From NCBI GenBank assembly GCA_009780015.1, contig WRAW01000002.1, positions 12 through 64,011 on the forward strand: 64,000 nt of DNA, in the 5' to 3' direction. The notes below the pieces were generated by a model that was not told the origin of the DNA, ran no database searches, and saw nothing but the letters and a program-made list of their open reading frames with translations. This document shows, piece after piece, positions 1 to 64,000 of this stretch (its first letter is position 1; the number at the start of each line of letters is the position of its first letter). The DNA comes from Defluviitaleaceae bacterium. Lineage in GTDB: Bacteria > Bacillota > Clostridia > Lachnospirales > WRAA01. A program made the position numbers and the translations under genes.

Positions 1-198
1 CGACACACAGTTTATTCATAAAAAAGAACGGCTTACAACATACCATTTGTTGTCAGGAGGTACTGTACTTTTATCTTTATATTCACTGCACTTTTTTATT
101 GACAAACACAGTGGGACAAGATAAAATATCATGTCTTAGAAAATTATCAAAATATAACCTCGGTCTGGAAATTTTACAGTAAGAAGGCCGGATGGAGT

Positions 199-447
199 TT
201 GGTTTTCAAAGCAAAAGGGATAACATTATTTTATTTTGCTCCATGCGACGGATATTTTAAAATTTTCTTAACTTATGGGAAGAATGCGGAAAAGGAGATG
301 AAACAATCGTATATCCCAGAACATGTTAAAGAAGCGATTTCTACCGCAATCGACTATGCAGAGGGAAAAACCTTTTTTATTGATGTGAAAGATGAAAGTG
401 ATTTAGAATCTGTATTCACCCTTCTTAGAATAAAACATGAATCGTAG
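199..447 (+). CDS. DUF3788-like protein, C-terminal part. Similarity continues upstream to about 103 with no start codon, so the gene may be frameshifted.
   Basis: The pattern GW.L.FK.KG..L....P..G.F...L..G..E....IDV.D...L..V..L..IK resembles the DUF3788 family. The in-frame upstream translation (QTQWDKIKYHVLENYQNITSVWKFYSKKAGWS) also looks family-like but lacks an ATG/GTG/TTG start. Confidence 0.35.
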   Translation: MVFKAKGITLFYFAPCDGYFKIFLTYGKNAEKEMKQSYIPEHVKEAISTAIDYAEGKTFFIDVKDESDLESVFTLLRIKHES

Positions 448-855
448 GTTGTTACGCCCTAATATATGTTCGGTAATTACAATTTGACAGAGGGTGGCGG
501 CTGGAAAACTGCTTGCCAAAGTCTGGGAATTTAAGCCGCAAAGCTGCAAGTTGTTCAAGCAGTTTGATGTTGACAACTAATCGTGTGTCTGATATAGTCA
601 AGGGACATAAGAATATGTATTCAATAACCGTCAAGATGGTGTTTTGCGTTTTTGAATACAGGTTCTAAGCAGAAAACTTATGGGAGCCGCGTAGGATTGC
701 ATAGTGTGCGTCCGTTACTTTACTAGACTTCTTGAGAAATCACAGATGTCTTCCTGGGTGTTTTGCTATACTCAGAGCTATGACAAGTGGAGATTTCATT
801 AAGGAGTCTATTGTTTGTGAGCAGAGTTAAATTTAAGAGAGGAGACGTGCGGTTT

Positions 856-2574
856 TTGAAGAGAACATGGCATAGATTTTGCCTGATTATACTGCTTGGT
901 TTCTTCATACTTCTTGTTACCGCTTGCGGAAGTGAGCAGCCGAACGGTGAGGGGTATGTCACAGATATATCGGAAGATGTGGAAAATATAGCGTATCTGC
1001 CGGAGGAAGACCTCGAGCCGGCTGTCGTAAACACGTTGTTTTCCGATATGCTGGCACAGATTGAGCGGCAGACGCAAGTTGATGAAATGCTTCTTGCTGA
1101 GCTTGACAGCGGAATATACAGCTTTGACTATCCGCTTGTGGTGGTCGATCCGTATGGGATGTCTCCGCTTTCAGCTTTGGCGTTGTTTATCAGCGACGAG
1201 CCGATGAGTATTTCAGTCTACGTTCCCGGAAAGACTGAGCACGCAAGCGTATTTTTTGCACTGGACGGATACAACACGCGACACGAAGTTCCGATTTACG
1301 GGCTTTATCCCGACGAGCCGAACATGGTCGAGCTTACCGGGAGAACACGCGGCGGCGAAGTGAGAAGGGTTGTTCTTGAAATCCGGCCCGACCCGCTGCC
1401 GCCGGAATTGGCAAGAGACATTATAATCACGAACTTGCCGCAGCCGGAGCGGCTTCAACCGGGCTTTAATTTTACATTTGGACACAAAGCCGCGTTTGAC
1501 GTTAATGGGGAGTACAGATGGTTTTACAATGATTTTACGCTGAGAGGGTTTGCGATGTATGGTTATAATGGCCATATGATTTTTGCTGCAGGCTCTTATC
1601 ACGAAGGAGATGTACTTCTCCTGGAAGTCAACATGCTTGGCAGGGTTATCAGCGTTTATCATTCGCCATATGGTATGCATCATGATGTAACGGATATCAA
1701 CGGAAGGAACCTGCTGGTTAATGGAAGCCATGGTGATACCGTGGAAGATTTCATATATGAGATTGACGTTGAAACCGGTGAGATAGTAAACAGGCTTGAT
1801 TTAAAGCGTGTACTGCAGAGAACCCGCACCGTCGGATTCCCGGAAGTTTGTACGGTCGACTGGTTCCATCACAATTCTACGGTGTATTATAATGGAGACA
1901 TTATTATTTCGGGAAGACGGCAATCCGCCGTTGTCAGGCTTTCCTGGCCTGAAGGCGAGCTGAGATGGATACTGGCCGACCATATCGGATGGAGTCCGAT
2001 GTTTCAGAAGTATTTGCTTACCCCTGTGGGTGATTATTTTGAGTGGTCATACGGTCAGCACGACCCGCAAATACTTCACGGTTTTGACGATGATCCCTAC
2101 ACGATTGATATCTTGCTGTTCGACAACGGCAACGGCAGATTTGACCATGACAGGGAGCTTCAACGGGCGGTTGCGAACAATGAGATCGAAGCCCCCGAGA
2201 ATTATTCAAGAATGGTACATTACCGCATAAACGAAAGAGACATGACTATCGAGCAGATATGGCAGTTTGGGAAAGAATTGGGATATGACTTTTTTTCCAA
2301 AGGCTGGAGCAACGCCATATTGCTGGAAAACGGAAACAGGCTTGGAGCGTTTGACAGATATGATCCCGAAATGGGCGGAAACTTTAACGCCAACATCATA
2401 GAAGTCGATTACTCAGGAAATATTATATGGGAAGCTTTCGGCACCAGCACTACCGAAGTAGGGGGATTCCATGTGTACCGCGTTGTCCGGTTGCCTCTAT
2501 ATACTTCCGCCGCAAACGATTTACGCATTGACGTGCCGGCGAGGGTGTTCATCCCGGAGGACAGGCTGCCTTAG
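856..2574 (+). CDS. Aryl-sulfate sulfotransferase (ASST)-like lipoprotein, paralog 1
   Basis: Taken from ORF 787..2574. It has a lipobox (LLVTAC-GS). The Arylsulfotran_N-like motif DPYGMSPLSALALF..SISVYVPGK...FDGYNTRHEVPIYGLYPD is present, with ASST-type His motifs (MHHDV, WFHHNS, GQHDP). The start is set at a TTG that aligns with the ATG starts of paralogs 2 and 3. A GTG at 847 is an alternative. Confidence 0.8.
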   Translation: MKRTWHRFCLIILLGFFILLVTACGSEQPNGEGYVTDISEDVENIAYLPEEDLEPAVVNTLFSDMLAQIERQTQVDEMLLAELDSGIYSFDYPLVVVDPYGMSPLSALALFISDEPMSISVYVPGKTEHASVFFALDGYNTRHEVPIYGLYPDEPNMVELTGRTRGGEVRRVVLEIRPDPLPPELARDIIITNLPQPERLQPGFNFTFGHKAAFDVNGEYRWFYNDFTLRGFAMYGYNGHMIFAAGSYHEGDVLLLEVNMLGRVISVYHSPYGMHHDVTDINGRNLLVNGSHGDTVEDFIYEIDVETGEIVNRLDLKRVLQRTRTVGFPEVCTVDWFHHNSTVYYNGDIIISGRRQSAVVRLSWPEGELRWILADHIGWSPMFQKYLLTPVGDYFEWSYGQHDPQILHGFDDDPYTIDILLFDNGNGRFDHDRELQRAVANNEIEAPENYSRMVHYRINERDMTIEQIWQFGKELGYDFFSKGWSNAILLENGNRLGAFDRYDPEMGGNFNANIIEVDYSGNIIWEAFGTSTTEVGGFHVYRVVRLPLYTSAANDLRIDVPARVFIPEDRLP

Positions 2575-2737
2575 AGCCTGTTAAGTATCTCACGTTATCA
2601 CCAGATTTGCGGCCAATTTTCCGCATATCTTCGTTGTTTCCTACTAACGTACCTTACAGGTACGCGTCGTAGTCACCGCTTCGACCTGCGAATAATTACC
2701 TGGCAAATCTGGTGATAACGAGACACTAAGCAGGCTC
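2574..2737. repeat. MITE-like palindromic intergenic element, copy A (GAGCCTGTT-type terminal inverted repeats)
   Basis: The roughly 37-nt terminal inverted repeats are gagcctgttaagtatctcacgttatcaccagatttgc and ggcaaatctggtgataacgagacactaagcaggctc. The internal hairpin gcgtacc-ttaca-ggtacgc is shared with copy B. The left end overlaps the TAG stop of paralog 1. Confidence 0.65.
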
Positions 2738-2765
2738 TTATTGAAAAACGATTGGAGTGCGGTTC

Positions 2766-4529
2766 ATGAAAAAAGTAATTCATGGATATTATCTGATGTT
2801 ATTATTTTCCTTCACTCTTCTGTTGACCGCTTGCGGGAGCGCGCCGCCAAACGGTGACGAGGATTTCGCGGACGTGTTGGAATATATCGGATACGCGAAA
2901 TACACGGAGTATACAGAGGATTCGGAAGATATAGCATACACGCCGGAAGAACTTCCCATACCCTTTGCTGAAAATCCTTTGTTTTTAAATATTCTGGAGC
3001 AAGTCGATTGGCAAGTGCAAGTTGACGAAATGCTTATTGCTGAACTAAACAGCGGAATATACAGCTTCGACGCGCCGCTTGTGGTGGCAGACCCCTATGG
3101 AATGTCGCCTCTTTCCGCCCTGGCTCTGTTTATAAGCGACGAGCCGCTGAACATTTCGGTCTATGTCCCCGGAAGGACAGAGAATACAAGCGTATCCTTT
3201 ACATTTGACGGCTATAACACAAGGCACGAAATACCGATTTTGGGGCTGTACCCCGACGCGCAGACCACGGTCGAACTTACGGGAAGAACGCAGGGCGGCG
3301 AAGTGAGGCGCGTCACCTTTGAGGTTCAGACCGAACCGCTTCCTCCTGAGCTTGAGAAAAACATCATACTTACCGACCTGGTTCAGCCGGAGAACTATCA
3401 GCCGGGCTTTAATTTTACGTTCAGGCCGAAAGCCGCCTTTGACGCGCATGGTGAGTATAGGTGGTTTTACAATCACTTCGGAGTACTGCAGGCAGCCATG
3501 TACGATTACAACGGCCACATGCTGTTTGCGGTAGGAGCGTATCATCATGGACACGCTCTCATATTTGAAGTGAATATGCTGGGCAAGATACTTAGCGTCT
3601 TCTATTCACCGTATGGGGTGTGTCACGATATTGCCGCTACCGACGAGGGGAATTTGATTGTCACCGGAAGCCGTGGGGACACAATAGAAGACTTCATTTA
3701 TGAAATAGATGTAACAACCGGCGAAATAGTCAACAGGCTTGATTTGAAGCGCGTATTGCAGCGAACGCGCACAGGCGGCTTTATGGCATATGAAAACTAC
3801 CCCGATAACTGGTTTCATCACAATGCTATTGTGTATGACAATGGGAGTATCATTGTTTCGGGAAGGAATCAATCCGCCGTAGTCAAGCTTTCCTGGCCTG
3901 AAGGCGAGCTTGAGTGGATACTGTCCGACCATACGGGCTGGAATCCTATGTTTCATAATTATTTGTTTACTCCGGTCGGCGCCGGTTTTGAATGGAGCCG
4001 CGGCCAGCATACCCCTACAATCCTTCATGATTTTGATAATAATCCCGATACAATGGATATATTGCTCCTTGACAATGGTAACGCCAGATTTCTTCATGAC
4101 GGTGAGCTCCAGCGCGCCCTTGCCAATAATGAGGTCATTTGGCCGGAGCGTTATTCGCGCATGGTACATTACCGTATAAATTTAAGAACCATGACTATTC
4201 AACAAATATGGCAGTTTGGTAAAGAATTGGGCGAAACGTACTTTGCCAGATGGGGAAGCAGCGCCCAGATGCTTGAAAACGGAAACAGGCTGGGAGTATT
4301 CGACAGACATATTTATTATCTTGGAGAGGGAAGAGGCATTAACACAAACTTTATCGAAGTTGATTCTTCGGGAAATATTATTTGGGAAGCGTACGCTACA
4401 AGCACTGATGCCATGGGAACGTTTAACGCCTATCGCGGTGAGCGCCGCCCGCTTTATACCGCCGCCGCGAACGATTTGCGCATTGGCGTGCCCGCAAGGG
4501 TATTAATCCCGGAGAATATGCTTCCGTAA
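2766..4529 (+). CDS. Aryl-sulfate sulfotransferase (ASST)-like lipoprotein, paralog 2
   Basis: Taken from ORF 2757..4529. It has a lipobox (LLLTAC-GS) and the same motif set as paralog 1. An ATG start follows a GGAG-like ribosome-binding site. Confidence 0.8.
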   Translation: MKKVIHGYYLMLLFSFTLLLTACGSAPPNGDEDFADVLEYIGYAKYTEYTEDSEDIAYTPEELPIPFAENPLFLNILEQVDWQVQVDEMLIAELNSGIYSFDAPLVVADPYGMSPLSALALFISDEPLNISVYVPGRTENTSVSFTFDGYNTRHEIPILGLYPDAQTTVELTGRTQGGEVRRVTFEVQTEPLPPELEKNIILTDLVQPENYQPGFNFTFRPKAAFDAHGEYRWFYNHFGVLQAAMYDYNGHMLFAVGAYHHGHALIFEVNMLGKILSVFYSPYGVCHDIAATDEGNLIVTGSRGDTIEDFIYEIDVTTGEIVNRLDLKRVLQRTRTGGFMAYENYPDNWFHHNAIVYDNGSIIVSGRNQSAVVKLSWPEGELEWILSDHTGWNPMFHNYLFTPVGAGFEWSRGQHTPTILHDFDNNPDTMDILLLDNGNARFLHDGELQRALANNEVIWPERYSRMVHYRINLRTMTIQQIWQFGKELGETYFARWGSSAQMLENGNRLGVFDRHIYYLGEGRGINTNFIEVDSSGNIIWEAYATSTDAMGTFNAYRGERRPLYTAAANDLRIGVPARVLIPENMLP

Positions 4530-4551
4530 CTAAGTGATAGGGGTGCAGTTC

Positions 4552-6282
4552 ATGAAAAGAATTGGTTATGGATTTTGTCTGATATTGGCGCTTGTTGTCA
4601 TTGCTCTTTTGTTGACGGCTTGCGGGGATGAGCAGTCAAACGGCGATGAGTATGTTACGGACATATCGGAAGACGCGGAAGATACGGTATACACGCCGGA
4701 GGAAGGCTATGAATCTGCCGTCGAAGATACATTGTTTATCGACATTCTGGAGCAAATCGAACGTCAGACGCGAGTTGATGAAATGCTTCTTGCCGAACTG
4801 GACAGCGGCGCGTACAGCTTTGACGATCCGCTGGTGGTGCTCGACCCATATGGGATGTCGCCGCTTGCGGCTCTGGCGCTGTTTGTAAGCGACGAACCGA
4901 TGAATATTTCGGTCTATGTACCCGGACGGTCTGAGCTTACAAGCGTCTACTTTACCTTCGACGGCTACAATACAAGGCATGAAGTGCCGATTTATGGACT
5001 GCATCCAGATAAGCTGAACAGGGTGGAGCTTACCGGAAGAACACGCGGCGGCCAATTGCGGAGCGTTATGCTTGAGATACAGACCGATCCGCTGCCGCCG
5101 GAGCTGGCGCAGCACATCCTGATTACGGACTTAGTACAGCCTGAGAGCTATCAGCCCGGGTTTAATTTTACATTCTGGTATAAAACCGCGTTTGATAAGT
5201 ATGGCGAGTATAGATGGTTTTACAATAACTTTGATCTCCTGGTTACGACTCTGTACGATTATCATGGTCACATGCTGTTTGCGGCGGGCGCGGGACTGTT
5301 TACAGAAGGAGACGTTCTCATAATCGAAGCAAACATGCTGGGCAAGATACTGAACGTATACCATTCGCCTTACGGAGCATGTCACGATATCGCGGAAACT
5401 AGCGGGGGAAACTTGATTGTTACCGGAAACCGCGGGGATGTGGCGGAAGACTTTATTTATGAAATAGATGCGGAAACGGGCGAAATAGTTAACAGGCTTG
5501 ATTTGAAGCGTGTATTGCAAAGAACGCGTACATCCGGCTTCCCGGAACATAGTCCGTCCAATTGGTTTCATCATAACGCACTTGTATACTATAATGGAAG
5601 CATTATTGTTTCGGGAAGACATCAATCCGCTGTTGTAAAGCTTTCATGGCCTGATGGCGAAGTTGAATGGATATTGTCCGACCATTCTGGGTGGAATCCC
5701 ATGTTTCAAAGATATCTGCTCACTCCCATCGGCGGAGATTTCGGGTGGAGTTTTGGTCAGCACGCCCCCGTAGTCCTTCCAGACCTTGATAATGACCCGG
5801 ATACAATAGATATTTTGTTATTCGATAATGGCAACGGCAGATTTTACCTTGACAGGGAGCTTCAGCGGGCAATCAGGAACAATGAGGTCGCCATTCCCGA
5901 GAATTTTTCAAGGATGGTGCACTACCGAATAAATGAAAGAACTATGACAATTGAGCAGATCTGGCAGTTTGGTGAAGAATTGGGCGAAGCCTTCTTTGCC
6001 GAATTTATGAGCAGCGCCCAGCCGCTTGAAAACGGAAACAGGCTGGGGGCGTTCGACAGAAGAATATTTATTGACGAGGTTGGCGTTGGTTTTAGTACAA
6101 GCTTTGTTGAAGTTGATTCTTCGGGAAATATTGTTTGGGAAACGTACGCAACAAGTACTGACGGCGTAGGAACATTTAACACTTATCGCGCCGAACGCCG
6201 CCCGCTTTACACCGTAGCCGCCAACGATCTGCGCATCGGCGTACCGGCGAGGGTATTCATCCCAGAGGACAGGCTGCCGTGA
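4552..6282 (+). CDS. Aryl-sulfate sulfotransferase (ASST)-like lipoprotein, paralog 3
   Basis: Taken from ORF 4534..6282. It has a lipobox (LLLTAC-GD) and is co-linear with paralogs 1 and 2 over its whole length. Confidence 0.8.
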   Translation: MKRIGYGFCLILALVVIALLLTACGDEQSNGDEYVTDISEDAEDTVYTPEEGYESAVEDTLFIDILEQIERQTRVDEMLLAELDSGAYSFDDPLVVLDPYGMSPLAALALFVSDEPMNISVYVPGRSELTSVYFTFDGYNTRHEVPIYGLHPDKLNRVELTGRTRGGQLRSVMLEIQTDPLPPELAQHILITDLVQPESYQPGFNFTFWYKTAFDKYGEYRWFYNNFDLLVTTLYDYHGHMLFAAGAGLFTEGDVLIIEANMLGKILNVYHSPYGACHDIAETSGGNLIVTGNRGDVAEDFIYEIDAETGEIVNRLDLKRVLQRTRTSGFPEHSPSNWFHHNALVYYNGSIIVSGRHQSAVVKLSWPDGEVEWILSDHSGWNPMFQRYLLTPIGGDFGWSFGQHAPVVLPDLDNDPDTIDILLFDNGNGRFYLDRELQRAIRNNEVAIPENFSRMVHYRINERTMTIEQIWQFGEELGEAFFAEFMSSAQPLENGNRLGAFDRRIFIDEVGVGFSTSFVEVDSSGNIVWETYATSTDGVGTFNTYRAERRPLYTVAANDLRIGVPARVFIPEDRLP

Positions 6283-6336
6283 GAACGCGGAATAATTGAA
6301 GGGACTTGTTCTCAATAACGAGGGGAGTGCAGTTTT

Positions 6337-6918
6337 ATGAAAATACTGGGTCATAGGCTTTGCCTGTTGTCATTGTTTGTCATGTGCGTACTTTTCGTAA
6401 CCGCGTGCCAGAGCGCTCCGTCAGACGGCGCGGAGGCGGAAGTTGATACAGATATACCATACGTCGCGGACATAAACACGTCTGATATCCGGCAACAAGT
6501 TACCGCCGTAGAATCCGATATGTGGAGGGTAGAGTTGCATAGCGCGGAAACCGCGGAAAGGCTGTCGGAGATGATAGCCACTGTTCAGTATGGCGGCGGC
6601 ATTGTGGAAACGGAGAGCGAGTTTGTGGCGGGGCACGGCAATGTATTCCTGCTGCTGGGGCTCACTATTGAGAAGATTGGGGCGGGCAGGGCTTCCTTCT
6701 CGTGGAATGACGCGCATGTTATAGACAGCGACGGCAATATATTCTACCGCCACCCAAACGATACCTTTTTGGCTCATCTCAGTATTCCGCGCATGAGGGG
6801 TACCGACATCGTGTTTGGGAACGAATCGGGTTATGTATGCTTCGAGATTCCGGCGGGCGCGGACGGGCTACTGTTTGTAGCCGATGAAGGCAATATCATC
6901 ATAGAGGTTCGCCCATAA
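6337..6918 (+). CDS. Lipoprotein with a possible DUF4352-like Ig-fold domain
   Basis: It has a signal peptide and lipobox (LFVTAC-QS). The beta-rich C-terminal region resembles DUF4352. It lies in the same orientation directly after the ASST genes. Confidence 0.5.
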   Translation: MKILGHRLCLLSLFVMCVLFVTACQSAPSDGAEAEVDTDIPYVADINTSDIRQQVTAVESDMWRVELHSAETAERLSEMIATVQYGGGIVETESEFVAGHGNVFLLLGLTIEKIGAGRASFSWNDAHVIDSDGNIFYRHPNDTFLAHLSIPRMRGTDIVFGNESGYVCFEIPAGADGLLFVADEGNIIIEVRP

Positions 6919-6953
6919 ATAAAGTATTTCAGGACGGGATATAAGGTGACGGT

Positions 6954-8225
6954 ATGATATTAACTGCCATCCGCAGGCTTATCAAGGCGTGGAAGCAATA
7001 TGGTCTTGTCGCGACGCTTAGGCTAATCAGCTATCGGCTAAAATCCGACTTAGTCGGAAGAAACACGCATCTGGGAGGCATTGCTGCCGAGATGTACAAC
7101 GAATTGCTGCGAAAGCATCAATCGGGAGAGATTCAAGGTATCGCAATAATCCCATCCGCGTTTGAATTTGACGAGCTTTACAATCAACGAACCATTAATC
7201 TGGCAAAGTATCTCTCCGGCAAAGGGTATGGAGTAATATATGTAGCGTGGCAATGGCATAGGGGAGAAGTTCTGCAGAAGAACTATCAGTACGTATACAA
7301 AAATGTCATACAGGTTCCGCTGTATAGTTTTTCGGAAACTTATTTTCAATTAAAAATATTTTCTGAAATCAACAACAAGAAATATTTGATAATGCTTCCC
7401 GCGAAAATATTTTATGACTTGCTGTTCTTTATGAAGGAACATTGCTTTGACGTTTACTATGACATAATGGACGATTGGGAATGCTTTCACAAGGCAGGGC
7501 AAGCTCCATGGTATAACAAGAGCATCGAGGAAGCCATAGTGCTTAACGCAAACAGAATAACGGCCGTGTCAACGTCACTGGTTCGCAAGTTTTCTCACTT
7601 GAGAACCGATATCGGATGTGTGGGAAATGGTTTCTGTTCGGAGTTGCTGGGTGCCCCAAAAATCGCTTTGGCAGATATCAGGGAAGACGCCGGAATCAAC
7701 ATAGGCTATTTTGGACATCTCACAGACGCGTGGTTTGATTGGCAGCTATTGTTTGAGCTGCTTGAAAAGCATAAGAACGTACACTTGAACATAATAGGCT
7801 ACGGAGAGCCGAACGAAGTGCGTAAAAAGGCTCAAAAGTATGATAATCTCAACCTGGTCGGAAAGATCAGCCCCAGAGAACTGCGTGAGTACGCCGATCA
7901 TTGGCATGTTGCGATAATCCCTTTCAAAAAGTTGGAACTGTCGGAAGCTGTAGACCCGATAAAGATATATGAATATTTATACCTTGATCTGCCTGTTGTC
8001 GCTACGGGAATTCCACATCTAAAAGATTACCCGTATGTAGAAGTTGTGGATAATAATTCTGAGCTGCTGTACAATTCCATAGTTAAGCAATACGAAAAAA
8101 AGCTGGGCAACGAAGTCGACTATTCTGTTATAAGCAGCTTCCTTTCAGATAAGACATGGGATAAGCGATTCGGTGAATTGTTTGAAACTGATTTCCTGTC
8201 CGCGTTGTATAAGGAGGAAGTGTAA
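6954..8225 (+). CDS. Glycosyltransferase (GT-B fold, GT4/TuaH-like)
   Basis: The C-terminal motif IIPFK...SEAVDPIKIYEYLYLDLPVVATG is typical of GT1/GT4 family enzymes. Confidence 0.65.
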   Translation: MILTAIRRLIKAWKQYGLVATLRLISYRLKSDLVGRNTHLGGIAAEMYNELLRKHQSGEIQGIAIIPSAFEFDELYNQRTINLAKYLSGKGYGVIYVAWQWHRGEVLQKNYQYVYKNVIQVPLYSFSETYFQLKIFSEINNKKYLIMLPAKIFYDLLFFMKEHCFDVYYDIMDDWECFHKAGQAPWYNKSIEEAIVLNANRITAVSTSLVRKFSHLRTDIGCVGNGFCSELLGAPKIALADIREDAGINIGYFGHLTDAWFDWQLLFELLEKHKNVHLNIIGYGEPNEVRKKAQKYDNLNLVGKISPRELREYADHWHVAIIPFKKLELSEAVDPIKIYEYLYLDLPVVATGIPHLKDYPYVEVVDNNSELLYNSIVKQYEKKLGNEVDYSVISSFLSDKTWDKRFGELFETDFLSALYKEEV

Positions 8226-9289
8226 TGAGAGTCCTGTGTGTATATAAATATGCCACTGTGGGCGGCGTGGAGCGGGTCATTCTTAATAGGGCTAGGGCTT
8301 TTAAGGAGCACGGTCTGCATGTCAAACAAGATGTTTTCTTTTTCCAAGATTCCGGAGGATTACAGTATTTCCGCAAGTTTATAAACTATTTTCAGCTCGA
8401 AGACCATATTGCGGTAGTCTCGGAGATAGAGGAAAAGAACTATGATTTGATATTTTCGTTTGATACGCCGGAGGTTTTTGAATATGTAAGGGATACGTCG
8501 AATGTTATTGTGGAATGTCATTCTCCTTATAAAGAGTCGCGGGCGTATCTTAAGTCTATTCCTAAGAACGTCGCTAAAATAGTGTCGCCTGGCGAGGCTT
8601 TCATGGAGTCGGTCATACGCGACGAAGTACTGAGCGTTTTTGGAGACAGGCTGTTTGTGCTTCCTAATTTCTATATCAGCAATGCCCATACGAATATACC
8701 GCCGGCAAAGATTTGGGCGAAGAAGCCCATTTGCTATGTTGGCCGCATGGATTCCCTCAAGAATACAAAAGAGTTGCTGGATATTTTCACCATAATGCGT
8801 AAAAAGCTTGACGACGACTATTTTCTCCTGCTTGTCGGGGATGTCCGGCCGCACTATATGGACATCAAGGATACGATAAAGAAATTGCGGGTTGAAGACA
8901 GGGTCGTGTACTTTCGGCCAATTCCTTTTGAGAAAGTAGATGTTTTGTTCACGGCAGTGAAGCTTCACAATGGGATTTTCGTTTCGCCGTCCAGGGGTGA
9001 AAGCTTCGGGCTTTCCGCTCTGGAAGCGATGTCAAACAATGTTCCGGTGCTGCTTTCGGAAATTGAATGTCATAAGCCCTTGATAAACAACGATCCGGCG
9101 TTTCGATATCAACCCGGCGACATACATGAAGCCGTAGCAAAAGTTGAATATATCTCAGACAACTATTACGATTTATCGGTAAAGGTGAGCCAATTTGCGG
9201 CAAAGCATAATAGCGCGTACTTTATCGAGTCTTGGAGAGAATTGTGCGCCGGTACAAAAAATTTGCTTGACACATGCAAGCCTTTTTGA
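8225..9289 (+). CDS. Glycosyltransferase family 4
   Basis: An E-x7-E type motif is present (GESFGLSALEAMSNNVPVLLSE). The start overlaps the stop of the upstream gene (TAATG). Confidence 0.8.
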   Translation: MRVLCVYKYATVGGVERVILNRARAFKEHGLHVKQDVFFFQDSGGLQYFRKFINYFQLEDHIAVVSEIEEKNYDLIFSFDTPEVFEYVRDTSNVIVECHSPYKESRAYLKSIPKNVAKIVSPGEAFMESVIRDEVLSVFGDRLFVLPNFYISNAHTNIPPAKIWAKKPICYVGRMDSLKNTKELLDIFTIMRKKLDDDYFLLLVGDVRPHYMDIKDTIKKLRVEDRVVYFRPIPFEKVDVLFTAVKLHNGIFVSPSRGESFGLSALEAMSNNVPVLLSEIECHKPLINNDPAFRYQPGDIHEAVAKVEYISDNYYDLSVKVSQFAAKHNSAYFIESWRELCAGTKNLLDTCKPF

Positions 9290-9353
9290 TATTCTGATAT
9301 TGGTGTGAAAGATCATTATCATAGGATAATTATAACTTCAACAAGGCGGGAAT

Positions 9354-11024
9354 ATGATAGAATCGCGGCAAAATGTGGGTTCGCCCGCAAAGGGGTTTGT
9401 CCCGCAGATCGTGGAATTAATCATCCCATTGTTGCTGATCGTATTCACGCTATGGCAGGGTTCATACTTCCCGATTCAATTCCTGATGATGACAGCGCTT
9501 CTGCTGCTTGCGTTTATCTTGTTCGGGAAGTCGCTTACCATAACAAAAGAGGCGGCGATGCTGTTCGCGATATCATTGTTATATTGCGTCAGTTTGCTCG
9601 TATTTACGGAAAACCATTACGCCGGATTGATTGAAACGTTGCGCACATTAATTTTTCCTCTGACATTGCTCCTGTTTCTCAATACCGACCCCGGCAAAAT
9701 GGAAAAAGCTCTTTTTATTGCCTTGCTGTACATAGCCGTACTTGGCCTGCTTGAAGTCTCTTCAGTGATATATATTCACGGTGGAGTCGATGAGAGCGTC
9801 GGCCGTTTACACTCGACGATCCAATATGCCAATATGACTGCCTTGCTTATGCTGACCGGCATATTGTATTCAATCAAAAACTATGTTACGAAAAGTAACA
9901 TCTGGAGCTTGTGCTACTGCGCCGTATTTGCCGTCGCGCTGTACCTGACCGGCTCTAGGACAACTCTTTTGATCGCTCTTGCGGTGTGCGCGCTGTATAT
10001 TTACATAATATCGCAGCGGCGTGGGAAAATAATCGTTGTATGCGCGTTGCTGTCCGCGATGGGTGTCATTGCGGCACTCGGCATGTTGACGGAAATCCGC
10101 ATATTCAGGATGTCGGTCTTTGAATCGACCCTGGTTGAGCGCTGGATCACGTTTCAAGACGCGTTTGAAATGCTTCACGGAAGATGGTTTCTCGGGATTG
10201 GAGCGGGTAATTGGCAGGAATGGCAGTTGCGCTTTCAGTCCGCCCCGTACTACGTGAGATATATTCATAACTACTATCTGCAATTGCTGCTTGACGGAGG
10301 GATACTGGCCCCGGCGCTGTTTTGCGCGGCGACGCTTCCCGCGGCTTACAGGGGGATACGCTCAAAGAGTGTGCATGGCGTGATTCTCATAGCCTTCATG
10401 CTCCACTCGCTTTTAGATATCGCTTTCATTTTTGCCGCAGGCGCAATGATAGCCATGTTCTCGCTTTCACGGCTGACCGTCGGCGGTAACACTCTGAATA
10501 TCGGCAGGCTTCGATACGCTGCGGTTGTTCCGCTTCTAGCGGTGACGGTCTTGCAGGGATCCGAACTGCACTCGACAATGGCGGATACGCACCGTGAAAA
10601 CGGAAACTTAGAGGCGTCTATGCGCGGATACAAGGCCGCGCTTGCATTAAATCCGCTTAATACGGATTTGTACTTTCGGATGGCACAGTCGACACTCGAT
10701 ATTGGATTAGCGGAGGAATATGTCCGCGCAGCCATTGAAAGAAATCCAAGAGACTCGCGTTCAATAGCGGCGTTAGCGCAAATTGAATCGCGCCGAGGCA
10801 ACTACGCGGCCGCGCTTGAGTTAAGCGGACGCCTGATTGAGAACCGAAGGTTTTCAGAGGATTACCGGTCACTGCGCAGGGAAATCGCAAGCCATGCGGT
10901 GAACAACGCGATTATCGACTATACGGAATACTGGGCGATATTGGCGGAGCTAGACGCTATTCTGTTGTATGTAAACCCGCTCCATACACAGTTTCACAGA
11001 AGTGAAATTGTTGATGATAATTAG
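9354..11024 (+). CDS. O-antigen ligase (Wzy_C) family membrane protein with a C-terminal TPR region
   Basis: The protein is multi-pass hydrophobic. Wzy_C motifs are present (LTGSRTTLLIAL and IHNYYLQLLLDGGIL). The C-terminus has TPR-like helices (YKAALALNP, ERNPRD). Confidence 0.8.
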   Translation: MIESRQNVGSPAKGFVPQIVELIIPLLLIVFTLWQGSYFPIQFLMMTALLLLAFILFGKSLTITKEAAMLFAISLLYCVSLLVFTENHYAGLIETLRTLIFPLTLLLFLNTDPGKMEKALFIALLYIAVLGLLEVSSVIYIHGGVDESVGRLHSTIQYANMTALLMLTGILYSIKNYVTKSNIWSLCYCAVFAVALYLTGSRTTLLIALAVCALYIYIISQRRGKIIVVCALLSAMGVIAALGMLTEIRIFRMSVFESTLVERWITFQDAFEMLHGRWFLGIGAGNWQEWQLRFQSAPYYVRYIHNYYLQLLLDGGILAPALFCAATLPAAYRGIRSKSVHGVILIAFMLHSLLDIAFIFAAGAMIAMFSLSRLTVGGNTLNIGRLRYAAVVPLLAVTVLQGSELHSTMADTHRENGNLEASMRGYKAALALNPLNTDLYFRMAQSTLDIGLAEEYVRAAIERNPRDSRSIAALAQIESRRGNYAAALELSGRLIENRRFSEDYRSLRREIASHAVNNAIIDYTEYWAILAELDAILLYVNPLHTQFHRSEIVDDN

Positions 11025-11101
11025 AAAGATCAAGAATAGGAGGGAAAAGTACGAAGTTAGCAGTAAATTATAACCCGCAACAACAAACATGAGAGGTGGT
11101 A

Positions 11102-12199
11102 ATGATGAAAGCGCTTATAGCGACATTATTGGTTAAAAAGTCCAGAATTGCTGTTATCGCGGTTGTATTGGCGATGGTTTTCGTGTTTCCGCTTGTTGTA
11201 CCGATAGTCGGAAACGTATCGGCGAATGTATATACTGCGCCGCCAGGTGGAAATGTATCGTCGAATGTATATGTTGAGCCGCCTACAGGTGAGCTCCCTT
11301 CGGTTGATGCTGTGCCGCTTCCTGATGTAGTTGTCGATATCATCACTCCTGAAATTGATTATGTGGCCGTCACAGGCGCTTCAGTGACTCAAGAAGTCGC
11401 GGCTGCGGCTATGGCTGCGGTAGCAGCGACTGCAGCGGAGGCAGCGGCGTCCACAGGCGCGGTAATAACAGCGGTGGGTTCGCCGGTGACTGTGTCCGTC
11501 GCCGAGCCGAATACGGTCGTGAATGTGACTCTCCCGGATGACGTTGACGTATCCGCGATAACTACCATGGCGGATTTCAGAGCCGACGGAAGTCTCGTGC
11601 CTGTTCCGACGCGTGTAGGCAGTGTAATCGTACTCATCAGCGGCGAAGTTACGCTTGTACCGCTGAATGTTGAAGTGAATTTCACGGATATCGACATGGG
11701 CGCGCAGTTTGTGCATGTGACCGATGAGATAAACCTCGCGGCGTCGATGATGATAGTCCAGGGCCGCGGAGGCGGTGTATTTGATCCGTCCGCGCAGGTG
11801 ACCGGAAGAGAAGCTTCGATCATGTTCCTGAGAGCTATGGGCGTTCCGGTGGATTGGAACACAGCTATGGCAACGGCGCAGGCTCAAGGTCTGACAGGCG
11901 GAGCAACCGTCGCGGACGCGCCAATGACTCGTGTAGCGACGGCGCAAATGATTAACAACGCGCTGAACAGCCTTGGCGTGGATATTGAAGTAACTCCGGC
12001 GGAAGCCGCGCAAATACTTGCGGGATTCGCAGACCTCGAAGATTTGACGGATGATGAGCTTGTCGCGCTGGCGGTATGCGCAAGGCTTGGCATTTTCCGC
12101 GGAGCAGGCGGTAATTTAATGAATCCTCAGGGTACGCTTCAACGCAGTCATATGGCCAGCCTCGTGGTAAGATTCCAGGACGTATTCTTGGGTATGTAG
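11102..12199 (+). CDS. Cell-surface protein with two SLH-like domains
   Basis: It has an N-terminal signal or anchor helix. Two SLH-like segments are present (FTDID....MIVQGRGGGVFDPSAQVTGREASIMFLRAMG and FADLEDL..LAVCARLGIFRGAGGNLMNPQGTLQRSHMASLVVRF). The start codon is uncertain (11096, 11102 or 11105). Confidence 0.65.
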   Translation: MMKALIATLLVKKSRIAVIAVVLAMVFVFPLVVPIVGNVSANVYTAPPGGNVSSNVYVEPPTGELPSVDAVPLPDVVVDIITPEIDYVAVTGASVTQEVAAAAMAAVAATAAEAAASTGAVITAVGSPVTVSVAEPNTVVNVTLPDDVDVSAITTMADFRADGSLVPVPTRVGSVIVLISGEVTLVPLNVEVNFTDIDMGAQFVHVTDEINLAASMMIVQGRGGGVFDPSAQVTGREASIMFLRAMGVPVDWNTAMATAQAQGLTGGATVADAPMTRVATAQMINNALNSLGVDIEVTPAEAAQILAGFADLEDLTDDELVALAVCARLGIFRGAGGNLMNPQGTLQRSHMASLVVRFQDVFLGM

Positions 12200-12264
12200 T
12201 ACGCGAATCATTATAATGTTCTCAAGTTAGAAGAATGACAATCAAAAAGCACAAACTATTTCAG

Positions 12265-12292
12265 ACCGGGCGTTGATAAGACGCCCGGTTTG
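12265..12292 (+). terminator. Candidate intrinsic terminator after the SLH gene
   Basis: The hairpin is accgggcgt-tgataag-acgcccggt, followed by a weak T-run (tttgtgg). Confidence 0.45.
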
Positions 12293-12308
12293 TGGTAGTA
12301 TCAGGGTC

Positions 12309-12524
12309 TAAGAGCCTGTTTAATATCTTTTCACCATTGTCTTGGCGGCTGATTTTCCGCCCTTCGTCGTCCCTTCCTTCTAGCGTACCTTCCAGGTACG
12401 CGTCGTCGTCAGCTCCTCCTACGCTGACGCTTCGATGCTAAACGCGTGCCACCGGCATACAGCATCCTAGAATGGCGAAAAATCAGGCTCGCCAATCCAA
12501 CGGCAAAAAGATATTAAACAGGTA
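12309..12524. repeat. MITE-like palindromic intergenic element, copy B (GAGCCTGTT-type terminal inverted repeats)
   Basis: The roughly 50-nt terminal inverted repeats are taagagcctgtttaatatcttttcaccattg...gctgattttccgcc and ggcgaaaaatcaggc...cggcaaaaagatattaaacaggta. The internal core cttcgtcgt..gcgtaccttccaggtacgcgtcgtcgtca is homologous to copy A. Confidence 0.65.
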
Positions 12525-12544
12525 GCGTCAAGAGAGGAAAAGCA

Positions 12545-15500
12545 GTGGCTATGGACAGTAAGAACGCCGTATCGGCTACCTGGGACGAAGTTGCGAAGCA
12601 ATATTCCGTAACAATTGACGACGGTGAGTACGAGCTCGCAAACGACATCATTGCCGTACTAAAAAAACACGGAATTGCTCGGGGAAGCAGGCTGCTGGAA
12701 TTGGGCTGCGGAAGCGGGCATCTTTCCGCGTGTCTTAATATGGCCGGCTATCAAACCGACCTTTTGGATTTTAGTCCTGAATCACTGAAAAAGGCTAGTC
12801 AAACATTTGAACAATACGGGCTGCATGGAAACTTCATCCAAGGCGACATAATGCATCTTGACGCTTTCCAGGAAAATGACTACGACCTTGTATGGAACAG
12901 CGGGGTAATGGAGCATTTCGCGGACGACACCATATTTGAGGCATTTAGAAATATAAGGAAAATCGCGCGCCGAAGTATTTTTGTCGCAGTTCCCAATCCG
13001 ATATCGGTTTCTTATCTGCTGATGCGATATATACGCCAATCCCAGCAGGACTGGCCTTACGGAAGGGAGTACCTGCGGTCGGACTATGATAAAGCGATAA
13101 AAGCCGCCGGGTTTGAGGATGTATCGGTTTGTTACCTGGGGAAAGCGGCTACAGGGTATAATTTCTATTTTGCTATGAAGGACGCGGAATTTTGCGACTC
13201 CTATGCGGATATGTTGGAGCGTGGGTTGCTTCCCGAACATGAGAATTATCTTACAGGTTACTTTGCGTCTATTGCTTCCCGCAGATTATTGTCTGATGAA
13301 TTATCGGAGGATGCGCCTTCGTTTGACGCCGAATCCATAACCGGAATTTACGAATTGAACGCGGAACGCTACGGGCTTGCAAAGCAACTGAGCAAGGTAC
13401 GTGAAACGCTGGGTGAGGCCGCAGCGCGTGAGCAGGAGCATATTGCTAATATAGCGGAAACGGAATCAGAGCGCAAGAAACTCGAGAATGAATTGGAATA
13501 CGCAAATGCGGATTGCCGGCGACTCAGGAGCGAATTAGAAGACTCAAATATAGACCGTCAACAACTCAAGAACCAATTAGAAAGCTCAAATATATATCGT
13601 CAACAACTCAAGAGCCAATTAGAAAGCTCAAATATAGATCGTCAACAACTCAAGAGCCAATTAGAAAGCTCAAATATAGATCGTCAACAACTCAAGAGCC
13701 AATTAGAAAGCTCAAATATAGATCGTCAACAACTCAAGAGCCAATTAGAAAGTTCAAATATAGATCATCAACAACTCAAGTCCGAGCTGGAACATGCAGC
13801 TACAGAACATAATCAAGCTTTAAATAAGCTTGGGAACGAGTTGAAAATTACAAATACGGAACGTCTGCATCTCAGGGACAAGCTGGAAAGCGAACGAGGA
13901 AACGCTCAACAGATTATCATTAATGCCTTCAACGCAACAGACCGCCTGTTTAAAATGCGGATATTTAAGATGCTTCATCTGCTGAGCAGGATTATTAACC
14001 AGCTTATAAAGGGCGGGTGGGCTGAGAAAAAAGGCTTTTTCCGCTGGCTTTGCGCGCATATTATGCGCCGCCCGTACAGCGACAGGGGATATAACCCGCT
14101 TCAAATGATTACGGACGCTTTGAGCGGGGAGCATACACATTCAAAATATATTCAGACTTCTTACAAGGACGATTATAAATCCGAATATACTTCTACAAGC
14201 TCTGACAGCGATATTTCTGATGTAAGCAGTTGGGAATTCTTCGGCGCGGAGCCTCTTATATCGGTGATGATACCGGTTTACAACCATGCCGGGTTGATAA
14301 GCGCGGCTATTGATTCCGTACGCGATCAAACATACAGGAATTGGGAGCTTATAATCCTCGACGACGGGTCTGAAGATAATCTCGAAGAGGTCTTGGAGCA
14401 ATACTCCGGCGATCCTCGCATAAGCGTATACAAACAGAAGAATCAAAAACTCCCGACGGCGCTTACGCACCTTCACTCTCTTGCCAACGGTGAGTTTTTG
14501 ACCTGGACTTCGGCCGACAATATAATGCTGCCGGATATGCTGAAGGCGCTTGCTTCTTCGTTGCTTGAGAATATTGACTGCTCGTTAGTATACGCGGATG
14601 TAGCCGTAATTGACGAACATGGAGATTACTATACAGGCGAATATCGCGACAGGGAAAGAGACCCTGAAAGGCCATATATAATCAGATTGCCCAGGGACGC
14701 TTCGGCGCTGGGCGCCGAGCCCGACAACTTCATTAACGCCTGTTTTCTGTACAGAAGAGAGGCGTCCGGCGCGCTGGGGGGCAGATATTCCTCTGACCTG
14801 GAAGGACTGGAAGATTACGACTATTGGCTGCGCATGTCACGAACCGGGAAGGTAATGCATATTGGAAACAATGAACCCCTATACCTTTACAGAGTACACA
14901 AAAACACAATGAGTGAAGATTTATTGAAAAATAAGCAAGAGCAGCACTTTGCCAGAGCTAAGAAGCTGATTCGGTTTGAGGGGAAAAGGGCGGAATTTTC
15001 AAAGAAGCCTTGGCAGATTGAAATTAAGTGCGACAGTGTATCTCTTATGGTTGACAGCTATGTTTTCTCAGATAAGAAGATTGCAATATATTCGGATAAG
15101 AGCGATGTCGGGGAAACGGCAGGCACAGAGCTTCCTGTCGTTTATGACGGACATAATTTTAATATTACGTTTAAAAACACAAGCTTGAGCATCGCGACCG
15201 GGGCGAATGTTAATCCGTTGTGTGTAAAGGCGAGGTATATTAAGCCGGACTTACCGTATTGGGAGTATACGGCGATGGGCGGCAGGAAGGTTATAGGTAT
15301 TCATTCGGATATCGCGCTGATTAACGTCGATGAATTTTCAAAAATCATTTCCCGAAACGATGATTGCTTTTTTGTCCTTTGCGATACCTCCGACGGCTCC
15401 GATAAGGCGAAGCGGCTGGCTTCAAAATTCGAGAACTGTGTCTACGTAGGCAAGCGGGAATTAGGTGAGCCGTACTATATGTACTCTTCCTGGGATGCGA

Positions 15501-17017
15501 TAATGCTTCCCCCTGTTGAAAATGAGTTCGCAAAATATAATTTTGTCGAAGAACGGGTGCTTGCCTGGTCATGCGGTCTATGGCTTATGTACCCTGGAAG
15601 CTTGGTAAATTTTGAGGCCATGCCATGTTGCTGCGCGTATTATCAGAATGATAAGCTGCCCAAGGTATGGAAGTTTGCTTCTCCGCGCAGCAATGTGAAA
15701 CTGATTAACTCATATATCGATGAATTTTCAGTTGAAGGGAGAATCAGAAAGCTTTGCGGTTTGTGCAACGCCATTACCGAGGAACATTGGCTTGACAGAC
15801 CGCCATTCTCGAAATACGCCATACAAGAGGAGCTTCCCGCAAAAGTCGAAAAATATGCAAACAGCTTTATACCGGCAGGATATATCGGCTTTATGGTAGA
15901 TACCTTGGACAAGGGCGGTCTTGAGCAGGTAACTGCGCTTCTTGCGATTAGAATGAAGGACAGAGGGCTGCCCGTTAAAATTCTCTGCACATCGTCGGGC
16001 GGGGCCGTTGCGGATCAGGTTGCCGCCGACGGCATAGAGGTTGCTGTTTTTGACGGCGACAGGGATAGGATTGTAAGGTATTTGAAAGATAACGTTCCTG
16101 ATGTCATAAGCAGCCACTATGTTCAGAACTTCTACGATGTTCCCAGGTCGCTGGGTATTCCGGTTGTTGAAACTATTCATAACATGTACGCATATTTCGA
16201 TTACAATGACTGGAAGAGAGAAGCCGTTAGGTCTAAGTGCTTTGACGCTATGATAGCCGTTTCCGATACCGTCAAAGAATATTATCTCAGGCACAACCCT
16301 TCATATGGAAGAAATATAGAAGTCGTAGGCAACGCTGCGGACATCAGGAGAACCGGCAGCGAAACCGGACGCCTGTTCAGGCGGAGTTTTGATATTTTGC
16401 CGAATAAATTTGTATTCCTCAATGTAGCTTCGTTTGACGGAAGGAAGAATCATTTCGGGCTCTTGTCCGCGTTCGAGCAGTTCTATAAAGCCGTAGGCAA
16501 TGATGCTGTTCTGCTTATTGCGGGCAATATACTCGATAGTAAATACTACGGAAGAGTTATCGAATATATAGATACGCTACACTGCAAGAGCAATGTGGTC
16601 TGTCTTGACTATATAGATCGTATCGGGGAGGTATTGAACATGGCCGACGCGTTTGTAATACCTTCATTTATCGAGGGATGGAGTATTGCGGCCACAGAAG
16701 CCGCTTACGCGGGCTTACCTGTAATCCATAGCAATTGTGGCAGCGGCAGGGAGCTTTGCGGGCCTGATAATGAGTACGGTGCGCTCATTTCGCACCCTCT
16801 GGGCGGCCTGGAGAACATTAACCGGGAAAATATCAATTCAGCTATATATGAGGCGGAACAAAAAAATACACGTGAATTGGTAGACGCAATGGCCGTCATG
16901 TACAACAACAAGGAGATTTGGAGCAAGAAGCGGCCGTCTGTCCGAGCCCGCGCGCTATGCGAGTTTAATGTTGACAGAATGGTTGACGGATATCTTAGAG
17001 TGTTGGAGGCGAGATAA
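12545..17017 (+). CDS. Giant multidomain glycan-synthesis protein: class I SAM methyltransferase, tandem-repeat helical linker, GT2, uncharacterised domain, GT4
   Basis: The N-terminus has the SAM motif LELGCGSGHLS. The linker has six copies of a 14-aa repeat (QLESSNIDRQQLKS). The GT2 signature is ISVMIPVYNHAG..DQTYRNWELIILDDGSED, with DYDYWLRM further on. The C-terminal GT4 motif is EGWSIAATEAAYAGLPVI. Confidence 0.8.
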   Translation: MAMDSKNAVSATWDEVAKQYSVTIDDGEYELANDIIAVLKKHGIARGSRLLELGCGSGHLSACLNMAGYQTDLLDFSPESLKKASQTFEQYGLHGNFIQGDIMHLDAFQENDYDLVWNSGVMEHFADDTIFEAFRNIRKIARRSIFVAVPNPISVSYLLMRYIRQSQQDWPYGREYLRSDYDKAIKAAGFEDVSVCYLGKAATGYNFYFAMKDAEFCDSYADMLERGLLPEHENYLTGYFASIASRRLLSDELSEDAPSFDAESITGIYELNAERYGLAKQLSKVRETLGEAAAREQEHIANIAETESERKKLENELEYANADCRRLRSELEDSNIDRQQLKNQLESSNIYRQQLKSQLESSNIDRQQLKSQLESSNIDRQQLKSQLESSNIDRQQLKSQLESSNIDHQQLKSELEHAATEHNQALNKLGNELKITNTERLHLRDKLESERGNAQQIIINAFNATDRLFKMRIFKMLHLLSRIINQLIKGGWAEKKGFFRWLCAHIMRRPYSDRGYNPLQMITDALSGEHTHSKYIQTSYKDDYKSEYTSTSSDSDISDVSSWEFFGAEPLISVMIPVYNHAGLISAAIDSVRDQTYRNWELIILDDGSEDNLEEVLEQYSGDPRISVYKQKNQKLPTALTHLHSLANGEFLTWTSADNIMLPDMLKALASSLLENIDCSLVYADVAVIDEHGDYYTGEYRDRERDPERPYIIRLPRDASALGAEPDNFINACFLYRREASGALGGRYSSDLEGLEDYDYWLRMSRTGKVMHIGNNEPLYLYRVHKNTMSEDLLKNKQEQHFARAKKLIRFEGKRAEFSKKPWQIEIKCDSVSLMVDSYVFSDKKIAIYSDKSDVGETAGTELPVVYDGHNFNITFKNTSLSIATGANVNPLCVKARYIKPDLPYWEYTAMGGRKVIGIHSDIALINVDEFSKIISRNDDCFFVLCDTSDGSDKAKRLASKFENCVYVGKRELGEPYYMYSSWDAIMLPPVENEFAKYNFVEERVLAWSCGLWLMYPGSLVNFEAMPCCCAYYQNDKLPKVWKFASPRSNVKLINSYIDEFSVEGRIRKLCGLCNAITEEHWLDRPPFSKYAIQEELPAKVEKYANSFIPAGYIGFMVDTLDKGGLEQVTALLAIRMKDRGLPVKILCTSSGGAVADQVAADGIEVAVFDGDRDRIVRYLKDNVPDVISSHYVQNFYDVPRSLGIPVVETIHNMYAYFDYNDWKREAVRSKCFDAMIAVSDTVKEYYLRHNPSYGRNIEVVGNAADIRRTGSETGRLFRRSFDILPNKFVFLNVASFDGRKNHFGLLSAFEQFYKAVGNDAVLLIAGNILDSKYYGRVIEYIDTLHCKSNVVCLDYIDRIGEVLNMADAFVIPSFIEGWSIAATEAAYAGLPVIHSNCGSGRELCGPDNEYGALISHPLGGLENINRENINSAIYEAEQKNTRELVDAMAVMYNNKEIWSKKRPSVRARALCEFNVDRMVDGYLRVLEAR
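13532..13780 (+). repeat. Near-perfect 42-bp tandem repeat, about 6 units, in frame inside the 1490-aa gene
   Basis: The unit caacaactcaagagccaattagaaagctcaaatatagatcgt is repeated head to tail with very few substitutions. Confidence 0.9.
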
Positions 17018-17021
17018 GCTT

Positions 17022-18860
17022 ATGCTGAAAAGAATCCCCGATTTACGTCATAATTTGGCGTTTAATTGCATATTGCTGGCCTTGCTTGGCGTTATTACAG
17101 GGCTGCTGTCATTGCTGCTCGGAGCGTCTACGTTTGGCCTGCCAATGTTTGAGACATACTTCCACTCGCCGATGGTGATATTGCTTAACCTGCTGCCGCC
17201 CGTCGTCCTTATATTCCTGATGTATTTTGTAAGCGGGCGCGCGTGGGTGGCGTTTTCCTTTCCGTCGCTTGTGGTGCTGGGGCTTTCCGCGGTGCAGTTT
17301 TTCAAGGTTCAGATGCGGGGAGACGTGTTTGTGGCGTCCGACATTCCGCTTATGCGCGAGGCGTTCTATGTCGTCGGGGCGGAATTCCACCTGACTCTGC
17401 ACTGGGAGCTGGTTCTGACCATTGCGGCGTATATCTGCGGGGTCGTGTTCTGTGTGTTTGTGCTGAAGCGCGAAATAAGCAGGGTTTCGGCACGCGTCGC
17501 CGGGAGCGCCGTACTTGTAACCGTGGTCGTGCTGCTGTACTCGTTTGTTTACAGCGACGCGGGTCTTTATGACAGGACGGAGGGCGGCTACCCCGCCAGC
17601 CCGTGGTCGTTTTCGCAAAGATACATATCGCGGGGCTTCGTGTACCCGTTCATTCACAGCATCAGGTACGCTTTTCCGGCCGCGCCTGCCGGCTTCGACA
17701 GAGACGAGGCAAGGCGGATGCTTGCCGAGTTCGAGTGCGGCGTGATTCCAGACGACAAGAAGATCAATGTCATTACCGTCATGCTCGAGTCATACATGGA
17801 CCTCTCGGCGTTCGGCACGCTCGAGTTCCTTGTGGACGTATACGGCCCGCTGCACAGGCTGCAGGCAGAGTCGGTTTCCGGTATGCTTATAAACAACGTA
17901 ACCGTCGGCAAGACGATCGACACCGAACGCTTGTTCCTGACAGGGTATACCCGCCTGACCCGCTTTGGCCCCGCGGTCATAGACTATTGGCGCTATTTGG
18001 GGGCCGAACACTACAGCTCGGCGGTAAACTCCTACGTACACTACCTTAACTCGCAGGGCTTCCACACCGAAGGCTATACGGCCGCCGCGGGCTGGTTTTA
18101 CGACAGAGCCGCGGTCAACAGACACCTTGGCTTCGCTGAATATTTCTTCCTGGAAGACTTCGAGAACAGCGACCAAACCGACGAATTCTTCTTTGATACG
18201 GTAATGGCGCTGTATCAGGCCCGCGACAGGGGCACACCCTATTTCAGCTTCAACCTCTCGGCCCAGAACCACGGCCCCTACGACAGCGCCGACACGACCG
18301 AGCCGCACAAGATCGCCCGGGGCGACCTGTCCTTCGAGGCTTTCAACATTCTCAACAATTACCTTACCGGAATCTACGACACCACCTGGCGTCTTGAAAG
18401 CTTCATAAACCAACTGCGCTACGATCCCGATCCGGTGGTCGTGCTTGTCGCGGGCGACCACACGCCATGGATGGGCAACGACGGCTTCGTATACGCCGAG
18501 CTTGGAATAAACGTTGACGAGACCACGCCCGAAGGCTTCCTGAATCTTTATTCAACGCCATACTTCATATGGGCCAACTACGCCGCGAGAGCCGTCATCG
18601 GAAACGACACATCCGGCTACGGAGGCAGCTTTTCGCCCAGCTTCCTGATGGGCAAGCTCTTCGGCGTCATCGGGTGGGACGGCGAAGCCTATATGCAAGC
18701 TCTCGCCGAACTCAAAACCCAGGTCAGCGTCATAAGCGCCCCCACCGGAATGTTCCGCGAACACGGCGTACTGACGCCCGCCCTCTCTCCTGAGGCGCAA
18801 GCCTCCTACAACCGGCTGCGAATGATGGAATTCTACAGACTGCACAATTTTGCGCATTAA
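17022..18860 (+). CDS. LTA synthase / sulfatase-like family membrane protein (phosphoglycerol or sugar-phosphate transferase type)
   Basis: It has about five N-terminal transmembrane helices followed by an extracellular alkaline-phosphatase-superfamily domain (INVITVMLESYMD, VLVAGDHTPW). The ATG at 17022 follows the stop of the upstream gene. Confidence 0.65.
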   Translation: MLKRIPDLRHNLAFNCILLALLGVITGLLSLLLGASTFGLPMFETYFHSPMVILLNLLPPVVLIFLMYFVSGRAWVAFSFPSLVVLGLSAVQFFKVQMRGDVFVASDIPLMREAFYVVGAEFHLTLHWELVLTIAAYICGVVFCVFVLKREISRVSARVAGSAVLVTVVVLLYSFVYSDAGLYDRTEGGYPASPWSFSQRYISRGFVYPFIHSIRYAFPAAPAGFDRDEARRMLAEFECGVIPDDKKINVITVMLESYMDLSAFGTLEFLVDVYGPLHRLQAESVSGMLINNVTVGKTIDTERLFLTGYTRLTRFGPAVIDYWRYLGAEHYSSAVNSYVHYLNSQGFHTEGYTAAAGWFYDRAAVNRHLGFAEYFFLEDFENSDQTDEFFFDTVMALYQARDRGTPYFSFNLSAQNHGPYDSADTTEPHKIARGDLSFEAFNILNNYLTGIYDTTWRLESFINQLRYDPDPVVVLVAGDHTPWMGNDGFVYAELGINVDETTPEGFLNLYSTPYFIWANYAARAVIGNDTSGYGGSFSPSFLMGKLFGVIGWDGEAYMQALAELKTQVSVISAPTGMFREHGVLTPALSPEAQASYNRLRMMEFYRLHNFAH

Positions 18861-18930
18861 TAATATACACAATGACTAATTTAAAGTATGCGTTTCACAT
18901 ATCTTCCCATGAAATTTGGCGACTAGAATA

Positions 18931-18959
18931 TTGACAATTGTATAACAATGTGTTAAATT
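18931..18959 (+). promoter_or_regulatory. Candidate sigma-70-type promoter upstream of the 19.1-kb surface-protein gene
   Basis: TTGACA, a 17-nt spacer, then TAAATT. It lies about 160 nt upstream of the predicted start. Confidence 0.35.
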
Positions 18960-19118
18960 AGTAGAAGGCAACTATATCTGACCCAATGATACATACCGAC
19001 AGCATCGATTATGACACAATTTGTAAACAAGCTTGTAACTCTATTAAACAAGGGGGATAGGGCAGGTAGTATTTTTGTATTTCAAAATAATTCAAATTGC
19101 AGGGAGGTTATGGTAATA

Positions 19119-20597
19119 ATGAGAAGAAGCAGAGCAAACAAGCTGATAGCCGTCTTCACAACAATGACGATGCTGTTGTCAAGCTTTGTTATGCCGGTTT
19201 CCGTCTTTGCGGATCAACTCAACGGCGGTAATGGCGTCTATAGTGACTATGACGATTATGGTGACTATGGTGCCAATGGCGAAAATGATGCCAACGGCGA
19301 AAACGGCATTAACGGTGAAAACGGTGTTAATGGCGAAAACGGCGTCAACGGTGAATATGGCGTTAACGGCGAAAATGGTGCCAATGGTGAAAACGGCGTC
19401 AACGGCGAAAATGGCACCAATGGCACCAATGGCGAAAACGGCGTCAATGGCGAAAACGGCGAAGCAATCCTGCCAGACTACGACGACCAACTTCCGCCAA
19501 GCGTGGACGGTGGTACAGAGTCCAGGTTTGCTGAACCCGAAATCGTCAATGTAGCGCTGGGAACTTCACTGGAGCATGTACAAGAGCTCCTGTTGGAATT
19601 GTTCCCATATGTAATTGTAGTGAACCCCTATAACTTGGTGCTTACTGTCGATATTTCGCGGTGGGATAACCCGGACTACGACCCGGAATTGTCGGAAGTT
19701 GGCGACAGCTACGTCTTTACCGCGGTTGAGTACGTCGTAAGCGGCGGCGAATACCCGGAAATGCAGCCTCCGTCTGTTGTGGTGGAGATTGTGGAACCGG
19801 TGGGGATTATGCCGCTGACCCTAGCTACTCCGACCGTTACACGGGTATCACAAGGTGCGGGAACAAATGCCCGGATAGCTTTCTGGCCCGAAGTAACAAA
19901 TGCAGTAAGCTACACCATGTATATCTATGCCCGTCCGATAGGCGCTGGTGCGGTAAGTAACGCACCCAATCCGCCGGAGAGAGTTGCCGTGCTGCGAAAT
20001 ATAGCGCCTGGAACCAGGATGTTGGCTGACCCGCATGCTGTAACTGCTGTCAATACTCTTAACGCTATGAACGCTGCTACAGTAGCAATTGACATAAGGT
20101 TTGCGACATTTGAGCCGTATGGTGGTAATAACGACTTTTTGGCGATTCCGAGGCGTCATGACTTCCCGTCAGGAGCTCTTCCGAGAACCGATGCCGCACT
20201 CGCGGTAGCCGGCGAACCATTGCTCGGAGCTCAAAGTCACGGCAACCTTATCCCCGGCGCATACTGGGTTAGCGTCGAGGCGGTTGCCGCAGATATGTCG
20301 GATAATTCAGTCCCAAGCGCAATACAAGCTTTAAATGCTTCGTTCATAATAGGCGCCGGCCCTACCGACGCTCGGCTGATGATGGAAGCAACGGGCATCA
20401 CCAGCAGAAACCCGGATGCTCAAGACTTTGTCGTTGTTGATGTTCGTCCCTTGGCCGAGCGCAACGCTGAAGCTATATTCATGTTTACGTTGAATGAAAG
20501 AAATGGCTTAGTCCTCCCAGCAGTTGCTGCTGCTACTTCTGAAGCTATTCTGAATCAACATTTCCCTGATTATGACGAACTTATCCTGCTCTACTGA
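19119..20597 (+). CDS. Secreted surface protein, segment 1: signal peptide, NGENGV repeats, FN3-like module and the N-terminal two-thirds of a rhodanese-like domain. It ends at an in-frame UGA.
   Basis: Taken from ORF 19011..20597. The signal peptide is [31 protein letters not shown]. The segment ends in ...[13 protein letters not shown]...ELILLY-TGA, which is exactly where rhodanese has its catalytic Cys. Confidence 0.75.
19269..19463 (+). repeat. 18-bp tandem repeat, about 11 units, encoding (N-G-E-N-G-V/A/I/T)n
   Basis: It gives the protein run [63 protein letters not shown]. The units differ mostly at synonymous third codon positions. Confidence 0.9.
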
Positions 20598-20633
20598 CGG
20601 GGTGCGGGACGCAGTTTAACTGCAGCTCTCCGG

Positions 20634-21896
20634 ATGGCAGAGATGGGATATACACGAGCAATTGACTTCCAAGGCGTTAATCAGTGGATATATGGCAGGA
20701 TGTTTGACGACCCCGATGGCGACTACTATGGCTGGTTTAACTTTAGCGCTCTTAACCCCAGTCGGGTAGGGGATGAACTTAGGTGGACAAACGCTCCAGG
20801 CGCGGAAGGCTTTAGAGTGTTTGCTTATGACGGCGACCCCGCGAGCGGCGGCACGCAAGTAGCGTACGTAGATCTTCCAGGGGGGCCGGTAACAACAACC
20901 GGTGCTAATTCAGGAAATTCCGGAAGCTTGGTACCAGCGTCAGGTAGCACCCTAAGGTATTTTGTAGGCTATGATATTGTAACCGGCCAGCTCAGATTTT
21001 ACCCGACTGGTGCGGCCAACGTAAATAATATGGACTTTGTACAAGGCACCTTCGACTCAATCGTCGACGAGCTTACTGATCCGGGTGTATACCATTTCCG
21101 CATCCAGGCCATATCCAGCCTGAATCCGCGGCCGGTGGCCGGATTACCGGGCGTACACTGGGGCCAGGACTCGCAGCGTTTCACCGCTACGGGCGCCCCG
21201 TTTGTGGTTCCCGAAGCAGCGCCGGACAAATTCCTGAACAGAGGAACGGCGGCGGTGGGTGGCTTCCCGCTTGGTCTTTCGTGGACAGCGGTTCCGGGAG
21301 CGTATAGATATACGGTATACGCTTTCGACGATGAAAGCGAAGACAACCCACTTCTGGCGGCAAGATATGTTGATGATATAGACGCGCTGTCGCTTGACGT
21401 AAGAACCTATTTAAATCGTGATCCCAATCCATACACTGCGTTCAGCGCTCCATACTGGTTCCGCGTACGGGCGTATGACAGCAACGGCCTTGCCGTCAAC
21501 GATATAAGCGAACCTATGGGGCCGTGGTCGTATTGGTCTGAAACCAGTCCGCACGACAGAGCTGACCTCAATTGGGAACAAAGATTGGCGATGTACAATC
21601 AGACGGGCGCGAACGCCAACATTCCGTTTGTTATGATTGATATACGCAACTGGACTACTGAGCGTTCGCAGGGGCATGTCGCAGGAAGTTTATGGGCTCC
21701 ATGGCATAACTGGACAGATGCCGTAACTGCCGCCCATGCCGCGCTTAATCCTCCCATCGCTCAGGCCACGCCAGCTACTTTCCAGGAGCACGTCTTTACC
21801 GCGGTAGCCGTAGCTTTGGATAACCTGACTCCGCAGGAAAGGCTATGGTTGGACGGGCAGCCCGGAGATAATTACATTCGCGTATTCCTGTACTGA
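20634..21896 (+). CDS. Surface protein, segment 2, in the same frame as segment 1: rest of rhodanese domain 1, FN3-like modules and most of rhodanese domain 2. It also ends at an in-frame UGA.
   Basis: There is no Shine-Dalgarno sequence and no signal peptide. Codons 20598-20633 are open and read RGAGRSLTAALR, which is the rhodanese active-site loop. The C-terminus reads FVMIDIRNWTTERSQGHVAGSLWAP...NYIRVFLY-TGA. Confidence 0.7.
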   Translation: MAEMGYTRAIDFQGVNQWIYGRMFDDPDGDYYGWFNFSALNPSRVGDELRWTNAPGAEGFRVFAYDGDPASGGTQVAYVDLPGGPVTTTGANSGNSGSLVPASGSTLRYFVGYDIVTGQLRFYPTGAANVNNMDFVQGTFDSIVDELTDPGVYHFRIQAISSLNPRPVAGLPGVHWGQDSQRFTATGAPFVVPEAAPDKFLNRGTAAVGGFPLGLSWTAVPGAYRYTVYAFDDESEDNPLLAARYVDDIDALSLDVRTYLNRDPNPYTAFSAPYWFRVRAYDSNGLAVNDISEPMGPWSYWSETSPHDRADLNWEQRLAMYNQTGANANIPFVMIDIRNWTTERSQGHVAGSLWAPWHNWTDAVTAAHAALNPPIAQATPATFQEHVFTAVAVALDNLTPQERLWLDGQPGDNYIRVFLY

Positions 21897-21941
21897 GCGG
21901 GCGGCGGCAGAACTGTACCTGCCACAGTCGCAGTTGCGACA

Positions 21942-23384
21942 ATGGGATTCCCGAATGTACACGATTTCTGGGGACACAACCAGTTAGGCCCCGCGGGCTT
22001 CCCGTTTGAGGGACGCCGCGTTGCGGATACCCCGACACCGATGATATTCAACGACGTTGTTACGTGGCCGGAAGTAGATGTTCAGGGCACACACGGCGGC
22101 TACACCGTATTTGCCTTTAGAAGCGCGACGGAAACTAATGTGAACAACGCGTATGCGTATGCTCATACAGACGACACTACGTTCAATGTGCTTACCGATT
22201 TTAACCCGCCGCTACCGACGGAAACATTCTTCTTCCGTGTTCAGGCCATGGGTACCGATTTAGCCCCAAATGCTGATTTCCTGATCTGGAACGCTCATCT
22301 TCCTTCGGAGCTCAGCGAAAGAGCGATATCTCCTCCGTACGAAGACCCTGACCCTGACCCTGCTCCGCCTGCCGTCCATCCGGCCCCTCCGTCCGGCGGA
22401 AGACCAAGTCCTCCGGTGACGGCGCCTCCGCGTGACCCCGCCGCAGTTGCTCCAACGCCTCCGAGCCAGCAGGCGAATATGCCGGTCGGCAGCGCGGTTA
22501 TGGGTACGGATCAGACGGCCGAGATCATATTCCATGCACTAACAGCGGGCGATCCTGTAGTGATCTCGTTGCCGAACAACACGCGCTACGCGGACTTCCA
22601 GTCCAGCGACATCGCGGCTCTTGCTTACCGCGGGGATGACCTCTCGGTTGAACGCGCTGGTGTACGCATTATCGTACCCGGGGACGTTCTCGCAGAGATT
22701 TCTCCGGCAAACCTCCAGACATTCCGCATTGAGATCGGTTCCGTATCCGACGCTCTTGTAGATGCCGTCGGAGATGTAGATCAGGGCGACCTCCTGAGCG
22801 TATTCTATGTTAACATTATTGTAAACGGAAGCGGTGTCGGCGATCTGAACGCGCCCGTCGTGATATCCCTTGATGCCGCGCAATTCGGTGTCACAGCGGC
22901 TACTTACGGCGTAACAGGCGCACGTGTCAACGCGGGCGGAAGCTTCAGCTTGCTGGGTGGCAGCCTGAGCCAAGGCCGCTTCGAGTTCATCACCGACAGC
23001 CTGAGCTCTTACGCCCTGCTTAGCGGAGTCACGTTCACAAGCCTCGCGTTCACCGTCGATACCGCGAGCTTTGCGCTCAACGGCGCGAGCCAGGGTCTTG
23101 ACGTAGCTCCGACCATCATCAACGGCCGCACGATGGTTCCGGTACGCGCAATTGCGGAAGGACTAGGCGCCAACGTCGTCTGGAACGAAGCCGCAAGCGC
23201 CATTTCGATAGATCTCGGCGAAACTTCAGTCGAGCTCGCTATCGGCGTCCTTGCCCCAGGTATGGATGTCCCTGCGACTATCGTCGACGGCAGAGCTCTC
23301 GTTCCGCTTAGATTTATCTCAGAACAACTCGGCGCCAGTGTCGTCTGGAACTCCAGAGACCAAGGCATCGGTATTTACAGATAA
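21942..23384 (+). CDS. Surface protein, segment 3, in the same frame: rest of rhodanese domain 2, FN3-like module, Pro-rich linker and a C-terminal copper-amine-oxidase-N (stalk) wall-associated domain
   Basis: There is no Shine-Dalgarno sequence and no signal peptide. Codons 21897-21941 are open and read AGGGRTVPATVAVAT. The C-terminus has NGRTMVPVRAIAEGLGANVVWNE and DGRALVPLRFISEQLGASVVWNS. Confidence 0.7.
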   Translation: MGFPNVHDFWGHNQLGPAGFPFEGRRVADTPTPMIFNDVVTWPEVDVQGTHGGYTVFAFRSATETNVNNAYAYAHTDDTTFNVLTDFNPPLPTETFFFRVQAMGTDLAPNADFLIWNAHLPSELSERAISPPYEDPDPDPAPPAVHPAPPSGGRPSPPVTAPPRDPAAVAPTPPSQQANMPVGSAVMGTDQTAEIIFHALTAGDPVVISLPNNTRYADFQSSDIAALAYRGDDLSVERAGVRIIVPGDVLAEISPANLQTFRIEIGSVSDALVDAVGDVDQGDLLSVFYVNIIVNGSGVGDLNAPVVISLDAAQFGVTAATYGVTGARVNAGGSFSLLGGSLSQGRFEFITDSLSSYALLSGVTFTSLAFTVDTASFALNGASQGLDVAPTIINGRTMVPVRAIAEGLGANVVWNEAASAISIDLGETSVELAIGVLAPGMDVPATIVDGRALVPLRFISEQLGASVVWNSRDQGIGIYR

Positions 23385-23400
23385 TATTCAGTAACAAAAG

Positions 23401-23436
23401 TGACCACCGGCCAAGCGTCGGTGGTCATTATATTTT
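23401..23436 (+). terminator. Intrinsic terminator after the surface-protein locus
   Basis: The hairpin is tgaccaccg-gccaagcgt-cggtggtca, followed by ttatatttt. Confidence 0.6.
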
Positions 23437-23549
23437 CTATGTTTATTTTTGAAAAATTGAGGAATTTTTGAGATTTGTATTGTAAATTCTTCTTGATATC
23501 AAAAGTTACATTGGTGATTAAATATTAGGGAAATCAAGGGGGACGATTT

Positions 23550-23960
23550 ATGAGGAAGGAAGAGTTTAGCCTCATTGTAATTGGTGCGTTGATAGTATCG
23601 GCGATTTCTTTGTCCGCATGGATTGCATATAGTGAGTTAACAAGACCTACCTCGCCTGTTATTGCTATCGAAAACAACACAATAGCGTGGGATGTAACAG
23701 GAATAGGTGATATCACCGCTGGACGATTTATTCGTTCATATGAAGTGCGTGTGGTCATCGGCAATGAAACATTTACTGCAATTGTTGACGGCCCAACGGA
23801 ATTAGGTGTAACGATTGCTAAAGGTTTAACAACTTTAGATTTGGACAGTGTTCAACAGGCTATAGATAATGCCGAAGTCACGGTTCGTACGGTACGAAAT
23901 CTTAATTCCGGCACAGGCTTTAGCAGGTGGTCAAACACAGTTATCTGGGTACGCGAGTAA
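23550..23960 (+). CDS. Small membrane-anchored protein with an FN3-like ectodomain (hypothetical)
   Basis: It has an N-terminal transmembrane helix (FSLIVIGALIVSAISLSAWIAY). A GGGGGA ribosome-binding site precedes the ATG. The theme IAWDVTG...YEVRVV...RWSNTV echoes the FN3-like modules upstream. Confidence 0.5.
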   Translation: MRKEEFSLIVIGALIVSAISLSAWIAYSELTRPTSPVIAIENNTIAWDVTGIGDITAGRFIRSYEVRVVIGNETFTAIVDGPTELGVTIAKGLTTLDLDSVQQAIDNAEVTVRTVRNLNSGTGFSRWSNTVIWVRE

Positions 23961-24420
23961 AAAAATTGGTAATGTCGAAAGAAGAAATCAGTTGCTATTT
24001 TGTCGTCGAAAACAGTAACTGAACTGTATACTTTGATAAGTAATAGAAATTAATATTATTACTTTGAGCTGCCAATGTTTTTATCGAGTATATTGGATTT
24101 TTAGAGACGCTTGGGTATAATGTAATATATCCAACGCTAATTGTATCCCTTCTCTAAGAGCTTGATTTTCTGTATCGTTGACTACAAAATCCCCTTCAAA
24201 CAGGCCGTAAGAAATAACCGTAGCTGTCCGCAGTTCTTGGCCGACTTCAACTATAGCGGTAGCTACTGCTCCGGTATTTCTACCATGGATTATCCACACC
24301 CGGTCTTAACCATCTTCCCTAAACAGGACGGCAGGTGGTATGGCAAAGCTATATTTGATTTGTCTTTTGGAACCTGTACATATGTGGTATAATCGTTACA
24401 GATGGAGGGCGAATTAAACC

Positions 24421-25236
24421 ATGTTTAGAATAGGTGAGTTTTCAAAACTGACGCAGGTGTCAATCCGTATGTTGCGATACTATGATGAAACAGGATTGTT
24501 GAAGCCTGCGGAAATTGACAAGTTTACAAATTACAGACTATATTCTGCGGAGCAGATTCCTGTATTAAACAAGGTTGTTTTCTTGCGTGATTTAGGATTT
24601 AATGTTTCGGAAATATCGGCTGTGCTAACCGAGTGGAGCAACGAATCTATTACCAAGCTACTCGATAGCAAGCATTTGGAAATTCAAGATACGATTAAAG
24701 TCGAGCAAGATAAGCTGTTAAAAATCGAGTTAGCCAAAAGAGATATTCAGCAAGAAAAGATAAAAACACACTACAACGTATCAATTAAATCTGTTCCAAG
24801 CTATCAAGTGTTTTCGTTAAGGCGGGTTGTTCCGAATTACTATGCCGAAGGATTGTTATGGAAAGAAATATCTGGATTTGTAGACGCAAAGAATATTACT
24901 ATTTCAGGCAAAACCTTCTCCATCTTCCATGACCCGGATTATAGAGAAGCAGATGTAGACATTGAAGTATGCGTTCCTGTAGCAAAAATGAGAAAAAATT
25001 CAGACGGCTTTACTTACAGACATACAGAACCTGTACCAATCATGGCGCGTACTATGGTATATGGACATTTTGAAAACATTGCAAGTGCATATATTGGGTT
25101 TGCAAGTTGGCTGCAAGAATATAGTCAATACAGTATGGGCGAGCATAGTAGACAAATTGTCCATCGTGGACCGTGGAATGAAGAAAATCCCGATAAATGG
25201 TTGACAGAAATGCAAATCCCATTAGAGAGAATATAG
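24421..25236 (+). CDS. MerR-family transcriptional regulator with a GyrI-like effector-binding domain (BmrR/TipA-like architecture)
   Basis: The N-terminal helix-turn-helix is MFRIGEFSKLTQVSIRMLRYYDETGLLKP. A coiled-coil linker follows, then a C-terminal GyrI-like region. Confidence 0.85.
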   Translation: MFRIGEFSKLTQVSIRMLRYYDETGLLKPAEIDKFTNYRLYSAEQIPVLNKVVFLRDLGFNVSEISAVLTEWSNESITKLLDSKHLEIQDTIKVEQDKLLKIELAKRDIQQEKIKTHYNVSIKSVPSYQVFSLRRVVPNYYAEGLLWKEISGFVDAKNITISGKTFSIFHDPDYREADVDIEVCVPVAKMRKNSDGFTYRHTEPVPIMARTMVYGHFENIASAYIGFASWLQEYSQYSMGEHSRQIVHRGPWNEENPDKWLTEMQIPLERI

Positions 25237-25346
25237 TTTTTCACGCCTTGCGTTCGTGCAAGGCGTTTTTTGCTATTGACTCTCACATGATGGTAGGGTT
25301 TAAACTGAATTTACAGGCAAGTAAAAACCATATGGAGGAATCAAAA

Positions 25347-25823
25347 ATGGATAATTTTAGCGTAAACCCTGTCGGGAAAATCAACGTCAATGATGAAGGC
25401 ATGTTTATTGAGGTTGACAATAAATATCTTCCGGCTATGCAAGCGTTAGATGGCTTTAGTCACTTAAACATTATTTGGTGGTTTAGTGACTATGACAATG
25501 AAGATATGAGAGATATTCTCGAATCCCCTAAGCCTTACAAAAAATCCCCGGAAGTAATGGGGATATTCGCTACAAGGTCGCCAATTCGCCCAAATCCGAT
25601 TGCTTTGTCTGCGGTACAAGTTATCAGCATAGACCATGAAAAAGGCATGATTCAGATCGCCTATATTGACGCGAATGATGGCACTCCTGTATTGGATATT
25701 AAGCCATATACACCAAGCCTTGATAAAGTAGAAACTCCGGGTGTACCGGAATGGTGCTGCCATTGGCCTAAAAGTTTGGAGCAGTCGGAAGCGTTCGATT
25801 GGGAAAACGAGTTTAACTTTTGA
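25347..25823 (+). CDS. trmO: tRNA (m6t6A37) methyltransferase TrmO/TsaA-like (UPF0066)
   Basis: Motifs are NPVGKI...RSPIRPNPIALSAVQVISID...IDANDGTPVLDIKPY. A GGAGG ribosome-binding site lies 8 nt before the ATG at 25347. Confidence 0.8.
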   Translation: MDNFSVNPVGKINVNDEGMFIEVDNKYLPAMQALDGFSHLNIIWWFSDYDNEDMRDILESPKPYKKSPEVMGIFATRSPIRPNPIALSAVQVISIDHEKGMIQIAYIDANDGTPVLDIKPYTPSLDKVETPGVPEWCCHWPKSLEQSEAFDWENEFNF

Positions 25824-25842
25824 GCAAAGTTTCTACACAAAA

Positions 25843-25880
25843 AAGCCATAGCCCTATCTTTCGGGGTTATGGCTTTTCTG
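25843..25880 (+). terminator. Intrinsic terminator after trmO
   Basis: An imperfect hairpin (aagccatagccc-tatctttc-ggggttatggctt) is followed by a T-rich run. Confidence 0.55.
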
Positions 25881-26213
25881 CTTCATCTCTTTCGGCGTGG
25901 GGTTAGGCTGATTGTATTCTTTAATCTTTTTAGCGAAACTGCGTTTTGAGTGATGCTAGTTTTCCTAGCTTCCAGTATCTAGGCTAGATAGCTTATTTTC
26001 AAGCATATCGTCAATTGGCCAATACACAACCCTTGAATCTTCAATATCTTTTAGAACATCCTGTACTCTGTGTTTAAATTTACTTCTATCGCCGTAATAC
26101 GTTACAGCCGCTACTGAGGGATTTTTTTCATCTTAGTGGAGGCTTATTCTACGCTCTAACGCTTATTATTCCTCGCTGCTATCATCGACACCAGCCGTCA
26201 TAGTCCGCTCCAA

Positions 26214-26564
26214 TTACGTCGCCAATATGTTACGATGGTTGTATTTAGGGCTACGTGGGCTTAGGTTGCCTGTAATGCCGTTAGTGTTATTGGTAGTGAT
26301 GATGCAGCGGTGTCGGGACCGCAGGTGCGGTCTGTAGTGTTTGGAATATCCCTTGCCGCCGCTTGCTCGTGTTGTTCGTTGCCATTGGTAGGTTGGTTTG
26401 CCGCTGACTGTTATGTTGGTTGTTACGGAAGGAACTGCTTCCTCACCATCATGTACTGTGATGCTGGTGGTTATTCTTGGGTTTTGGGCATTGATGCGAT
26501 TGTCTTGGTTATTGTTACCGCTGCCTGTCACCAGGAACACTGCATCCAAAGGACTTTTGTACAC
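26214..26564 (-). pseudogene. Possible remnant of an Ig-like-repeat surface protein
   Basis: The segment ITVHDGEEAVPSVTTNITVSGKPTYQWQR resembles the Ig-like repeat theme (..G..a.f.v.a.g..ltYQWq) of large surface proteins. There is no ribosome-binding site and the C-terminus is implausible. Confidence 0.25.
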
Positions 26565-26598
26565 ATTAAGACAGCTCTTCCATTTACGTAAACTGCGG

Positions 26599-27102
26599 TC
26601 ACTCTGCCGGGGGAGTTACAAGCTCCTTTATCGCCCGAATCATGTTATATAGCAGGAATACGGAAGAAGAGGCGGCAAAAGCAGGCAAAGCAGCAAATGC
26701 AAAGCCGGTTGGCCAGCGCAAAATGGTAAACAAGACGCCCACTCTTTGGTTGGCTACGATAATTCCCTCATAGAACAGGATCACACATATACCCAAGATG
26801 ACAGCGCGCATTAAAATGAATAACCCCTTCTTTATGTGCCACGAAAAATGATCGACAAAGAACGTAACCACTATGTGGTCGCCGCGATAGATTGCCGTTG
26901 CCATGCCCAGACATATGCTCCAGGATATCATTAGCATCGAGAAGTCAAGCGCCCACAGAACCGAAAAGCCGAGGAATGTGCGGGTGAAAATGTTAGCTAA
27001 GTTAACCAAGAAGATCGAGAAGAAGCAGATTGCGGAAATTGTCCACAAAATTTCGGAATATATGTCCATTATCTTTTTAATCATGACATCACACTCCTCC
27101 AA
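26599..27102 (-). CDS. TRAP transporter small permease (DctQ-like)
   Basis: It has four transmembrane helices and a DctQ-type pattern (FTRTFLGFSVLWALDFSMLMISW...RGDHIVV). Confidence 0.7.
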   Translation of the reverse strand: MEECDVMIKKIMDIYSEILWTISAICFFSIFLVNLANIFTRTFLGFSVLWALDFSMLMISWSICLGMATAIYRGDHIVVTFFVDHFSWHIKKGLFILMRAVILGICVILFYEGIIVANQRVGVLFTILRWPTGFAFAALPAFAASSSVFLLYNMIRAIKELVTPPAE

Positions 27103-27793
27103 ATATCAGATTTGGCAGAAACAAGGTTACTTGAGGAATGTAGGTGACTATCATAAGTACCACTATCATAGCCCCAACAAAGGGAATCACCTGTTTTACC
27201 ATGCGGTCGATAGGTACACCGGATATCTTCTGAACCACAAACAGCAGCCCGCCGACCGGAGGGGTGCACAATCCAATCGACAGATTGACAACAACCAGGA
27301 CGCCAAAGTGGATCGGGTCGATGCCAAGGCTTACAGCAATAGGCATAAAGACCGGCATGAAAATTGTCATCAGGGGAAGCGCGTCCATTATCATACCCAC
27401 GATCAGGAAGAATATGTTTACCATAAGCAAGAACATCAAAGGAGACATTTACATGCCTAATATGAGGTGGGCCAACATTACGTCAACCCGTTCCACCGCC
27501 ATAAAAAACGTGAATGTGCCAAGTACTCCAAACAGCGCCATGATTGCGGACGCAAATAGAATCGCTTTCTTAAACGCCTGTAAGAGCTTGAGTAACGTAA
27601 GGTTGCGATATATGAAAAAACCCACGAGCATCACAAAAGAGCAGGCGAGAATCGAAATCTCCGTAATTGTTGCCAGACCTGACAATACTCCGACTATTAT
27701 GATCATCGGTGCCAATAAGCCCGGTAGGGCATCCAGAAACACTTTGTACAGCGGCTTCTGCCTGTACTTTGAAGGATTAACCGAAAGATCCAT
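27089..27793 (-). pseudogene. TRAP transporter large permease (DctM) remnant, N-terminally truncated and carrying an in-frame TAA
   Basis: ORFs 27449..27793 and 27089..27448 are in the same frame, separated only by a TAA at 27449-27451. Together they cover about the C-terminal 230 aa of a roughly 425-aa DctM (GIDPIHFGVLVVVNLSIGLCTPPVGGLLFV). No dctP gene is present. Confidence 0.7.
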
Positions 27794-28115
27794 AATACTA
27801 GGTTCTGGGTAAGCGGGATATTGTAACTTTCAAAAAACCTTATGAAAAGTCGAACTTTTGAAATCAGGTTGTTACCGTAACGGGTTGTGTATGCATAAAT
27901 TTCGGAGCCAAAACATCACATGAAATATCATCGTGAATTTTTAATTGATTGAAAGCAATTGTAAATAACCCACAAAAATAATATAATTAATTAGTATAAT
28001 ACGCAGAAGTTAAATCAAATTGTTGCGTTTGATTTTTTGTTGTGATAAAGTTTATATAAAGAATCAGGTATGATGCAAGCGAAAACATAGTATGAATCTG
28101 AAAGGAGTAAAACTT

Positions 28116-28580
28116 ATGATTATTGAAACCGACAGGCTTGTATTGCGGGAGCTAACAACGGAAGACCTTGAGGAATTACATAACATTTTATCTGACCCTG
28201 AATCAATGCAACATTATCCAAATCCATTTACTTTTGAAAAATCAAAAGACTGGATTGAATGGAATATTGAGAATTACTCAGAATATGGGTTCGGATTATG
28301 GGCAGTAATTTTTAAAGCTGATAATAAATTTATAGGAGACTGCGGCATTACAATGCAAAATATCAATGGTGTTATGCAGCCTGAGATGGGATACCATATT
28401 GATAAAAGATACATAAGAAAGGGCTATGCAACAGAAGCGGCAAAGGCATGTATGGATTATGCTTTTTCGGTATTAAAATTTCAACAGCTATTTTCTTATA
28501 TGAAATATACCAATATGCCTTCTCAAAGAGTTTCGCAGAAAAATGGCATGAAATTTCTTACGGATGTATTCGGCATTTGA
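28116..28580 (+). CDS. GNAT family N-acetyltransferase (RimJ/RimL-like)
   Basis: Motifs are IETDRLVLRELTTEDLEELHNILSDPESMQHY and GYHIDKRYIRKGYATEAAKA. A GGAG ribosome-binding site precedes the ATG. Confidence 0.8.
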   Translation: MIIETDRLVLRELTTEDLEELHNILSDPESMQHYPNPFTFEKSKDWIEWNIENYSEYGFGLWAVIFKADNKFIGDCGITMQNINGVMQPEMGYHIDKRYIRKGYATEAAKACMDYAFSVLKFQQLFSYMKYTNMPSQRVSQKNGMKFLTDVFGI

Positions 28581-28645
28581 AAAGTGCAGCGTTTGGCGCC
28601 GCGTCCATTTGTTCGTTTAGAGAGTTAAAGTGTTGACAACAGGAA

Positions 28646-28757
28646 CCCATTTATGTGATAATAGCAGGCTAACGGCAGACTGCACGCCCATCCCGCAAAA
28701 GGCGCGGGACGGGCATTCAGCCTGCCGGCGCTTCGCGCAGCCTATCACATAAATCCC
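28646..28757. repeat. Palindromic intergenic element, copy F (a different terminal-repeat subtype)
   Basis: The terminal inverted repeats are cccatttatgtgata..ggct and agcctatcacataaatccc. The interior has a GC-rich hairpin (gcccatcccgc-aaaag-gcgcgggacgggc). The design matches the other elements. Confidence 0.45.
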
Positions 28758-29166
28758 TCTTGTAAACACATGAAATCTCGTTCTCCAAATGGATGCAGGG
28801 TGCTGCATTTTTGGGTGCCATATGTTGCACACCCCGGTGCCAAACGCTGCACTTTTTAATTGCCAAACACATACGGAATATAAGTGTGAGAAAAATGAGA
28901 TTACAAGGGTATACGGTATTAAAATTAAAGAATATCAGGAGCTTCATAATATAGAATCAATGCAATTTAGGTTTAAAGCAAATTTATGAGCTGTTAGGGT
29001 GAAAATAATGTAATTCAGGGAACTTCGCCACAATAATACCGAAGTTGTGGCAGGATCCGTGCTTACGCTGTTTACCACCTATGCGCAATACTGAAATAAA
29101 TGAATATTACTCTATGGGAATATTCAAAGATGGCGCAGTAGATTAAGTATTAGGGTTTATCATGCA

Positions 29167-29200
29167 GTTGGGGAAGCTTTTTATAAAAAGCTTCCCCAAC
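29167..29200. other. Perfect 34-bp palindrome upstream of etfB (terminator or operator candidate)
   Basis: The two halves gttggggaagcttttta and taaaaagcttccccaac are exact reverse complements. The palindrome is followed by aagttttg. Confidence 0.6.
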
Positions 29201-29231
29201 AAGTTTTGAATTAATCAGGGGAGAGATATTT

Positions 29232-30032
29232 TTGAATATAATCGTATTGATAAAGGAAGTTCCGGATATGGAACGCGTCAGGTTTGACAGGGCGAGAGGG
29301 GTCATTGACCGAATATCTTCCGAAGGAGAGATAAATCCCCTGGACTTGTGGGCTCTTCAAAGCGCTGTGGACATCAAAAACCGTCACGGAGGATGTGTGA
29401 CGGCTATGTCAATGGGACCTGAGCGCAGTATCGCCTCACTTAGAGACGCATTCGCCAGAGGCGCCGATAACTGTATACTGCTTAGCGACAGGCGCTTTGC
29501 CGGCTCAGATACATATGCTACCAGCCGAGTGCTTGCCGGGGCAATATCCCGTATGAATCCGGATCTAATTATTTGCGGCGAGAAAACCGTAGACGGCGAT
29601 ACGGCCCAAGTAGGGGCCGAGGTAGCCGAACTTTTGGATATACCTCACAGCTATTACGTGGAAAGTATCGACAGCATGGAAGACAGCGGCGTCGTTGTAA
29701 CGGTATCTGATATATGCGGTTCAAAGCAGCAGCGCCGGATGAAACTTCCCGCACTGATTGCCGTAAACAGAAGCATAGCATATCCCCTGCTCCCTGCTCT
29801 TGAAAGGAAGCTGGAATCAATTTCGCTGAATGTGCAAAAAATGGGAATTTCCGAGCTGTCCGGCGTGGTCGGAGAGAATGATGCGGGGCTTAACGGATCC
29901 CCCACCAAGGTATCCAAAATAGTAATCCCTGATATTGTCAAGAGAAAGGGTAAAATTTTTCAAAACGACGGCTCGGATAACTTTATTAACGCTTTTAAAA
30001 CCGCAGTTCAAAGGAGGCCGGGCCATGAGTAA
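29232..30032 (+). CDS. etfB: Electron transfer flavoprotein, beta subunit
   Basis: The N-terminus is MNIIVLIKEVPD. Other motifs are typical of EtfB (CGEKTVDGDTAQVG). The start codon is TTG, after a GGGGAGAG ribosome-binding site. Confidence 0.85.
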   Translation: MNIIVLIKEVPDMERVRFDRARGVIDRISSEGEINPLDLWALQSAVDIKNRHGGCVTAMSMGPERSIASLRDAFARGADNCILLSDRRFAGSDTYATSRVLAGAISRMNPDLIICGEKTVDGDTAQVGAEVAELLDIPHSYYVESIDSMEDSGVVVTVSDICGSKQQRRMKLPALIAVNRSIAYPLLPALERKLESISLNVQKMGISELSGVVGENDAGLNGSPTKVSKIVIPDIVKRKGKIFQNDGSDNFINAFKTAVQRRPGHE

Positions 30033-31002
30033 TTGGGACGGAGTGATGATATTAGCCGAGACACGTGGCGACTCGATACATCCAGTAAGCTACGAACTGC
30101 TTGGCAAGGGCAGGGAGCTTGCCGACCAGCTTGGGTGTAGGCTGGACTGCCTTATGCTGTGCGAGAATACACACGCTTCCGCCGAGCTGAACTATTACGG
30201 CGCGGATACGGTTTACGCCATGTGTTCGGAATCGTTCAAACATCCCGAAGAAGGACTGTACAAATCCAATATAGTGCCGTTTATACAGGAGCGAAAGCCC
30301 GGTATTGTATTGGTTGGGGCGACCAATTTTGGGCGTTCGCTTGCACCGCGCGTAGCCGCGGCCCTGCACACCGGCCTGACTGCCGACTGTACCGCTCTTT
30401 CTGTAGGAGCTGACGGCAGACTCGTACAAATACGCCCTGCGTTCAGCGACAACATCCTGGCTCATATAACGACAAACTCCTATCCACAGATGGCCACCGT
30501 GCGGCATGGGGAGTTCAGCGCGCCGCCACGCGACCCAAGCAGGAAAGCAAATGTCATAGAAGTTCCGCTAATCGCCTTACAGTACGCCCAATCAGCCATA
30601 ATCGGGTCAACCGTAAGGCAAGCCCGTGACATAGCCGAAGCCGACGTAATTGTGGCCTGCGGAAGGGGCGTAAAGTCGCCGGAAGACATTGCGATCGCTC
30701 AAAGGCTGGCAGAACTCCTTGGGGGGCAAGTAGGATTTTCACGCGCCTTGGTGGACGCCGGCATGGCCGACGCGTCTTGCCAAGTAGGATACAGCGGCGT
30801 AAGGGTAAGGCCAAGGCTGTACATAGCCTGCGGCATTTCAGGGGCTCCGCAGCACCTGGCAGGTATGAAGGAATCCGGAACAATAATCGCTGTAAATCAC
30901 GACGCATCGGCGCCTATTTTTGGAGTTTGCGACATCGGTTACACAGGCGACTTGTATGACATACTCCCGCGCCTGATAAAGGAATTGGAGGCTGGCTTAT
31001 GA
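30025..31002 (+). CDS. etfA: Electron transfer flavoprotein, alpha subunit
   Basis: An AGGAGG ribosome-binding site precedes the ATG at 30025. The C-terminal FAD-binding motif is YIACGISGAPQHLAGM..SGTIIAVNHD. Confidence 0.85.
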   Translation: MSNWDGVMILAETRGDSIHPVSYELLGKGRELADQLGCRLDCLMLCENTHASAELNYYGADTVYAMCSESFKHPEEGLYKSNIVPFIQERKPGIVLVGATNFGRSLAPRVAAALHTGLTADCTALSVGADGRLVQIRPAFSDNILAHITTNSYPQMATVRHGEFSAPPRDPSRKANVIEVPLIALQYAQSAIIGSTVRQARDIAEADVIVACGRGVKSPEDIAIAQRLAELLGGQVGFSRALVDAGMADASCQVGYSGVRVRPRLYIACGISGAPQHLAGMKESGTIIAVNHDASAPIFGVCDIGYTGDLYDILPRLIKELEAGL

Positions 31003-32405
31003 ATTCTATCAATAAATCAATAGCCGAAAGCTTGTGCCGCATTGTCGGAGAGGATTTCGTAATTGAGGATTTGGACAAAAAACAATCCTATCTATACGAC
31101 CAGGTTATGGAAACTGTTAGGCCTGCGGCCAACGAAAATTCTATTGTGGTCAAACCCTCCTGTACCGATGAAATATCCAAAATCATGAGGCTTGCAAATG
31201 ACAACGCCGTCCCGGTCGTTGTGCGAGGCGGAGGTACGGGGCTGAGCGGAGGGGCCATACCCGTCAGGGAAAGCATCGTAATGTCTATGGAAAGGCTGAA
31301 CAATATCCTGGAGGTCGACCGCGCAAACATGGTGGCCGTTTTAGAACCAGGAGTTACGTTGGCGGACATTATCGAAGAAATGGATAATCACCAGGGGATA
31401 TGGTTCCCGGCTCATCCGGGGGATGAGGGTGCTCATATCGGCGGCATGGCAGCCACCAACGCGGGAGGCTCAAGGGCGGTTAAGCACGGTGTTATGAGAA
31501 AGCACATCCAGGGTATGGAAGTTGTTCTTGCAAACGGCGAGGTCGTCAATCTGGGCGGCAAGCTCGTAAAAGATAACGCAGGTTATAATCTGATGAATCT
31601 GATTATAGGCAGCGACGGCACCCTTGCGGTGATCACCAAGGTCATATTAAGACTTTATCCCGAGGAGAAGTATTCCGGTACGATTATCGCGTCCTTTGAG
31701 AGTCTGACGGACGCGTCGGCGGCGTGCCTGGAGATAATTGCGTCGGGAAGCGTCCCCCTTGCGGTGGAATATCAAGACAGAGACCTTTGGAGAGGTACGG
31801 CCAGGATGGTCGGCAGAAAGTGGCAGCTTGAAAAAGGAGACGCAGACATCATGATAATAGTCAGCGAACCAGACGAAGAAAAATTCTACTCGACCTGCCG
31901 CAGAATATACGAAGTATGCAAAAAAAACAAAGCCTGCGAGCAATATTTCGCCGGCAAAAAAAGCGAGCAGGCCGACCTATTGAAAATTCGCAGCCAAATG
32001 TACGAATTCTCCAGGCAAAGAACCAGCCACGCCTTTGATATGGCAGTGCCGGTCGGACAAATAGCCGCTTTCCTGGGCGATTTGCGAAAGCTCTTCGCTA
32101 AGTACGATACCACAACCAACATAACGGCTCACGTGGCCGACGGCAACATCCACAATGATATCTTGCTTATCAACGGCAAAACCGCCCCATACGTTGAAGA
32201 ACTAAAGACAGAAATGTATGCCCTTTGCTTTAGCTATGGAGGCACTATAACAGGTGAGCACGGCGTAGGCAAGCTTAGGCGCAAAGATTTGACAAAACAA
32301 AAAAGCGAAACGGAACTTGCTCTAATGCGGGGAATCAAACATACGTTTGACCCAAAAGGCATATTAAATCCAGATACACTGCTGGAATCTACATGCCTTG
32401 TGTGA
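30999..32405 (+). CDS. FAD-linked oxidase (GlcD / D-lactate dehydrogenase family)
   Basis: The FAD_binding_4 pattern is VVVRGGGTGLSGGAIP. The C-terminus reads GTITGEHGVGKLRR...FDPKGILNP. Its start overlaps the etfA stop. Confidence 0.8.
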   Translation: MNSINKSIAESLCRIVGEDFVIEDLDKKQSYLYDQVMETVRPAANENSIVVKPSCTDEISKIMRLANDNAVPVVVRGGGTGLSGGAIPVRESIVMSMERLNNILEVDRANMVAVLEPGVTLADIIEEMDNHQGIWFPAHPGDEGAHIGGMAATNAGGSRAVKHGVMRKHIQGMEVVLANGEVVNLGGKLVKDNAGYNLMNLIIGSDGTLAVITKVILRLYPEEKYSGTIIASFESLTDASAACLEIIASGSVPLAVEYQDRDLWRGTARMVGRKWQLEKGDADIMIIVSEPDEEKFYSTCRRIYEVCKKNKACEQYFAGKKSEQADLLKIRSQMYEFSRQRTSHAFDMAVPVGQIAAFLGDLRKLFAKYDTTTNITAHVADGNIHNDILLINGKTAPYVEELKTEMYALCFSYGGTITGEHGVGKLRRKDLTKQKSETELALMRGIKHTFDPKGILNPDTLLESTCLV

Positions 32406-32452
32406 AAGATATGCTATAATAACTTGTAGACTTATAATAGAGTGATGGTGAT

Positions 32453-35170
32453 GTGGTGCAGCAACTTACATGGGATGCCATACAATCAAATGCGATAGCC
32501 TTTTCAAAGAAATGGCAAAAAGCCAAAAATGAAGAAGCGGAAGCGCAAGGTTTCCAGCTTGATTTTCTGCGTATCTTTGGTGTAGACGAGCCTATGGCTG
32601 TTGGAGATTTTGAGTATAGGGTTCCGCTTGCCGGCGGCAGAACTGGCTATATAGATTATGTTTGGAAAAGCAAAATTGCTATTGAGATGAAGAGCCGCGG
32701 CAAGAGTCTTGATGAAGCCTTTACGCAGCTGCAAAACTATATGCAGAATCTTCCCACTGATGAAATCCCCGACCTGTGGATGGTCTGTGATTTTGAAAAC
32801 ATAAGGCTTTGCCGCCGATCCACAAATGAGATATGGAACTTCAAAACCAAAGACCTTCGCAAGCATATCAAACGCTTTGCCGACATTGCAGGCTATGAGA
32901 CCGAGCGCGACAAAGGCGAACAGATAGAAGTCAACGTAAAGGCCGCCGAAAAAATGGCCAAGCTATATGACGCGCTAAGAGACCACGGCTATGAGGGACA
33001 AGAGCTTGAGGTTTACTTGGTGCGTTTACTATTTTGTTTGTTTGCTGACGATACAGGTATCTTCCCCAAGGATAGTCTTTACAATTATTTTGAACGATCC
33101 AAGGCGGACGGAAGCGATCTAACCCACCGCATCGCCGACCTCTTTGAAGTTCTAAATATGTCCGAAGATATTCGCGCTAAGAAGTCGCTGCTTTCTGACG
33201 AACTAAAGCAATTCCGCTACATAAACGGCAAGCTATTCGCCGACAGACTGCCCCCTGCCGACTTCAACGCCAAGATGAGGCAAACTCTTTTGGAGTGCCT
33301 TAATTTCAATTGGAACAAGATAAGCCCTGCCATCTTCGGCGCCATGTTCCAAGGTGTTATGAACAAGTCGAAGCGCAGAGAAATGGGAGCGCACTATACA
33401 AGCGAAGAAAATATCGAAAAGCTAATCAACCCCTTGTTCATGGATGAACTTTGGAAAGATTTCGACAAGGTAAAGACCGATCCTGCCGCTCTTGACCGCT
33501 TTCACGACAAAATATCTAGGCTAAAATTTCTTGACCCTGCCTGCGGCTGCGGAAATTTCCTTATAGTCACCTATGGCAAGCTGAGGGAGCTTGAGCTTGA
33601 AATTCTAAAAATGAAAGCCGGCACAAACCAGCTTATAATAGACATCACGCCAATGTTGAAAGTAAGCGTGGAGCAGTTTTATGGTATAGAACTTGAAGAA
33701 TTTGCTTGCCAAATAGCTCAGGTTGGTATGTGGCTTATTGACCACCAAATGAATTTGCGTGTGTCAGAACAGTTCGGTATGTATTTTGCCAGGCTGCCTC
33801 TATCACAGGGGGCAGTCATCGTACACGGCAACGCCCTGCGGTTGGATTGGGAGAGCATCGTCTCCAAGCACGAACTTTCGTATATACTAGGCAATCCGCC
33901 GTTTGTTGGATTGTCACTGCGCAATACTCAGCAACAAGAGGATATGGATATTGTTTTCAAATATAACGAAAGAGCGGGGCGATTGGATTATGTTGCCGCA
34001 TGGTATAAAAAGGCGTCCAACTTTGTGCGAAATACCTTCATTGAAGTTGCTTTCGTATCCACCAATAGCATTACCCAAGGCGAACAAGTCCCCATTTTGT
34101 GGAGTGGCATGAAAGAGAGTGAATCAGAAATAAACTTCGCCCATCGCACATTTATCTGGAGCAACGAAGCCAAGGGAAAAGCAGCCGTCCATTGTGTCAT
34201 CATAGGATTCTCTCAACGCAACCACAAAGTAAAGCGATTGTTTGAGTACGATTATGAAGGCGAATTAGTAGTACATGAAGTTAAGCACATCAATGGCTAT
34301 CTAGTTGCAGCCGAAAATGTGTTTGTTGAGTTGCGCGGAAAAGCAAGAGTGGGGTTTCCAAAACTAGTTCAAGGAAGCAAACCTTGGGACGGAGGATTTC
34401 TAATACTGTCAGAAGAGGAAAGACAAGAGTTGCTGCGAAAATATCCTGAAACATCGGCGTTTATTAAGCAATATGTAGGTTCTCAGGAATTTATAAATAG
34501 CACGAAGAGATATTGCCTGTGGCTTCAAAACGTACCTCCTACTGCATATCGAAATATTCCTGACATTATGGAACGTTTGGACGGCGTGAGAAAGATTAGG
34601 CGAAAGACAAAGACTGTAGCAGTACAAAAACAAGCGGATATACCAATGCTTTTTTCGCAAATTCGTCAACCTACAACAAACTATTTGCTTGTTCCCGAAA
34701 CTTCATCTGAAAATAGGCGCTATATCCCGATAGGTTTTATGCCGCCAGATATTATAGCGAGCAATGCAACTCTTGTCGCTGAAAACGCTACGCTTTATCA
34801 CTTTGGGATTCTAACATCAAATGTACATATGGCATGGACTCGGACTGTGTGCGGAAGGCTGAAAAGCGATTACCGTTATTCGCCATCGATCTACAACAAC
34901 TTTCCTTGGCCAGAGGCAAACAACAAACATCAGGCAGAAATCGAGAAGTTGGCGCAATCCATATTGGGCGCAAGGGCAAGCTACCCTGAAAGCTCCCTAG
35001 CCGATCTCTATGACCCTCTAACCATGCCGCCAGACCTGCTAAAAGCCCACCAAAACCTCGACCGTGCCGTGATGAAGCTGTACGGCTTCCCCGTCAAGAA
35101 TTTCACCGAGGCGGATTGTGTGGGGGCGTTGATGGGGCTGTATCGGGAATTGATAGACAGAGGGGAATAG
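32453..35170 (+). CDS. MmeI-family type IIL (fused endonuclease, N6-adenine methyltransferase and specificity domain) restriction-modification enzyme
   Basis: The N-terminus has a PD-(D/E)xK-like D-x9-E-x-K motif (IDYVWKSKIAIEMK). A FLDPACGCGNF SAM motif and an NPPF catalytic motif (LGNPPFVG) are present. The length of 905 aa and the domain order match MmeI-like enzymes. Confidence 0.8.
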   Translation: MVQQLTWDAIQSNAIAFSKKWQKAKNEEAEAQGFQLDFLRIFGVDEPMAVGDFEYRVPLAGGRTGYIDYVWKSKIAIEMKSRGKSLDEAFTQLQNYMQNLPTDEIPDLWMVCDFENIRLCRRSTNEIWNFKTKDLRKHIKRFADIAGYETERDKGEQIEVNVKAAEKMAKLYDALRDHGYEGQELEVYLVRLLFCLFADDTGIFPKDSLYNYFERSKADGSDLTHRIADLFEVLNMSEDIRAKKSLLSDELKQFRYINGKLFADRLPPADFNAKMRQTLLECLNFNWNKISPAIFGAMFQGVMNKSKRREMGAHYTSEENIEKLINPLFMDELWKDFDKVKTDPAALDRFHDKISRLKFLDPACGCGNFLIVTYGKLRELELEILKMKAGTNQLIIDITPMLKVSVEQFYGIELEEFACQIAQVGMWLIDHQMNLRVSEQFGMYFARLPLSQGAVIVHGNALRLDWESIVSKHELSYILGNPPFVGLSLRNTQQQEDMDIVFKYNERAGRLDYVAAWYKKASNFVRNTFIEVAFVSTNSITQGEQVPILWSGMKESESEINFAHRTFIWSNEAKGKAAVHCVIIGFSQRNHKVKRLFEYDYEGELVVHEVKHINGYLVAAENVFVELRGKARVGFPKLVQGSKPWDGGFLILSEEERQELLRKYPETSAFIKQYVGSQEFINSTKRYCLWLQNVPPTAYRNIPDIMERLDGVRKIRRKTKTVAVQKQADIPMLFSQIRQPTTNYLLVPETSSENRRYIPIGFMPPDIIASNATLVAENATLYHFGILTSNVHMAWTRTVCGRLKSDYRYSPSIYNNFPWPEANNKHQAEIEKLAQSILGARASYPESSLADLYDPLTMPPDLLKAHQNLDRAVMKLYGFPVKNFTEADCVGALMGLYRELIDRGE

Positions 35171-35241
35171 CGAAAAATTAAATAATATTATTGACAAACT
35201 ATATTTTCATGTGTGAATATATTACGAAGAGGTGTATTGGG

Positions 35242-36120
35242 ATGGATATAAGTGAAAGACAACCAACATATAAGCGACAACGTTTTTTGCTAACGTTTCT
35301 ACGGCAGCTTAACGGGGATATAACGGCCACAAATTTACAGAAATTAGTTTTTATGTACACTATGGCAGAAGATCCAATACACTATGATTTTGTTCCATAT
35401 AAGTTCGGTGCATACTCATTTCAACTTGAAGAGGATTTAAGTATACTCCAGCGCGACGGTTACGTGTCAATTAGCGTTGACTCAAAGCGTAGGCAGATTA
35501 AAGCACTTGGCAAATACGATCAAAAGCCCTCGTTTGTGATTTGTCCAGAGCGCGGTGATGATCTAATCCGCAAAACATATCAAAAATATCCATACTTCAC
35601 TATAAACAGTGAAATACTTGGGCGCATATTCAATAAAGCTGAATCGGAACAATATTTGATCGAAAGACAAAGTTACATCAACGAAAATCAAGTTTTATTT
35701 ACAATTGGGTATGAAGGCAAGAGCATTGAGAGTTTTGTAAATACACTAATACGCAATGGGATACGTAAGTTGTGTGATGTTCGTAAAAACCCGCTAAGTC
35801 GAAAGTTTGGATTTTCCAAAGGAAAGCTGCAACATATAATGGAAACAGTCAACATTGAGTATGAGCATTTACCGGAATTAGGCATTAAATCGGATAAACG
35901 TACTTTCCTGGAAATGCCAGAAGACTATGAAGCTTTGTTTGAAGAATATGCTAAAATGATGCCTAAACTTGAATCAGAGCTTGAGAAGCTGTATGCATTT
36001 TTTAATTTTAATAAGCGTATAGCTTTAATGTGTTATGAATTAGAACCAAAAATGTGCCATCGACATGTCATCAAAGATTGGTTAGTTAGTAAATTTTTGA
36101 TAAAGGGCAAGGACTTATGA
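35242..36120 (+). CDS. Fusion protein: N-terminal winged-helix/Panacea(DUF4065)-like region plus a C-terminal DUF488 domain
   Basis: The C-terminus carries DUF488 hallmarks (FTIGYEGKSIESFV..L...GI..L.DVR..P.SRK.GFSK..L...........Y.HLPELG...MCYE..P..CHRH.I). The N-terminal segment LQKLVFMY....YDFVPYKFGAYS resembles DUF4065. Its stop overlaps the start of the next gene (ATGA). Confidence 0.65.
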   Translation: MDISERQPTYKRQRFLLTFLRQLNGDITATNLQKLVFMYTMAEDPIHYDFVPYKFGAYSFQLEEDLSILQRDGYVSISVDSKRRQIKALGKYDQKPSFVICPERGDDLIRKTYQKYPYFTINSEILGRIFNKAESEQYLIERQSYINENQVLFTIGYEGKSIESFVNTLIRNGIRKLCDVRKNPLSRKFGFSKGKLQHIMETVNIEYEHLPELGIKSDKRTFLEMPEDYEALFEEYAKMMPKLESELEKLYAFFNFNKRIALMCYELEPKMCHRHVIKDWLVSKFLIKGKDL

Positions 36121-36953
36121 TAAGAGAAAAGAAACGAATTTATATTGTTGTTAAGACATACCCAACAATCTCGAAGGAGTACGCCGAACTTGTCTGCACG
36201 GCAGGTATACTTGAAGATGGTTCATGGATTCGTCTTTATCCTGTGCCTTTTAGAAAGCTAGATATGGATGAGAAATATCCAAAATATACATGGGTTGAAG
36301 TCGAAGTAGTTCGCAACACAAATGATTTTCGCCCAGAAACATATAGGCCAGATTTATCTACGATATTAGTTGGGGCAAGACCGTCCAAAGCTGATTGGAA
36401 TGAGCGGCGCAGAGTCATTTTCAACAACAAGACGATTTATACCAATCTCAAAGAGTTAATAGATAAAGCAAAGGAAGATGGAACTTCACTTGCTGTATTT
36501 AAACCATCAAAAATACTTGATTTTACTATTCAGAAAGTTGAACGCAACTGGGATTCGAACAAATTAGCTCTATTGAAAAGCTTGAGCCAACAAATGAATT
36601 TATTTCAAACACCCGAAGAGATTGATGAGGAATTTAAAGTCGTTAATAAGGTTCCGTACAAGTTCTCATATAAATTTGAGGATGGTTCTGGAAAGCAGTC
36701 AACTATGATGATTGAGGATTGGGAGATAGGTATGTTATATTTTAACTGTCTCTCTCGTGCAAATGGCGATGAAAAAATAGCAACTGCTAAAGTGAAGCAG
36801 ATGTATTTTGATGAATTTGCCAAAAAAGACTTACATTTCTTTTTAGGTACAACGAAGCAGTTTCATAACGTTGCACCAAACCCATTTATAATTATCGGCG
36901 TATTCTACCCACCGATGCCGATGAAAAATCAACAAATAAGCCTATTTGATTAA
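36117..36953 (+). CDS. Hypothetical protein (278 aa), translationally coupled to the DUF488 fusion gene
   Basis: It is a long open frame in an AT-rich region with a 4-nt ATGA overlap with the upstream gene. I recognise no domain in it. Confidence 0.6.
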   Translation: MIREKKRIYIVVKTYPTISKEYAELVCTAGILEDGSWIRLYPVPFRKLDMDEKYPKYTWVEVEVVRNTNDFRPETYRPDLSTILVGARPSKADWNERRRVIFNNKTIYTNLKELIDKAKEDGTSLAVFKPSKILDFTIQKVERNWDSNKLALLKSLSQQMNLFQTPEEIDEEFKVVNKVPYKFSYKFEDGSGKQSTMMIEDWEIGMLYFNCLSRANGDEKIATAKVKQMYFDEFAKKDLHFFLGTTKQFHNVAPNPFIIIGVFYPPMPMKNQQISLFD

Positions 36954-37049
36954 TTATAGTATGCTGACTACCCAATCAAGATTAAACACAAATGCGAACA
37001 CCTCTCCGACGAAAAAACATCGGCTAGGGTTCGCATTAGTTTCTAATTC

Positions 37050-37137
37050 CGGAAGCGGTGGGATTCGAACCCACGGTACCCGCAAAGGTACACCTGATTT
37101 CGAGTCAGGCCCGTTATAGCCACTTCGATACGCTTCC
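37050..37137 (-). tRNA. tRNA-Ser (anticodon CGA)
   Basis: The reverse complement folds as a cloverleaf: acceptor GGAAGCG/CGCTTCC, anticodon loop CU-CGA-AA, long variable arm and T-arm GGTTCGAATCC. CCA is not encoded. Confidence 0.9.
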
Positions 37138-37285
37138 ATATGTGTCACTTATAATGCGCCAAACTGCTTTAACATGCTTGATTAATACAGGCACTTAGAC
37201 ATGATACATTAACTATCGAGAAAAGTCAATATATTTGTTATCGGGAGGGCGTTGCATTAATTATCCTCTTTTTATTACCCATAAC

Positions 37286-37314
37286 TTGACACTGATAAAT
37301 TTCTGTCGTATAAT
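37286..37314 (+). promoter_or_regulatory. Near-consensus sigma-70 promoter for the secreted cyclophilin gene
   Basis: TTGACA, a 17-nt spacer, then TATAAT. Confidence 0.6.
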
Positions 37315-37389
37315 TATTAGTGATATAAAAAAGACGGTTTTATGCGTCTGCACTCTTGCAGCCCAAAACCAAAAAAAGGGAGGGAAATC

Positions 37390-38607
37390 ATGAAAATTGC
37401 AAAAAAGCTGCTATCGGCAGCAGTCCTGGTACTGGCTCTGGGCATATTCATCCCCGTAGTGTTGTACGCAAATGAAGTAAGCCTAACCATCGACGGCGTT
37501 CAAGTTAATTTTGAGGATCAAAGACCTGAAATTGTGGACGGCAGAACCCTGGTTCCTGATAGGGATGTCTTTGAAGTTCTCGGTTTTGAAGTGGACTGGG
37601 ATCCGGACGCCGAAACCGCTATTCTAACAGCCAGAACAATTGAGCCGGATTTCGATTGGGATACCCAGCATCTTGCCTTTAGATACCGTGACGTTGAAGT
37701 GCTTATTTCTATCGGAAGCAGCACCTTCACTGTAAACGGAGAGGAATATGAGCTGGATGTGCCCGCCCAGGTTATTGGCGAAAGAGCCATGCTGCCCATT
37801 CGCGCCGTGCTTGAGAGTGTAGGGCATTTTGTTGACTGGGACGAGGATGCCGGCAATATCATCGTAAGAAATCTGTGGGGCTCAATGGACTTCAATTACA
37901 CCCCCGGCGCCCTTGAAAACCAGCTTGCACCCCCATCTCCCGGGGAATATTTCGCCATTATGCACACCAACTTCGGCGAAATCCATCTGCGCCTTTTTCC
38001 CGATCTTGCGCCCCTTACCGTGGAAAGCTTCGTAACTCACGCTCGCGCCGGCTATTACGACGGCGTCACCTTCCATAGAGTCATTGACTGGTTTATGATA
38101 CAAGGCGGCTGCCCCTATGATGATCCGGAGCGCAACAGCCAGGGCGGCGAAAGCATTTGGGGAGTTCTCTTCGGCGATGAAGGTACCACCAATCTCCGCC
38201 ATATAAGAGGTGCGCTCTCCATGTCCAACCTTGGGCCCCACACCAATCGAAGCCAATTCTTCATAGTACAGATCGATGGACTGCGTCCCGGTGAGCTGGC
38301 GCATCTTCCGCAAATTCAGACATCAGAGCAGTGGGAGTACAGGATTGCCAACCAAGACCAATTGGTTCCCGACCTCGGAATTGATCTTGAAATCTATTAC
38401 AGGGATTTGTTCCCCGCTTCTTTCGGCGAACATCTTCTGGCCTACGGCGGAGTCCCCCATCTGGACTTCAGACATACAGTATTCGGTCAAGTATTCATAG
38501 GTATGGACGTAGTTGACGCCATAGCAGCCGTAGAAACCGACGATGTAGACCGCCCCCTTGAAGACGTCATAATTGAAAGAATTGAAATACTGCAATTTAC
38601 AAATTAA
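37390..38607 (+). CDS. Secreted peptidyl-prolyl cis-trans isomerase (cyclophilin type) with an N-terminal copper-amine-oxidase-N (stalk) domain
   Basis: The signal peptide is MKIAKKLLSAAVLVLALG. The stalk motif is DGRTLVP.R..FE.LG..VDWD. Cyclophilin motifs are FHRVIDWFMIQGG and LSMSNLGPHTNRSQFFIV. Confidence 0.85.
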   Translation: MKIAKKLLSAAVLVLALGIFIPVVLYANEVSLTIDGVQVNFEDQRPEIVDGRTLVPDRDVFEVLGFEVDWDPDAETAILTARTIEPDFDWDTQHLAFRYRDVEVLISIGSSTFTVNGEEYELDVPAQVIGERAMLPIRAVLESVGHFVDWDEDAGNIIVRNLWGSMDFNYTPGALENQLAPPSPGEYFAIMHTNFGEIHLRLFPDLAPLTVESFVTHARAGYYDGVTFHRVIDWFMIQGGCPYDDPERNSQGGESIWGVLFGDEGTTNLRHIRGALSMSNLGPHTNRSQFFIVQIDGLRPGELAHLPQIQTSEQWEYRIANQDQLVPDLGIDLEIYYRDLFPASFGEHLLAYGGVPHLDFRHTVFGQVFIGMDVVDAIAAVETDDVDRPLEDVIIERIEILQFTN

Positions 38608-38640
38608 CTGGAATCCAGCCGCAATATAAGCTAAACAGAG

Positions 38641-38680
38641 AGGGACGGCTCTTGTTATAAAGAGAGCCGTCCCTTATATT
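38641..38680 (+). terminator. Intrinsic terminator after the PPIase gene
   Basis: The hairpin is agggacggctct-tgttataaag-agagccgtccct, followed by tatatt. Confidence 0.6.
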
Positions 38681-38712
38681 GATAAAGCAACCCGGTATGT
38701 TACAATAAATAC

Positions 38713-39050
38713 ATGGATAACGAACTCAAAACAAATACCATCTTTCTTTATTCCGAAGGGGAGTACCAAATCTGTAAAAAAGGCTAGAGAAAGGCATGTA
38801 AGGAATGTGAAGAAAATATATGCCGAACAAAGAATTGCCGGGATTAAACCAAAGAAACGAGGCCGCAAACATGGAAATCAAAGGGATATATCTTTGGAGC
38901 AAGAAAGACAAATCCCAAATATCATTGTAGACAAATGTCCCGAGCAATTAAAGCTCCCTGGATATATGTGTACAAGAGCGGGTATAAGGAATTTAATAAA
39001 GCGCATGTGTGGACTTGACATACAATTATCCAAATTTGGGGTTAGGGTGC
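38713..39050 (+). pseudogene. IS630-family transposase remnant: N-terminal HTH region only, frameshifted and truncated
   Basis: The segment ..VKKIYAEQRIAGIKPKKRGRKHG..LSLEQERQI..IIVDKCPEQLKLPGYMCTRAGIRNLIKRMCGLDIQLS matches the IS630 N-terminal pattern (GL.pk.rGr......L...q...I......P.qL.l....WT...v..lI....G...s). No DDE domain follows. The upstream ATG at 38713 is in a different frame. Confidence 0.6.
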
Positions 39051-39063
39051 AAGCGTCAAAAAA

Positions 39064-39104
39064 GCGGCGGCCATATACTTTACGGTATGGCCGCCTTTAT
39101 TTGT
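39064..39104. terminator. Bidirectional intrinsic terminator
   Basis: The 10-bp stem is ggcggccata/tatggccgcc. It is flanked by an A-run on the left and tttatttgttt on the right. It lies just downstream of the minus-strand gene 39113..39577. Confidence 0.6.
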
Positions 39105-39112
39105 TTGAAGTT

Positions 39113-39577
39113 CTAATACCTACCTTTGATTATAAAGAAAGACCCGCGAATCTCCCCCGCGATTTTTGACTTTTGCCGCGCGAATTTGAATTTCTTCTCC
39201 AGTTCGGCAGGTACTTCCATCCCCATAGAAAGTTTAAGGCCGACGGCGCTCTTGGCGTCGTTTTCCAGAGCGTACATTATATTTATCCCAAGACCGTCCT
39301 CGTAATAAACATAGGTTATTTTAGCGCTTTCTATTACAAATTGCGAAGTCTCCAAGGGTTTTGCCGCAAACTCAATATCCCGTTCTTCTTTCAGAATCCT
39401 GTTTACATATTCCATAATTTCAGGCGTCTCATCGGCCGGCTTGGTAGTAAATGCGTGTCTGTGCTTGTTCATATAGTAACGCGCTTCGTTGGCACGCAGC
39501 CCGGCAAGGGCTTTTGCCACCGGCGAAGATTCCAGTCCAACCGTGGATACTTTCTCAAAATTAACTACGTATGACAT
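39113..39577 (-). CDS. Hypothetical protein (154 aa)
   Basis: It is an open frame with a GGGAGG ribosome-binding site upstream of the ATG, and it runs divergent to addB. I recognise no domain. Confidence 0.5.
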   Translation of the reverse strand: MSYVVNFEKVSTVGLESSPVAKALAGLRANEARYYMNKHRHAFTTKPADETPEIMEYVNRILKEERDIEFAAKPLETSQFVIESAKITYVYYEDGLGINIMYALENDAKSAVGLKLSMGMEVPAELEKKFKFARQKSKIAGEIRGSFFIIKGRY

Positions 39578-39709
39578 TGCTGCCGCCTCCCGTACTTATC
39601 AATGCAGTATATCATATGTTCTTTTAAATTCTCAATAACAATTTCTAAAAGATGCCGCTGGTCTAAAATAGTGTTGAAAAATGCATATGTCTTGGAGTAT
39701 AATTGGATT

Positions 39710-42700
39710 ATGAGCCTACAATACATATTCGGCGGGTCGGGCGCGGGAAAGACGCGCCGCTGCCTTAGCGAAATAACCCAAGCGGCACGCGACAGCACGA
39801 AGCCGCTTATATATATTGTGCCCGAGCAGTTTACGCTTGAGTCGGAGCGTTTGCTGTGCGATTTTTCACCCAGCGGCGCGATAACTTTGCCGCAGGTGCT
39901 GAGTTTTCAGCGTCTCAGCTACCATACATTTTCAAAGACGGGAAAGTTGGCCGGAAAGCTGCTGGATGAAGTCGGTAAGAAGATGCTTCTGCAAAAACTA
40001 CTCTTGCGCCACAGGGACGAGCTGGCTTTTTTTGCGCAAACCGTTGAAAGAGATGGTTTCATCGACTCGTGCGACCGGGCATTCCGCGAATTTGCCCAGT
40101 ACAACGTCACGCCGGAGGAATTGGCCCGCCGTGTCGCCCAGGTTTCTCAGCAAGATGGCGGGCGCGGCATACTTGGCTATAAGCTTGCCGACATAGCGCG
40201 GCTTTACGAACTGTTTACGGCTTATATCAGCGAACGTTATATAATTACCGAGCAAGCCGCCAACTTTGTGCCGGACAAGCTTGCCGCGTCGGACTTTCTG
40301 ACGGGCTGCCGGGTCTGGATCGACGGTTTCACAGGTTTTACGGCTCAGGAGTACGGCATTATCGGCGGGCTTTTCTCGAAAGCCGAAATTGTCAGTGTGG
40401 CGCTTTGTATCGAAGAGCCTCACACAAGCTATTCAAATATCTCTGAAAATGACCCAATGTCGCTCATGAAACAGTGCGTCACGCGGATTACGGAGCTTGC
40501 GCGCTTGAGCGGCGTGCCGGTGCTTGAACCTATACGATTGACGAAGAAGTGGCGTTTCGAGGATTCGCCGGATATGGCGTTTTTGGAGCGGCGCTATCTT
40601 GATTACAATGTGCATACGTTCGACGGCGTGCCGCATGGCATCTCTATAACGGGAGCGCCCGGGGTACATGCCGAGGCGGAACAGGCCGCCGCCGAAATAA
40701 TCGCCCTTGTGCGCGGGGAAGGGCTGCGCTTTGCCGATATAGCACTGGTGTGCGCGAATCCCATGGCCTACGAGCGTGAGATACGAGCCGTATTCGCCGC
40801 CCATGACATACCTTTCTTCCTGGACGTCAGGTCTGACATAGCCCTGCACCCGCTGACCCAGCTTGTCTGTCACGCGGCGAGCGTGCTGGCCTATGACTTT
40901 CGTCACGAAGACGTGTTCGCCTTTCTCAAGACCGGCTTGACGCCGCTGAATCGCGACGAAATTGATCTGCTTGAAAACTATGCCGTCAAGATGGGCATAC
41001 GGGGTGGGAAATGGCGTGCCAAGACGTGGACAAAAGGCTTTGAAAATGAATATTCCGAAGAGTGCCTGAACGATCTGCGAAAACGGGTAGTCAAGGCTCT
41101 GCAGCCTTTTGCGGGAAAGCTGAAGCGCGGTAAGTCCTCCCCCATCCGAACCTATGCGGCGTGTCTCTTTGACATGCTCGAAAAGCTGGGAATTCCCGAC
41201 CGCACGCATGACGGTGAAGCTGTCTCCTTCATGCAGGTTCTAGACAAACTGACGGCGATACTCGAGAAGATGGTCGAGATAATGGGCGACGAGGAGGTTC
41301 CGCCCGACGGATTCGAAAAGATACTGCGAATCGGCGTCAAATCGGCCGACTTGGGAATAATCCCGCCGACGCTTGACCAGGTTATAATCGGAAGCGCCGA
41401 ACGCACGCGCCTGCCAAAGATCGCGGCCCTGATCGTGCTCGGAGCGAACGACGGCATCCTGCCGGCCAAGAAGGAGGAAGACGCCATTCTGACGGATAGC
41501 GAGCGCGCCACGCTCAGCGCCCTCGGTACGCAGCTTGCCCCCGACAGCCGCACGCAGTCGTTACAAGGGCCGTTTATGATGTACGGCATGCTAACGCAGC
41601 CGGAGCGCTTCCTGCGCTTGTTCTACCGCACGGACAGCAGCGACGGCCAGGCGCTGAAGCCGTCCGTAATAATCGAAAGGGTCAGGAGCCTCTTCCCAAA
41701 GGCAGCCGAATACTTGATCTCCGACGCCGAATATCACAGACCGGTCACAACGGCTAAGGCCGTGTTCTCGAGGATAGGCGCGGCTCTTAGACAACTGCGC
41801 GTGGGAGGCTCAGCTACGGACTCTGAGACGGCTCTCTTGAAATACTTTCGGGAGTCCCCCGGATTCGCCGAGAGGCTTCTCCGGCTGGAGCAAGTATCGT
41901 TTGAAAAAACTTCGCGCAGGTTCCTTTCGCAAAAATCAATAGACATGCTGTATTTTAGCGAAATGTTCTCCGACATATCGCGTCTCGAGCGATACATGCA
42001 ATGCCCCTTCGCATATTTTGCGCACTATAACCTGCGCCTTCGCGGACGCCGGCGCTTCGCCGCCGGAGCGCCGGATTACGGCAGCTTCTACCACGAAGTA
42101 CTCAAGGACTTCGGCGCAAGTCTGGCCTTGCATCGCTTGGACTGGCGCGAACTTAGCGTCGGTCAGATAGACGAGCTGACCGGCCAGGCTGTGGCCAAGA
42201 TCGCGCCGCAGCTTGCAAACGGCGTGCTGTTGAGCACTCCACGATATGAGTACATTGTCGGGCGCATGGCTCGTATTGCCAAGCGTTCTATATGGGCGCT
42301 GACCCAGCACCTGCGCCGAGGCAGCTTTACCCCCGTTGCCAGCGAACTGGGCTTCGGCGTGAACGCCGCGATCTCCGGCATCACTATCGAAACGGGCAAC
42401 GGCCGCAAGCTGATGCTCCAGGGTCGTATAGACCGCGTCGACATATTCGACTCCGGCGGCAAGCGCTACGTCAAGGTCATCGACTATAAATCCGGCGGCG
42501 CCAGTTTCGATATATCCGACATATATCTGGGAACGCAGTTGCAGCTCATGACCTATCTCGATATATTTATGAAGACCGGGCATGAATACCTCTCGGACGT
42601 CGGCGGGGCAGCTCAGCCGGTTCCGAAAATGACCCCCGGCGGCGTGCTGTACTTCAAGCTGGACGACCCCATCCTGGACGAAGACAAGCTGAGAAGCGGC

Positions 42701-43039
42701 GACGTGCTCGAAGAACTGCTGGGAAAGTTCAAGATGACCGGCCTTGTGCTGGCCGACGACGATGTGATAAACGCCATGGACTCCGGCTTAACCGGACGCT
42801 CAAACATTGTGCCTGTTCACATCAAGACCGATGGAAGCTTCTCTTCAAGGGGAACAAAGGTCGCCGACGAGGAAGAATTCACAAGGCTTCGCGCCGCGGT
42901 CACGACAAAGGCGGCCGAAATCGCAAGGAGAATGTCCGACGGCGACATAGAAGTCAAGCCCCTGGCCAAGCCTAATGGCGCGGTCTCTTGCGATTACTGC
43001 GGTTACGCGAATATATGCCACATTGAGTTTTCACGCTAG
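39710..43039 (+). CDS. addB: Helicase-exonuclease AddAB, subunit AddB (RexB)
   Basis: The N-terminal Walker A motif is FGGSGAGKT. The C-terminal nuclease and Fe-S Cys cluster reads CPFAYF....CDYCGYANIC. The length is about 1110 aa. The start is set at MSLQYIFGG. Confidence 0.85.
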   Translation: MSLQYIFGGSGAGKTRRCLSEITQAARDSTKPLIYIVPEQFTLESERLLCDFSPSGAITLPQVLSFQRLSYHTFSKTGKLAGKLLDEVGKKMLLQKLLLRHRDELAFFAQTVERDGFIDSCDRAFREFAQYNVTPEELARRVAQVSQQDGGRGILGYKLADIARLYELFTAYISERYIITEQAANFVPDKLAASDFLTGCRVWIDGFTGFTAQEYGIIGGLFSKAEIVSVALCIEEPHTSYSNISENDPMSLMKQCVTRITELARLSGVPVLEPIRLTKKWRFEDSPDMAFLERRYLDYNVHTFDGVPHGISITGAPGVHAEAEQAAAEIIALVRGEGLRFADIALVCANPMAYEREIRAVFAAHDIPFFLDVRSDIALHPLTQLVCHAASVLAYDFRHEDVFAFLKTGLTPLNRDEIDLLENYAVKMGIRGGKWRAKTWTKGFENEYSEECLNDLRKRVVKALQPFAGKLKRGKSSPIRTYAACLFDMLEKLGIPDRTHDGEAVSFMQVLDKLTAILEKMVEIMGDEEVPPDGFEKILRIGVKSADLGIIPPTLDQVIIGSAERTRLPKIAALIVLGANDGILPAKKEEDAILTDSERATLSALGTQLAPDSRTQSLQGPFMMYGMLTQPERFLRLFYRTDSSDGQALKPSVIIERVRSLFPKAAEYLISDAEYHRPVTTAKAVFSRIGAALRQLRVGGSATDSETALLKYFRESPGFAERLLRLEQVSFEKTSRRFLSQKSIDMLYFSEMFSDISRLERYMQCPFAYFAHYNLRLRGRRRFAAGAPDYGSFYHEVLKDFGASLALHRLDWRELSVGQIDELTGQAVAKIAPQLANGVLLSTPRYEYIVGRMARIAKRSIWALTQHLRRGSFTPVASELGFGVNAAISGITIETGNGRKLMLQGRIDRVDIFDSGGKRYVKVIDYKSGGASFDISDIYLGTQLQLMTYLDIFMKTGHEYLSDVGGAAQPVPKMTPGGVLYFKLDDPILDEDKLRSGDVLEELLGKFKMTGLVLADDDVINAMDSGLTGRSNIVPVHIKTDGSFSSRGTKVADEEEFTRLRAAVTTKAAEIARRMSDGDIEVKPLAKPNGAVSCDYCGYANICHIEFSR

Positions 43040-43284
43040 GATGTGTCGTCAATAGATTTTTCGGAATTTTGTTGGTCGAATTCCACCCCACGAAGCCAAA
43101 GTCAGGCTTTATGGGGCCCTGGGTCGTCGGTTGCCCCTCCTGCGCCGGTGCTTAGGATGCTTAAACGTGTGTTGCCGACACATAGCATCCTTGCGTACCT
43201 TTCAAGTACGCGGGTTGTCATCTCCCGGATTGGCGTAAAATCGCCTCAAAATCTTCCCGAAAAACTATTGGCGACACACCCTAG
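43036..43284. repeat. MITE-like palindromic intergenic element, copy C (TTTTCGG-type terminal inverted repeats)
   Basis: The terminal inverted repeats are ctaggatgtgtcgtcaatagatttttcgg and ccgaaaaactattggcgacacaccctag. Internal hairpins include gcgtacctttcaagtacgc and aggatgct..agcatcct, as in copy B but in inverted order. The left end contains the addB TAG stop. Confidence 0.6.
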
Positions 43285-43316
43285 ATAAATTTTGAAAGGG
43301 GCTTCCTGATTCCGAT

Positions 43317-44738
43317 ATGATATTAGACTACTTGAAAGCTCGCGCGGTAAAGGATATCTATCCCTTCCACATGCCGGGGCACAAGGGCAACTCCGACTAC
43401 TTCCGCGACATCGATCATATTCTGATGGACATAACAGAGGTGCGCGGCTCCGACAACTTGCGTCAGCCGAGCGGCATTATCAAGGATGCGGAGGATATGC
43501 TGGCCAAAGCCTACGGAGCAAGCCGGAGCCTGATTTGCGTAAACGGTTCAAGCGCCGGGATGCTGGCCGCTATGCTGTATGCAGCCTGTGACGGCGAAAA
43601 GGTTGTGGTGGCGCGCAACAGCCACGTCAGTGTCCATAGCGGGCTGGCGCTTTCCGGTGCGCTGCCGGTGTTTGTGTATCCGTCGGTTACGCCATACGGC
43701 TTCGCCGGCGGGCTGAGTCCGTCCGCCGTCGAGGAGGCTCTCGCCGCGAACGGTGATGTCCGAGCCGTGTTCATCACAAGTCCGACATACGAGGGCCTTT
43801 GCAGCGACGTAGCCGCAATCGCCAGGACAGCGCGCTCCCACGGCGCGCTCCTGATAGTTGACGAGGCTCACGGCGCGCACTTTGGACTACACACGGACTT
43901 TCCCGGCAGTTCTACGGTGCACGCCGACATCGTCGTGCAATCCCTGCACAAGACCATGGTCGCGCCAAATCAGGCCGCCGTAATACACGCCGGCCCAAAC
44001 ATAGACGCCGAGCGCCTCAAAGCCTGCCTGAACATGGTTCAGACCACCAGTCCGTCATACATAATCATGGCAATGATCGAGCGCTGCGCCGCAATAGCCT
44101 CAGACCCTGCGGACTTCCAGCGTTATGCCCGCGTGGTCGGCTCGTTTCGCGCCAGCCTTGCCATGCTTGAAAACATCAGATTGGTAGGATCAGATATACG
44201 CGGCAGTTACGACGTACACGACATAGATGCCGGAAAGCTGGTATTTTTGGCCAGGCGCGGCGGCGGACAGGATATTTACCGCTATTTGCTGGAACAGCAC
44301 CGGCTTGAGCTGGAGATGTACGGTCTGTCCCATGCTGTGGCCATGACAAGCATCGCCGATACGGAAGCCGGTTTTTCCCGCTTGTACTACGCCCTGCGCG
44401 AACTTGACAGGAAGCTTGCATCCCACGCGGAAGCGCCCACGGATATAACCGATATTTACGCAATAGGCTCAGTGATACCCAAACACTCCGCCACGGCGAT
44501 TTCTCCGCGGCTTGCCCAGTTGCGCCCCTCACATCCCTGCGGTCTTGACGAAGCGGCCGGAAGGATATGCGCGTCTCCCGTTACGCCATACCCCCCGGGT
44601 ATACCGTTGCTGCTCCCCGGTGAAATAATTGAAGAAAGTACCATACACCACTTGAAAAAGTTGGCGCATAGGGATATAATGATAGACGGTATATTCGACG
44701 GGAAGGTAAAGGTTGTAAGGGATGGAAATAGGAATTAG
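43317..44738 (+). CDS. PLP-dependent Orn/Lys/Arg decarboxylase family protein (YaaO/SpeA-like)
   Basis: Motifs are FHMPGHKG, VDEAHGAHF and the PLP-binding lysine motif QSLHKT. Confidence 0.8.
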   Translation: MILDYLKARAVKDIYPFHMPGHKGNSDYFRDIDHILMDITEVRGSDNLRQPSGIIKDAEDMLAKAYGASRSLICVNGSSAGMLAAMLYAACDGEKVVVARNSHVSVHSGLALSGALPVFVYPSVTPYGFAGGLSPSAVEEALAANGDVRAVFITSPTYEGLCSDVAAIARTARSHGALLIVDEAHGAHFGLHTDFPGSSTVHADIVVQSLHKTMVAPNQAAVIHAGPNIDAERLKACLNMVQTTSPSYIIMAMIERCAAIASDPADFQRYARVVGSFRASLAMLENIRLVGSDIRGSYDVHDIDAGKLVFLARRGGGQDIYRYLLEQHRLELEMYGLSHAVAMTSIADTEAGFSRLYYALRELDRKLASHAEAPTDITDIYAIGSVIPKHSATAISPRLAQLRPSHPCGLDEAAGRICASPVTPYPPGIPLLLPGEIIEESTIHHLKKLAHRDIMIDGIFDGKVKVVRDGNRN

Positions 44739-45093
44739 CATCCAGGAGATTATATATGCCGCCATAGCCGCGCTGGTTATTACGTGGATTGTGGAATTCT
44801 TCCTTAGAAGTTTTCGCGTGATGTTCGCGCGGACTACCATTTTCGAGTACAAGCACAGCGACTTCGAGTGGATTGTAAACAAGTGCTACAGCCTGTTTCC
44901 CAAGGATGCCGTGTTGTTTAAGGGCAGAACTTATTCCCGCGGCGAGACGGTTCGCATAATAACGCTGGAGCATAAAGTATTCGAGGGAAGCCTGGTTGGG
45001 CAAAACTATGACAACATGATCTGCCTGCTTACGAGGAAGTACATTATTACGCACGATTTGTCAAACATTAAGGAAATGAATATTATCGAGTAA
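44722..45093 (+). CDS. Small membrane protein (hypothetical)
   Basis: It has an N-terminal transmembrane helix (IIYAAIAALVITWIVEFFL). It overlaps the decarboxylase stop by 17 nt. Confidence 0.45.
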   Translation: MEIGISIQEIIYAAIAALVITWIVEFFLRSFRVMFARTTIFEYKHSDFEWIVNKCYSLFPKDAVLFKGRTYSRGETVRIITLEHKVFEGSLVGQNYDNMICLLTRKYIITHDLSNIKEMNIIE

Positions 45094-45165
45094 AACTTAT
45101 GTTGAACACAGGTTTTACAAGACCTCGGATGAGGATACTCTCATTGTGGATCGAATGATGAGGCG

Positions 45166-46173
45166 GTGCTCATTGTGGAAAAGATAAAGCTGATATTTTT
45201 TGACGTCCAGAACAGCGGAGAAGACTTTCTGGACGGATTGCGCAAAACCCCCGACTTTGACGTGGCTTTCAGGGTAAACACGCTTTCCGCCCTGACGAAC
45301 GCCGTCAAATCGACCAACGCGGTCAAGTCGGCGGCGGTTTTGTGCCTTTACTGCGGCCAGAATTCAAGTGTACCGCCGGATGTTCTCGCGTATATATCAA
45401 CCGCGGGGCTAAAGTCTATCGCTGTGTGCGAAAACGTTCCGCAAGGCTTTAGCTTGCTTAAACGCGGCTTTAGTGATATGATTGTTTTTGACAGAAATAA
45501 GACAAGCTTTTTTTTCAAGTCGCTTGCGTCCCGGGCAAGAACAATCATTGCCGAGGCCGCGGTCAAGCGGACGCTTAAAAACGATTTCGGAACGCCCGTA
45601 AAACTTGTGATAGCCATAGGTTCTTCAACCGGCGGAACTGAATCCGTGGTCAAGATTTTGGAGAGATTTCCCGCGGACATGCCGCCGGTACTGCTGACCC
45701 AGCACATGCCCCCGATCTTCACAAACCTGTTCGCAAAGCGCATGAACGGCCTGTGCAAGATGACCGTGTGGGAAGGCAACGACGGCGACGAGATAAAGAA
45801 CGGCTTGGTACTGGTGGCCCCCGGCGAGCGCCAGATGGCGCTGGAACGGCGCGGCGGACGGCTGGTCGTAAACTGTACGGATGAACATCAGGTCTCCGGC
45901 CACTGCCCTTCGGTGGATGTGCTCTTTAGCTCGGTGGCCGCGGTATCCGGGAAAAATGCCATAGGCATAATCCTTACGGGTATGGGCACCGACGGCGCTC
46001 AGGGGCTGTTAAAGATGTATAAATCCGGGGCGTATACAATCGGCCAAAACCGGGAATCGTGCGTTGTATACGGTATGCCCAAGGCGGCTTTCGACATGGG
46101 CGCGGTGGGCATCCAGCTTCATTTGGATAAAATAGCTGACGAAATCCTGGCGCAAGTCGCTAAGATAAAATAG
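45166..46173 (+). CDS. cheB: CheB-type protein-glutamate methylesterase with a degenerate N-terminal receiver-like domain
   Basis: C-terminal CheB motifs are VIAIGSSTGGTESVVKIL...LLTQHMPPIFT...HCPSVDVLF...TGMGTDGA. The N-terminal roughly 120 aa lacks the DD pair and the phospho-accepting Asp context. Confidence 0.75.
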   Translation: MLIVEKIKLIFFDVQNSGEDFLDGLRKTPDFDVAFRVNTLSALTNAVKSTNAVKSAAVLCLYCGQNSSVPPDVLAYISTAGLKSIAVCENVPQGFSLLKRGFSDMIVFDRNKTSFFFKSLASRARTIIAEAAVKRTLKNDFGTPVKLVIAIGSSTGGTESVVKILERFPADMPPVLLTQHMPPIFTNLFAKRMNGLCKMTVWEGNDGDEIKNGLVLVAPGERQMALERRGGRLVVNCTDEHQVSGHCPSVDVLFSSVAAVSGKNAIGIILTGMGTDGAQGLLKMYKSGAYTIGQNRESCVVYGMPKAAFDMGAVGIQLHLDKIADEILAQVAKIK

Positions 46174-46187
46174 AAAGGATTGAGATC

Positions 46188-47183
46188 ATGAGTTTTATAG
46201 CAAGCATTAAGGAGAGGGCAAAGGCCGCAAACAAGAAGATCGTGCTGCCGGAATCCTACGAAGCGCGCAACTTGGCCGCCGCCGCCAAGATACTGGAGGA
46301 AGGAATTGCCCAGGTAATCCTGATTGGTGAAGAGGCTAAGCTCAAGGAAGCCGCCGCCGGTCAGGACATCAGCAAGGCTATCATAATCGACCCTTCAAAC
46401 TATGACAGAATGCCCGAATTGTGCCAAAGGCTCCACGAGCTCCGTAAATCCAAGGGACTGAGCCTTGAGGATGCCGAAAAACTGCTCAAGGAAGACCCGC
46501 TTTACCTGGGCGTAATGCTGGTTAAGGAAGAGATCGCCGACGGCATGGTCTCCGGCGCGATCCATGCCACAGCCGACGTGCTTCGCCCAGCGCTGCAGAT
46601 ACTAAAGACGACGCCCGGCGTCAGCCTTGTGTCCTCGTTCTTTATAATGGTCGTGCCCAACTGCGAATTTGGTGACGACGGAGTGTTCGTATTCTCGGAT
46701 TGCGGCCTGGTGCAAAACCCGAACGCCGAAGAGCTGGCGGCCATCGCCGTTTCATCGGCGGCGTCCTTCGAGCAGATAATGGGCAAGCAGGCGCGCGTTG
46801 CGATGCTCTCGCATTCCACCAAGGGGTCTGCTAAGCATGCCGATGTGGACAAGGTCGCCCAGGCAACCGATATCGCCAAGAAGTCCAACCCTTCGCTGCT
46901 TCTGGACGGCGAACTGCAGCTTGACGCCGCCATCGTGCCCGCTATCGGCGCGTCGAAGGCAAAGGGCTCCGACGTGGCGGGCCGCGCGAACGTGGTAATT
47001 TTCCCGGATCTTGACGCCGGAAACATAGGCTACAAGCTGGTAGAGCGTCTGGCAAAGGCGGAAGCGTTCGGCCCAGTGACCCAAGGCATCGCCAAGCCCG
47101 TCAACGACCTGTCCAGAGGCTGCTCCGCCGACGATATAGTGGGAGTCGCGGCCATAACCGCGCTGCAGGCCGCCGCAAAGTAA
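46188..47183 (+). CDS. pta: Phosphate acetyltransferase
   Basis: The protein is full-length PTA_PTB-like (VLPESYE, SGAIHATADVLRPALQI, MLSHSTKGS). It lies adjacent to ackA. Confidence 0.9.
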   Translation: MSFIASIKERAKAANKKIVLPESYEARNLAAAAKILEEGIAQVILIGEEAKLKEAAAGQDISKAIIIDPSNYDRMPELCQRLHELRKSKGLSLEDAEKLLKEDPLYLGVMLVKEEIADGMVSGAIHATADVLRPALQILKTTPGVSLVSSFFIMVVPNCEFGDDGVFVFSDCGLVQNPNAEELAAIAVSSAASFEQIMGKQARVAMLSHSTKGSAKHADVDKVAQATDIAKKSNPSLLLDGELQLDAAIVPAIGASKAKGSDVAGRANVVIFPDLDAGNIGYKLVERLAKAEAFGPVTQGIAKPVNDLSRGCSADDIVGVAAITALQAAAK

Positions 47184-47382
47184 TTTTGATTGATGGGAGG
47201 GGAGGCTCTTGAATAAATTTGAAGCTAAAGCTCTTTTCAAAGCAATGAGAATACTTGTCAGAGACAAAAACTTGGAAGGTTTGGAAGAGGTCATCGACGG
47301 TACTTGAAGAAATTGACCAAGGCAAGAAACATACTAAAAAAAGGTCAGATAAAACACAGGGGTAAAGGAGTATACGAAAATT

Positions 47383-48579
47383 ATGAAAATACTAGTACTG
47401 AATTGTGGTAGCTCATCTCTTAAATACCAACTTATCGACATGTCGAACGAGAACGTTCTGGCCAAGGGTCTTTGTGAGCGCATCGGCATTGACGGCTCCA
47501 ACATGAAGCATTCCCCGGCGGGCAAGGACGACTACAAGGTCGAGACGCCAATGCCTTCCCACAAGGACGCGGTTAAGCTCGTGCTGGACGCGCTGGTTGA
47601 CGGCAGCCATGGCGTAATCGCGAATATCGGCGAAATTAACGCTTGCGGTCATAGAGTGGTTCATGGCGGAGAAGACTTCGCGCAGTCGGTAGTAATCTGC
47701 GACAAAGTAAAAAAGGCTCTTGAAACCTGCTCCCAACTGGCTCCGCTCCACAACCCGGCCAACATCATAGGCATAGAGGCTTGCGAAGCCCAGCTCCCGA
47801 ACGTTCCGCAAATCGCCGTGTTCGATACGTCCTTCCATCAGACGATGCCCGAGAAGGCGTATCTTTACGCTCTTCCTTACGAATACTACGAAAAGCACAA
47901 AATCCGCAAGTACGGATTCCACGGGACAAGCCACCGCTATGTTTCGCAGGAAGCCGCCAAGCTCCTTGGAAAGCCGATTGAAAGCCTGAAGCTAGTTAGC
48001 TGCCACCTTGGAAACGGAGCAAGCGTGTGCGCCATAGACGGCGGCAAGTCCGTCGACACTTCCATGGGTCTTACGCCGCTTGAAGGTCTGGCCATGGGAA
48101 CCCGCTGCGGCGACCTTGACCCGGCTGTCCTCACGTTCATAATGGACAAGGAGGGGCTCAGCGCTCAGGCTGTGGTCGACGTGTTTAACAAGAAGTCGGG
48201 CGTGCTTGGCGTGTCGGGCGTTTCCAGCGACTTCAGAGATGTCGAGTCGGCGGCGGCCGGAGGCAATGCCCGCGCTCAGGCCGCGCTTGACCTTTACTAT
48301 TATAGGGTCGCCAAGTATGTAGGCGAATATGCCGCCGCGATGAACGGCGTCGACGCCATAATCTTCACGGCCGGTCTTGGCGAAAACTCAAAGGATGCCC
48401 GCGCGAAAATCTGCGGCTATCTTTCATACCTTGGCGTAGAAGTCGATTCCGCCAAGAACGACGTTCGCGGCAAAGCCGCCGATTTCAGCGCGGACGGCGC
48501 GAAGGTGCGCGCCCTGACCATCCCCACCAACGAGGAGCTTGTAATCGCGCGCGATACAAAAGAATTGCTTGACAAGTAG
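47383..48579 (+). CDS. ackA: Acetate kinase
   Basis: Motifs are [34 protein letters not shown] and GFHGTSH. Confidence 0.95.
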
Positions 48580-48600
48580 AATCAATGTGATTATAATTCA

Positions 48601-49095
48601 ATGATGATAATTGACGTAAAATCACTGAGAGTAGGCGTGCCGCAAGATTTCGAGTGCGTTTCGCTTAGGAGCCTGCCGGAAAGTTACGGTGCGACATCCC
48701 CGTGTCCGTCAAGGATTCACGGGCGGGTAACCAAGGTCGACACCGGCGCAGTCGTATGTGAAGGCGAGTTGACCGCAAAGCTCAGGTTCGAGTGCGGCCG
48801 CTGTCTTGATGCTGTCGAGCACGAACTGTCCATGGGTTTCCAGGAAAAAATTGAGCTGGCGGCTCACGACGACGTAATCGACATATCCTCTCTCGTAGAC
48901 GAAAATATTATCCTAAATATTCCGCAAAAAGTTCTTTGCGGCGAAGAATGTAAGGGGTTATGCCCTGTTTGCGGCGCAAGCCTGAACCTGCGGGACTGCG
49001 GCTGTGAACGCGGCGGCGACTCAAAATTTGCCGCACTAAAGAACTTGCTACAAAGCGAAGGAGGTGAACGCGATGGCAATTTGCCCAAAAGGTAA
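48601..49095 (+). CDS. yceD: YceD/DUF177 family protein (large-subunit ribosomal RNA accumulation protein)
   Basis: The Cys motif is CGEECKGLCPVCGASLNLRDCGCE. It sits in the conserved position upstream of rpmF. Confidence 0.8.
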   Translation: MMIIDVKSLRVGVPQDFECVSLRSLPESYGATSPCPSRIHGRVTKVDTGAVVCEGELTAKLRFECGRCLDAVEHELSMGFQEKIELAAHDDVIDISSLVDENIILNIPQKVLCGEECKGLCPVCGASLNLRDCGCERGGDSKFAALKNLLQSEGGERDGNLPKR

Positions 49096-49255
49096 GTTAT
49101 CGAAAGCCAGACGCGACAAGAGAAGAGCCCAGACCTGGAAGATATCGATGCCAAACCTTGTTAAGTGCAGAAAATGCAGTGAGCTTGTGATGTCCCACAG
49201 AGTTTGCAAGGCTTGCGGTTCCTACAATAGACGTGAAGTTGTAAAGGTTGACTAA
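49073..49255 (+). CDS. rpmF: 50S ribosomal protein L32
   Basis: The sequence MAICPKGKLSKARRDKRRA....C..C......HRVC..CG.Y is L32-like. A GGAGGTG ribosome-binding site lies upstream. Confidence 0.9.
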   Translation: MAICPKGKLSKARRDKRRAQTWKISMPNLVKCRKCSELVMSHRVCKACGSYNRREVVKVD

Positions 49256-49261
49256 GCTTCC

Positions 49262-50311
49262 ATGATAGACGGCAAATATGTAATAGCATTGGATTCGATG
49301 GGCGGCGATAATGCCCCCGCAGCGATTGTTGCGGGGGCGGTTGCCGCGTCCCGGGCCAACCAGGACGTGATGCTACTGCTGGTAGGCAAGGACGACGCCA
49401 TATCCTCTGAGCTGAAAAAACATGATTACGACAAGAGCCGCATAAGAATAATCAGCGCGGCAAGCGTGGTTACGGACGACGACCACCCCGCCGCAGCCAT
49501 AAAGTCCAAGAAGGACTCCTCGATGGTTGTCGGCCTGAACCTGCTCAAGTCTAAACAGGCGGAAGCCTTTGTAAGCGCGGGAAATACCGGAGCGCTGCTT
49601 GCCGGTTCCACTCTTATCGTCGGGCGGACAAAGGGTATCGAGCGCCCCGCCATTGCGACGGTTATCCCGACCACTGAGCGGCCCTTTCTCCTGATTGACA
49701 GCGGAGCTAACGTGGACTGCAAACCCTCATACCTTGCGCAATTCGCCATGATGGGGGAAATTTATATGGAATCCGTACTGGGTGTGGAAGCGCCGCGAGT
49801 CGGCCTCGTAAATATCGGTACGGAAGAGGAAAAGGGAAACGCGCAGGCCAAGGAAGCCCACCAGCTTCTACGCCGGTCGGGGCTGAACTTCGTCGGCAAT
49901 ATCGAAGCCAAGGAACTCCCGTACGGCGCGGTGGATGTAGCTGTCTGCGACGGCTTTGTCGGCAACGTCGTCCTAAAGCTCTTCGAGGGTCTGTCCAAGG
50001 CGATACTAGGCATGATTAAGAACGCGCTCTCATCAAGCCTTACGGCCAAGATAGGGGCTCTGCTGTCCATGAGTGCGCTCAGGGGTCTAAAGAAGAGATT
50101 CGACGTGAGCGACGTCGGCGGCGCGCCGTTTTTGGGCCTGAACTCGCTGGTTGTGAAGGCTCACGGCTCGTCGGACGCCCGCGCCGTAACCGGCGCGATA
50201 AACCAGTGCGTTATATTCATATCCAGCGACATAATCACCAAGGTTGAGCAAAACTTGCTGGCCGGTGAAACCGCCTCCAAGCAACTACAGCCTGAAAAGG
50301 AGAATGACTAA
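49262..50311 (+). CDS. plsX: Phosphate acyltransferase PlsX
   Basis: Motifs are [19 protein letters not shown] and VVKAHGSSD. Confidence 0.9.
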
Positions 50312-50544
50312 TGGAATTTGAAAAGATTAGATCAATAATTGCCGATCAAATGAGTATTTCCGAAGATAAAATAACTCTCGAGACATCCTTCACAGACGAC
50401 CTCGGAGCGGATTCCCTGGACATCTTCCAGGTAATCTCCGAGCTTGAGGAAGAATTTAATATGGAATTTTCTAACGACGCCGCCGAAAAAATTAAGACAG
50501 TAGGGGACGCCGTTGAGTATATCAAGGAACACGCCGGGGAATAG
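50311..50544 (+). CDS. acpP: Acyl carrier protein
   Basis: The phosphopantetheine attachment motif DLGADSLD is present. The protein is 77 aa. Confidence 0.9.
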
Positions 50545-50607
50545 TTTAATAAACAGGGACGAGCCGTGATTCACGGCTCGTCATGCCATTCGCGGGTGTG
50601 TTGATTT

Positions 50608-51279
50608 ATGGACAGTTCACTGCTTAATTACGAATTTAATGACAATATTCTTTTGGAGTTGGCGCTTACGCACAGCTCTTTTTCCAATGAGAACAATCTC
50701 CCGGCCAGCAACCAGAGACTGGAGTTTTTGGGTGACGCCGTGCTGGAGCTTGTTATCAGCGACATGCTGTATTGCAGCTATCCCGAGATGGATGAGGGAG
50801 AACTGACCAAGCTGCGCGCTTCCATAGTCTGCGAACCCAGCCTGTGTGAGGTTGCCAAGAATATCAGCCTGGGAAAGAGGATACTCCTTGGCAACGGCGA
50901 GGAAATGTCGGGGGGCCGCGAGCGCGGTTCAATCCTTTCAGACGCGCTGGAGGCCGTCATCGGAGCTATCTACCTCGACGGCGGGCTCGAGAGCGTCCGG
51001 GAATTTATCCGGTCCAACTTTTCGGACAAGCTCGAGAGCGGCGCCGCGCAAGGCTTCGAGGCCGATTACAAGTCGCGCCTTCAGGAGATCGTCCAGAATC
51101 GCTCAAAGAGCACCATCGTTTACAAAATCGTCGCCGAAGAAGGCCCGGATCATGACAAGCGCTTCACGGCCGAGGCTGTTAAAGATACGCGCGTTGTAGG
51201 CCGGGGCGGCGGCAAGACAAAGAAAGATGCGGAGCAGCAGGCCGCCCTGGCCGCGTTAAAACGCATGGGCCTGGCATGA
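50608..51279 (+). CDS. rnc: Ribonuclease III
   Basis: The RNase III signature is NQRLEFLGDAVLELV. A C-terminal dsRBD (GPDHDKRF...GGGKTKKDAEQQAA) follows. Confidence 0.9.
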   Translation: MDSSLLNYEFNDNILLELALTHSSFSNENNLPASNQRLEFLGDAVLELVISDMLYCSYPEMDEGELTKLRASIVCEPSLCEVAKNISLGKRILLGNGEEMSGGRERGSILSDALEAVIGAIYLDGGLESVREFIRSNFSDKLESGAAQGFEADYKSRLQEIVQNRSKSTIVYKIVAEEGPDHDKRFTAEAVKDTRVVGRGGGKTKKDAEQQAALAALKRMGLA

Positions 51280-52508
51280 GTAACCGCTTGATTGTAATCG
51301 GCGGCGGCCCTGCCGGGATGATTGCCGCCGGGACAGCCGCAAGGCTCGGCTATGATACGGAGCTGCTCGAGAAGAACGACAAGCTCGGCAGGAAGCTCTA
51401 CCTGACTGGGAAAGGCCGCTGTAACGTCACCAACGCCGCCGATCCTCAGGATGTGATCGAGCGCAAGATCATCGCGAATCCGTCGTTCATGTACAGTTCT
51501 TTATATACCTTCGACAGTTTCCGGCTGACCGAATTGCTGGCCGAGCATGGTGCTCAGACGGTGACCGAGCGCGGCGGACGTGTATTCCCGGCTTCAGGAA
51601 AGGCAAGCGACGTCACGCGCGCGCTCGAGCGATACCTTGCGGCGGGAGGAGTTCGTGTCCGCCTGGGCTCCCAAGTATCGAAAATATCTGTCGAAGATGG
51701 TTCAGTTTCCGGCGTTGTTGTAAGCGGCGGACTGATCGAGACTCGCCGTGTGATCGTGGCAACGGGCGGGCTGTCCTATCCGGCCACGGGTTCCACGGGC
51801 GACGGATACCGCTTTGCGAAGAGCCTTGGCCATAGCGTGACCAAGCTTCACCCTGCGCTGTGTTCCATGCATGTCCGTGAAAATTTTGTCGCAGAGCTTG
51901 AGGGGCTGTCACTCAGAAACGTCGGAATCGTAGTGCGTGTCGGCGGAAAGACGCTATACAAGGACTTCGGAGAAATGCTGTTCACCGACAGGGGCGTGTC
52001 AGGGCCGCTGATCCTTTCGGCTCAGCGCCGTCTTATCGGACGTTTTGCCGATTCGCCCGAACTCTCCATAGACCTAAAGCCGGCGCTTGACGAACTCACA
52101 CTGGAACAGAGAATCCTTGATGACTTCGAGCGGCATAACAACCGCAGCTTCAAGAACAGCCTTGACGAGCTGCTTCCCAGAAAACTGATCCCCATAATAG
52201 TTCGGCGATCGGCCGTATCTCCTGAAAAGCCGGTCAACGCCGTGACGAAGGGAGAACGCAGAAATCTTGTGCGCCTGTTAAAAGATTTTACCCTGGAGAT
52301 CACCGGAAGCGGCGGTTTCGACGAAGCAGTGGTGACAAGCGGCGGTGTCAGCGTATCCGAAATAAACCCAAGTACAATGCAGTCAAAGATCGTCAAGGGT
52401 CTCTACTTTGCCGGCGAAGTCCTTGACGTGGACGCCCTGACAGGCGGCTACAACTTACAGATAGCCTTCTCAACGGGCTACCTTGCGGGACTGCAACTGG
52501 AGGGATAA
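51276..52508 (+). CDS. HI0933/YhiN (BaiN-like) family FAD-dependent oxidoreductase
   Basis: Motifs are VIGGGPAGMIAA, TGKGRCNVTN and ATGGLSYPATGSTGDGY. Confidence 0.8.
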   Translation: MSNRLIVIGGGPAGMIAAGTAARLGYDTELLEKNDKLGRKLYLTGKGRCNVTNAADPQDVIERKIIANPSFMYSSLYTFDSFRLTELLAEHGAQTVTERGGRVFPASGKASDVTRALERYLAAGGVRVRLGSQVSKISVEDGSVSGVVVSGGLIETRRVIVATGGLSYPATGSTGDGYRFAKSLGHSVTKLHPALCSMHVRENFVAELEGLSLRNVGIVVRVGGKTLYKDFGEMLFTDRGVSGPLILSAQRRLIGRFADSPELSIDLKPALDELTLEQRILDDFERHNNRSFKNSLDELLPRKLIPIIVRRSAVSPEKPVNAVTKGERRNLVRLLKDFTLEITGSGGFDEAVVTSGGVSVSEINPSTMQSKIVKGLYFAGEVLDVDALTGGYNLQIAFSTGYLAGLQLEG

Positions 52509-52510
52509 TC

Positions 52511-53188
52511 ATGAAGCGCGCAATCGCAATAGACGGCCCAAACGGCGCGGGAAAGTCGACAATAGCCAGAAGCGTCGCGGACAGGCTAGGCTTCGCGTAT
52601 GTGGATACAGGCGCGTTTTACCGCGCTGTCGGTCTGTTCTGCGTGAAAATAGGGGCAAACCTCGATAATGCCGACGAGATTGAGGCGTGTTTGCCGCATG
52701 TTTCGCTCTCAGTGGAATATGTTAACTCACGCCAGATGACATACATAAACGGCATGAATATGACTGCCGATATACGAACGCAAGCCGCTGCGGAAGCCGC
52801 GTCGAAGTCGGCGCGCGTGCCAAGCCTTCGCGAGAAGGTCGTCGAACTCTCGCGCAGTATATCAAAGGATGAGAACGTCGTAATGGACGGCCGCGACATA
52901 GGCACGGTAGTACTGCCGGACGCCGACCTAAAGATATACCTTGACGCCGGCTTAGAAACCCGGACGTGCCGCCGCCTTTCCGAGCTTAGGGACAGCGGTC
53001 AGAGCGCGGAATACGAAGCCGTGTTGCAAGAGATAATTGAGCGCGACCACAGGGATAGTACGCGCGCGAGTTCGCCGCTTAGAGTGGCCGAAGGCGCGGT
53101 TGTGATCGACTCCAGCGACATGAGCGTAGAACAAGTATGCGACATAATTGTTAAAGAACTGGAGATGGCGAAAGGAAGGCAGTTATGA
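52511..53188 (+). CDS. cmk: Cytidylate kinase
   Basis: Motifs are IAIDGPNGAGKSTIA, YVDTGAFYR and DGRDIGTVV. Confidence 0.9.
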   Translation: MKRAIAIDGPNGAGKSTIARSVADRLGFAYVDTGAFYRAVGLFCVKIGANLDNADEIEACLPHVSLSVEYVNSRQMTYINGMNMTADIRTQAAAEAASKSARVPSLREKVVELSRSISKDENVVMDGRDIGTVVLPDADLKIYLDAGLETRTCRRLSELRDSGQSAEYEAVLQEIIERDHRDSTRASSPLRVAEGAVVIDSSDMSVEQVCDIIVKELEMAKGRQL

Positions 53189-55272
53189 TCGAGATAGTCG
53201 TAGGCAAGTACGCCGGATTCTGCTATGGCGTCTCACGCGCGCTGAAAACTGTTGACGACAATGCCGGAAAACGGTTGTGTACATACGGCGCCATCACCAA
53301 CAATAAGCAAGTAACGGCGGCTCTCGAGTCCCACGGTGTAAGAATTGTTGAAGACGTCAATGAGATAGCGCCCGACGGATCAGAAACGGTTATCATACGC
53401 GCGCACGGCGTCGCGCCGGAGATATACGACCGGTTGGAGGCCGGGGGAATCGACTATATCGACGCAACCTGCCCGGATGTCAAGAAAATTCATAATCTGG
53501 TGAAAAAAGCCCGCGAAGCTGGGAATACTGTAATAATAATCGGAAACCCGGGTCATCCTGAAATAGTCGGAATTACGGGCTATGCCGGAGACGACGCTAT
53601 AGTGCTTGCGGATGTGGATCAAGCCGCTGTGTTTGAGCCGGTACGGGGGGTCTCGTACTCCCTTGTGGTTCAAACCACATTCGATAATAAAAAATTTGAC
53701 GAAATTGTGGGCGTATTGTCTGCTAAAATAGATAATTTGGATATCAACAATAGCATTTGTACGTCTATGTATAGGAGGCAGCTAGAAGCGGAAGAGCTCT
53801 CTAAAGCCTGTGATATCATGGTTGTGATAGGAGACCGCACAAGTTCCAACACTATCAAACTTTATGAAATTTGTACAAAGAATTGCAAAAACACACATTT
53901 GATTGAAACTACGACAGATTTAATGTTGAATATTCCAGGACAAAGTGTTAAAATTGGGGTAGTGGCCGGAGCATCCACACCGCCTGCCACAATAAAGGAG
54001 GCTGTCTTACTAATGAATTCACTTGATAACACTCAACATGAACATGACCAAACGCTGGACAACAGCCCGGAAAACCAATCCGAAAGCCAATCTTTTGAAG
54101 AAATGCTTAACAAGACTTTTGTTTCATTACATACAGGAGACGTAGTTACGGGAACGGTTATATCGGTCTCGAACGGCGAAGTGAGCGTAAGCCTTGGATA
54201 CAAGTCCGACGGCATAATACCTCGCGACGAGTTCTCGACGAACCCGGCCGACGATCCCGCGAAGCTGCTGAAGCCCGGTGATGAAATAGAGGTTTTTGTC
54301 GTAAGGGTAAACGATGGCGACGGAAACGTAATGCTTTCCAAGAAGAAGCTCGATTCGCAGAAGAGCCTGCTTGCGCTTGAACAGGCGTTCGAGTCCAAGA
54401 CTCCTGTTGCCGGCAAGGTGATGGAGATCGTCAAGGGCGGCGTTATCGCGCTTGTTGACGGAATACGCGTGTTTGTGCCTAAGTCACAGGTTTCGAGCCG
54501 GTTTATCAAGGATGACAAGCTTCCTCAGTTGGTCGGTCAGGAGTTTAGCTACGAAATCCTGGAGTTTGACAGGGGACGCAAGCGCATCGTGGGCGGAAGG
54601 CGCGCGCTTGCCGCACGCGAAGAAAACGAGGCTCGCGACCGTATATTTGACCGCCTCGAGATCGGAAGCCAGGTCGACGGAACTATCAGTCGTATCACAA
54701 ACTTCGGTGCGTTTGTAGATCTTGGCGGTATCGACGGCCTTCTGCACATTTCGCAGCTATCATGGGGCAGGGTCAAGAAAGTGTCAGACGTTCTAGCCGA
54801 AGGCGATCTTGTTAAGGTCGTCGTGCTGAGTGCAAACCGCGAGAAGGGCAAGATATCGCTCTCGCTGAAGGACATCAAGGAAGACCCATGGAAGACTATC
54901 GACCAAAAATATGAGATCGGCCAGGTTGTGACCGGCAAGGTTGTGCGGATGGCTCCGTTTGGCGCATTTATCGAGCTTGAAGAGGGTATCGACGGACTTG
55001 TGCACGTTTCGCAGATCGCGCACCGTCACATCGCGAAGCCCGAGGACGTTCTGTCGCTTGGCGAAGAAATAACTCTCAAGGTAATCAACATCGACAAGGA
55101 GAGCAGCAAGATAAGCCTTTCCAAAAAGGAAATGGACGCCCCGCCGGATGAAGAGGAAAATTCCGATTCCTACGATGATTATAGCGACGAAGATGTCGAT
55201 GACGACGACTATGATGAAGAAGATCAGGAGTCGTATCTCGAAGAGGATGAAGAAGATCCAGATAACGAATAA
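53185..55272 (+). CDS. ispH: Bifunctional IspH (HMBPP reductase) / ribosomal protein S1-like fusion with an acidic tail
   Basis: The N-terminus is IspH-like (AGFCYGVSRAL, RAHGV, ATCPDVKK). The C-terminus has four S1 domains (e.g. GAFVDLGGIDGLLHISQLS). The tail is Asp/Glu-rich. Confidence 0.85.
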   Translation: MIEIVVGKYAGFCYGVSRALKTVDDNAGKRLCTYGAITNNKQVTAALESHGVRIVEDVNEIAPDGSETVIIRAHGVAPEIYDRLEAGGIDYIDATCPDVKKIHNLVKKAREAGNTVIIIGNPGHPEIVGITGYAGDDAIVLADVDQAAVFEPVRGVSYSLVVQTTFDNKKFDEIVGVLSAKIDNLDINNSICTSMYRRQLEAEELSKACDIMVVIGDRTSSNTIKLYEICTKNCKNTHLIETTTDLMLNIPGQSVKIGVVAGASTPPATIKEAVLLMNSLDNTQHEHDQTLDNSPENQSESQSFEEMLNKTFVSLHTGDVVTGTVISVSNGEVSVSLGYKSDGIIPRDEFSTNPADDPAKLLKPGDEIEVFVVRVNDGDGNVMLSKKKLDSQKSLLALEQAFESKTPVAGKVMEIVKGGVIALVDGIRVFVPKSQVSSRFIKDDKLPQLVGQEFSYEILEFDRGRKRIVGGRRALAAREENEARDRIFDRLEIGSQVDGTISRITNFGAFVDLGGIDGLLHISQLSWGRVKKVSDVLAEGDLVKVVVLSANREKGKISLSLKDIKEDPWKTIDQKYEIGQVVTGKVVRMAPFGAFIELEEGIDGLVHVSQIAHRHIAKPEDVLSLGEEITLKVINIDKESSKISLSKKEMDAPPDEEENSDSYDDYSDEDVDDDDYDEEDQESYLEEDEEDPDNE

Positions 55273-55300
55273 TATTAAGTTCACCTGAATATAATTGCTA

Positions 55301-55327
55301 AAAGCCGGACGCTCTCCGGCTTTTGCT
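55301..55327 (+). terminator. Intrinsic terminator after ispH/S1
   Basis: The hairpin is aaagccgga-cgctc-tccggcttt, followed by tgctgc. Confidence 0.65.
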
Positions 55328-55352
55328 GCATTTGTGCTATACGGAGGTTTGA

Positions 55353-55991
55353 ATGAAAGGAACCAAGTGCATTTTTTTCGATCTGGACGGCACGCTGACC
55401 GACTCGGAGCCGGGTCTTGCAGAGTCGTTCACATACATTTTCAACAAGTATGGTGTAGACATAGGCGAGCGTAGCCTGCGACAGTTCTTCGGGCCGCCGA
55501 TATCACAGTCGCTTAGCCCTTACTTTTCCACGAAGGAAGAGGTTGAGGCGGCGGTCGCGGATTATCGTGAGCATTACCGAGAGAGATATCTGACCGGCAA
55601 CAGTCTCTATGCCGGTATCGTTGATATGCTTGACGCTCTGAAGTCGAAGGGCTACGCTCTTGCCGTCGTGACGGGCAAGCCCGAGGCAACCGCGGAAGAT
55701 ATAGTACGCCATTTCCACATACGTAAGTATTTCGACGCCGTCTGCGGAGTGTACCAAGGTCATACGGAGAAAATAGAGACGCTTAACAGGGCCTTGGAAC
55801 TGCATAGCTGCCCACCGGATCAAGCCGTGATGATTGGCGACCGCATGTATGACCTGGAAGCGGCCATGCTTGGTAAAACTGCCGGAATCGGTGTATTATG
55901 GGGCTATGGCACGCGCGAAGAACTGGAAGCGTATGACAGTCTGTTCCTGGCGAATTCGCCGTTGGAGATCGTTAAGTACTTTGAAGCATAA
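55353..55991 (+). CDS. HAD-superfamily hydrolase (phosphoglycolate phosphatase-like)
   Basis: HAD motif I is IFFDLDGTLTDS. Later motifs are VVTGK and GDRMYD. Confidence 0.85.
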   Translation: MKGTKCIFFDLDGTLTDSEPGLAESFTYIFNKYGVDIGERSLRQFFGPPISQSLSPYFSTKEEVEAAVADYREHYRERYLTGNSLYAGIVDMLDALKSKGYALAVVTGKPEATAEDIVRHFHIRKYFDAVCGVYQGHTEKIETLNRALELHSCPPDQAVMIGDRMYDLEAAMLGKTAGIGVLWGYGTREELEAYDSLFLANSPLEIVKYFEA

Positions 55992-56018
55992 CTGCCATGT
56001 ATTTAAGCTTATACTAAA

Positions 56019-56133
56019 TAGACCTTTTCGGGAATTGGGCAATGCCGGATTTGCGCGGATTTTTGCCGCAAGGCAAGGAGTGGCGCTGTATTGCGGCAAA
56101 AAGACGGCATCGACTGATTCCCGAAAAGGTCTA
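56019..56133. repeat. MITE-like palindromic intergenic element, copy E (TTTTCGG-type terminal inverted repeats)
   Basis: The terminal inverted repeats are tagaccttttcgggaat and attcccgaaaaggtcta. The inner repeat pair is gcggatttttgccgcaa and ttgcggcaaaaagac. Confidence 0.6.
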
Positions 56134-56225
56134 ATGTACAGAGAACAGGTTCCGGCTCTTGGCCACGCCCTAATCCCTATGTATTAGCATATCATGCAGT
56201 ACGTAGATCATAGGGAGTGAAGTTG

Positions 56226-56864
56226 ATGTATCCATACGATTCTGACCCTTCGTATGAAGTTTTTGTCAAGAATGCGGCTTTGCCGCCAGGCAGGGAAGAG
56301 GTTGAGGCAAGCGAAGTTGACGGAGCAGGAAACCAGTCAAGGCGTTTATTAGCTTTTTCCGCTGAGCAGGAAGACGACGCGTTTTCCGGCGATCAAGAAG
56401 ATGAATTCGATGCCGGGCAGGAAGGCGTATTCGCTGCCGAGCATGGAAGGCACGGAGATCGCGGCCGCCGGGGTGGTCGTGGACATGACCGCGGACACAG
56501 AAGACCTCCCAGACCTGGCGGCGGACACGGGCACGACAGGCCTCCTGGGCACGGCGGCGGACACGGGCACGGAGGCGATCCCGGACACGGCGGAGGAGGC
56601 GGACACGGACACAGAAGACCTTCCGGCGCGCCGCCCTCATTCATTCCATCTGAGTCGGCGTCGTTTCGCGCGGTGGATTCGCGCGCGATTTCCCGCTGCT
56701 TGAACAGCTTCACGTACGTTTGGCTCATGTTTGGGCATGGCTTCTGGATGTTTCCGACATTTGTCGGCCCGCGTTCTATCGCGGGATATAGGTGGGGGCG
56801 TTTCGGCTGGACATACACAGGGTTTGACCTTCGCGCGATAAAGTCGTTCACCTGTTCGGGATAG
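56226..56864 (+). CDS. Protein with an acidic N-terminus, a His/Gly/Arg/Pro-rich low-complexity core and a conserved-looking aromatic-rich, Cys-containing C-terminal domain (hypothetical)
   Basis: An AGGGAG ribosome-binding site lies 8 nt before the ATG. The core reads GRHGDRGRRGGRGHDRGHRRPPRPGGGHGHDRPPGHGGGHGHGGDPGHGGGGGHGH. The C-terminus reads C..SFTYVWLMFGHGFWMFPTFVGPRSIAGYRWGRFGWTYTGFDLRAIKSFTC. Confidence 0.55.
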   Translation: MYPYDSDPSYEVFVKNAALPPGREEVEASEVDGAGNQSRRLLAFSAEQEDDAFSGDQEDEFDAGQEGVFAAEHGRHGDRGRRGGRGHDRGHRRPPRPGGGHGHDRPPGHGGGHGHGGDPGHGGGGGHGHRRPSGAPPSFIPSESASFRAVDSRAISRCLNSFTYVWLMFGHGFWMFPTFVGPRSIAGYRWGRFGWTYTGFDLRAIKSFTCSG

Positions 56865-56932
56865 AGCCTGTTTAGTATCACGTTGGTGACCGCTAATCAG
56901 TCACCAACGTGAGATACTAAACAGGCCTCTTA
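56862..56932. repeat. MITE-like palindromic element, copy D (short form consisting only of GAGCCTGTT-type terminal inverted repeats)
   Basis: The sequence is tagagcctgtttagtatcacgttggtgac-cgctaatca-gtcaccaacgtgagatactaaacaggcctctta. The left end supplies the TAG stop of the upstream gene. Confidence 0.7.
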
Positions 56933-57096
56933 GAACCTATTTTCATATTGTTTTCACCATCCCCGCGCTCGAAAAGAAGTGGTTTCGCCGTTGGGCGTGG
57001 GGACGGCAAATTTTTTTGGCCCTACATAAAATCCACATAAAGGTGTGATAGAATGAATCTATCGAAAGAATATATCACATTTTGGAGGTAGCGATT

Positions 57097-57483
57097 ATGA
57101 AGAAGAGAATGGCAGCCCTGATCTTGACCGCCATATTTACGGTAATGCCGCTCACATCAGTATCGGCGCAAGAGCTTACGCGTCCATTTCCAAACAATTT
57201 TGGAAGTTGGGATGAGTGGCAGGAATGGCGATCTGATAACGACCGACGCGGCGGTGGATTCTGTTGGGATGCCGACGGCAACTGGGTCGGCGGGTTTTGC
57301 TGGGACTCTGACGGCAACTGGGTCGGCGGAGGGCCTTGCTGGGACGCTGACGGCAACTGGATAGGCGTAAGCGAGCAGCGCAGGAATGCTGACGGCAGTT
57401 GGATTGGAGGGCCCCGCAGAGGTTCTGCTGAAAATTGGAACAACGGCCGTAGCGGGCGATGCGGCGGACGTATGTGGCGTTAG
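57097..57483 (+). CDS. Small secreted protein with CWDxDGNW(V/I)GG repeats (hypothetical)
   Basis: A GGAGG ribosome-binding site is present. The signal peptide is MKKRMAALILTAIFTVMPLTSVSA-QE. There are three clear repeats and one degenerate repeat (FCWDADGNWVGG, FCWDSDGNWVGG, PCWDADGNWIG, NADGSWIGG). Confidence 0.65.
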   Translation: MKKRMAALILTAIFTVMPLTSVSAQELTRPFPNNFGSWDEWQEWRSDNDRRGGGFCWDADGNWVGGFCWDSDGNWVGGGPCWDADGNWIGVSEQRRNADGSWIGGPRRGSAENWNNGRSGRCGGRMWR

Positions 57484-57563
57484 TTATTAATTGATCGGGT
57501 GGGGGCGGTGATAACTGCCCCTTATTTATAGCTGTTTGGAATGATATTAGAAAGGGATAGCTT

Positions 57564-59792
57564 ATGGAAGCGGTTATTAGCAGCAGGATAAGGATAACGG
57601 GCATGACGTGCGCGGCGTGCTCCGGCAGAATAGAGCGCAAGCTGAGCGCTGCGGACGGGGTGAGGCTCGCAAGCGTCAACCTTACGCTGGAAGAGGCGAC
57701 GGTAAGCTACAATGAGCAGCAGCTAAGTCTTGACGATATCTTGAAAATGGTTGAAGGTATGGGCTATGGCGCGTCTAAAAAGGCGTCGCGCAAGGAGGAG
57801 CAGGAAAAGATTGAAGAGCTGCACAGGAAGGATACAAGGTCGTTAACTTTTGAGCTGATACTGTCGATAATACTTTCAACTCCGATGGTAGTAGGCATGG
57901 TTCTGGATATTACCGGCATACACGAAAACTTTGCGGGACTCCACGATCTAACAATATTCTTGCACAATCCATGGTTTCAGCTTATTCTAACCACACCGGT
58001 GCAGTTCTACGTCGGGCGGAGGTTCTACATACAGGGATACAAGGCGCTGCGAAACGGCTCCGCAAGTATGGACCTGCTGATAGCGAAGGGCACTACGGCT
58101 GCGTTCGCGCTGAGTGTGTACAACGGGTTTTTTGCGCCTTACGCCGGATACGCGGCCATGCCTGACCTTTACTTCGAGGTAAGCGCAGTAATCATAACTC
58201 TTGTGCTGCTTGGCAAGTACTTCGAGCGTACTGCCAAAAACAAGACGACTTCCGCGATAAAGAAGCTGATCGGTCTGTCGCCCAAAACGGCAAGGGTTGA
58301 GAGGGGCGGCGAGCAGGTCGACATTCCCATAGAGGAAGTAATGGTGGGGGATATACTGCACGTGCGTCCCGGCGAGAAGGTTCCCGTTGACGGCATTATA
58401 ACCTGGGGCCGCTCGAGTATCGACGAGTCTATGCTGACGGGTGAATCCCTGCCGGTGGAAAAGACCGTCGGTGACATGGCAATAGGCGCTACGGTCAACA
58501 AGTTCGGAAGTTTTACTATGGAGGCCGCGCGCGTAGGCGAAGAGACCGCCCTTGCGCAGATAATAAGGCTTGTGGAGGAAGCGCAGGGCGGAAAGGCTCC
58601 CATCCAGAAAATTGTTGACAAGCTGTGCAACGTGTTCGTGCCCGCGGCCATCGCTATTGCCGTAGTCACGTTTCTGGGGTGGTCGCTAATCACGGGCGAC
58701 ATTGGTGCGGCGATAATTTACGCCGTGGCGGTGCTTGTAATTGCCTGCCCATGCGCGCTTGGGCTGGCTACCCCCACCGCCATCATGGTGGGTACGGGGC
58801 TTGGCGCGCAGCACGGTATTCTCATAAAGGGAGGCGAACCGCTGGAGCGCTCCCATGAGATCAGCGCGATAGTTTTTGACAAAACGGGTACAATAACGAA
58901 GGGTAAGCCTGACGTGACCGACGTAATTACGTTGGGTGACATGCCTGAGGACGAGATGCTGCGAATCTGCGCTATTGCCGAAAAGAAGTCGGAACACCCG
59001 CTTGGCGAGGTAATTTACGCTTACGGAAAGGAGCGCGGCCAAGGCTCTATACCTGACCCCGACGAGTTCGAGTCTATCCCCGGAAAGGGCGTCCGCGCCA
59101 AGATATCCGGTATGGACGTATACATGGGAACCAGGAAGCTGATGGGCGAGCTTGGCGTAGAAATATCGGAACACGAGGAATGTCTCATAACCCTTGAAAA
59201 CGCCGGAAAGACCGCTATGCTGGCGTTGGTCGACAACGAGCTGCTGGGCATTGTGGCCGTTTCGGATACTCTCAAGGAAACTTCCAAGGAGGCTGTCGAC
59301 AAGCTGCTTGATATGAATATGGAAGTGTACATGCTGACCGGCGACAACGCGCGCACAGCCAAGGCAATCGCCGAACAGGTCGGCATCAGCAACGTCATAG
59401 CCGAGGTATTGCCGCAGAACAAGGTGGCCGAGGTCGAGAAGCTGCGAAAAGCCGGGCATGTGGTGGCGATGGTAGGGGACGGTATTAACGATGCTCCGGC
59501 GCTTGTGGCCGCTGACGTGGGTCTGGCCATGAGCACCGGAACCGACGTTGCGGTGGAGTCGTCCGACATAACCCTGCTTAACGGCGACCTGCTGATGGTT
59601 CCGCAGTCCATCAAGCTCTCCAGGAAGACTATGCGCAAGATCAAGCAGAACTTGTTCTGGGCGTTCATATACAACGCCATAGCCATACCCTTCGCGGCGC
59701 TGGGCATGTTAAGCCCAATGATAGCGGGCGCGGCCATGGCTTTCAGTTCTGTGTCTGTAGTACTGAATTGCTTGACTCTAAAGAAGATTTAG
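57564..59792 (+). CDS. copA: Copper-translocating P1B-type ATPase
   Basis: The N-terminal metal-binding motif is [12 protein letters not shown]. Other P-type ATPase motifs are the TM6 CPC, DKTGT, and GDGINDAP. Confidence 0.95.
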
Positions 59793-59803
59793 GAGGAAGA
59801 TGC

Positions 59804-60010
59804 ATGGTAAAGACAATACTTAATGTGGAAGGAATGTCGTGTGAGCACTGTGTAAAGGCTGTGAAGGACGCGGTCGGCGCATTGAACGGCGTTTCCGGCG
59901 TAAGCGTGGACATGAATTTGAACACCGTGATGGTCGACCATAGCGAAAAGGTTGACAAAGCTCAAATTGAAGCGGCGATAAAAGAGGAAGGCTACGGGAT
60001 TGGCAAATAG
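59804..60010 (+). CDS. copZ: Copper chaperone CopZ (HMA domain)
   Basis: The HMA motif GMSCEHCVKAV is present. An AGGAGG ribosome-binding site lies upstream of the ATG at 59804. Confidence 0.85.
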   Translation: MVKTILNVEGMSCEHCVKAVKDAVGALNGVSGVSVDMNLNTVMVDHSEKVDKAQIEAAIKEEGYGIGK

Positions 60011-60707
60011 TATTCTGATTGTCGACGACGAGCAAAAGATTCTGGAAACGACGCGCGATTATCTGCGAAGCAAGGGCTACTGCGTCTATTGCGCCGCAAA
60101 CGGCGGCGAGGCGCTGGAGATTTGGCGCAGGGAGTCCGTATCGCTGATCCTTCTTGACCTGATGCTGCCGGACATGCGCGGCGAAGAGGTTTGCCGTACG
60201 GTGCGCCAAAAGTCGCGGGTTCCGATCATAATGCTTACGGCAAAGGTGGATGAGGAGGATATGCTGAACGGTCTCGGCATTGGCGCCGACGACTATATCA
60301 CCAAGCCGTTCAGCCTCAAGGCGCTGCACGCCCGCATCGAAGCCGTATTGCGGCGTTCACGGGACGACGTCGTGCCTTTGTACAACAAAAGCTCGTGGGG
60401 CGGCGGTGACCTGGAGATCACATTCGATACGCGCACGGTTAAGAAAAAGGGTGAGGACGTGGCTCTTACGCCCAACGAGTTCAAAATACTGTCGGCTCTT
60501 ATGAAGTATCCCGGACGCATACTAACTCGTGACGAACTTATATCTCTTGCTCTTGGCGACAAATTCGACGGCTATGACCGCGCTGTCGACACTCATGTCA
60601 AAAACTTGCGCCACAAGATAGAAGACAACCCAAGAAGTCCCGTGTACATACTAACCGTCTACGGCGTTGGCTACAGGTTCGGGGGTGACAGGTTTGAAAA
60701 AATCTAG
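60000..60707 (+). CDS. OmpR-family response regulator
   Basis: The receiver domain reads ILIVDDE...LLDLMLPDMRG...LTAK. The winged-helix output domain reads LTPNEFKILSALM...VYGVGYRF. The start codon is TTG. Confidence 0.9.
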   Translation: MANSILIVDDEQKILETTRDYLRSKGYCVYCAANGGEALEIWRRESVSLILLDLMLPDMRGEEVCRTVRQKSRVPIIMLTAKVDEEDMLNGLGIGADDYITKPFSLKALHARIEAVLRRSRDDVVPLYNKSSWGGGDLEITFDTRTVKKKGEDVALTPNEFKILSALMKYPGRILTRDELISLALGDKFDGYDRAVDTHVKNLRHKIEDNPRSPVYILTVYGVGYRFGGDRFEKI

Positions 60708-62136
60708 CCTGCGATTTCGGCTTTCGGCGGTCATTGTGATTGTGATGTTCATATCGGCCGCGACGATCATATTCTCTTCAAGCTTCCTTATAGAACGCCA
60801 GTTCAGGAGCCATGTGACGGCTCAAACGGACGAGCGGGCCTATGAGATCGCCCGGAGTCTGCCTCAGGCTTACGACAGACGGCAAGGCTCCTGGAATATC
60901 GATATGGTGCTTTCGATATCGGCCGACGCGGCTTCGCGGGGCTTTGTCATGACCGTTGCGGACAGCGGCGGGGTAACTGTCTGGGACGAAATCAGCCGTG
61001 AACCGGCCTGGTACGCGCATGGCGGCGGACATTCCCGGGGGCGCGGAGGCGGGCCGCGCCATGGCATGATGAGAACGGTAATGCAGTCGGGCTTCGTCGC
61101 CCAGGCAGCTTTGGGCGATGACTTTGTCGTGCGTGATTTTGAGCTCACGCTCGATGATGAGTATATCGGGACTGCCGTCATACGATTCTACGATCCGTTC
61201 TTCCTCAGCGACAGCGAATTCTTGTTTCTTGATTCTATGGTAATTATACTCCTTAGCGTGGTCGGGCTTTCCATGGTTGTCTCGGTACTGGTGGGGGCGG
61301 CAATGTCGCGGCGGATAATTAAGCCCATACTGTGCGCCTGCGACGTGGCCGGACAGATGTCCGGCGGCGATCTTTCCGCGCGTATCGTAGACGAAAGCGG
61401 TATCAAAGAGCTGGACGAACTCAAGGATTCGCTCAACAACCTCGCCGGTTCTCTGGGATGTCAAGACAGCCTGCGCAAGCAGCTTACCGCCGACGTGGCT
61501 CACGAGCTGCGCACTCCGCTTACAAGCGTCTCCGCCATGATAGAATCCATGGTCGAGGGCGTGTACGAACCCACCCCCGAACGCTTGCAGAGCTGTTACG
61601 ACGAAATTAACCGGATATCAAGGATTATAGCTGACCTCGAAAGTCTTGCCAAGGCCGACAGCGACGCGCTGCGCCTGCAAAAGTCGCGCGTGAACATGTC
61701 GCAGATCGTACAGAGCGCGGCCGCAAGCTTCGATGCCGAACTTTCGGCCAAGTCCGTAACGCTTCGCGTCACCGGGGACTGCCCGCCCATAATGGCCGAC
61801 AGCGGACGGCTCAGGCAGGTGGTCGTAAACCTGCTTTCCAACGCCGTGAAGTACACCGAGGACGGCGGCAGAGTCGACGTAGAAATCTCAGCCGTGAACT
61901 GCGGATGTGTCCGCCTGGATGTGCGCGACGACGGGATCGGCATCTCACAAGCCGACCTGCCCCATGTTTTCGAGCGCTTCTACCGCGCCGACAAGTCGCG
62001 CAGCCGCGCGAGAGGCGGATCGGGAATCGGGCTTGCTATAGTCAAGTCGATAGTACAGGCGCATGGCGGGTCGGTGTCGGTCAGCAGCGAACCGGGACGC
62101 GGAAGCTGTTTCAGCGTTATATTACCCGCAAATTAG
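60667..62136 (+). CDS. Sensor histidine kinase (two TM helices, HAMP, HisKA, HATPase_c)
   Basis: The H-box is ADVAHELRTPLT. The N, G1 and G2 boxes are NLLSNAVKYT, DDGIGI and GGSGIGLAIV. The start is uncertain (TTG 60667, GTG 60685 or TTG 60694). Confidence 0.85.
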   Translation: MATGSGVTGLKKSSLRFRLSAVIVIVMFISAATIIFSSSFLIERQFRSHVTAQTDERAYEIARSLPQAYDRRQGSWNIDMVLSISADAASRGFVMTVADSGGVTVWDEISREPAWYAHGGGHSRGRGGGPRHGMMRTVMQSGFVAQAALGDDFVVRDFELTLDDEYIGTAVIRFYDPFFLSDSEFLFLDSMVIILLSVVGLSMVVSVLVGAAMSRRIIKPILCACDVAGQMSGGDLSARIVDESGIKELDELKDSLNNLAGSLGCQDSLRKQLTADVAHELRTPLTSVSAMIESMVEGVYEPTPERLQSCYDEINRISRIIADLESLAKADSDALRLQKSRVNMSQIVQSAAASFDAELSAKSVTLRVTGDCPPIMADSGRLRQVVVNLLSNAVKYTEDGGRVDVEISAVNCGCVRLDVRDDGIGISQADLPHVFERFYRADKSRSRARGGSGIGLAIVKSIVQAHGGSVSVSSEPGRGSCFSVILPAN

Positions 62137-62163
62137 TAGGGAGCAAGAACAGGGGGAAGCGGG

Positions 62164-63369
62164 ATGGAAGCTAAGCAGAGCGCGGAAAACTACAAGTTTC
62201 TGGCCGCGGCGTCGGTCGTATTGCTGTTTTTGGGGCTGATCTACGCGTGGTCGATATTTCACGCGCCGTTTAGCCTGATGTTTCCGTCGTGGACGGTGTC
62301 GGACTTGTCTATGACGTTTACAATATCAATAATATTCTTTTGTGTGGGCAATCTGGCAAGCGGCAGGCTGACAAAGCGAATCGGCAGCGGCGGCATAGTA
62401 CGGATTGCGGCGGCGCTGCTGCTGATTGGCTTTGTGAGCGTGTCGCGGCTTGATCCCTACAGGCCGGATCAGAGCTTGATCGGGCTGCACATATTTTACG
62501 GAGTATTCTGCGGCGCCGGAGTGGGCATGGGCTATAACGCGGTTATCAGTTCTACCGTCAAAAGATTTACAAAAGGCGCGGGCATGATATTGGGCATCTT
62601 GCTCATGATCTATGGCTTTGGCGGTATGATTCTGGGCAGCGTCATAAATGTGCTGATAGCTGAAGCCGGGTTGCTTCGCACATTTCTTGTAATGGCTCCC
62701 GTCGTCGCAATTGTGCTTGTGCTTGGGTCGTTCTTCATCAAGCCGCCGGACGCCTCCGCAGCCGTATCGAACGCGGAAGAGAGCGGCAATGACCACACTC
62801 CCGGCCAGATGCTCAGAACAAAGGTTTTCTGGCTGTTCTTCGTCTGGAAAACGGTGATATGCTCGGCGGGGCTGCTTGTGATAAACAGCGCGGCGCCCAT
62901 TGCGACGGCGTTTGGAGCCCCGGCGGCGCTGGGTCTGATGGTGCTGATATTCAACGGCGCCGGACGCATGGCCTTCGGAGCCGCAATCGACAAGCTTGAC
63001 AGGAAGCGGACGATGTACATAAGCTGCATAGCCTTGCTGCTGGCCGGAGCAAGCCTTTACACCGGTGCGCTTCTGCACAATGTCGCCCTGGTTTTCATTG
63101 GGCTGACATTGATGGGCGCGTGTTACGGCGGGGCGCCTACGCTTTCGGCCTACGTCGTGAAGCTCTTTTTCGGTGGCAGGCACTATTCGTCCAATTTCAG
63201 CATCAACACCATTATGATAGTTCCCGCCGCAATCGTAGGGCCGCTCGTTTCAAGCATCTTGCAGGAACGCTCCGACGGCTCGTACAACTCGACGTTCCTG
63301 ATGATAATAGGTCTTGCCGTCGCGGCGTTCGCGCTGAATGCGGCGTTGAATAAGCTGTCCAAGGTATAG
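62164..63369 (+). CDS. MFS transporter (oxalate/formate antiporter-like)
   Basis: It has about 12 predicted transmembrane helices. The N-terminal pattern is OFA-like (LFLGLIYAWSIF). Confidence 0.75.
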   Translation: MEAKQSAENYKFLAAASVVLLFLGLIYAWSIFHAPFSLMFPSWTVSDLSMTFTISIIFFCVGNLASGRLTKRIGSGGIVRIAAALLLIGFVSVSRLDPYRPDQSLIGLHIFYGVFCGAGVGMGYNAVISSTVKRFTKGAGMILGILLMIYGFGGMILGSVINVLIAEAGLLRTFLVMAPVVAIVLVLGSFFIKPPDASAAVSNAEESGNDHTPGQMLRTKVFWLFFVWKTVICSAGLLVINSAAPIATAFGAPAALGLMVLIFNGAGRMAFGAAIDKLDRKRTMYISCIALLLAGASLYTGALLHNVALVFIGLTLMGACYGGAPTLSAYVVKLFFGGRHYSSNFSINTIMIVPAAIVGPLVSSILQERSDGSYNSTFLMIIGLAVAAFALNAALNKLSKV

Positions 63370-63471
63370 CTGTCTCATAATATATCTTGAAATACAATAC
63401 GAATTCAAAAGGAGTATAGTATTGCTTTCTTGTGTTTTGAGTATATTTGTGTAAAGGAGGCAAGATGTGCT

Positions 63472-63855
63472 GTGAAACAATCTTACAAACTAGACGAAGT
63501 ATGTATCGAAAGAATTCTTAGATATATCAAAAACATCCATGATGCATATATGACCTTTAAAATCACTAGTGCAGACGAATTGGCGTCAAACGACTTAGCG
63601 CATCTCGCTATAACACAGATAATTACCAACATATACGAGTTGAGGCAGAAAATTAGTGCTGATACTCTTGCTAAAGTGCCACTATTTGATAAAATCGGTC
63701 TGAAAGCTGCCCGTAACATAGCAAGCCACGATTATGATAGTCTGGATTTTGACATAATATATAGGCGCACACAACAACTTATCAAACCAGAAATATATGC
63801 CGAATTGGAGAGGGTTAGGGATGTTATCAAGCGCGATAGAACAAGCGATACGTAA
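63472..63855 (+). CDS. HepT-like (DUF86) ribonuclease toxin
   Basis: The R-x4-H-x-Y motif is present (ARNIASHDYDS). An AAGGAGG ribosome-binding site lies about 9 nt before the GTG at 63472. Confidence 0.7.
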   Translation: MKQSYKLDEVCIERILRYIKNIHDAYMTFKITSADELASNDLAHLAITQIITNIYELRQKISADTLAKVPLFDKIGLKAARNIASHDYDSLDFDIIYRRTQQLIKPEIYAELERVRDVIKRDRTSDT

Positions 63856-64000
63856 AGCTGAGCATTACCCATATATTGTGAGGGTTGGCGTGTTTGGTTC
63901 GGCTGCTCGCAATGAAGCGGCAACAGGGAGTGACTTAGACATAATCATTGATTACGATAATAGCTCCGACGATTTTTTGGATAACCTTGATGACTTCATG
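63821..64000 (+). CDS. MNT-type nucleotidyltransferase (antitoxin-like), partial, running off the window edge
   Basis: The translation MLSSAIEQAIRKAEHYPYIVRVGVFGSAARNEAATGSDLDIIIDYD carries the G-S-x10-D-x-D minimal nucleotidyltransferase motif. It overlaps the DUF86 gene by 35 nt. Confidence 0.7.
   Translation, partial: MLSSAIEQAIRKAEHYPYIVRVGVFGSAARNEAATGSDLDIIIDYDNSSDDFLDNLDDFM

What the first reader, a model, noticed from the sequence alone, without database searches (positions are those of the whole stretch)
2574..2737. Family of MITE-like palindromic intergenic elements with at least six copies in 64 kb, three of which supply the stop codon of the upstream gene
**Copies.** The elements are at 2574-2737 (A), 12309-12524 (B), 56862-56932 (D), 43036-43284 (C), 56019-56133 (E) and probably 28646-28757 (F).

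**Shared design.** All have long terminal inverted repeats around GC-rich internal hairpins.
- A, B and D share the terminus TA(A/G)AG(G)CCTGTTTA(A/G)TATC. A and B also share an internal core containing the hairpin GCGTACC-TTnCA-GGTACGC.
- C and E share a TTTTCGG(G)AAT-containing terminus.
- D is a minimal form made only of the terminal repeats.

**Stop codons.** In A, C and D the TAG stop of the upstream CDS (ASST-1, addB and the His/Gly-rich protein) lies inside the element terminus.

**Possible origin and role.** The ends are TA-flanked, as expected for IS630/Tc1-mariner-type MITEs, and an IS630 transposase remnant lies at 38.7-39.05 kb. As RNA, the elements would form very long hairpins and could act as terminators, insulators or stabilisers of mRNA 3' ends. 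I do not recognise them as any named repeat family.
Basis: seen in the sequence. Interest (0 to 1): 0.62.

Follow-up and report, generated by a model that had tools for sequence, protein, structure and literature searches.

The report
IS5-type miniature transposons sharing one core
The repeats are real small non-coding jumping elements (MITEs) of a termite-gut Clostridia bacterium, moved by IS5-family (not IS630) transposases; they often land on stop codons because they target TAA/TTA or CTAG, which is an ordinary kind of element with one odd feature, a conserved strand-specific inner core shared by elements with different ends.

Summary
Five of the six listed copies (A, B, C, D, E) are real. 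F is an unrelated singleton.

They belong to a very abundant modular repeat population. It has about 480 regions, covers about 3% of the 2.77-Mb draft genome, and lies at 115 of 366 contig ends.

There are four terminus classes:
- **T1** (GAACCTGTRTTCA) is the dominant class.
- **T2** (GAGCCTGTTTARTATC) includes A, B and D.
- **T3** (GGGTGTGTCG..) includes C.
- **T4** (GACCTYTTCGG..) includes E.

T1 and T2 are flanked by exact 3-bp TWA direct repeats. T3 and T4 are flanked by TA.

Full-length IS5-family insertion sequences with the same ends exist in related genomes. This holds for T2 (DUF4096 plus DDE_Tnp_1) and for T3 (DDE_Tnp_1). The IS630 idea is therefore not supported.

Sites C and E are empty in a congeneric genome.

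The stop-codon overlaps are real and general (25 of 108 complete elements). They follow from the target sequence: either the duplicated triplet is the gene's own TAA, or the TA of the duplication plus the terminal G makes TAG.

All four classes share one about 85-nt core with fixed polarity. One strand folds better in 96 of 98 copies. The core shows no orientation bias relative to genes, and its role is unknown.

This is a new member of a known kind.

The parts
2574..2737 (+). Element A: a 164-nt T2-class MITE (subtype with TATCTCACGTT arms). The pyrimidine-rich core strand is on +. The central hairpin is at 2647-2665. The 3-bp duplication TTA lies at 2571-2573 and 2738-2740.
2572..2574 (+). 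TAG stop of ASST-1, made of the TA of the duplicated TTA plus the first G of element A. The reconstructed empty site reads ..CTG CCT TAT TGA. The two tandem paralogues end ..LP-stop.
12312..12522 (+). Element B: a 211-nt T2-class MITE. It holds hairpin H1 (12383-12401) and one extra H3-type hairpin module (12434-12467). TAA lies at 12309-12311. The right end lacks its last 3 bases.
43039..43281 (+). Element C: a 243-nt T3-class MITE (ends GGRTGTGTCGYCAATAG). It holds modules H2 (43086-43116), an H3-like module, and H1 (43193-43211). It is flanked by TA (43037-38 and 43282-83) within a CTAG-type target.
43037..43039 (+). TAG stop of addB, made of the flanking TA plus the first G of C. The empty site would read CGC TAG ATA, so the insertion went into the gene's own stop codon.
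56021..56131 (-). Element E: a 111-nt T4-class MITE (ends GACCTTTTCGGGAAT), TA-flanked. It is a short form that lacks the central hairpin. The pyrimidine-rich strand is on -.
56864..56928 (.). Element D: a 65-nt T2-class internal-deletion derivative with arms only. Its first G completes the TAG stop (56862-56864) of the His/Gly-rich protein. The G001 orthologue runs two codons further (..TCSGRF-stop).
56932..56946 (+). Solo T1-like end GAACCTATTTTCATA abutting D, preceded by TTA.
611..665 (.). T1-class mini-element of 55 nt, with the duplication TAA at 608-610 and 666-668.
406..418 (+). Solo T1 end GAATCTGTATTCA, preceded by TTA.
45094..45116 (.). T1 TIR-only remnant (a 23-nt palindrome) lying directly after the TAA stop (45091-45093) of ORF 44722-45093.
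28646..28757 (+). Element F is NOT a family member. It is a singleton palindrome behind a promoter-like TTGACA-17-TGTGATAAT (28632-28664).
38750..39169 (+). The claimed IS630 remnant. It gives only sub-threshold helix-turn-helix hits and has no DDE domain. It is not linked to the elements.

Best explanation
**What the elements are.** A, B, C, D and E are MITEs: deletion derivatives of insertion sequences that keep only the ends and are moved in trans. All belong to one modular superfamily that has colonised this genome.

**How they move.**
- A, B and D (T2), and the dominant T1 class, are moved by IS1031-like IS5-family transposases. These cut at GAR-CCTGT ends and duplicate 3 bp at a (c)TWA(g) target.
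- C (T3) is moved by a second, IS427-like IS5-family transposase that duplicates TA in CTAR.
- The partner of E (T4) is unknown. E is also TA-flanked.

**Why they sit on stop codons.** The targets are TAA/TTA or CTAG, and only insertions that do not destroy genes or promoters survive. Many copies therefore sit exactly on a stop codon.
- In some, the duplicated triplet is the gene's own TAA.
- In others, TA plus the terminal G creates TAG, changing the protein end by 0-2 residues.

**Length classes and chimeras.**
- Length classes (about 65, 125, 164, 208, 255, 290 and 348 nt) arise from gain or loss of about 44-nt hairpin modules between short direct repeats.
- Homologous recombination between the shared cores produces chimeras with mixed ends.

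**Shown:** ends, duplications, copy number, partner insertion sequences, empty sites, and stop-codon statistics.

**Inferred:** trans-mobilisation, the deletion and recombination history, and that survival bias explains the position of the elements.
For: **Abundance.**
- Self-BLAST finds about 480 repeat regions totalling 84.8 kb.
- 115 of 366 contig ends lie in them.
- Terminus counts are far above the control.

**Target duplications.**
- T1: 56 of 72 complete elements have identical flanking triplets (TAA/TAA 30, TTA/TTA 23). The palindromic alternative (TAA left with TTA right, or the reverse) is seen only 5 times.
- T2: 18 of 23 have identical flanking triplets.
- The target logo is c-TWA-g.
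- Nested insertions into known sequence prove a 2-bp TA duplication for the GGG-ended class, and show TA/TA flanks for T4.

**Partner insertion sequences.**
- G031:C237 holds an about 866-bp insertion sequence with GAGCCTGTCTAGTATCT at both ends and TAA on both sides.
  - It matches NCBIfam transpos_IS5_3, DUF4096 and DDE_Tnp_1.
  - It is about 59% identical to annotated IS5-family transposases.
- The same end caps insertion-sequence fragments in termite-gut Defluviitaleaceae MAGs.
- The T3 end caps a DDE_Tnp_1 insertion sequence in G193, G121 and G225.

**Empty sites.** In G001 (same genus), addB is followed directly by the next gene. The E site also lacks the element.

**Stop codons.**
- 25 of 108 elements touch a stop. 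This covers 26 terminus contacts: the duplication is the stop itself at 17, and TA+G=TAG at 9.
- A TAA stop is the target in 16 of 95 elements, against 6.6% expected (p = 5e-4).
- 21 of 71 elements lie within 3 nt of the upstream stop. They keep a median 36 nt before the next start.

**Module structure.**
- Module variants are position-specific.
- A chimera with a T2 left end, a T3 left end plus core, and a T2 right end lies at C42:1290-1600.

**Literature.** A 3-nt target is a stated feature of the IS1031 group (PMC2516522).
Against: - No full-length insertion sequence with T1-T4 ends is assembled in this 84%-complete MAG. Present-day mobility in this organism is therefore not shown.
- The second metagenome strain (X2) carries C at the same place with no differences, so no insertion polymorphism was seen.
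- The empty sites come from a genome only 67-85% identical at these loci, so the junctions are not base-exact.
- Several window copies have imperfect ends:
  - the right end of B is truncated;
  - the flanks of D do not match (ATA and TTA);
  - the reconstructed empty site of A gives LPY-stop, whereas its paralogues end LP-stop.
- A plain MITE model does not explain why the core is more conserved than the arms, or why one strand folds better.
Confidence: 0.85

Rival explanations
1. **The first reader's view.** The elements are IS630/Tc1-mariner-type MITEs that duplicate TA. They would be mobilised by IS630 transposases such as the remnant at 38.7-39.2 kb.
For: - C and E are flanked by TA, and C lies in a CTAG-like target. 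IS630 itself is known to use this target (my knowledge).
- Two DDE_3 (IS630) genes exist in the genome, on C147 and C151.
- The partner of E was not found.
Against: - A, B, D and the T1 class have 3-bp TWA duplications.
- Partners for T2 and T3 encode DDE_Tnp_1 or DUF4096, not DDE_3.
- The ends of the IS630 copy on C147 (TACAGTCATTTGAA) match none of T1-T4; clear ends could not be read for the truncated, frameshifted copy on C151, whose preserved end also shows no match.
- The window 'remnant' has only sub-threshold helix-turn-helix hits.
Confidence: 0.05
2. **The core is the selected unit.** In this view the unit under selection is the about 85-nt core:
- stem TTTTCCGCC/GGCGAAAAA;
- two CGTCGTC..TCCTCCTAG strands that do not pair with each other;
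- a central hairpin.

The core would be a strand-specific folded RNA or single-stranded DNA module. It would either help transposition (for example by bringing the two ends together, or by binding a host factor) or serve the host. It rides on interchangeable IS5-type ends. This can be true together with the main explanation.
For: **Shared across classes.** The same core sits in all four terminus classes, which have two different duplication types.
- Between classes, the core is 70% identical and the arms are 42-45% identical.
- Within a class, the figures are 83% and 69-70%.

**Shared across genomes.**
- In relatives of other families, only the core matches.
- The loop motifs persist while the central hairpin sequence changes (G037, G058, L104, Ruminococcus L050).

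**Structure.**
- 32 of 44 predicted pairs show double changes that keep the pair.
- Polarity is fixed.
- The purine-rich strand is more stable in 96 of 98 copies: mean -14.6 kcal/mol, and about twice as many G-U pairs.
Against: - There is no orientation bias relative to co-directional flanking genes: 31 sense and 38 antisense. In Clostridia this is also a proxy for the replication strand.
- There is no enrichment at convergent gene pairs.
- There are no terminator tails and no Rfam match.
- All copies descend from common masters, so the strand asymmetry may be inherited once rather than selected many times.
- Recombination between cores (the C42 chimera) could homogenise them without any function.
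- Short forms that lack the core (D, E, the mini-elements) still look like mobile copies.
Confidence: 0.2
3. **REP/BIME-like view.** The elements would be mosaic palindromic units spread by a Y1 (RAYT/IS200-type) transposase acting on single-stranded hairpins.
For: - The body is a modular mosaic of hairpins separated by conserved linkers.
- Folding is strand-asymmetric.
- The copy number is very high.
Against: - The genome has no Y1_Tnp domain, although the same search finds the domain in 6 of 14 control genomes.
- The elements have long terminal inverted repeats plus exact target duplications. Y1 elements lack both (the Y1 properties are my knowledge).
- Matching DDE insertion sequences exist.
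Confidence: 0.02

Closest known systems
IS5 family, IS1031 group insertion sequences and their MITE derivatives
   Same: - The ends begin GAG/GAA.
- The target duplication is 3 bp (TNA/TWA).
- The partner is about 0.87 kb with two frames, DUF4096 plus DDE_Tnp_1.
- This applies to A, B, D and the T1 class.
   Different: - The MITE body is not just two insertion-sequence ends. Past the first about 19 nt it shares nothing with the partner.
- It carries a conserved modular core.
- No named ISfinder member was compared, because no ISfinder copy is held.
IS5 family, IS427-like insertion sequences (2-bp TA duplication, GG ends)
   Same: - The C class has GGG ends and TA flanks in a CTAR target.
- Related genomes have a DDE_Tnp_1 insertion sequence with the same end.
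- The C-terminal motif ..LKRWRGIATRY.. is typical of this group (my knowledge).
   Different: - Group assignment within IS5 rests on duplication length and end sequence only.
All copies lie at contig ends.
Tourist MITEs / PIF-Harbinger transposons of eukaryotes
   Same: - They have a TWA (TAA/TTA) 3-bp duplication, are short palindromic non-coding elements, and show length classes.
- The transposase superfamily is related to IS5. The T3 partner also scores on DDE_Tnp_4.
   Different: - This is a bacterial host.
- The stop-codon landing is a consequence of a compact genome.
RUP of Streptococcus pneumoniae and Correia/NEMIS of Neisseria (TA-duplicating bacterial MITEs)
   Same: - They are abundant intergenic hairpin MITEs, found at gene ends.
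- They have size classes caused by internal deletions.
   Different: - RUP is tied to the IS630 family, and the transposase that moves Correia elements is not established (my knowledge).
- The partners found here are IS5-type.
BIME/REP mosaic elements of enterobacteria
   Same: They are mosaics of several hairpin types joined by conserved linkers, in very high copy number.
   Different: - REPs lack terminal inverted repeats and target duplications, and depend on RAYT.
- None of this fits here.

Membership tests
MITE (non-autonomous DNA transposon) | Terminal inverted repeats | tested here: met
   All five elements have terminal inverted repeats. There are 108 complete pairs genome-wide.
MITE (non-autonomous DNA transposon) | Target-site duplication as direct repeats | tested here: met
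   T1: 56 of 72 have identical TNA triplets. T2: 18 of 23. Nested cases prove TA for the GGG-ended class.
MITE (non-autonomous DNA transposon) | Small, non-coding, many copies | tested here: met
   Elements are 59-412 nt. There are about 480 regions. No ORF is conserved in them.
MITE (non-autonomous DNA transposon) | An autonomous element with the same ends | tested here: met
   - T2: the G031 insertion sequence has 17-19 nt identical at the end.
- T3: the G193 and G225 insertion-sequence ends match.
- T1: only a looser match, in G058.
- T4: none found.
- None was found in the window's own genome.
MITE (non-autonomous DNA transposon) | Presence/absence at orthologous sites | tested here: met
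   Sites C and E are empty in the congeneric G001. This is at genus level only. No polymorphism was seen between the near-identical strains X1 and X2.
MITE (non-autonomous DNA transposon) | Mobilisation in trans by the transposase | not testable with these tools
   This needs a transposition assay.
IS5 family derivative (IS1031-like) for A, B, D | 3-bp TNA duplication and GAG-type ends | tested here: met
   the group feature is taken from PMC2516522 and from my knowledge of ISfinder groups.
IS5 family derivative (IS1031-like) for A, B, D | Partner encodes a DDE_Tnp_1-type transposase (with DUF4096) | tested here: met
   NF033580 E = 1e-29 and 1e-24. PF13340 E = 2.6e-18 and PF01609 E = 1.4e-18.
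IS630/Tc1-mariner derivative | 2-bp TA duplication | tested here: not met
   Not met for A, B and D, which have 3-bp TWA. Met for C and E, but TA is also made by IS427-like IS5 elements.
IS630/Tc1-mariner derivative | Ends shared with a DDE_3 transposase gene | tested here: not met
   The ends of the C147 IS630 copy are unrelated, and the preserved end of the truncated C151 copy shows no match. The T3 partner is DDE_Tnp_1.
REP/BIME (RAYT-dependent) | Y1 transposase (RAYT) in the genome; no TIR or TSD | tested here: not met
   No PF01797 hit. TIRs and TSDs are present.
Known structured RNA (Rfam) | Match to a covariance model at its gathering score | tested here: not met
   The only match in the window is a tRNA. 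Relaxed scans of B, C and F give only chance-level hits.
Intrinsic terminator | GC-rich hairpin followed by a T-run | tested here: not met
   Only two weak 5- to 7-pair hits lie inside A and B, at chance level (15 found, 13.2 expected). There are none at the outer hairpins.

The most novel reading that the evidence does not exclude
**The reading.** The about 85-nt core is not passive cargo. It is a mobile, strand-specific structured module kept by selection.
- It has paired stems that are free to change in sequence.
- It has two conserved non-pairing CGTCGTC / TCCTCCTAG (GACGACG / CTAGGAGGA) strands.
- It has an excess of G-U pairs on the purine-rich strand.

The module would repeatedly acquire new IS5-type ends, of both the TWA- and TA-duplicating kinds. 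It would have spread among gut Clostridia: Defluviitaleaceae, Ruminococcus and Oscillospiraceae relatives show the same AGGA..GACGA-hairpin-AGGA..GACGA design.

**Context from this scan.** Earlier notes report similar 'conserved core on interchangeable IS5-type ends' elements in unrelated phyla. I did not check those notes. If they are right, this would be one instance of a widespread undescribed class.
Probability: 0.2. Interest if true: 0.7.

Novelty: new member of a known kind. Interest (0 to 1): 0.34.

Why it matters
**Practical.**
- These repeats make up about 3% of the genome and sit at a third of all contig ends. They are therefore a main reason why MAGs of this termite-gut lineage are fragmented.
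- They shift annotated gene ends by a codon or two.

**Biological.**
- The data give a clean, quantified example of how target choice (TWA, CTAG) plus purifying selection places bacterial MITEs exactly on stop codons without harming proteins.
- They show one body carried by at least four kinds of ends that belong to two IS5 subgroups.
- If the conserved, strand-specific core has a function, the family would be a mobile structured nucleic-acid module rather than a simple insertion-sequence remnant. This can be tested directly with reporter and transposition assays.

Tried and rejected
- **Rfam.** I scanned the whole window at gathering score and B, C and F at relaxed E-values. Nothing credible turned up.
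- **IS630 origin.** I rejected it because:
  - the DDE_3 copies have unrelated ends;
  - tblastn of those proteins on the window finds nothing;
  - the window ORF has only sub-threshold helix-turn-helix hits.
- **RAYT/REP origin.** There is no Y1_Tnp domain.
- **F as a family member.** It is a singleton in this genome, with one 73% relative in G017 in a different gene context.
- **Terminator role.** There are no T-tails and no excess over shuffles.
- **Orientation or gene-arrangement bias.** None was found.
- **Autonomous partner in the own genome.**
  - I found only a degenerate IS5 fragment (C10, about 37.53-37.97 kb).
  - I also found an insertion-sequence N-terminus at a contig end (C149) whose end, GGGCGTGTTTGAAAA, resembles a fifth nested class and none of T1-T4.
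- **Insertion polymorphism in metagenome runs.** Strain X2 carries an identical C.
- **RNA evidence.** No RNA run is held.
- **H2/H3 hairpins as independently mobile mini-elements.** I rejected this because their sequence variants are position-specific and show no flanking duplication.
- **Partner of T4.** It was not found in 15 related genomes.
Full report
**1. The observation**

The sequences at 2574-2737 (A), 12309-12524 (B), 43036-43284 (C), 56019-56133 (E) and 56862-56932 (D) are long imperfect palindromes.
- As single strands they fold far better than shuffled controls, with z-scores of -7 to -12.
- A BLAST of the six listed elements against the window's own assembly gave many hits for A-E and only the self-hit for F. 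The assembly is 2.77 Mb in 183 contigs, 51% G+C, 83.6% complete.
- F is therefore not part of the family.

**2. Scale of the repeat population**

- A self-comparison of the genome finds about 480 regions that recur at least five times. They total 84.8 kb (3% of the assembly) and have a median length of 165 bp.
- 115 of the 366 contig ends lie inside such repeats.
- The most frequent 14-mers of the genome all come from them.

**3. Four kinds of ends**

Regular-expression searches define four terminus classes. Each is compared with a reversed-genome control.

| Class | Terminus | Termini found | Control | Window copies |
|---|---|---|---|---|
| T1 | GAACCTGTRTTCA | 242 | 5 | small copies only |
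| T2 | GAGCCTGTTTARTATC | 86 | 2 | A, B, D |
| T3 | GGRTGTGTCGYCAATAG | 32 | 0 | C |
| T4 | GACCTYTTCGGRAAT | 29 | 4 | E |

- 108 complete elements could be paired: 72 T1, 23 T2, 9 T3, 3 T4 and one mixed.
- 70 unpaired ends face a nearby contig end.
  - a 55-nt mini-element at 611-665 with TAA on both sides;
  - a solo end at 406-418;
  - a TIR-only remnant at 45094-45116;
  - a T1-like end at 56932-56946 abutting D.
- D is an internal-deletion derivative of the A subtype. It joins 41 nt of the left arm to 23 nt of the right arm.
- C and E do not share a terminus. They share only a TTTTCGGRAAT stretch at different depths.

**4. Target duplications**

*T1 and T2.*
- For T1, the three bases outside the two ends are identical in 56 of 72 elements (TAA/TAA 30, TTA/TTA 23, TGA/TGA 2, TCA/TCA 1).
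- If these bases were part of the inverted repeat, the pattern would be TAA on one side and TTA on the other. That is seen only 5 times.
- For T2, 18 of 23 match.
- This is a true 3-bp TNA (mostly TWA) duplication.
- The reconstructed targets show a weak c-TWA-g preference.
- A itself has TTA at 2571-2573 and 2738-2740.

*T3 and T4.*
- T3 elements are flanked cTA...TAr.
- TA is its own complement, so I used nested insertions into known sequence.
  - A GGG-ended element inserted in a T4 element (C17) has exactly one extra TA.
  - Another, inserted in the core of a T3 element (C8), also has exactly one extra TA.
  - A T4 element nested in a T1 element is flanked TA/TA.
- There are thus two duplication types: 3 bp for T1 and T2, and 2 bp for T3 and T4.

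**5. Autonomous partners**

*In the own genome.* It holds only fragments:
- a degenerate IS5-type remnant on C10;
- an IS5-type N-terminus at the end of C149, whose end is GGGCGTGTTTGAAAA;
- two IS630 (DDE_3) copies, of which the C147 copy has the unrelated end TACAGTCATTTGAA and the truncated C151 copy shows no match.

*T2 partner.*
- Genome G031 (same order) has an about 866-bp insertion sequence with GAGCCTGTCTAGTATCT at both ends and TAA on both sides. The end is identical to T2 copies for 17-19 nt.
- It matches NCBIfam transpos_IS5_3, and Pfam DUF4096 and DDE_Tnp_1.
- It is about 59% identical to annotated IS5-family transposases on plasmids.
- A scan of 185,579 species genomes for the T2 end found it capping insertion-sequence ends or fragments in termite-gut Defluviitaleaceae MAGs and many other gut anaerobes.
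- The same scan found it on MITEs in Ruminococcus, Oscillospiraceae and a termite-gut spirochaete.
- About 70 chance matches are expected in that collection. Only genomes with several hits, or hits with TWA flanks and insertion-sequence or MITE context, count.

*T3 partner.*
- The T3 end caps an insertion sequence in G193, G121 and G225.
- Its left end is followed by ATG..RHDISD.
- Its right end follows ..LKRWRGIATRYSKHT... The frame scores on DDE_Tnp_1 at E = 2e-17.

*Conclusion.*
- Both A/B/D and C derive from IS5-family elements, of two subgroups.
- A 3-nt target is given in the literature as a feature of the IS1031 group (PMC2516522).
- No partner was found for T4. It occurs as 164-167-nt MITEs in G000, G001 and G037.

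**6. The 'IS630 remnant'**

- The frame at 38750-39169 looks like a transposase helix-turn-helix region by eye. It scores only E = 0.03-0.08 on HTH_32, HTH_28 and HTH_29, below their thresholds.
- It has no DDE_3 match.
- tblastn with the genome's own IS630 proteins finds nothing there.
- Whatever it is, it is not the partner of these elements.

**7. Empty sites**

I searched the congeneric genome G001 with joined flanks. It is 67-85% identical at these loci.
- The addB end and the next gene are contiguous in G001, separated by a few bases. In the window they are 277 nt apart.
- The E site lacks the element in G001.
- The orthologue of the His/Gly-rich protein ends ..TCSGRF-stop in G001 and ..TCSG-stop in the window.
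- These are genus-level comparisons, not base-exact empty sites.
- Contigs of a second termite-gut metagenome (X2) carry C at the same place without a single difference. No polymorphism was seen.

**8. Stop codons**

- For A, TA of the duplicated TTA plus the first G gives TAG. The reconstructed empty site reads CTG CCT TAT TGA, and the two tandem paralogues end LP-stop.
- For C, the target CTAG already contained addB's TAG, so the stop is kept.
- For D, the protein lost about two residues.

Genome-wide figures, using my own crude gene calls (longest ORFs chosen greedily, 86% coding):
- 25 of 108 complete elements touch a stop.
- This covers 26 terminus contacts. The duplicated triplet is the stop itself at 17 (TAA 16, TGA 1). 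At 9 the stop is TA+G=TAG.
- A TAA stop is the target in 16 of 95 T1/T2 elements, against 6.6% expected from available TWA sites (p = 5e-4).
- In co-directional gene pairs, 21 of 71 elements lie within 3 nt of the upstream stop. The median distance to the next start is 36 nt.

I read this as target preference plus survival of harmless insertions, not as a device.

**9. One core, fixed polarity**

*Shared core.*
- All four classes share the same interior: TTTTCCGCC, then ACTCGTCGTCAnnTCCTCCTA, then GCGTACC-loop-GGTACGC, then GTCGTCGTCAnnTCCTAGAT, then TGGCGAAAAA.
- The two CGTCGTC..TCCT stretches are direct copies, not inverted copies. They face each other as a large loop.
- Every element therefore has a pyrimidine-rich strand and a purine-rich strand. 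An extra module (H3) always follows that polarity.

*Conservation and pairing.*
- Between classes, the core is 70% identical and the arms 42-45%.
- 32 of 44 predicted pairs show double changes that keep pairing.
- In relatives of other families, the loop motifs persist while the central hairpin sequence differs.
- The purine-rich strand is predicted to be more stable in 96 of 98 elements. The mean difference is 14.6 kcal/mol, with about twice as many G-U pairs. This holds in all classes and arm subtypes.

*No positional or orientation bias.*
- In co-directional gene pairs, the pyrimidine-rich strand is sense 31 times and antisense 38 times.
- The share of convergent, divergent and co-directional sites matches the genome.
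- No hairpin has a T-tail.
- Rfam has no match.
- No RNA data are available.

The function of the core, if any, is open.

**10. Length classes and chimeras**

- Lengths cluster at about 63-79, 125-131, 162-168 (mode 164), 207-215, 248-263, 289-306 and 346-356 nt.
- The steps correspond to about 44-nt hairpin modules in fixed slots, and each slot has its own sequence variant:
  - CACGAAGCC before the outer stem;
  - CATAAAGCC after CCGCCAC;
  - CACAAAGCC after the central hairpin.
- Position-specific variants argue that long forms are masters and short forms are deletion derivatives between the short direct repeats. They argue against the modules being mobile on their own.
- C42:1290-1600 is a chimera: a T2 left end, then a T3 left end and core, then a T2 right arm. 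This shows that recombination between cores can exchange ends.

**11. Verdict**

- The MITE reading is correct. The IS630 assignment is wrong.
- The elements are IS5-family MITEs of a well-known kind. Earlier notes of this scan on other windows of the same genome reached the same view, and I re-derived it independently here.
- What is unusual is one conserved, strand-specific core carried by at least four kinds of ends from two IS5 subgroups.
- I rate the finding as a new member of a known kind, with moderate-to-low interest. About one chance in five remains that the core is a selected mobile structured module.

Noticed in passing
window 28558-28878: Element F sits inside a larger inverted repeat (arms 28558-28601 and 28835-28878, 84% complementary). 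It starts with a strong promoter-like site, TTGACA-17-TGTGATAAT. A 73%-identical, about 155-nt copy exists once in genome G017, in a different gene context. It may be a small RNA gene or another rare mobile unit.
   Followed up: partly
L015 (G031:C237) about 2218; also G031:C85 and G057:C26: IS5-type partner copies carry one in-frame TAA in the first frame (..REQFELIR-stop-ELES..), where the G058 copy has AAG (Lys). Three copies in two genomes each have one TAA. These may be decayed copies or something else. I did not compare the positions.
   Followed up: no
G000 contig ends (genome-wide): 115 of 366 contig ends lie in these repeats. The MITE population is a main cause of the fragmentation of this MAG.
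   Followed up: yes
G000:C42:1290-1600: A chimeric element: a T2 left end, then a T3 left end and core, then a T2 right arm. No T3 right end is present.
   Followed up: partly
L047, L057, L074, L089-L092, L096, L107, L110 (Spirochaetales MAG Kf353_bin16): A termite-gut spirochaete carries many MITEs with the same T2 end and TWA flanks, but a completely different body (GGGATTGAAGCGGAAATCC..). One IS5-type transposase clade seems to serve unrelated MITEs across phyla in the termite gut.
   Followed up: no
L091, L053 (contigs binned as a Nitrososphaerota archaeon, Nl494_bin6): A degenerate 862-bp IS5-type insertion sequence with T2 ends lies on contigs assigned to an archaeal bin. This suggests mis-binning or cross-domain transfer.
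   Followed up: no
G000:C149:1-300: An IS5-type insertion sequence (end TTA|GGGCGTGTTTGAAAA) is inserted into an IS256-like transposase gene. Its end resembles a fifth, nested MITE class (GGGYGTGTTTTCAAACC) seen inside elements on C8 and C17.
   Followed up: partly
window 12266-12295: A GC-rich hairpin, ACCGGGCGT..ACGCCCGGT followed by TTG, lies just upstream of element B. It looks like the real terminator of the upstream gene, and B is inserted just downstream of it.
   Followed up: no
window 787-6282: Three tandem arylsulfotransferase (ASST) paralogues, 70-80% identical at the DNA level. Each has a lipoprotein-like N-terminus.
   Followed up: no

What the first reader, a model, noticed from the sequence alone, without database searches (positions are those of the whole stretch)
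12545..17017. 1490-aa methyltransferase / repeat helix / GT2 / unknown / GT4 protein: possible molecular ruler for glycan chain length, with a slippage-prone 42-bp repeat
**Architecture.** An N-terminal SAM methyltransferase is separated from two glycosyltransferase modules by a long helical region. The core of that region is six nearly identical 14-residue (two-heptad) units, encoded by an almost perfect 42-bp tandem DNA repeat at 13532-13780.

**Precedent.** In ABC-transporter-dependent O-antigen systems, the E. coli O9a WbdD kinase-methyltransferase and Klebsiella WbbB use a coiled coil between a chain-terminating domain and a polymerising GT as a ruler that sets polymer length.

**Inference.** By analogy, this single polypeptide could both polymerise and methyl-cap a wall glycopolymer. 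The near-perfect DNA repeat would then allow in-frame gain or loss of 14-aa units, changing the chain length the ruler sets. The analogy is inference; only the domain order and the repeat are seen directly.
Basis: partly seen in the sequence, partly recalled or inferred. Interest (0 to 1): 0.65.

Follow-up and report, generated by a model that had tools for sequence, protein, structure and literature searches.

The report
Repeat-tunable ruler in a glycan synthase
A single large enzyme from a gut-type Clostridia bacterium joins a sugar-chain-building unit to a chain-capping methyltransferase through a long helical spacer, and a near-perfect DNA repeat inside that spacer differs in copy number between near-identical strains, so surface-sugar chain length may be naturally adjustable in steps.

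Summary
One ORF (12551-17017, 1488 aa) encodes MTase, a ~210-residue helical linker, an amphipathic helix, GT2, a rare GT-B-like domain and GT4. A 42-bp x 6.2 tandem repeat (13522-13780) encodes part of the linker.

The interpretation passed every test I could run:
- AlphaFold2 predicts the repeat region as confident helix.
- A strain that is 99.95% identical over 24 kb differs structurally only by loss of exactly two units.
- In 5 of 8 near-identical clusters of the family, all internal indels lie in the linker. Six of the seven inside the helical part are multiples of seven residues.
- Full-length homologs sit directly downstream of wzm and a wzt carrying the cap-reading Wzt_C module.

The architecture is already known: K. 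pneumoniae O7 ORF6, WbbB, WbdD and Geobacillus WsaE. This is therefore a new variant of a known kind.

What appears new is the recurrent, repeat-driven natural variation in spacer length.

Caveats:
- The window holds no ABC exporter.
- The 4-versus-6 copy difference comes from short-read assemblies and could be a collapse artefact.
- The methyl cap, coiled-coil oligomerisation and any effect on chain length are inferred, not shown.

The parts
12551..17017 (+). Whole gene: 1488-aa MTase / helical spacer / amphipathic anchor / GT2 / GT-B-like domain / GT4. An alternative GTG start at 12545 would give 1490 aa.
   Evidence: ORF list; identical database proteins start at the ATG; no TM segment or signal peptide.
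12551..13273 (+). N-terminal class-I SAM methyltransferase (aa 1-241), the proposed chain terminator.
   Evidence: Pfam Methyltransf_25/11/12/23. AF2 Rossmann fold with pLDDT 85-97. Foldseek top hits are class-I MTases, including the sugar O-MTases RebM and AtmM. Motif I ELGxGSG and the acidic LLDFS motif are invariant in 16 homologs.
13328..13954 (+). Long helical spacer (aa 260-468), the proposed coiled-coil ruler. Up to about 31 nm if fully extended.
   Evidence: AF2 helices 260-331 and 336-468. The spacer has 1 Pro in 241 residues and 40% E/K/R/D/Q. Heptad a/d contrast is z=2.9 versus shuffles. Length calculation.
13522..13780 (+). 42-bp x 6.2 tandem repeat encoding 14-aa (two-heptad) units of the spacer. 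This is the copy-number-variable element.
   Evidence: TRF; unit listing. L001 has 4 units; L024 has 6.
13958..14167 (+). Conserved post-coil segment (aa 470-539) with the cationic amphipathic helix RIFKMLHLLSRIINQLIK, the proposed in-plane membrane anchor.
   Evidence: muH 0.72 and net charge +4. The segment length is near-constant in the family at 89-99 aa. It is conserved in P0023, which has a different GT module.
14261..14914 (+). GT2 (GT-A fold) glycosyltransferase module.
   Evidence: Pfam PF00535, E=1.3e-25. PDB sequence hits are chondroitin synthase K4CP, GalT1 and SpsA. The (D/N)DGSxD and TSADN motifs are invariant.
14936..15874 (+). Uncharacterised middle domain (aa 796-1108), alpha/beta and weakly GT-B-like. 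It is a rare partner of GT2 modules.
   Evidence: No Pfam match. AF2 pLDDT 69.5. Foldseek hits PimA (E=6e-6, TM 0.46), WaaG, DGD2, MshA, GumK and MurG. Only 55 representative clusters in 1.84 billion proteins. Architectures are GT2-X(-GT4) or standalone.
15875..17014 (+). GT4 (GT-B fold, retaining type) glycosyltransferase module.
   Evidence: Pfam Glyco_transf_4 plus Glycos_transf_1. The EX7E motif (EGWSIAATE) is invariant.
12314..12523 (+). About 210-nt highly stable hairpin in the 5' leader, between a promoter-like site (12273-12301) and the RBS.
   Evidence: MFE -92.4 kcal/mol, z=-6.7. Inverted repeats; promoter scan; no Rfam family; single copy in the window.
17022..18860 (+). LtaS-like (sulfatase-fold, 5-TM) protein starting 5 nt after the stop codon. 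It is a conserved neighbour.
   Evidence: Pfam Sulfatase; TM segments. 69% identical to the neighbour of P0023 in L009; also present after homologs in L002 and near L016. Start coordinate from the L001 gene call.
9354..11024 (+). Wzy_C + TPR polytopic membrane protein, a WsfB/PglL-type O-oligosaccharyltransferase or ligase candidate.
   Evidence: Pfam Wzy_C plus TPR; 11 TM-like segments. The review states that WsfB and PglL combine Wzy_C with a C-terminal TPR.
11096..12199 (+). Small SLH-domain cell-wall protein immediately upstream, a possible glycan acceptor.
   Evidence: Pfam SLH; N-terminal hydrophobic segment.
6954..9289 (+). Two GT4 glycosyltransferases (GT4a 6954-8225, GT4b 8225-9289), candidate adaptor or side-chain transferases.
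   Evidence: Pfam. 64% and 59% identical to neighbours of P0023 in L009. GT4a is weakly TuaH-like.
787..6918 (+). Three arylsulfotransferase paralogs plus the lipoprotein-like orf193. The association with the MTase-coil-GT module is conserved in this lineage.
   Evidence: Pfam ASST. 58-68% (ASST) and 49% (orf193) identity to L009 genes.

Best explanation
The gene encodes a cytoplasmic, membrane-peripheral 'polymerase-ruler-terminator' for a cell-surface glycan. It is of the same kind as Klebsiella WbbB, K. pneumoniae O7 ORF6 and Geobacillus WsaE.

Proposed mechanism:
- The GT2, GT-B-like and GT4 modules sit at the membrane, held there by a cationic amphipathic helix. They extend a lipid-linked repeat-unit glycan.
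- The N-terminal SAM methyltransferase is held away from them by a helical, probably oligomeric coiled-coil spacer of about 210 residues.
- Only chains long enough to reach the methyltransferase are O-methylated at the non-reducing end. That cap stops elongation.
- In relatives, the cap would be read by the Wzt_C module of the adjacent ABC exporter.

The 42-bp repeat encodes six 14-residue (two-heptad) units of the spacer. Slippage or unequal recombination adds or removes whole units in frame and in heptad register. Each unit changes the spacer by about 2.1 nm, and so would change the modal chain length.

Shown here: domain order, intact catalytic motifs, predicted helicity, the repeat, copy-number differences, and genomic context in relatives.

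Inferred: the methyl cap, oligomerisation, ruler function, and the effect of copy number on chain length.
For: Architecture:
- Domain order from Pfam.
- Catalytic motifs invariant across 16 homologs.
- No TM segment or signal peptide.
- Spacer predicted as long helices with pLDDT 74-94.
- Spacer is proline-poor and charged, with 3.5-residue periodicity in most homologs. Heptad contrast is z=2.9.
- An amphipathic +4 helix follows the spacer, with muH 0.72.

Spacer variability:
- Linker length ranges from 137 to 266 aa across the family. The next segment is fixed at 89-99 aa.
- L001 is 99.95% identical over 24.4 kb, and its only indel is an 84-bp loss of two units.
- L024 independently confirms six units.
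- In 5 of 8 near-identical clusters, all 8 internal indels lie in the linker (P about 3e-7 for the linker's 15% share of length). Six are multiples of 7 aa (7, 7, 7, 28, 28, 84). All are exact tandem-unit gains or losses.
- Separate 21-bp repeats occur in the linkers of L002 and L006.

Context:
- wzm and wzt(+Wzt_C) lie directly upstream in L002-L008. Related Wzm and Wzt nucleotide-binding-domain genes lie upstream of more distant relatives of the N-terminal module in several phyla.

Precedents:
- WbdD coil insertions or truncations raise or lower modal chain length (PMC5082667).
- O7 ORF6 is MTase, coiled coil and two GTs, and the coiled coil is 'a characteristic marker' of this strategy (PMC11231755).
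- WsaE has an N-terminal cap methyltransferase plus two GT domains, with wzm-wzt-wsaE adjacent (PMC2943079).
Against: - No wzm/wzt, Wzx, priming transferase or sugar-nucleotide genes are present in the 64-kb window. The closest genome relative, L009, also lacks an adjacent exporter.
- The best heptad register of the repeat puts L, L, S, R in the core, so only about half is hydrophobic and coiled-coil propensity is moderate.
- The AF2 monomer model breaks the helix at 332-335. This could mean a fold-back hairpin rather than one straight rod, which would change the geometry.
- The MTase is a generic class-I fold with no specific similarity to WbdD.
- All copy-number data come from short-read metagenome assemblies. 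The 157-bp perfectly periodic stretch could be collapsed by an iterative-k assembler.
Confidence: 0.65

Rival explanations
1. The helical region is only an oligomerisation or scaffolding spacer, and its exact length has no functional read-out. On this view the repeat polymorphism is neutral. Tandem repeats slip, and only heptad-multiple changes survive because they keep the coiled coil in register.
For: Linker length varies almost two-fold across the family (137-266 aa), with no correlated change that I could see. The repeat core is half polar. [quoted passage not shown]
Against: In both systems where it was tested (WbdD, WbbB), spacer length sets chain length. Indels are absent from about 1,200 other residues but recur in the spacer in 5 of 8 lineages. 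That pattern at least shows the spacer is unusually free, or selected, to vary.
Confidence: 0.2
2. The 4-versus-6 difference in this species is an assembly artefact. The MEGAHIT contig behind L001 would have collapsed the three identical units, and real copy number would be fixed.
For: Units 3-5 are identical, giving a 157-bp perfectly periodic stretch that is longer than typical reads. L001 is a 'k141' short-read contig. Two other assemblies agree on six units. No further close relatives could be found.
Against: The same phenomenon occurs in other lineages where the arrays are short enough (about 70-105 bp) to be spanned by single reads. There the variants are seen on several independent contigs: P0047 on 6, P0077 on 6 and P0061 on 5. 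P0082's nine units have diverged from each other, so they cannot be an artefactual expansion.
Confidence: 0.25
3. In this lineage the enzyme does not build a capped, ABC-exported polymer. Instead it either glycosylates a protein directly (for example the adjacent SLH or collagen-like proteins), or it methylates internal sugars of each repeat unit. On this view the coil serves only for assembly.
For: No ABC exporter is present in the window or in L009. A collagen-like protein and an SLH protein are adjacent. The MTase fold gives no substrate specificity.
Against: A Wzy_C+TPR ligase/O-OTase in the same gene string implies a lipid-linked glycan delivered to the outer face. The N-terminal module is 43% identical to relatives, and full-length homologs are embedded in wzm-wzt(Wzt_C) operons. 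Placing the MTase at the far end of a long spacer is the signature of terminators.
Confidence: 0.12

Closest known systems
K. pneumoniae O7 ORF6 (PMC11231755)
   Same: One polypeptide with an N-terminal methyltransferase, a central coiled coil and two C-terminal GT modules. [quoted passage not shown]
   Different: ORF6 also has a kinase and a CBM-like domain and installs methyl-phosphate. Its GT modules are two GT2s, and it is Gram-negative LPS. Here there is no kinase-sized insert between the MTase and the coil (only an 18-residue loop), the polymerase is GT2 + rare domain + GT4, and the spacer carries a near-perfect DNA repeat.
WbbB of K. pneumoniae O12 / Raoultella terrigena
   Same: A single protein that integrates polymerisation (two GTs), termination and a coiled-coil ruler (described).
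   Different: The WbbB terminator is a beta-Kdo transferase (GT99), not a methyltransferase. There was no detectable sequence match in the PDB search.
WbdD / WbdA of E. coli O9a
   Same: A methyl-type cap, an enzyme held about 20 nm from the membrane by a coiled coil, an amphipathic membrane anchor at the base, and a cap read by the Wzt CBM. Engineered coil insertions or deletions shift modal chain length.
   Different: In WbdD the polymerase is a separate protein recruited to WbdD, and WbdD also has a kinase. The MTase here is not specifically similar to WbdD. Naturally repeat-encoded coil-length variation was not found described for WbdD.
WsaE of Geobacillus stearothermophilus NRS 2004/3a (S-layer glycan)
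   Same: A Gram-positive protein with an N-terminal cap O-methyltransferase plus two GT domains in one soluble polypeptide. wzm-wzt-wsaE are adjacent, as in homolog loci L002-L008. The cluster also has a Wzy_C O-OTase, and the related WsfB has Wzy_C+TPR like window gene 9354-11024.
   Different: WsaE's GTs are rhamnosyltransferases, and rml genes are in its cluster; none are in this window. WsaE-like Paenibacillaceae proteins (P0037, P0032) match only the N-terminal third at about 30% identity. Chain-length control in WsaE is unresolved.

Membership tests
Coiled-coil terminator/ruler proteins of ABC-transporter-dependent glycan assembly (WbdD / WbbB / O7 ORF6 type) | Chain-terminating enzyme domain at the end of the coil distal from the membrane and polymerase | tested here: met
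   The SAM-MTase with intact motifs is N-terminal, separated by about 210 helical residues from the amphipathic helix and GT modules. Terminator activity itself is inferred.
Coiled-coil terminator/ruler proteins of ABC-transporter-dependent glycan assembly (WbdD / WbbB / O7 ORF6 type) | Extended oligomeric coiled coil | tested here: inconclusive
   The spacer is predicted as long confident helices. It shows heptad periodicity, and indels in the helical part are nearly all heptad multiples. Only a monomer was modelled, the helix breaks at 332-335, and the repeat core is half polar. Oligomeric state is not testable here.
Coiled-coil terminator/ruler proteins of ABC-transporter-dependent glycan assembly (WbdD / WbbB / O7 ORF6 type) | Membrane-proximal amphipathic anchor and polymerase GT modules at the other end of the coil | tested here: met
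   Helix 470-487 has muH 0.72 and charge +4. GT2 and GT4 have invariant catalytic motifs.
Coiled-coil terminator/ruler proteins of ABC-transporter-dependent glycan assembly (WbdD / WbbB / O7 ORF6 type) | Linked Wzm/Wzt exporter whose Wzt carries a cap-binding CBM | tested here: not met
   tblastn with three Wzm/Wzt pairs and Pfam scans of all large ORFs find none in the 64-kb window. The feature is met in homolog loci L002-L008. The exporter could be elsewhere in this genome.
Coiled-coil terminator/ruler proteins of ABC-transporter-dependent glycan assembly (WbdD / WbbB / O7 ORF6 type) | Coil length determines modal glycan chain length | not testable with these tools
   This needs glycan analysis of copy-number variants.
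WsaE-type S-layer glycan synthase / slg cluster | N-terminal O-methyltransferase fused to two glycosyltransferase domains | tested here: met
WsaE-type S-layer glycan synthase / slg cluster | Cluster with a Wzy_C O-oligosaccharyltransferase (with or without TPR) and a cell-surface acceptor protein | tested here: met
   A Wzy_C+TPR protein (9354-11024) and an SLH protein (11096-12199) lie directly upstream. The acceptor role is inferred.
WsaE-type S-layer glycan synthase / slg cluster | rml genes / rhamnosyltransferase specificity, wzm-wzt and the WsaP-type primer in the cluster | tested here: not met
   None of these are in the window.
Contingency (simple-sequence) loci giving ON/OFF phase variation | Repeat unit not divisible by three, so copy changes shift the reading frame | tested here: not met
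   The unit is 42 bp, so every copy change is in frame. Any effect is a change of length, not ON/OFF switching.

The most novel reading that the evidence does not exclude
The ruler is a length-type contingency locus. Slippage in 21- or 42-bp, heptad-phased repeats would give gut Clostridia heritable, reversible, quantised changes in surface-glycan chain length, about 2 nm per 14-aa unit. That would create within-population diversity in chain length, for example against phage or host recognition. On this reading the repeats arose independently in several lineages because the trait is selected.
Probability: 0.3. Interest if true: 0.8.

Novelty: new variant of a known kind. Interest (0 to 1): 0.6.

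Why it matters
Coiled-coil rulers are the accepted explanation for chain-length control in ABC-transporter-dependent glycans. So far they rest on engineered insertions and deletions in two Gram-negative proteins.

This locus, and four other lineages of its family, offers naturally occurring allelic series that differ only in the number of heptad-phased units. That turns two questions into a direct comparison of near-isogenic strains or simple constructs:
- Does ruler length set chain length outside Proteobacteria?
- Do bacteria tune it in nature?

The family also extends the class to uncultured gut Clostridia. It flags a rare uncharacterised domain that accompanies GT2 modules and may be a new glycosyltransferase-like module.

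Tried and rejected
Searches that found nothing:
- Scans for close relatives in GTDB species genomes (single protein).
- Scans in JGI metagenome contigs (exact 44-mer; protein patterns). Copy-number data for this species therefore stay at three assemblies.
- The PDB sequence search found no WbdD or WbbB match.
- An exact look-up of P0045 found no gene with exactly this product on record.
- The Hagelueken 2015 paper is not held, so a review was cited instead. The Mann et al. 2019 survey is also not held.

Ideas considered and dropped:
- I considered that the 17-bp perfect inverted repeat upstream marks an invertible promoter. The arms are part of one long imperfect hairpin, and three independent assemblies share the same orientation. 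Rfam gives nothing for it.
- ON/OFF phase variation is excluded because the unit is 42 bp.
- I considered a surface-exposed antigenic repeat. The protein has no signal peptide or TM segment.
- The database name 'hyaluronan synthase' on homolog P0047 is a generic GT2-based label and was not adopted.

Full report
**1. Observation**

The ORF at 12545..17017 (+) is real. Identical database proteins begin at the ATG at 12551, giving 1488 aa. That start also lies at a better distance from the RBS AGAGAGGAAAAG.

Pfam places a class-I SAM methyltransferase at residues 37-194, a GT2 domain at 573-790 and a GT4 domain at 1124-1487. Nothing matches between about 800 and 1120.

Tandem Repeats Finder reports a single array at 13522-13780: period 42, 6.2 copies, 94% matches and no indels. 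It is the highest-scoring tandem repeat in the whole window. Units 3-5 are identical at DNA level and the edge units carry 2-5 substitutions.

**2. Anatomy of the protein**

A family alignment of 16 full-length homologs (34-41% identity, 1406-1655 aa) shows these parts:
- A strongly conserved MTase.
- A variable linker.
- A conserved segment of about 90 residues.
- The GT2 domain.
- A conserved middle domain.
- The GT4 domain.

Catalytic signatures are invariant in all 16 sequences:
- MTase motif I, ELGxGSG.
- The acidic LLDFS motif.
- (D/N)DGSxD and TSADN in GT2.
- EX7E in GT4.

The protein has no signal peptide or transmembrane segment.

AlphaFold2 on residues 1-566 with the family alignment gives:
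- A confident MTase fold.
- An 18-residue low-confidence loop.
- Two long helices, 260-331 and 336-468, with block pLDDT 74-94. The repeat units (about 325-411) lie within these.
- Three shorter helices after that.

Helix 470-487 (RIFKMLHLLSRIINQLIK) has a hydrophobic moment of 0.72 and net charge +4. That is typical of an in-plane membrane anchor.

The middle domain (796-1108) models as an alpha/beta fold at moderate confidence (pLDDT 69.5). It gives weak but consistent Foldseek matches to GT-B glycosyltransferases: PimA at E=6e-6 and TM 0.46, then WaaG, DGD2, MshA, GumK and MurG.

A profile search of 1.84 billion representative proteins finds this domain in only 55 clusters. It almost always follows a GT2 domain directly, is usually followed by GT4, and is occasionally standalone. 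It is a rare, uncharacterised module. It may be a third, divergent GT, but this is held at low confidence.

**3. Is the linker a coiled-coil spacer?**

Across the family the linker ranges from 137 to 266 residues. The next segment, down to the GT2, is fixed at 89-99 residues.

Linkers contain 0-3 prolines and are 36-48% E/K/R/D/Q. Most show their strongest hydropathy periodicity at 3.5-3.6 residues. For the window protein, the heptad a/d contrast of the linker exceeds shuffles by z=2.9.

The best register of the repeat puts L, L, S, R in the core, so its coiled-coil propensity is moderate rather than textbook.

The monomer model breaks the helix at 332-335. I cannot tell whether this reflects a true hairpin or the usual fold-back of a chain that really pairs with other copies.

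If fully extended, 209 helical residues span about 31 nm, and one 14-residue unit about 2.1 nm.

**4. Copy-number variation**

The protein's 90%-identity cluster has three members:
- Two have 1488 aa and differ by one substitution.
- One has 1460 aa. It differs by one substitution plus an exact 28-residue deletion inside the array.

At DNA level, the contig carrying the short allele (L001, ENA ERZ27257297) is colinear with the window over 24.4 kb, with 9 SNPs. Its only indel is the 84-bp loss of two of the three identical units. A third independent assembly (L024, JGI 3300010369, 1 SNP in 6.5 kb) has the same six units as the window.

The 157-bp perfectly periodic stretch exceeds typical read length, and L001 is a MEGAHIT contig. 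A collapse artefact therefore cannot be excluded for this one comparison.

The wider family removes most of that doubt. Among eight near-identical clusters, five contain full-length members that differ by internal indels. All eight such indels lie in the MTase-GT2 linker. The linker is about 15% of the protein, so this placement by chance has P about 3e-7.

Of the eight indels:
- Six are multiples of seven residues: 7, 7, 7, 28, 28 and 84.
- One is a 4-residue deletion in more diverged members.
- One is a 9-residue duplication in the loop before the helix.

Each is an exact gain or loss of a tandem unit, and the unit sequences are unrelated between lineages:
- QLKSQLESSNIDRQ in the window.
- ELQKENKELEENSR in P0005 (3 units) versus P0082 (9 units).
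- AQNQEYL / EQNKKYA in the P0007 group.
- EKEQLHE in P0008 versus P0077.
- A 28-residue unit in P0010 versus P0061.

Several of these arrays are short enough to be spanned by single reads, and the variants recur on multiple contigs. P0082's nine units have diverged from each other, so they cannot be an assembly expansion. At DNA level, separate 21-bp repeats sit in the linkers of L002 and L006.

The conclusion is that heptad-phased tandem repeats have arisen repeatedly in this spacer, and that their number differs between close strains.

**5. Genomic context**

In the loci of three full-length homologs, the gene lies immediately downstream of an ABC2_membrane gene (Wzm) and an ABC ATPase carrying the Wzt_C carbohydrate-binding domain. 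These are:
- P0003, from an uncultured Blautia MAG.
- P0012.
- P0008.

A UDP-GlcNAc 2-epimerase and several GT2 genes lie upstream of these. LtaS-like proteins lie downstream in some of them.

tblastn with these Wzm and Wzt proteins also finds related pairs directly upstream of more distant relatives of the N-terminal module. These occur in other Clostridia, a Gammaproteobacterium and a Planctomycete. In those cases only the nucleotide-binding domain of Wzt aligns.

The window is different. No Wzm/Wzt, Wzx, priming transferase or sugar-nucleotide gene is present anywhere in its 64 kb. Instead the gene is preceded by:
- Three arylsulfotransferases.
- A lipoprotein-like ORF.
- Two GT4 genes.
- A Wzy_C+TPR polytopic membrane protein.
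- A small SLH-domain protein.

It is followed, five bases after its stop codon, by an LtaS-like protein and then by a collagen-repeat protein.

The closest genome relative is an Oscillospiraceae MAG (L009). It shares the arylsulfotransferases, the small ORF, both GT4s and the LtaS-like protein at 49-69% identity. These lie next to an 875-aa protein, P0023.

P0023 has the same MTase, a long linker and the same amphipathic segment almost verbatim. Its C-terminal module is a different one, carrying only GT4-type Pfam families. L009 also has no adjacent exporter.

The N-terminal MTase-spacer-anchor unit therefore behaves as a portable module fused to different polymerases. The 2024 study of Klebsiella O4 and O7 reported the same for orthologs of the O7 terminator.

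**6. Mechanism**

The best-supported reading is a polymerase-ruler-terminator.
- The GT modules, held at the membrane by the amphipathic helix, extend a lipid-linked glycan.
- The methyltransferase at the far end of the spacer can only reach, and cap, chains above a minimum length.
- The cap ends elongation and, in relatives, licenses export through the Wzt_C-bearing transporter.
- A Wzy_C+TPR protein, the domain pair of the S-layer O-oligosaccharyltransferase WsfB, could then transfer the glycan to a surface acceptor such as the adjacent SLH protein.
- The LtaS-like enzyme probably decorates the glycan outside the cell. This is from my own knowledge of LtaS-family glycerol-phosphate transferases such as GacH and was not tested here.

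On this reading each repeat unit changes the spacer by about 2.1 nm, which is a few sugar residues.

The steps shown here are the anatomy, the predicted helicity, the variation and the context in relatives. The methyl cap, the oligomeric state, the ruler function and the phenotypic effect of copy number are inferred.

**7. Comparison with known systems**

The concept and the architecture are established.
- WbdD of E. coli O9a is a trimer whose kinase-methyltransferase is held about 200 Å from the membrane by a coiled coil. Insertions or truncations raise or lower modal chain length.
- WbbB of Klebsiella O12 puts terminator, coil and two polymerase GTs in one chain.
- K. pneumoniae O7 ORF6 is an N-terminal methyltransferase(-kinase), coiled coil and two GT2 modules. 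The authors call the coiled coil a characteristic marker of the strategy.
- WsaE of Geobacillus is the Gram-positive precedent: an N-terminal 2-O-methyltransferase plus two rhamnosyltransferase domains, encoded right after wzm-wzt. Its chain-length determinant is unresolved.

The present protein differs from these in five ways:
- Its polymerase composition is GT2 + rare domain + GT4.
- It has no kinase.
- Its lineage is uncultured Oscillospiraceae-like Clostridia.
- In this genome it is not linked to an exporter.
- Its spacer is encoded by a near-perfect DNA repeat that varies between strains.

Two full-text searches for natural, repeat-driven variation of such rulers found nothing relevant. 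That is absence of evidence within the held library only.

**8. Verdict**

The kind of system is known, so this is a new variant of a known kind rather than a new kind.

Its interest lies in the recurrent, heptad-phased, strain-variable repeats confined to the ruler. These make the ruler hypothesis directly testable with natural alleles, and they raise the possibility that chain length is a tunable trait in gut Clostridia.

Noticed in passing
window 12314-12523 (promoter-like site at 12273-12301): The 5' leader of the gene folds into a hairpin of about 210 nt. MFE is -92.4 kcal/mol and z=-6.7 against 200 shuffles. It ends just before the RBS. It is single-copy in the window, has no Rfam match, and is unchanged in two other assemblies (9 SNPs in 24.4 kb and 1 in 6.5 kb, none checked against this stretch). 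It could be a regulatory or stabilising leader, or a palindromic insertion.
   Followed up: partly
window 787-6918; L009 1032-8699: Three arylsulfotransferase (ASST) paralogs and a lipoprotein-like 193-aa ORF are conserved at 49-68% identity next to the MTase-coil-GT gene in an Oscillospiraceae MAG. This hints that extracellular sulfation belongs to the same surface-glycan pathway in this lineage.
   Followed up: partly
window 14936-15874 (aa 796-1108 of the protein): This is a rare uncharacterised domain, found in 55 representative clusters among 1.84 billion proteins. It nearly always follows a GT2 domain, is sometimes standalone, and has a weak GT-B-like predicted fold and about 33 invariant residues. 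It may be a new GT-like family.
   Followed up: partly
window 19011-20597: This gene encodes a collagen-like (G-x-y; GENGVN-type) repeat protein with an N-terminal hydrophobic segment, encoded by 9/36/54-bp tandem repeats. It has no length difference between the window and L001.
   Followed up: no
window 32453-36120: A complete MmeI-type (Type IIL) restriction-modification enzyme with all five MmeI Pfam domains, followed by a DUF488 protein.
   Followed up: no
homologs P0002, P0006, P0008, P0013, P0014 (e.g. L006 10001-14863): A subset of family members (1620-1655 aa) carries a second methyltransferase-like domain of about 210 residues, N-terminal to the conserved one. This suggests a double modification of the chain end in those lineages.
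   Followed up: no
L004 14336-15771; L006 16726-19650: Homolog loci also contain UbiA-family prenyltransferase + HAD phosphatase + GtrA-like genes and DUF2142 membrane proteins. This suggests additional extracytoplasmic glycosylation from a polyprenyl-phosphate sugar donor.
   Followed up: no

Follow-up and report, generated by a model that had tools for sequence, protein, structure and literature searches.

The three ORFs 19011..20597, 20634..21896, and 21942..23384 of the window (the whole 64,000-nucleotide stretch of DNA that was analysed) share a common reading frame, which raises the question of whether they are separate genes, remnants of a decaying gene, or parts of a single gene in which two UGA codons are translated. 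The sequence-only reading had favoured the last of these possibilities, namely a large secreted, wall-anchored protein with two selenocysteine (Sec)-containing rhodanese domains. The proposal is supported by the frame, by the TGA codons at the catalytic positions, and by relatives with TGC or TGA, and we consider it very probable that the region 19119-23384 constitutes one gene for an exported, wall-associated protein of ~150 kDa from a termite-gut Firmicute, with Sec at both rhodanese active sites.

Reading frame and domain layout

As initially claimed, the translation of 19011-23384 contains only two internal stops, both of them TGA, and the frame is continuous but for these two codons, each of which stands where a rhodanese domain would have its catalytic Cys. 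The read-through coding sequence (19119..23384; this and all features below are on the + strand) comprises 1421 codons followed by TAA at 23382-23384, and encodes a protein with no Cys at all and with predicted Sec at residues 493 (UGA-1, 20595..20597) and 926 (UGA-2, 21894..21896). A Shine-Dalgarno sequence AGGGAGG, read directly from the sequence at 19101..19107, lies ahead of the ATG codons at 19110 and 19119; the latter start was also chosen by the gene caller on other assemblies (the start of L001 corresponds to window position 19119).

The N-terminus is formed by a Sec-type (export) signal peptide (19119..19211; 31 residues, then DQ), recognized by inspection and similar to the N-termini of homologues, and by a collagen-like (G-x-y)n repeat (19224..19466; Pfam Collagen, 36.6 bits), a possible trimeric stalk with weak NCBIfam matches to the Scl/Lcl collagen-like adhesins. 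Rhodanese domain 1 (20352..20720; DVR ... ELILLY-U-RGAGRS ... QGVNQW) is supported by PF00581, PDB, and family alignments, and rhodanese domain 2 (21564..22013; DIR ... IRVFLY-U-AGGGRT ... WGHNQ), which carries a long insertion, by PF00581 and by alignments to the homologue P0001 and the family. With C placed at the UGA, the two domains score 22.3 and 22.4 bits, respectively, against PF00581 (cutoff 22.2), and the rhodanese motifs with UGA at the active-site Cys that had been recognized by eye are indeed present. Both domains lie barely above the Pfam threshold. In searches with domain 1 only, the catalytic Cys of the PDB rhodaneses 6mxv and 2k0z aligns to the first TGA, and both TGAs fall on the invariant catalytic-Cys column of the family alignment (A3). 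The rhodanese domain has a family-specific GVNQW..DDPxFRFR extension, and no NCBIfam model recognizes it in the window protein, the search giving weak PspE profile matches and no match to NF045694.

Putative beta-sandwich (Ig/FN3-like) modules precede rhodanese 1 (19821..20351, aligned to module A of P0001, which is beta-strand rich in the AF2 model) and separate the two rhodaneses (two modules, 20724..21554, aligned to module B of P0001); a further putative module of this kind, aligned to module B, follows rhodanese 2 (22014..22331). The FN3-like units of the sequence-only reading are plausible as beta-sandwiches, given the strands of the AF2 model and a weak match to He_PIG, but found no family-level match. 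A Pro-rich linker evident in the translation (22332..22472) and a region of unknown fold with no Pfam match (22473..23042) lead to the C-terminal Cu_amine_oxidN1 domain (23043..23381; PF07833, 87.4 bits), which confirms the copper-amine-oxidase-N domain recognized earlier and is taken as a cell-wall anchor. In relatives, this end is occupied by SLH, LysM, or Cu_amine_oxidN1, a rhodanese fold together with an SLH anchor was confirmed for a Cys homologue by AF2 and Foldseek, and the gene neighbourhood contains cell-envelope genes.

TGC and TGA forms of the family in termite guts

An exhaustive HMMER search yielded 91 matches and revealed the family in metagenomes from the termite gut, the habitat of the window organism. 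The matches include, counted as cluster representatives, ~11 Cys forms of the family, ~28 that end exactly before the Cys, having been cut by gene callers at the catalytic position, and 16 that start just after it. The family members are wall-anchored rhodanese proteins with signal peptides, and their most conserved motif is G-G-R-S/T. Homologues with Cys at both aligned UGAs, which the sequence-only reading had proposed to seek, do exist: P0001, which has Cys at both sites, aligns continuously across them (E = 2e-17 and 4e-07, the second value for the alignment of rhodanese domain 2). Cys also occupies the catalytic position in P0002-P0008, P0011, P0027, and P0030, and the corresponding codon in the Cys-form loci L013 and L018-L024 is TGC.

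Among the Sec-type loci for which DNA was fetched, TGA was found at the catalytic codon in all eight loci and at all 14 sites, in at least five metagenomes; thus, close homologues are not encoded as three separate genes. Downstream sequence is available for 13 of the 14 sites; there, the frame is open and reading through the TGA recovers a Gly-rich active-site loop of the rhodanese type, with the form U-RGGGR[ST] at 10 sites, U-AGGGRT at window site 2, and the divergent GGGGAR and GGGVRT at two sites of L012. The relatives contain one, two, or three UGAs (two Sec in L011, three each in L012 and L050). The window protein does not stand alone but belongs, as a divergent member, to a family with one to three predicted Sec residues per protein.

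Decoding of the UGA codons

Selenocysteine insertion would be carried out by SelB and Sec-tRNA(Sec), guided by a bacterial SECIS hairpin beginning ~10-15 nt downstream of the UGA, and may be helped by the UGA-C/UGA-G context, a weak terminator. The candidate hairpin 1 (20598..20632) pairs CGGGG (20598-20602) with CUCCG (20628-20632) in its lower stem and GCAGU (20611-20615) with ACUGC (20619-20623) in its upper stem; it has the same register as the family hairpin (i+j=46) and an apical loop UUA, without G, and is individually non-significant (p = 0.24 vs synonymous recoding). Hairpin 2 (21906..21923; GGCAG-aacUGUac-CUGCC; -8.4 kcal/mol) has a 5' arm that begins 12 nt downstream of the U of UGA, with G22-U23 in the apical loop, and is also non-significant on its own (p = 0.06). 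Across the family, 9 of 10 Sec sites vs 3 of 7 Cys forms have a hairpin whose apical loop lies 18-30 nt from the UGA, with mean energies of -8.1 and -2.3 kcal/mol, respectively (Mann-Whitney p = 0.01), and Fisher-combined tests against synonymous recoding give values of 1.2e-6 (Sec forms) and 0.82 (Cys forms), in a geometry test that was defined after the sequences, which are related to each other, had been inspected. The upper helix is paired at 76% in the Sec forms vs 47% in the Cys forms, and the Arg and Leu codons at stem positions are CGA/CGC/CUC in the former and AGR/CUG in the latter. Plain folding energy downstream of the UGA does not separate the two groups (-16.5 vs -16.4 kcal/mol), the family alignment contains no significant hairpin covariation, and an Rfam search gave no SECIS match.

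Insertion of a residue other than Sec appears improbable. Cys could be delivered by a tRNA-Cys(UCA) or by a selC-like tRNA with a SelB-like factor, or the stops could be passed by near-cognate or suppressor read-through; site-specific UGA-to-Cys recoding has been proposed for some anaerobes. The inserted amino acid cannot be told from sequence alone, homologues carry Cys at the UGA position, and no selA, selB, selD, or tRNA-Sec was found in the window or 10 kb beyond on this metagenomic contig. However, a catalytic redox residue encoded by TGA in some genes and by TGC in others, with a hairpin downstream, is the accepted signature of Sec/Cys pairs (PMC13188914), generic suppression would not keep to one codon position over 14 sites, and Cys would be obtained more simply with TGC, which the sister genes use. 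Furthermore, TGA terminates other genes normally, as noted previously: the stops of the 44 long window ORFs are TAA (17), TAG (14), and TGA (13), and the EtfA-like and GlcD-like genes that end in TGA match their family profiles through to the end, which rules out genome-wide UGA recoding. Against Sec insertion itself counts the expectation that two or three SelB-dependent events per chain should be inefficient.

That the UGAs are ordinary stops, in a decaying pseudogene or between three separate genes, is very unlikely. Automatic gene callers do annotate three ORFs, segments 2 and 3 each begin with ATG, and Sec genes are missing nearby. Nevertheless, inspection of the sequence bore out that only segment 1 has a Shine-Dalgarno sequence and a signal peptide, nothing resembling the former being present upstream of ATG 20634 or ATG 21942, and the frame and protein similarity run on both sides of each TGA. 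The codons of the active-site loops (RGAGRS at site 1, AGGGRT at site 2) lie downstream of each TGA but ahead of the next codon at which translation could start; therefore, they are beyond the reach of any conventional gene model, and the G-G-R-S/T motif would be left in an untranslated spacer. The chance that two nonsense codons in a frame of 1421 codons would both strike its catalytic positions, already considered slight in the sequence-only reading, is ~1e-6 (order of magnitude), and the relatives with the recurrent TGA, proteins of 1454-1650 aa from several metagenomes, show no further frame disruptions. A sequencing or assembly artefact hiding TGC or TGT is barely credible: the three contigs with identical DNA, including both TGAs (ENA ERZ27257297, JGI 3300010369, and Logan SRR5215140), may share reads, but two identical position-specific errors are implausible and TGA occurs at the same codon in independent homologues (3300010167, 3300009826, 3300027864, 3300027904, ERZ27257340/344/345, and SRR5247065).

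Predicted function and known rhodaneses

For the two-Sec protein that we favour, we infer export, wall anchoring, trimerization, and sulfur-transfer chemistry. The chain would pass through the Sec translocon via its signal peptide, possibly trimerize by the collagen-like stretch, and attach to the cell wall through Cu_amine_oxidN1 (SLH or LysM in relatives). In both surface rhodanese domains, a selenolate in the six-residue loop U-R/A-G-A/G-G-R-S/T, a length typical of sulfurtransferases and not of phosphatases, would act as the nucleophile, presumably taking sulfane sulfur (or selenium) from thiosulfate, polysulfide, or persulfide and handing it on via a Se-S intermediate. The advantage of Sec may lie in its greater nucleophilicity and in the protection it gives against irreversible over-oxidation at the micro-oxic periphery of the gut. 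Under scarce selenium, translation would end at UGA-1 and set free a fragment of 492 aa that lacks the anchor.

Non-cytoplasmic rhodaneses with a six-residue loop (C-x-x-G-x-R/S) include PspE of E. coli and Sud, the polysulfide-sulfur transferase of Wolinella succinogenes, in which sulfane sulfur is carried on the catalytic residue. By analogy, the window protein may have a surface sulfur-transfer role resembling that of these single-domain proteins; however, PspE and Sud are small, soluble, Cys-based proteins of the Gram-negative periplasm, whereas the window protein is predicted to consist of several domains, to use Sec, and to be attached to the wall of a Gram-positive cell.

Sec at a rhodanese active site (UxxG) is an already catalogued type of predicted selenoprotein (PMC13188914); therefore, the novelty concerns the combination of several Sec residues with export and wall anchoring, an architecture of which we found no description in the literature and which appears undescribed. 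The original claim of novelty is narrowed accordingly, and it extends to relatives with one to three Sec. The catalogued forms 2 and 4 ('rhodanese-related sulfurtransferase', PF00581/COG0607), known as sequence predictions only (PMC13188914, PMC9312934), likewise have Sec in place of the catalytic Cys of a PspE/GlpE-type domain, have Cys homologues, and share the UxxG motif with the window protein (U-R-G-G and U-A-G-G). Compared by description only, these forms are listed as simple rhodanese-domain proteins with one Sec, whereas as many as three are predicted in relatives and two in the 1421-aa window protein, which combines them with a signal peptide, a collagen-like repeat, putative beta-sandwiches, and a wall anchor. 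TsoB (NF045694), a rhodanese/DsbD fusion-like bacterial selenoprotein, also has two Sec residues, but both belong to one UxxxxU motif of a membrane DsbD fusion (PMC13188914), in contrast to one Sec per separate rhodanese domain. A community in which the same enzyme occurs with either Sec or Cys, the two being interchangeable, has a precedent in this habitat, namely the Sec/Cys paralogous formate dehydrogenases reported for the termite-gut Treponema primitia (PMC3892789); these enzymes are cytoplasmic, have a single Sec, and are unrelated to the window protein.

Reading frame and rhodanese modules of the target gene

The target gene (positions 19119-23384, forward strand) appears as three ORFs, 19011-20597, 20634-21896 and 21942-23384, that lie in the same frame, and translation of 19011-23384 is interrupted no more than twice, by a TGA at 20595-20597 (UGA-1) and by another at 21894-21896 (UGA-2). 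A strong Shine-Dalgarno sequence (AGGGAGG, 19101-19107) is located upstream of the ATG codons at 19110 and 19119, the latter being the start chosen by the gene caller on other assemblies. The read-through product from 19119 comprises 1421 amino acids, with predicted selenocysteines (U) at positions 493 and 926 and no cysteine at all. The stretch from each TGA to the nearest start codon that could follow it encodes the family's most conserved motif, R/A-G-x-G-R-S/T, and thus no conventional gene model yields this motif.

With C placed at the TGAs, the Pfam profile Rhodanese (PF00581) recognizes the two domains marginally, at 22.3 and 22.4 bits vs. a gathering cutoff of 22.2, and the Cys-containing homologs clearly, at 24.6-34.8 bits. 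In a PDB search with domain 1, the catalytic Cys of the solved rhodaneses 6mxv and 2k0z aligns with UGA-1. The alignment of rhodanese units across the family has invariant D-x-R, C/U and G-R columns together with structural Gly/Phe columns; the catalytic residue opens a six-residue loop (C-x4-R/S/T), and the D-x-R motif lies upstream. Sulfurtransferase-type rhodaneses have a six-residue loop, the length found in U-x-G-x-G-R-S/T. The alpha/beta rhodanese fold is present in an AF2 model of the homolog P0001, rather than of the window protein itself, with pLDDT of about 80-85 in the domains and 77 overall; with a probability of 0.98-1.0, this model matches SseA (1urh), PRF (5ve5), 6mxv and bovine TST. 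The ORFs, the translation, the Pfam matches and the PDB alignment together confirm, as it was written, the claim of the sequence-only reading that a single frame is broken by two TGAs at catalytic positions. Its observation that the second and third segments are devoid of a Shine-Dalgarno sequence also held, since direct reading revealed nothing of this kind before ATG 20634 or ATG 21942.

Predicted Sec- and Cys-containing homologs

Word-indexed homology searches were nearly blind to this family, one of them giving a single match and another three generic rhodaneses. The sole family relative from the first of these, P0001, is a signal peptide-containing SLH protein, whose alignment with the read-through product is continuous over both UGA positions and places Cys at each of them (E = 2e-17 and 4e-07), and is thus the type of Cys-aligned homolog that the sequence-only reading had proposed to look for. 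Similarity to the family profile also runs through both UGAs. The family was recovered when the core of P0001 served as the query of an exhaustive HMMER search, which gave 91 representatives at 50% clustering. About 11 of them have Cys at the UGA-aligned position (P0001-P0008, P0011, P0027, and P0030), in the context V-T-I-F-V-[YFLM]-C-R-G-G-G-R-[STA]. Six representatives stop exactly one residue before the catalytic Cys and 22 more on the same hydrophobic strand (e.g., ...AVTIFVY, ...EVTILLY, and ...EITLVVY), making about 28 truncated proteins in all, and a further 16 start just past the catalytic Cys. Gene callers cut the Sec-type genes of this family into 2-4 fragments, and as a consequence current annotation misses the family; since a multi-Sec gene contributes several fragments, counting of fragments also inflates the apparent Sec:Cys ratio. 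Peptide-pattern scans of genomes and metagenomes gave Cys forms and generic single-domain rhodaneses only, which is due to the peptide pattern chosen. In one full-length member, P0026 (763 aa), the catalytic residue is replaced by Asp (VTVMVY-D-RGGANS), and its rhodanese module, judged by this substitution, is presumably catalytically inactive.

At the DNA level, the interrupting codon is TGA at 14 of 14 sites in eight Sec-type loci from several metagenomes, and TGC in the Cys-form loci (L013 and L018-L024). Read-through restores the Gly-rich active-site loop at all 13 sites with downstream sequence, the contig of locus L053, which stops at the TGA, being left out of this count. The restored loops are U-RGGGR[ST] at 10 sites, U-AGGGRT at the second site of the window gene, and the divergent U-GGGGAR and U-GGGVRT at two sites of the locus L012. 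The number of Sec residues per protein in the relatives varies from one to three: there is one in each of L007, L049, and L052, two in L011 (1454 aa), and three in L012 and L050 (1609 and 1650 aa, respectively). By the standard comparative criteria, this is a predicted Sec/Cys protein family. The divergent rhodanese-like domains of L012, at positions 1824 and 4293 (...LIFTH-U-GGGGARS... and ...LVLLY-U-GGGVRT...), lack the tail GVNQW and thereby suggest that the same protein contains a second putative Sec subfamily.

Decoding of the UGA codons and candidate SECIS elements

Both UGA codons of the target gene are very probably recoded to selenocysteine, and the two-Sec interpretation of the sequence-only reading is supported by the Cys homologs and by the recurrence of TGA at 14 sites in eight loci. 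That UGA is decoded as some other amino acid is improbable: selA, selB, selC (tRNA-Sec), and selD are all missing from the 64-kb window, from the locus L005, and from 10 kb beyond the window (covered by the 136.7-kb contig k141_3025941 of metagenomic source, ENA ERZ27257297), which fits such decoding, but the comparative pattern described for the homologs is that of a Sec/Cys family. The only tRNA in the window, at 37049-37138 on the reverse strand (90 nt), has a long variable arm, but is tRNA-Ser(CGA) and not tRNA-Sec.

A genome-wide reassignment of UGA was rejected. In the window (GC content 49.5%), the stop codons of 44 long ORFs are TAA (17), TAG (14), and TGA (13); TGA terminates 11 long ORFs other than those of the target gene, a further stop is usually close behind such TGAs, and conserved proteins stop at profile ends, the TGA-ended EtfA-like and GlcD-like genes fitting the profiles of their families right to the end. 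UGA is thus a normal stop elsewhere in the window, as had been stated from the sequence. We also considered a second read-through upstream of addB (39602-43039), where two ORFs in frame with this gene (38807-39601) are parted from it by TGAs only; however, these ORFs translate to junk of low complexity, and the match to the AddB profile starts at residue 37 of the addB ORF itself, so that the arrangement is a chance look-alike of the target gene. A six-frame scan of the window gave only shadow frames and no other credible gene with in-frame TGA.

The interpretation of the locus as a pseudogene or as three separate genes, with both UGAs acting as genuine stops, is still harder to sustain, given the conserved motif in the stretch from each TGA to the following start and the lack of a Shine-Dalgarno sequence before ATG 20634 and ATG 21942. 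A sequencing or assembly artefact has a negligible probability, as TGA occupies the same codon in Sec-type loci from several metagenomes.

Selenocysteine insertion at these codons would involve a downstream hairpin (SECIS), for which the evidence differs between measures. The folding energy of the 48 nt after the UGA does not separate Sec sites from Cys forms (-16.5 vs. -16.4 kcal/mol), Z-scores of the folds at the window sites are unremarkable, and Rfam at a permissive threshold gave no match to a SECIS family. In a geometry test, a site was scored as positive when it had a hairpin with a continuous stem of 4 bp or more whose apical loop fell within nt 18-30 after the UGA. Positive were 9 of 10 Sec sites (mean -8.1 kcal/mol, no stem being shorter than 5 bp) vs. 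3 of 7 Cys forms (mean -2.3 kcal/mol), with a one-sided Mann-Whitney p = 0.01. Against synonymous recoding, the Fisher-combined p was 1.2e-6 for the Sec sites and 0.82 for the Cys forms. Both statistics are to be read with the parameters having been fixed after the sequences were seen and the sequences being related. Most sites share a common register, in which nt 14-20 pair with nt 26-32 (upper stem) and nt 4-8 with nt 39-43 (lower stem), and the apical loop holds G22-U23 of a Val codon. The Sec forms attain this register through codon choice: their stems use CGA/CGC for Arg and CUC for Leu, where the Cys forms encode the same peptide by AGG/AGA and CUG/UUG. Pairing in the Sec forms reaches 74% under this model vs. 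26-47% in slid registers, and pairing of the upper helix is 76% in Sec forms vs. 47% in Cys forms; a covariation test of the two-stem model was not significant. In the window gene, site 2 is followed by the hairpin GGCAG-aacUGUac-CUGCC (21906-21923; p = 0.06), and site 1 by GCAGU-uua-ACUGC (20611-20623; p = 0.24), the latter within a CGGGG/CUCCG lower stem and with a loop devoid of G. Thus, the predicted SECIS elements are consistent and supportive at the family level, and unproven for single sites.

Two further features of these regions were observed. The TGC gene of the locus L019 keeps a 7-bp hairpin (CCGUGUC/GGCACGG, 2998-3045) in the same register as the Sec form L007, and may represent a relic SECIS left by a recent replacement of Sec by Cys. 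In addition, the nucleotide directly after the UGA is C (CGA/CGG Arg) at 7 of 9 core Sec sites, and the same Arg is encoded by AGG/AGA in 6 of 7 Cys forms; among the stop contexts of E. coli, UGA-C is the leakiest.

Predicted surface architecture, relation to known selenoproteins and genomic context

The target protein consists of a signal peptide (assigned by inspection), a collagen-like stalk, an unassigned region, a beta-sandwich, Sec-rhodanese 1, two beta-sandwiches, Sec-rhodanese 2, another beta-sandwich, a Pro-rich linker, a second unassigned region, and a C-terminal Cu_amine_oxidN1 domain (87.4 bits). The Cys relatives end in SLH, LysM or Cu_amine_oxidN1, three alternative wall-binding modules, and the P0001 model matched the SLH fold. 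From this architecture we infer that the protein is exported and held at the wall. The G-x-y repeat near the N-terminus (19224-19466; about 27 triplets, GEN-GVN...) matches Collagen at 36.6 bits as well as bacterial collagen-like adhesins of the Scl/Lcl type, which suggests a putative trimeric stalk, and possibly a trimeric protein. At the cell surface, sulfane sulfur or selenium would then be carried by the selenolates.

To our knowledge, nearly every known bacterial selenoprotein is a redox enzyme of the cytoplasm or periplasm that has one Sec. Prokaryotic selenoproteins form 119 (sub)families, most of them with one Sec and a small subset with two or three, and a 2026 review lists five Sec-rhodanese forms, among which forms 2 and 4 are rhodanese-related sulfurtransferases with UxxG and one Sec (PMC13188914). 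The target protein resembles forms 2 and 4 (MBM9537886.1 and MCY3690685.1) in having U at the catalytic position, with UxxG at site 2 (U-A-G-G) and URGG in its relatives (site 1 is U-R-G-A-G, i.e., UxGxG, with Ala rather than Gly as the fourth residue); it differs in having two Sec residues, and its relatives one to three, vs. one in the review table, a distinction drawn from the published description. Since Sec at the catalytic position of a rhodanese is therefore a known predicted kind, the novelty lies in the architecture, as the sequence-only reading had it: a multi-Sec, signal peptide-containing, wall-anchored modular rhodanese family was not found in the literature searched or in NCBIfam, and searches for S-layer or extracellular rhodanese selenoproteins gave nothing relevant. 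We regard as evenly balanced the broader proposal that this is the first recognized Gram-positive family of cell-surface, wall- or S-layer-anchored multi-Sec enzymes, displaying tandem Sec-rhodanese modules, mostly of Sec type over Cys type, maybe restricted to termite-gut Clostridia, and serving an extracellular relay of sulfane sulfur or selenium. A large exported, wall-anchored family with one to three catalytic Sec residues would bring selenium biochemistry to the surface of Gram-positive cells; it would imply efficient decoding of two or three UGAs per chain followed by selenoprotein export, and would make one ask by what means a chain receives several SelB-dependent insertions. The natural Sec/Cys series in one habitat would lend itself to studies of the benefit that Sec confers on a rhodanese.

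The exact gene is also present in IMG 3300010369, which derives from a higher termite, Labiotermes labralis (gut segment P1). A Cys form occurs in the MAG 'Clostridiales bacterium Nt197P3bin58', and another MAG of the Nt197P3 series is reported as derived from a termite-gut metagenome. The housekeeping genes of the window (Gram-positive AddB, PlsX, Pta-AckA, and EtfAB) fit a Firmicute. The neighboring genes are of the cell envelope and include GT4s, Wzy_C, and an SLH protein. A single 1490-aa ORF (12545-17017) fuses a SAM methyltransferase, GT2, and GT4, and adjoins a gene (16968-18860) for a 630-aa LtaS-like protein of the sulfatase fold. Upstream of this envelope-glycan cluster, and about 13 kb from the Sec-rhodanese gene, are three tandem paralogous arylsulfotransferases (ASST; 787-6282), each with an Ig-like N domain and a PF05935 match of 215-222 bits; their chemistry is that of extracellular sulfate esters, and a link to the predicted extracellular Sec-rhodanese is possible. 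The window also encodes a complete restriction-modification enzyme of the MmeI type (type IIL), in which the five MmeI Pfam domains are all present (32453-35170), followed by a DUF488 protein (35191-36120).
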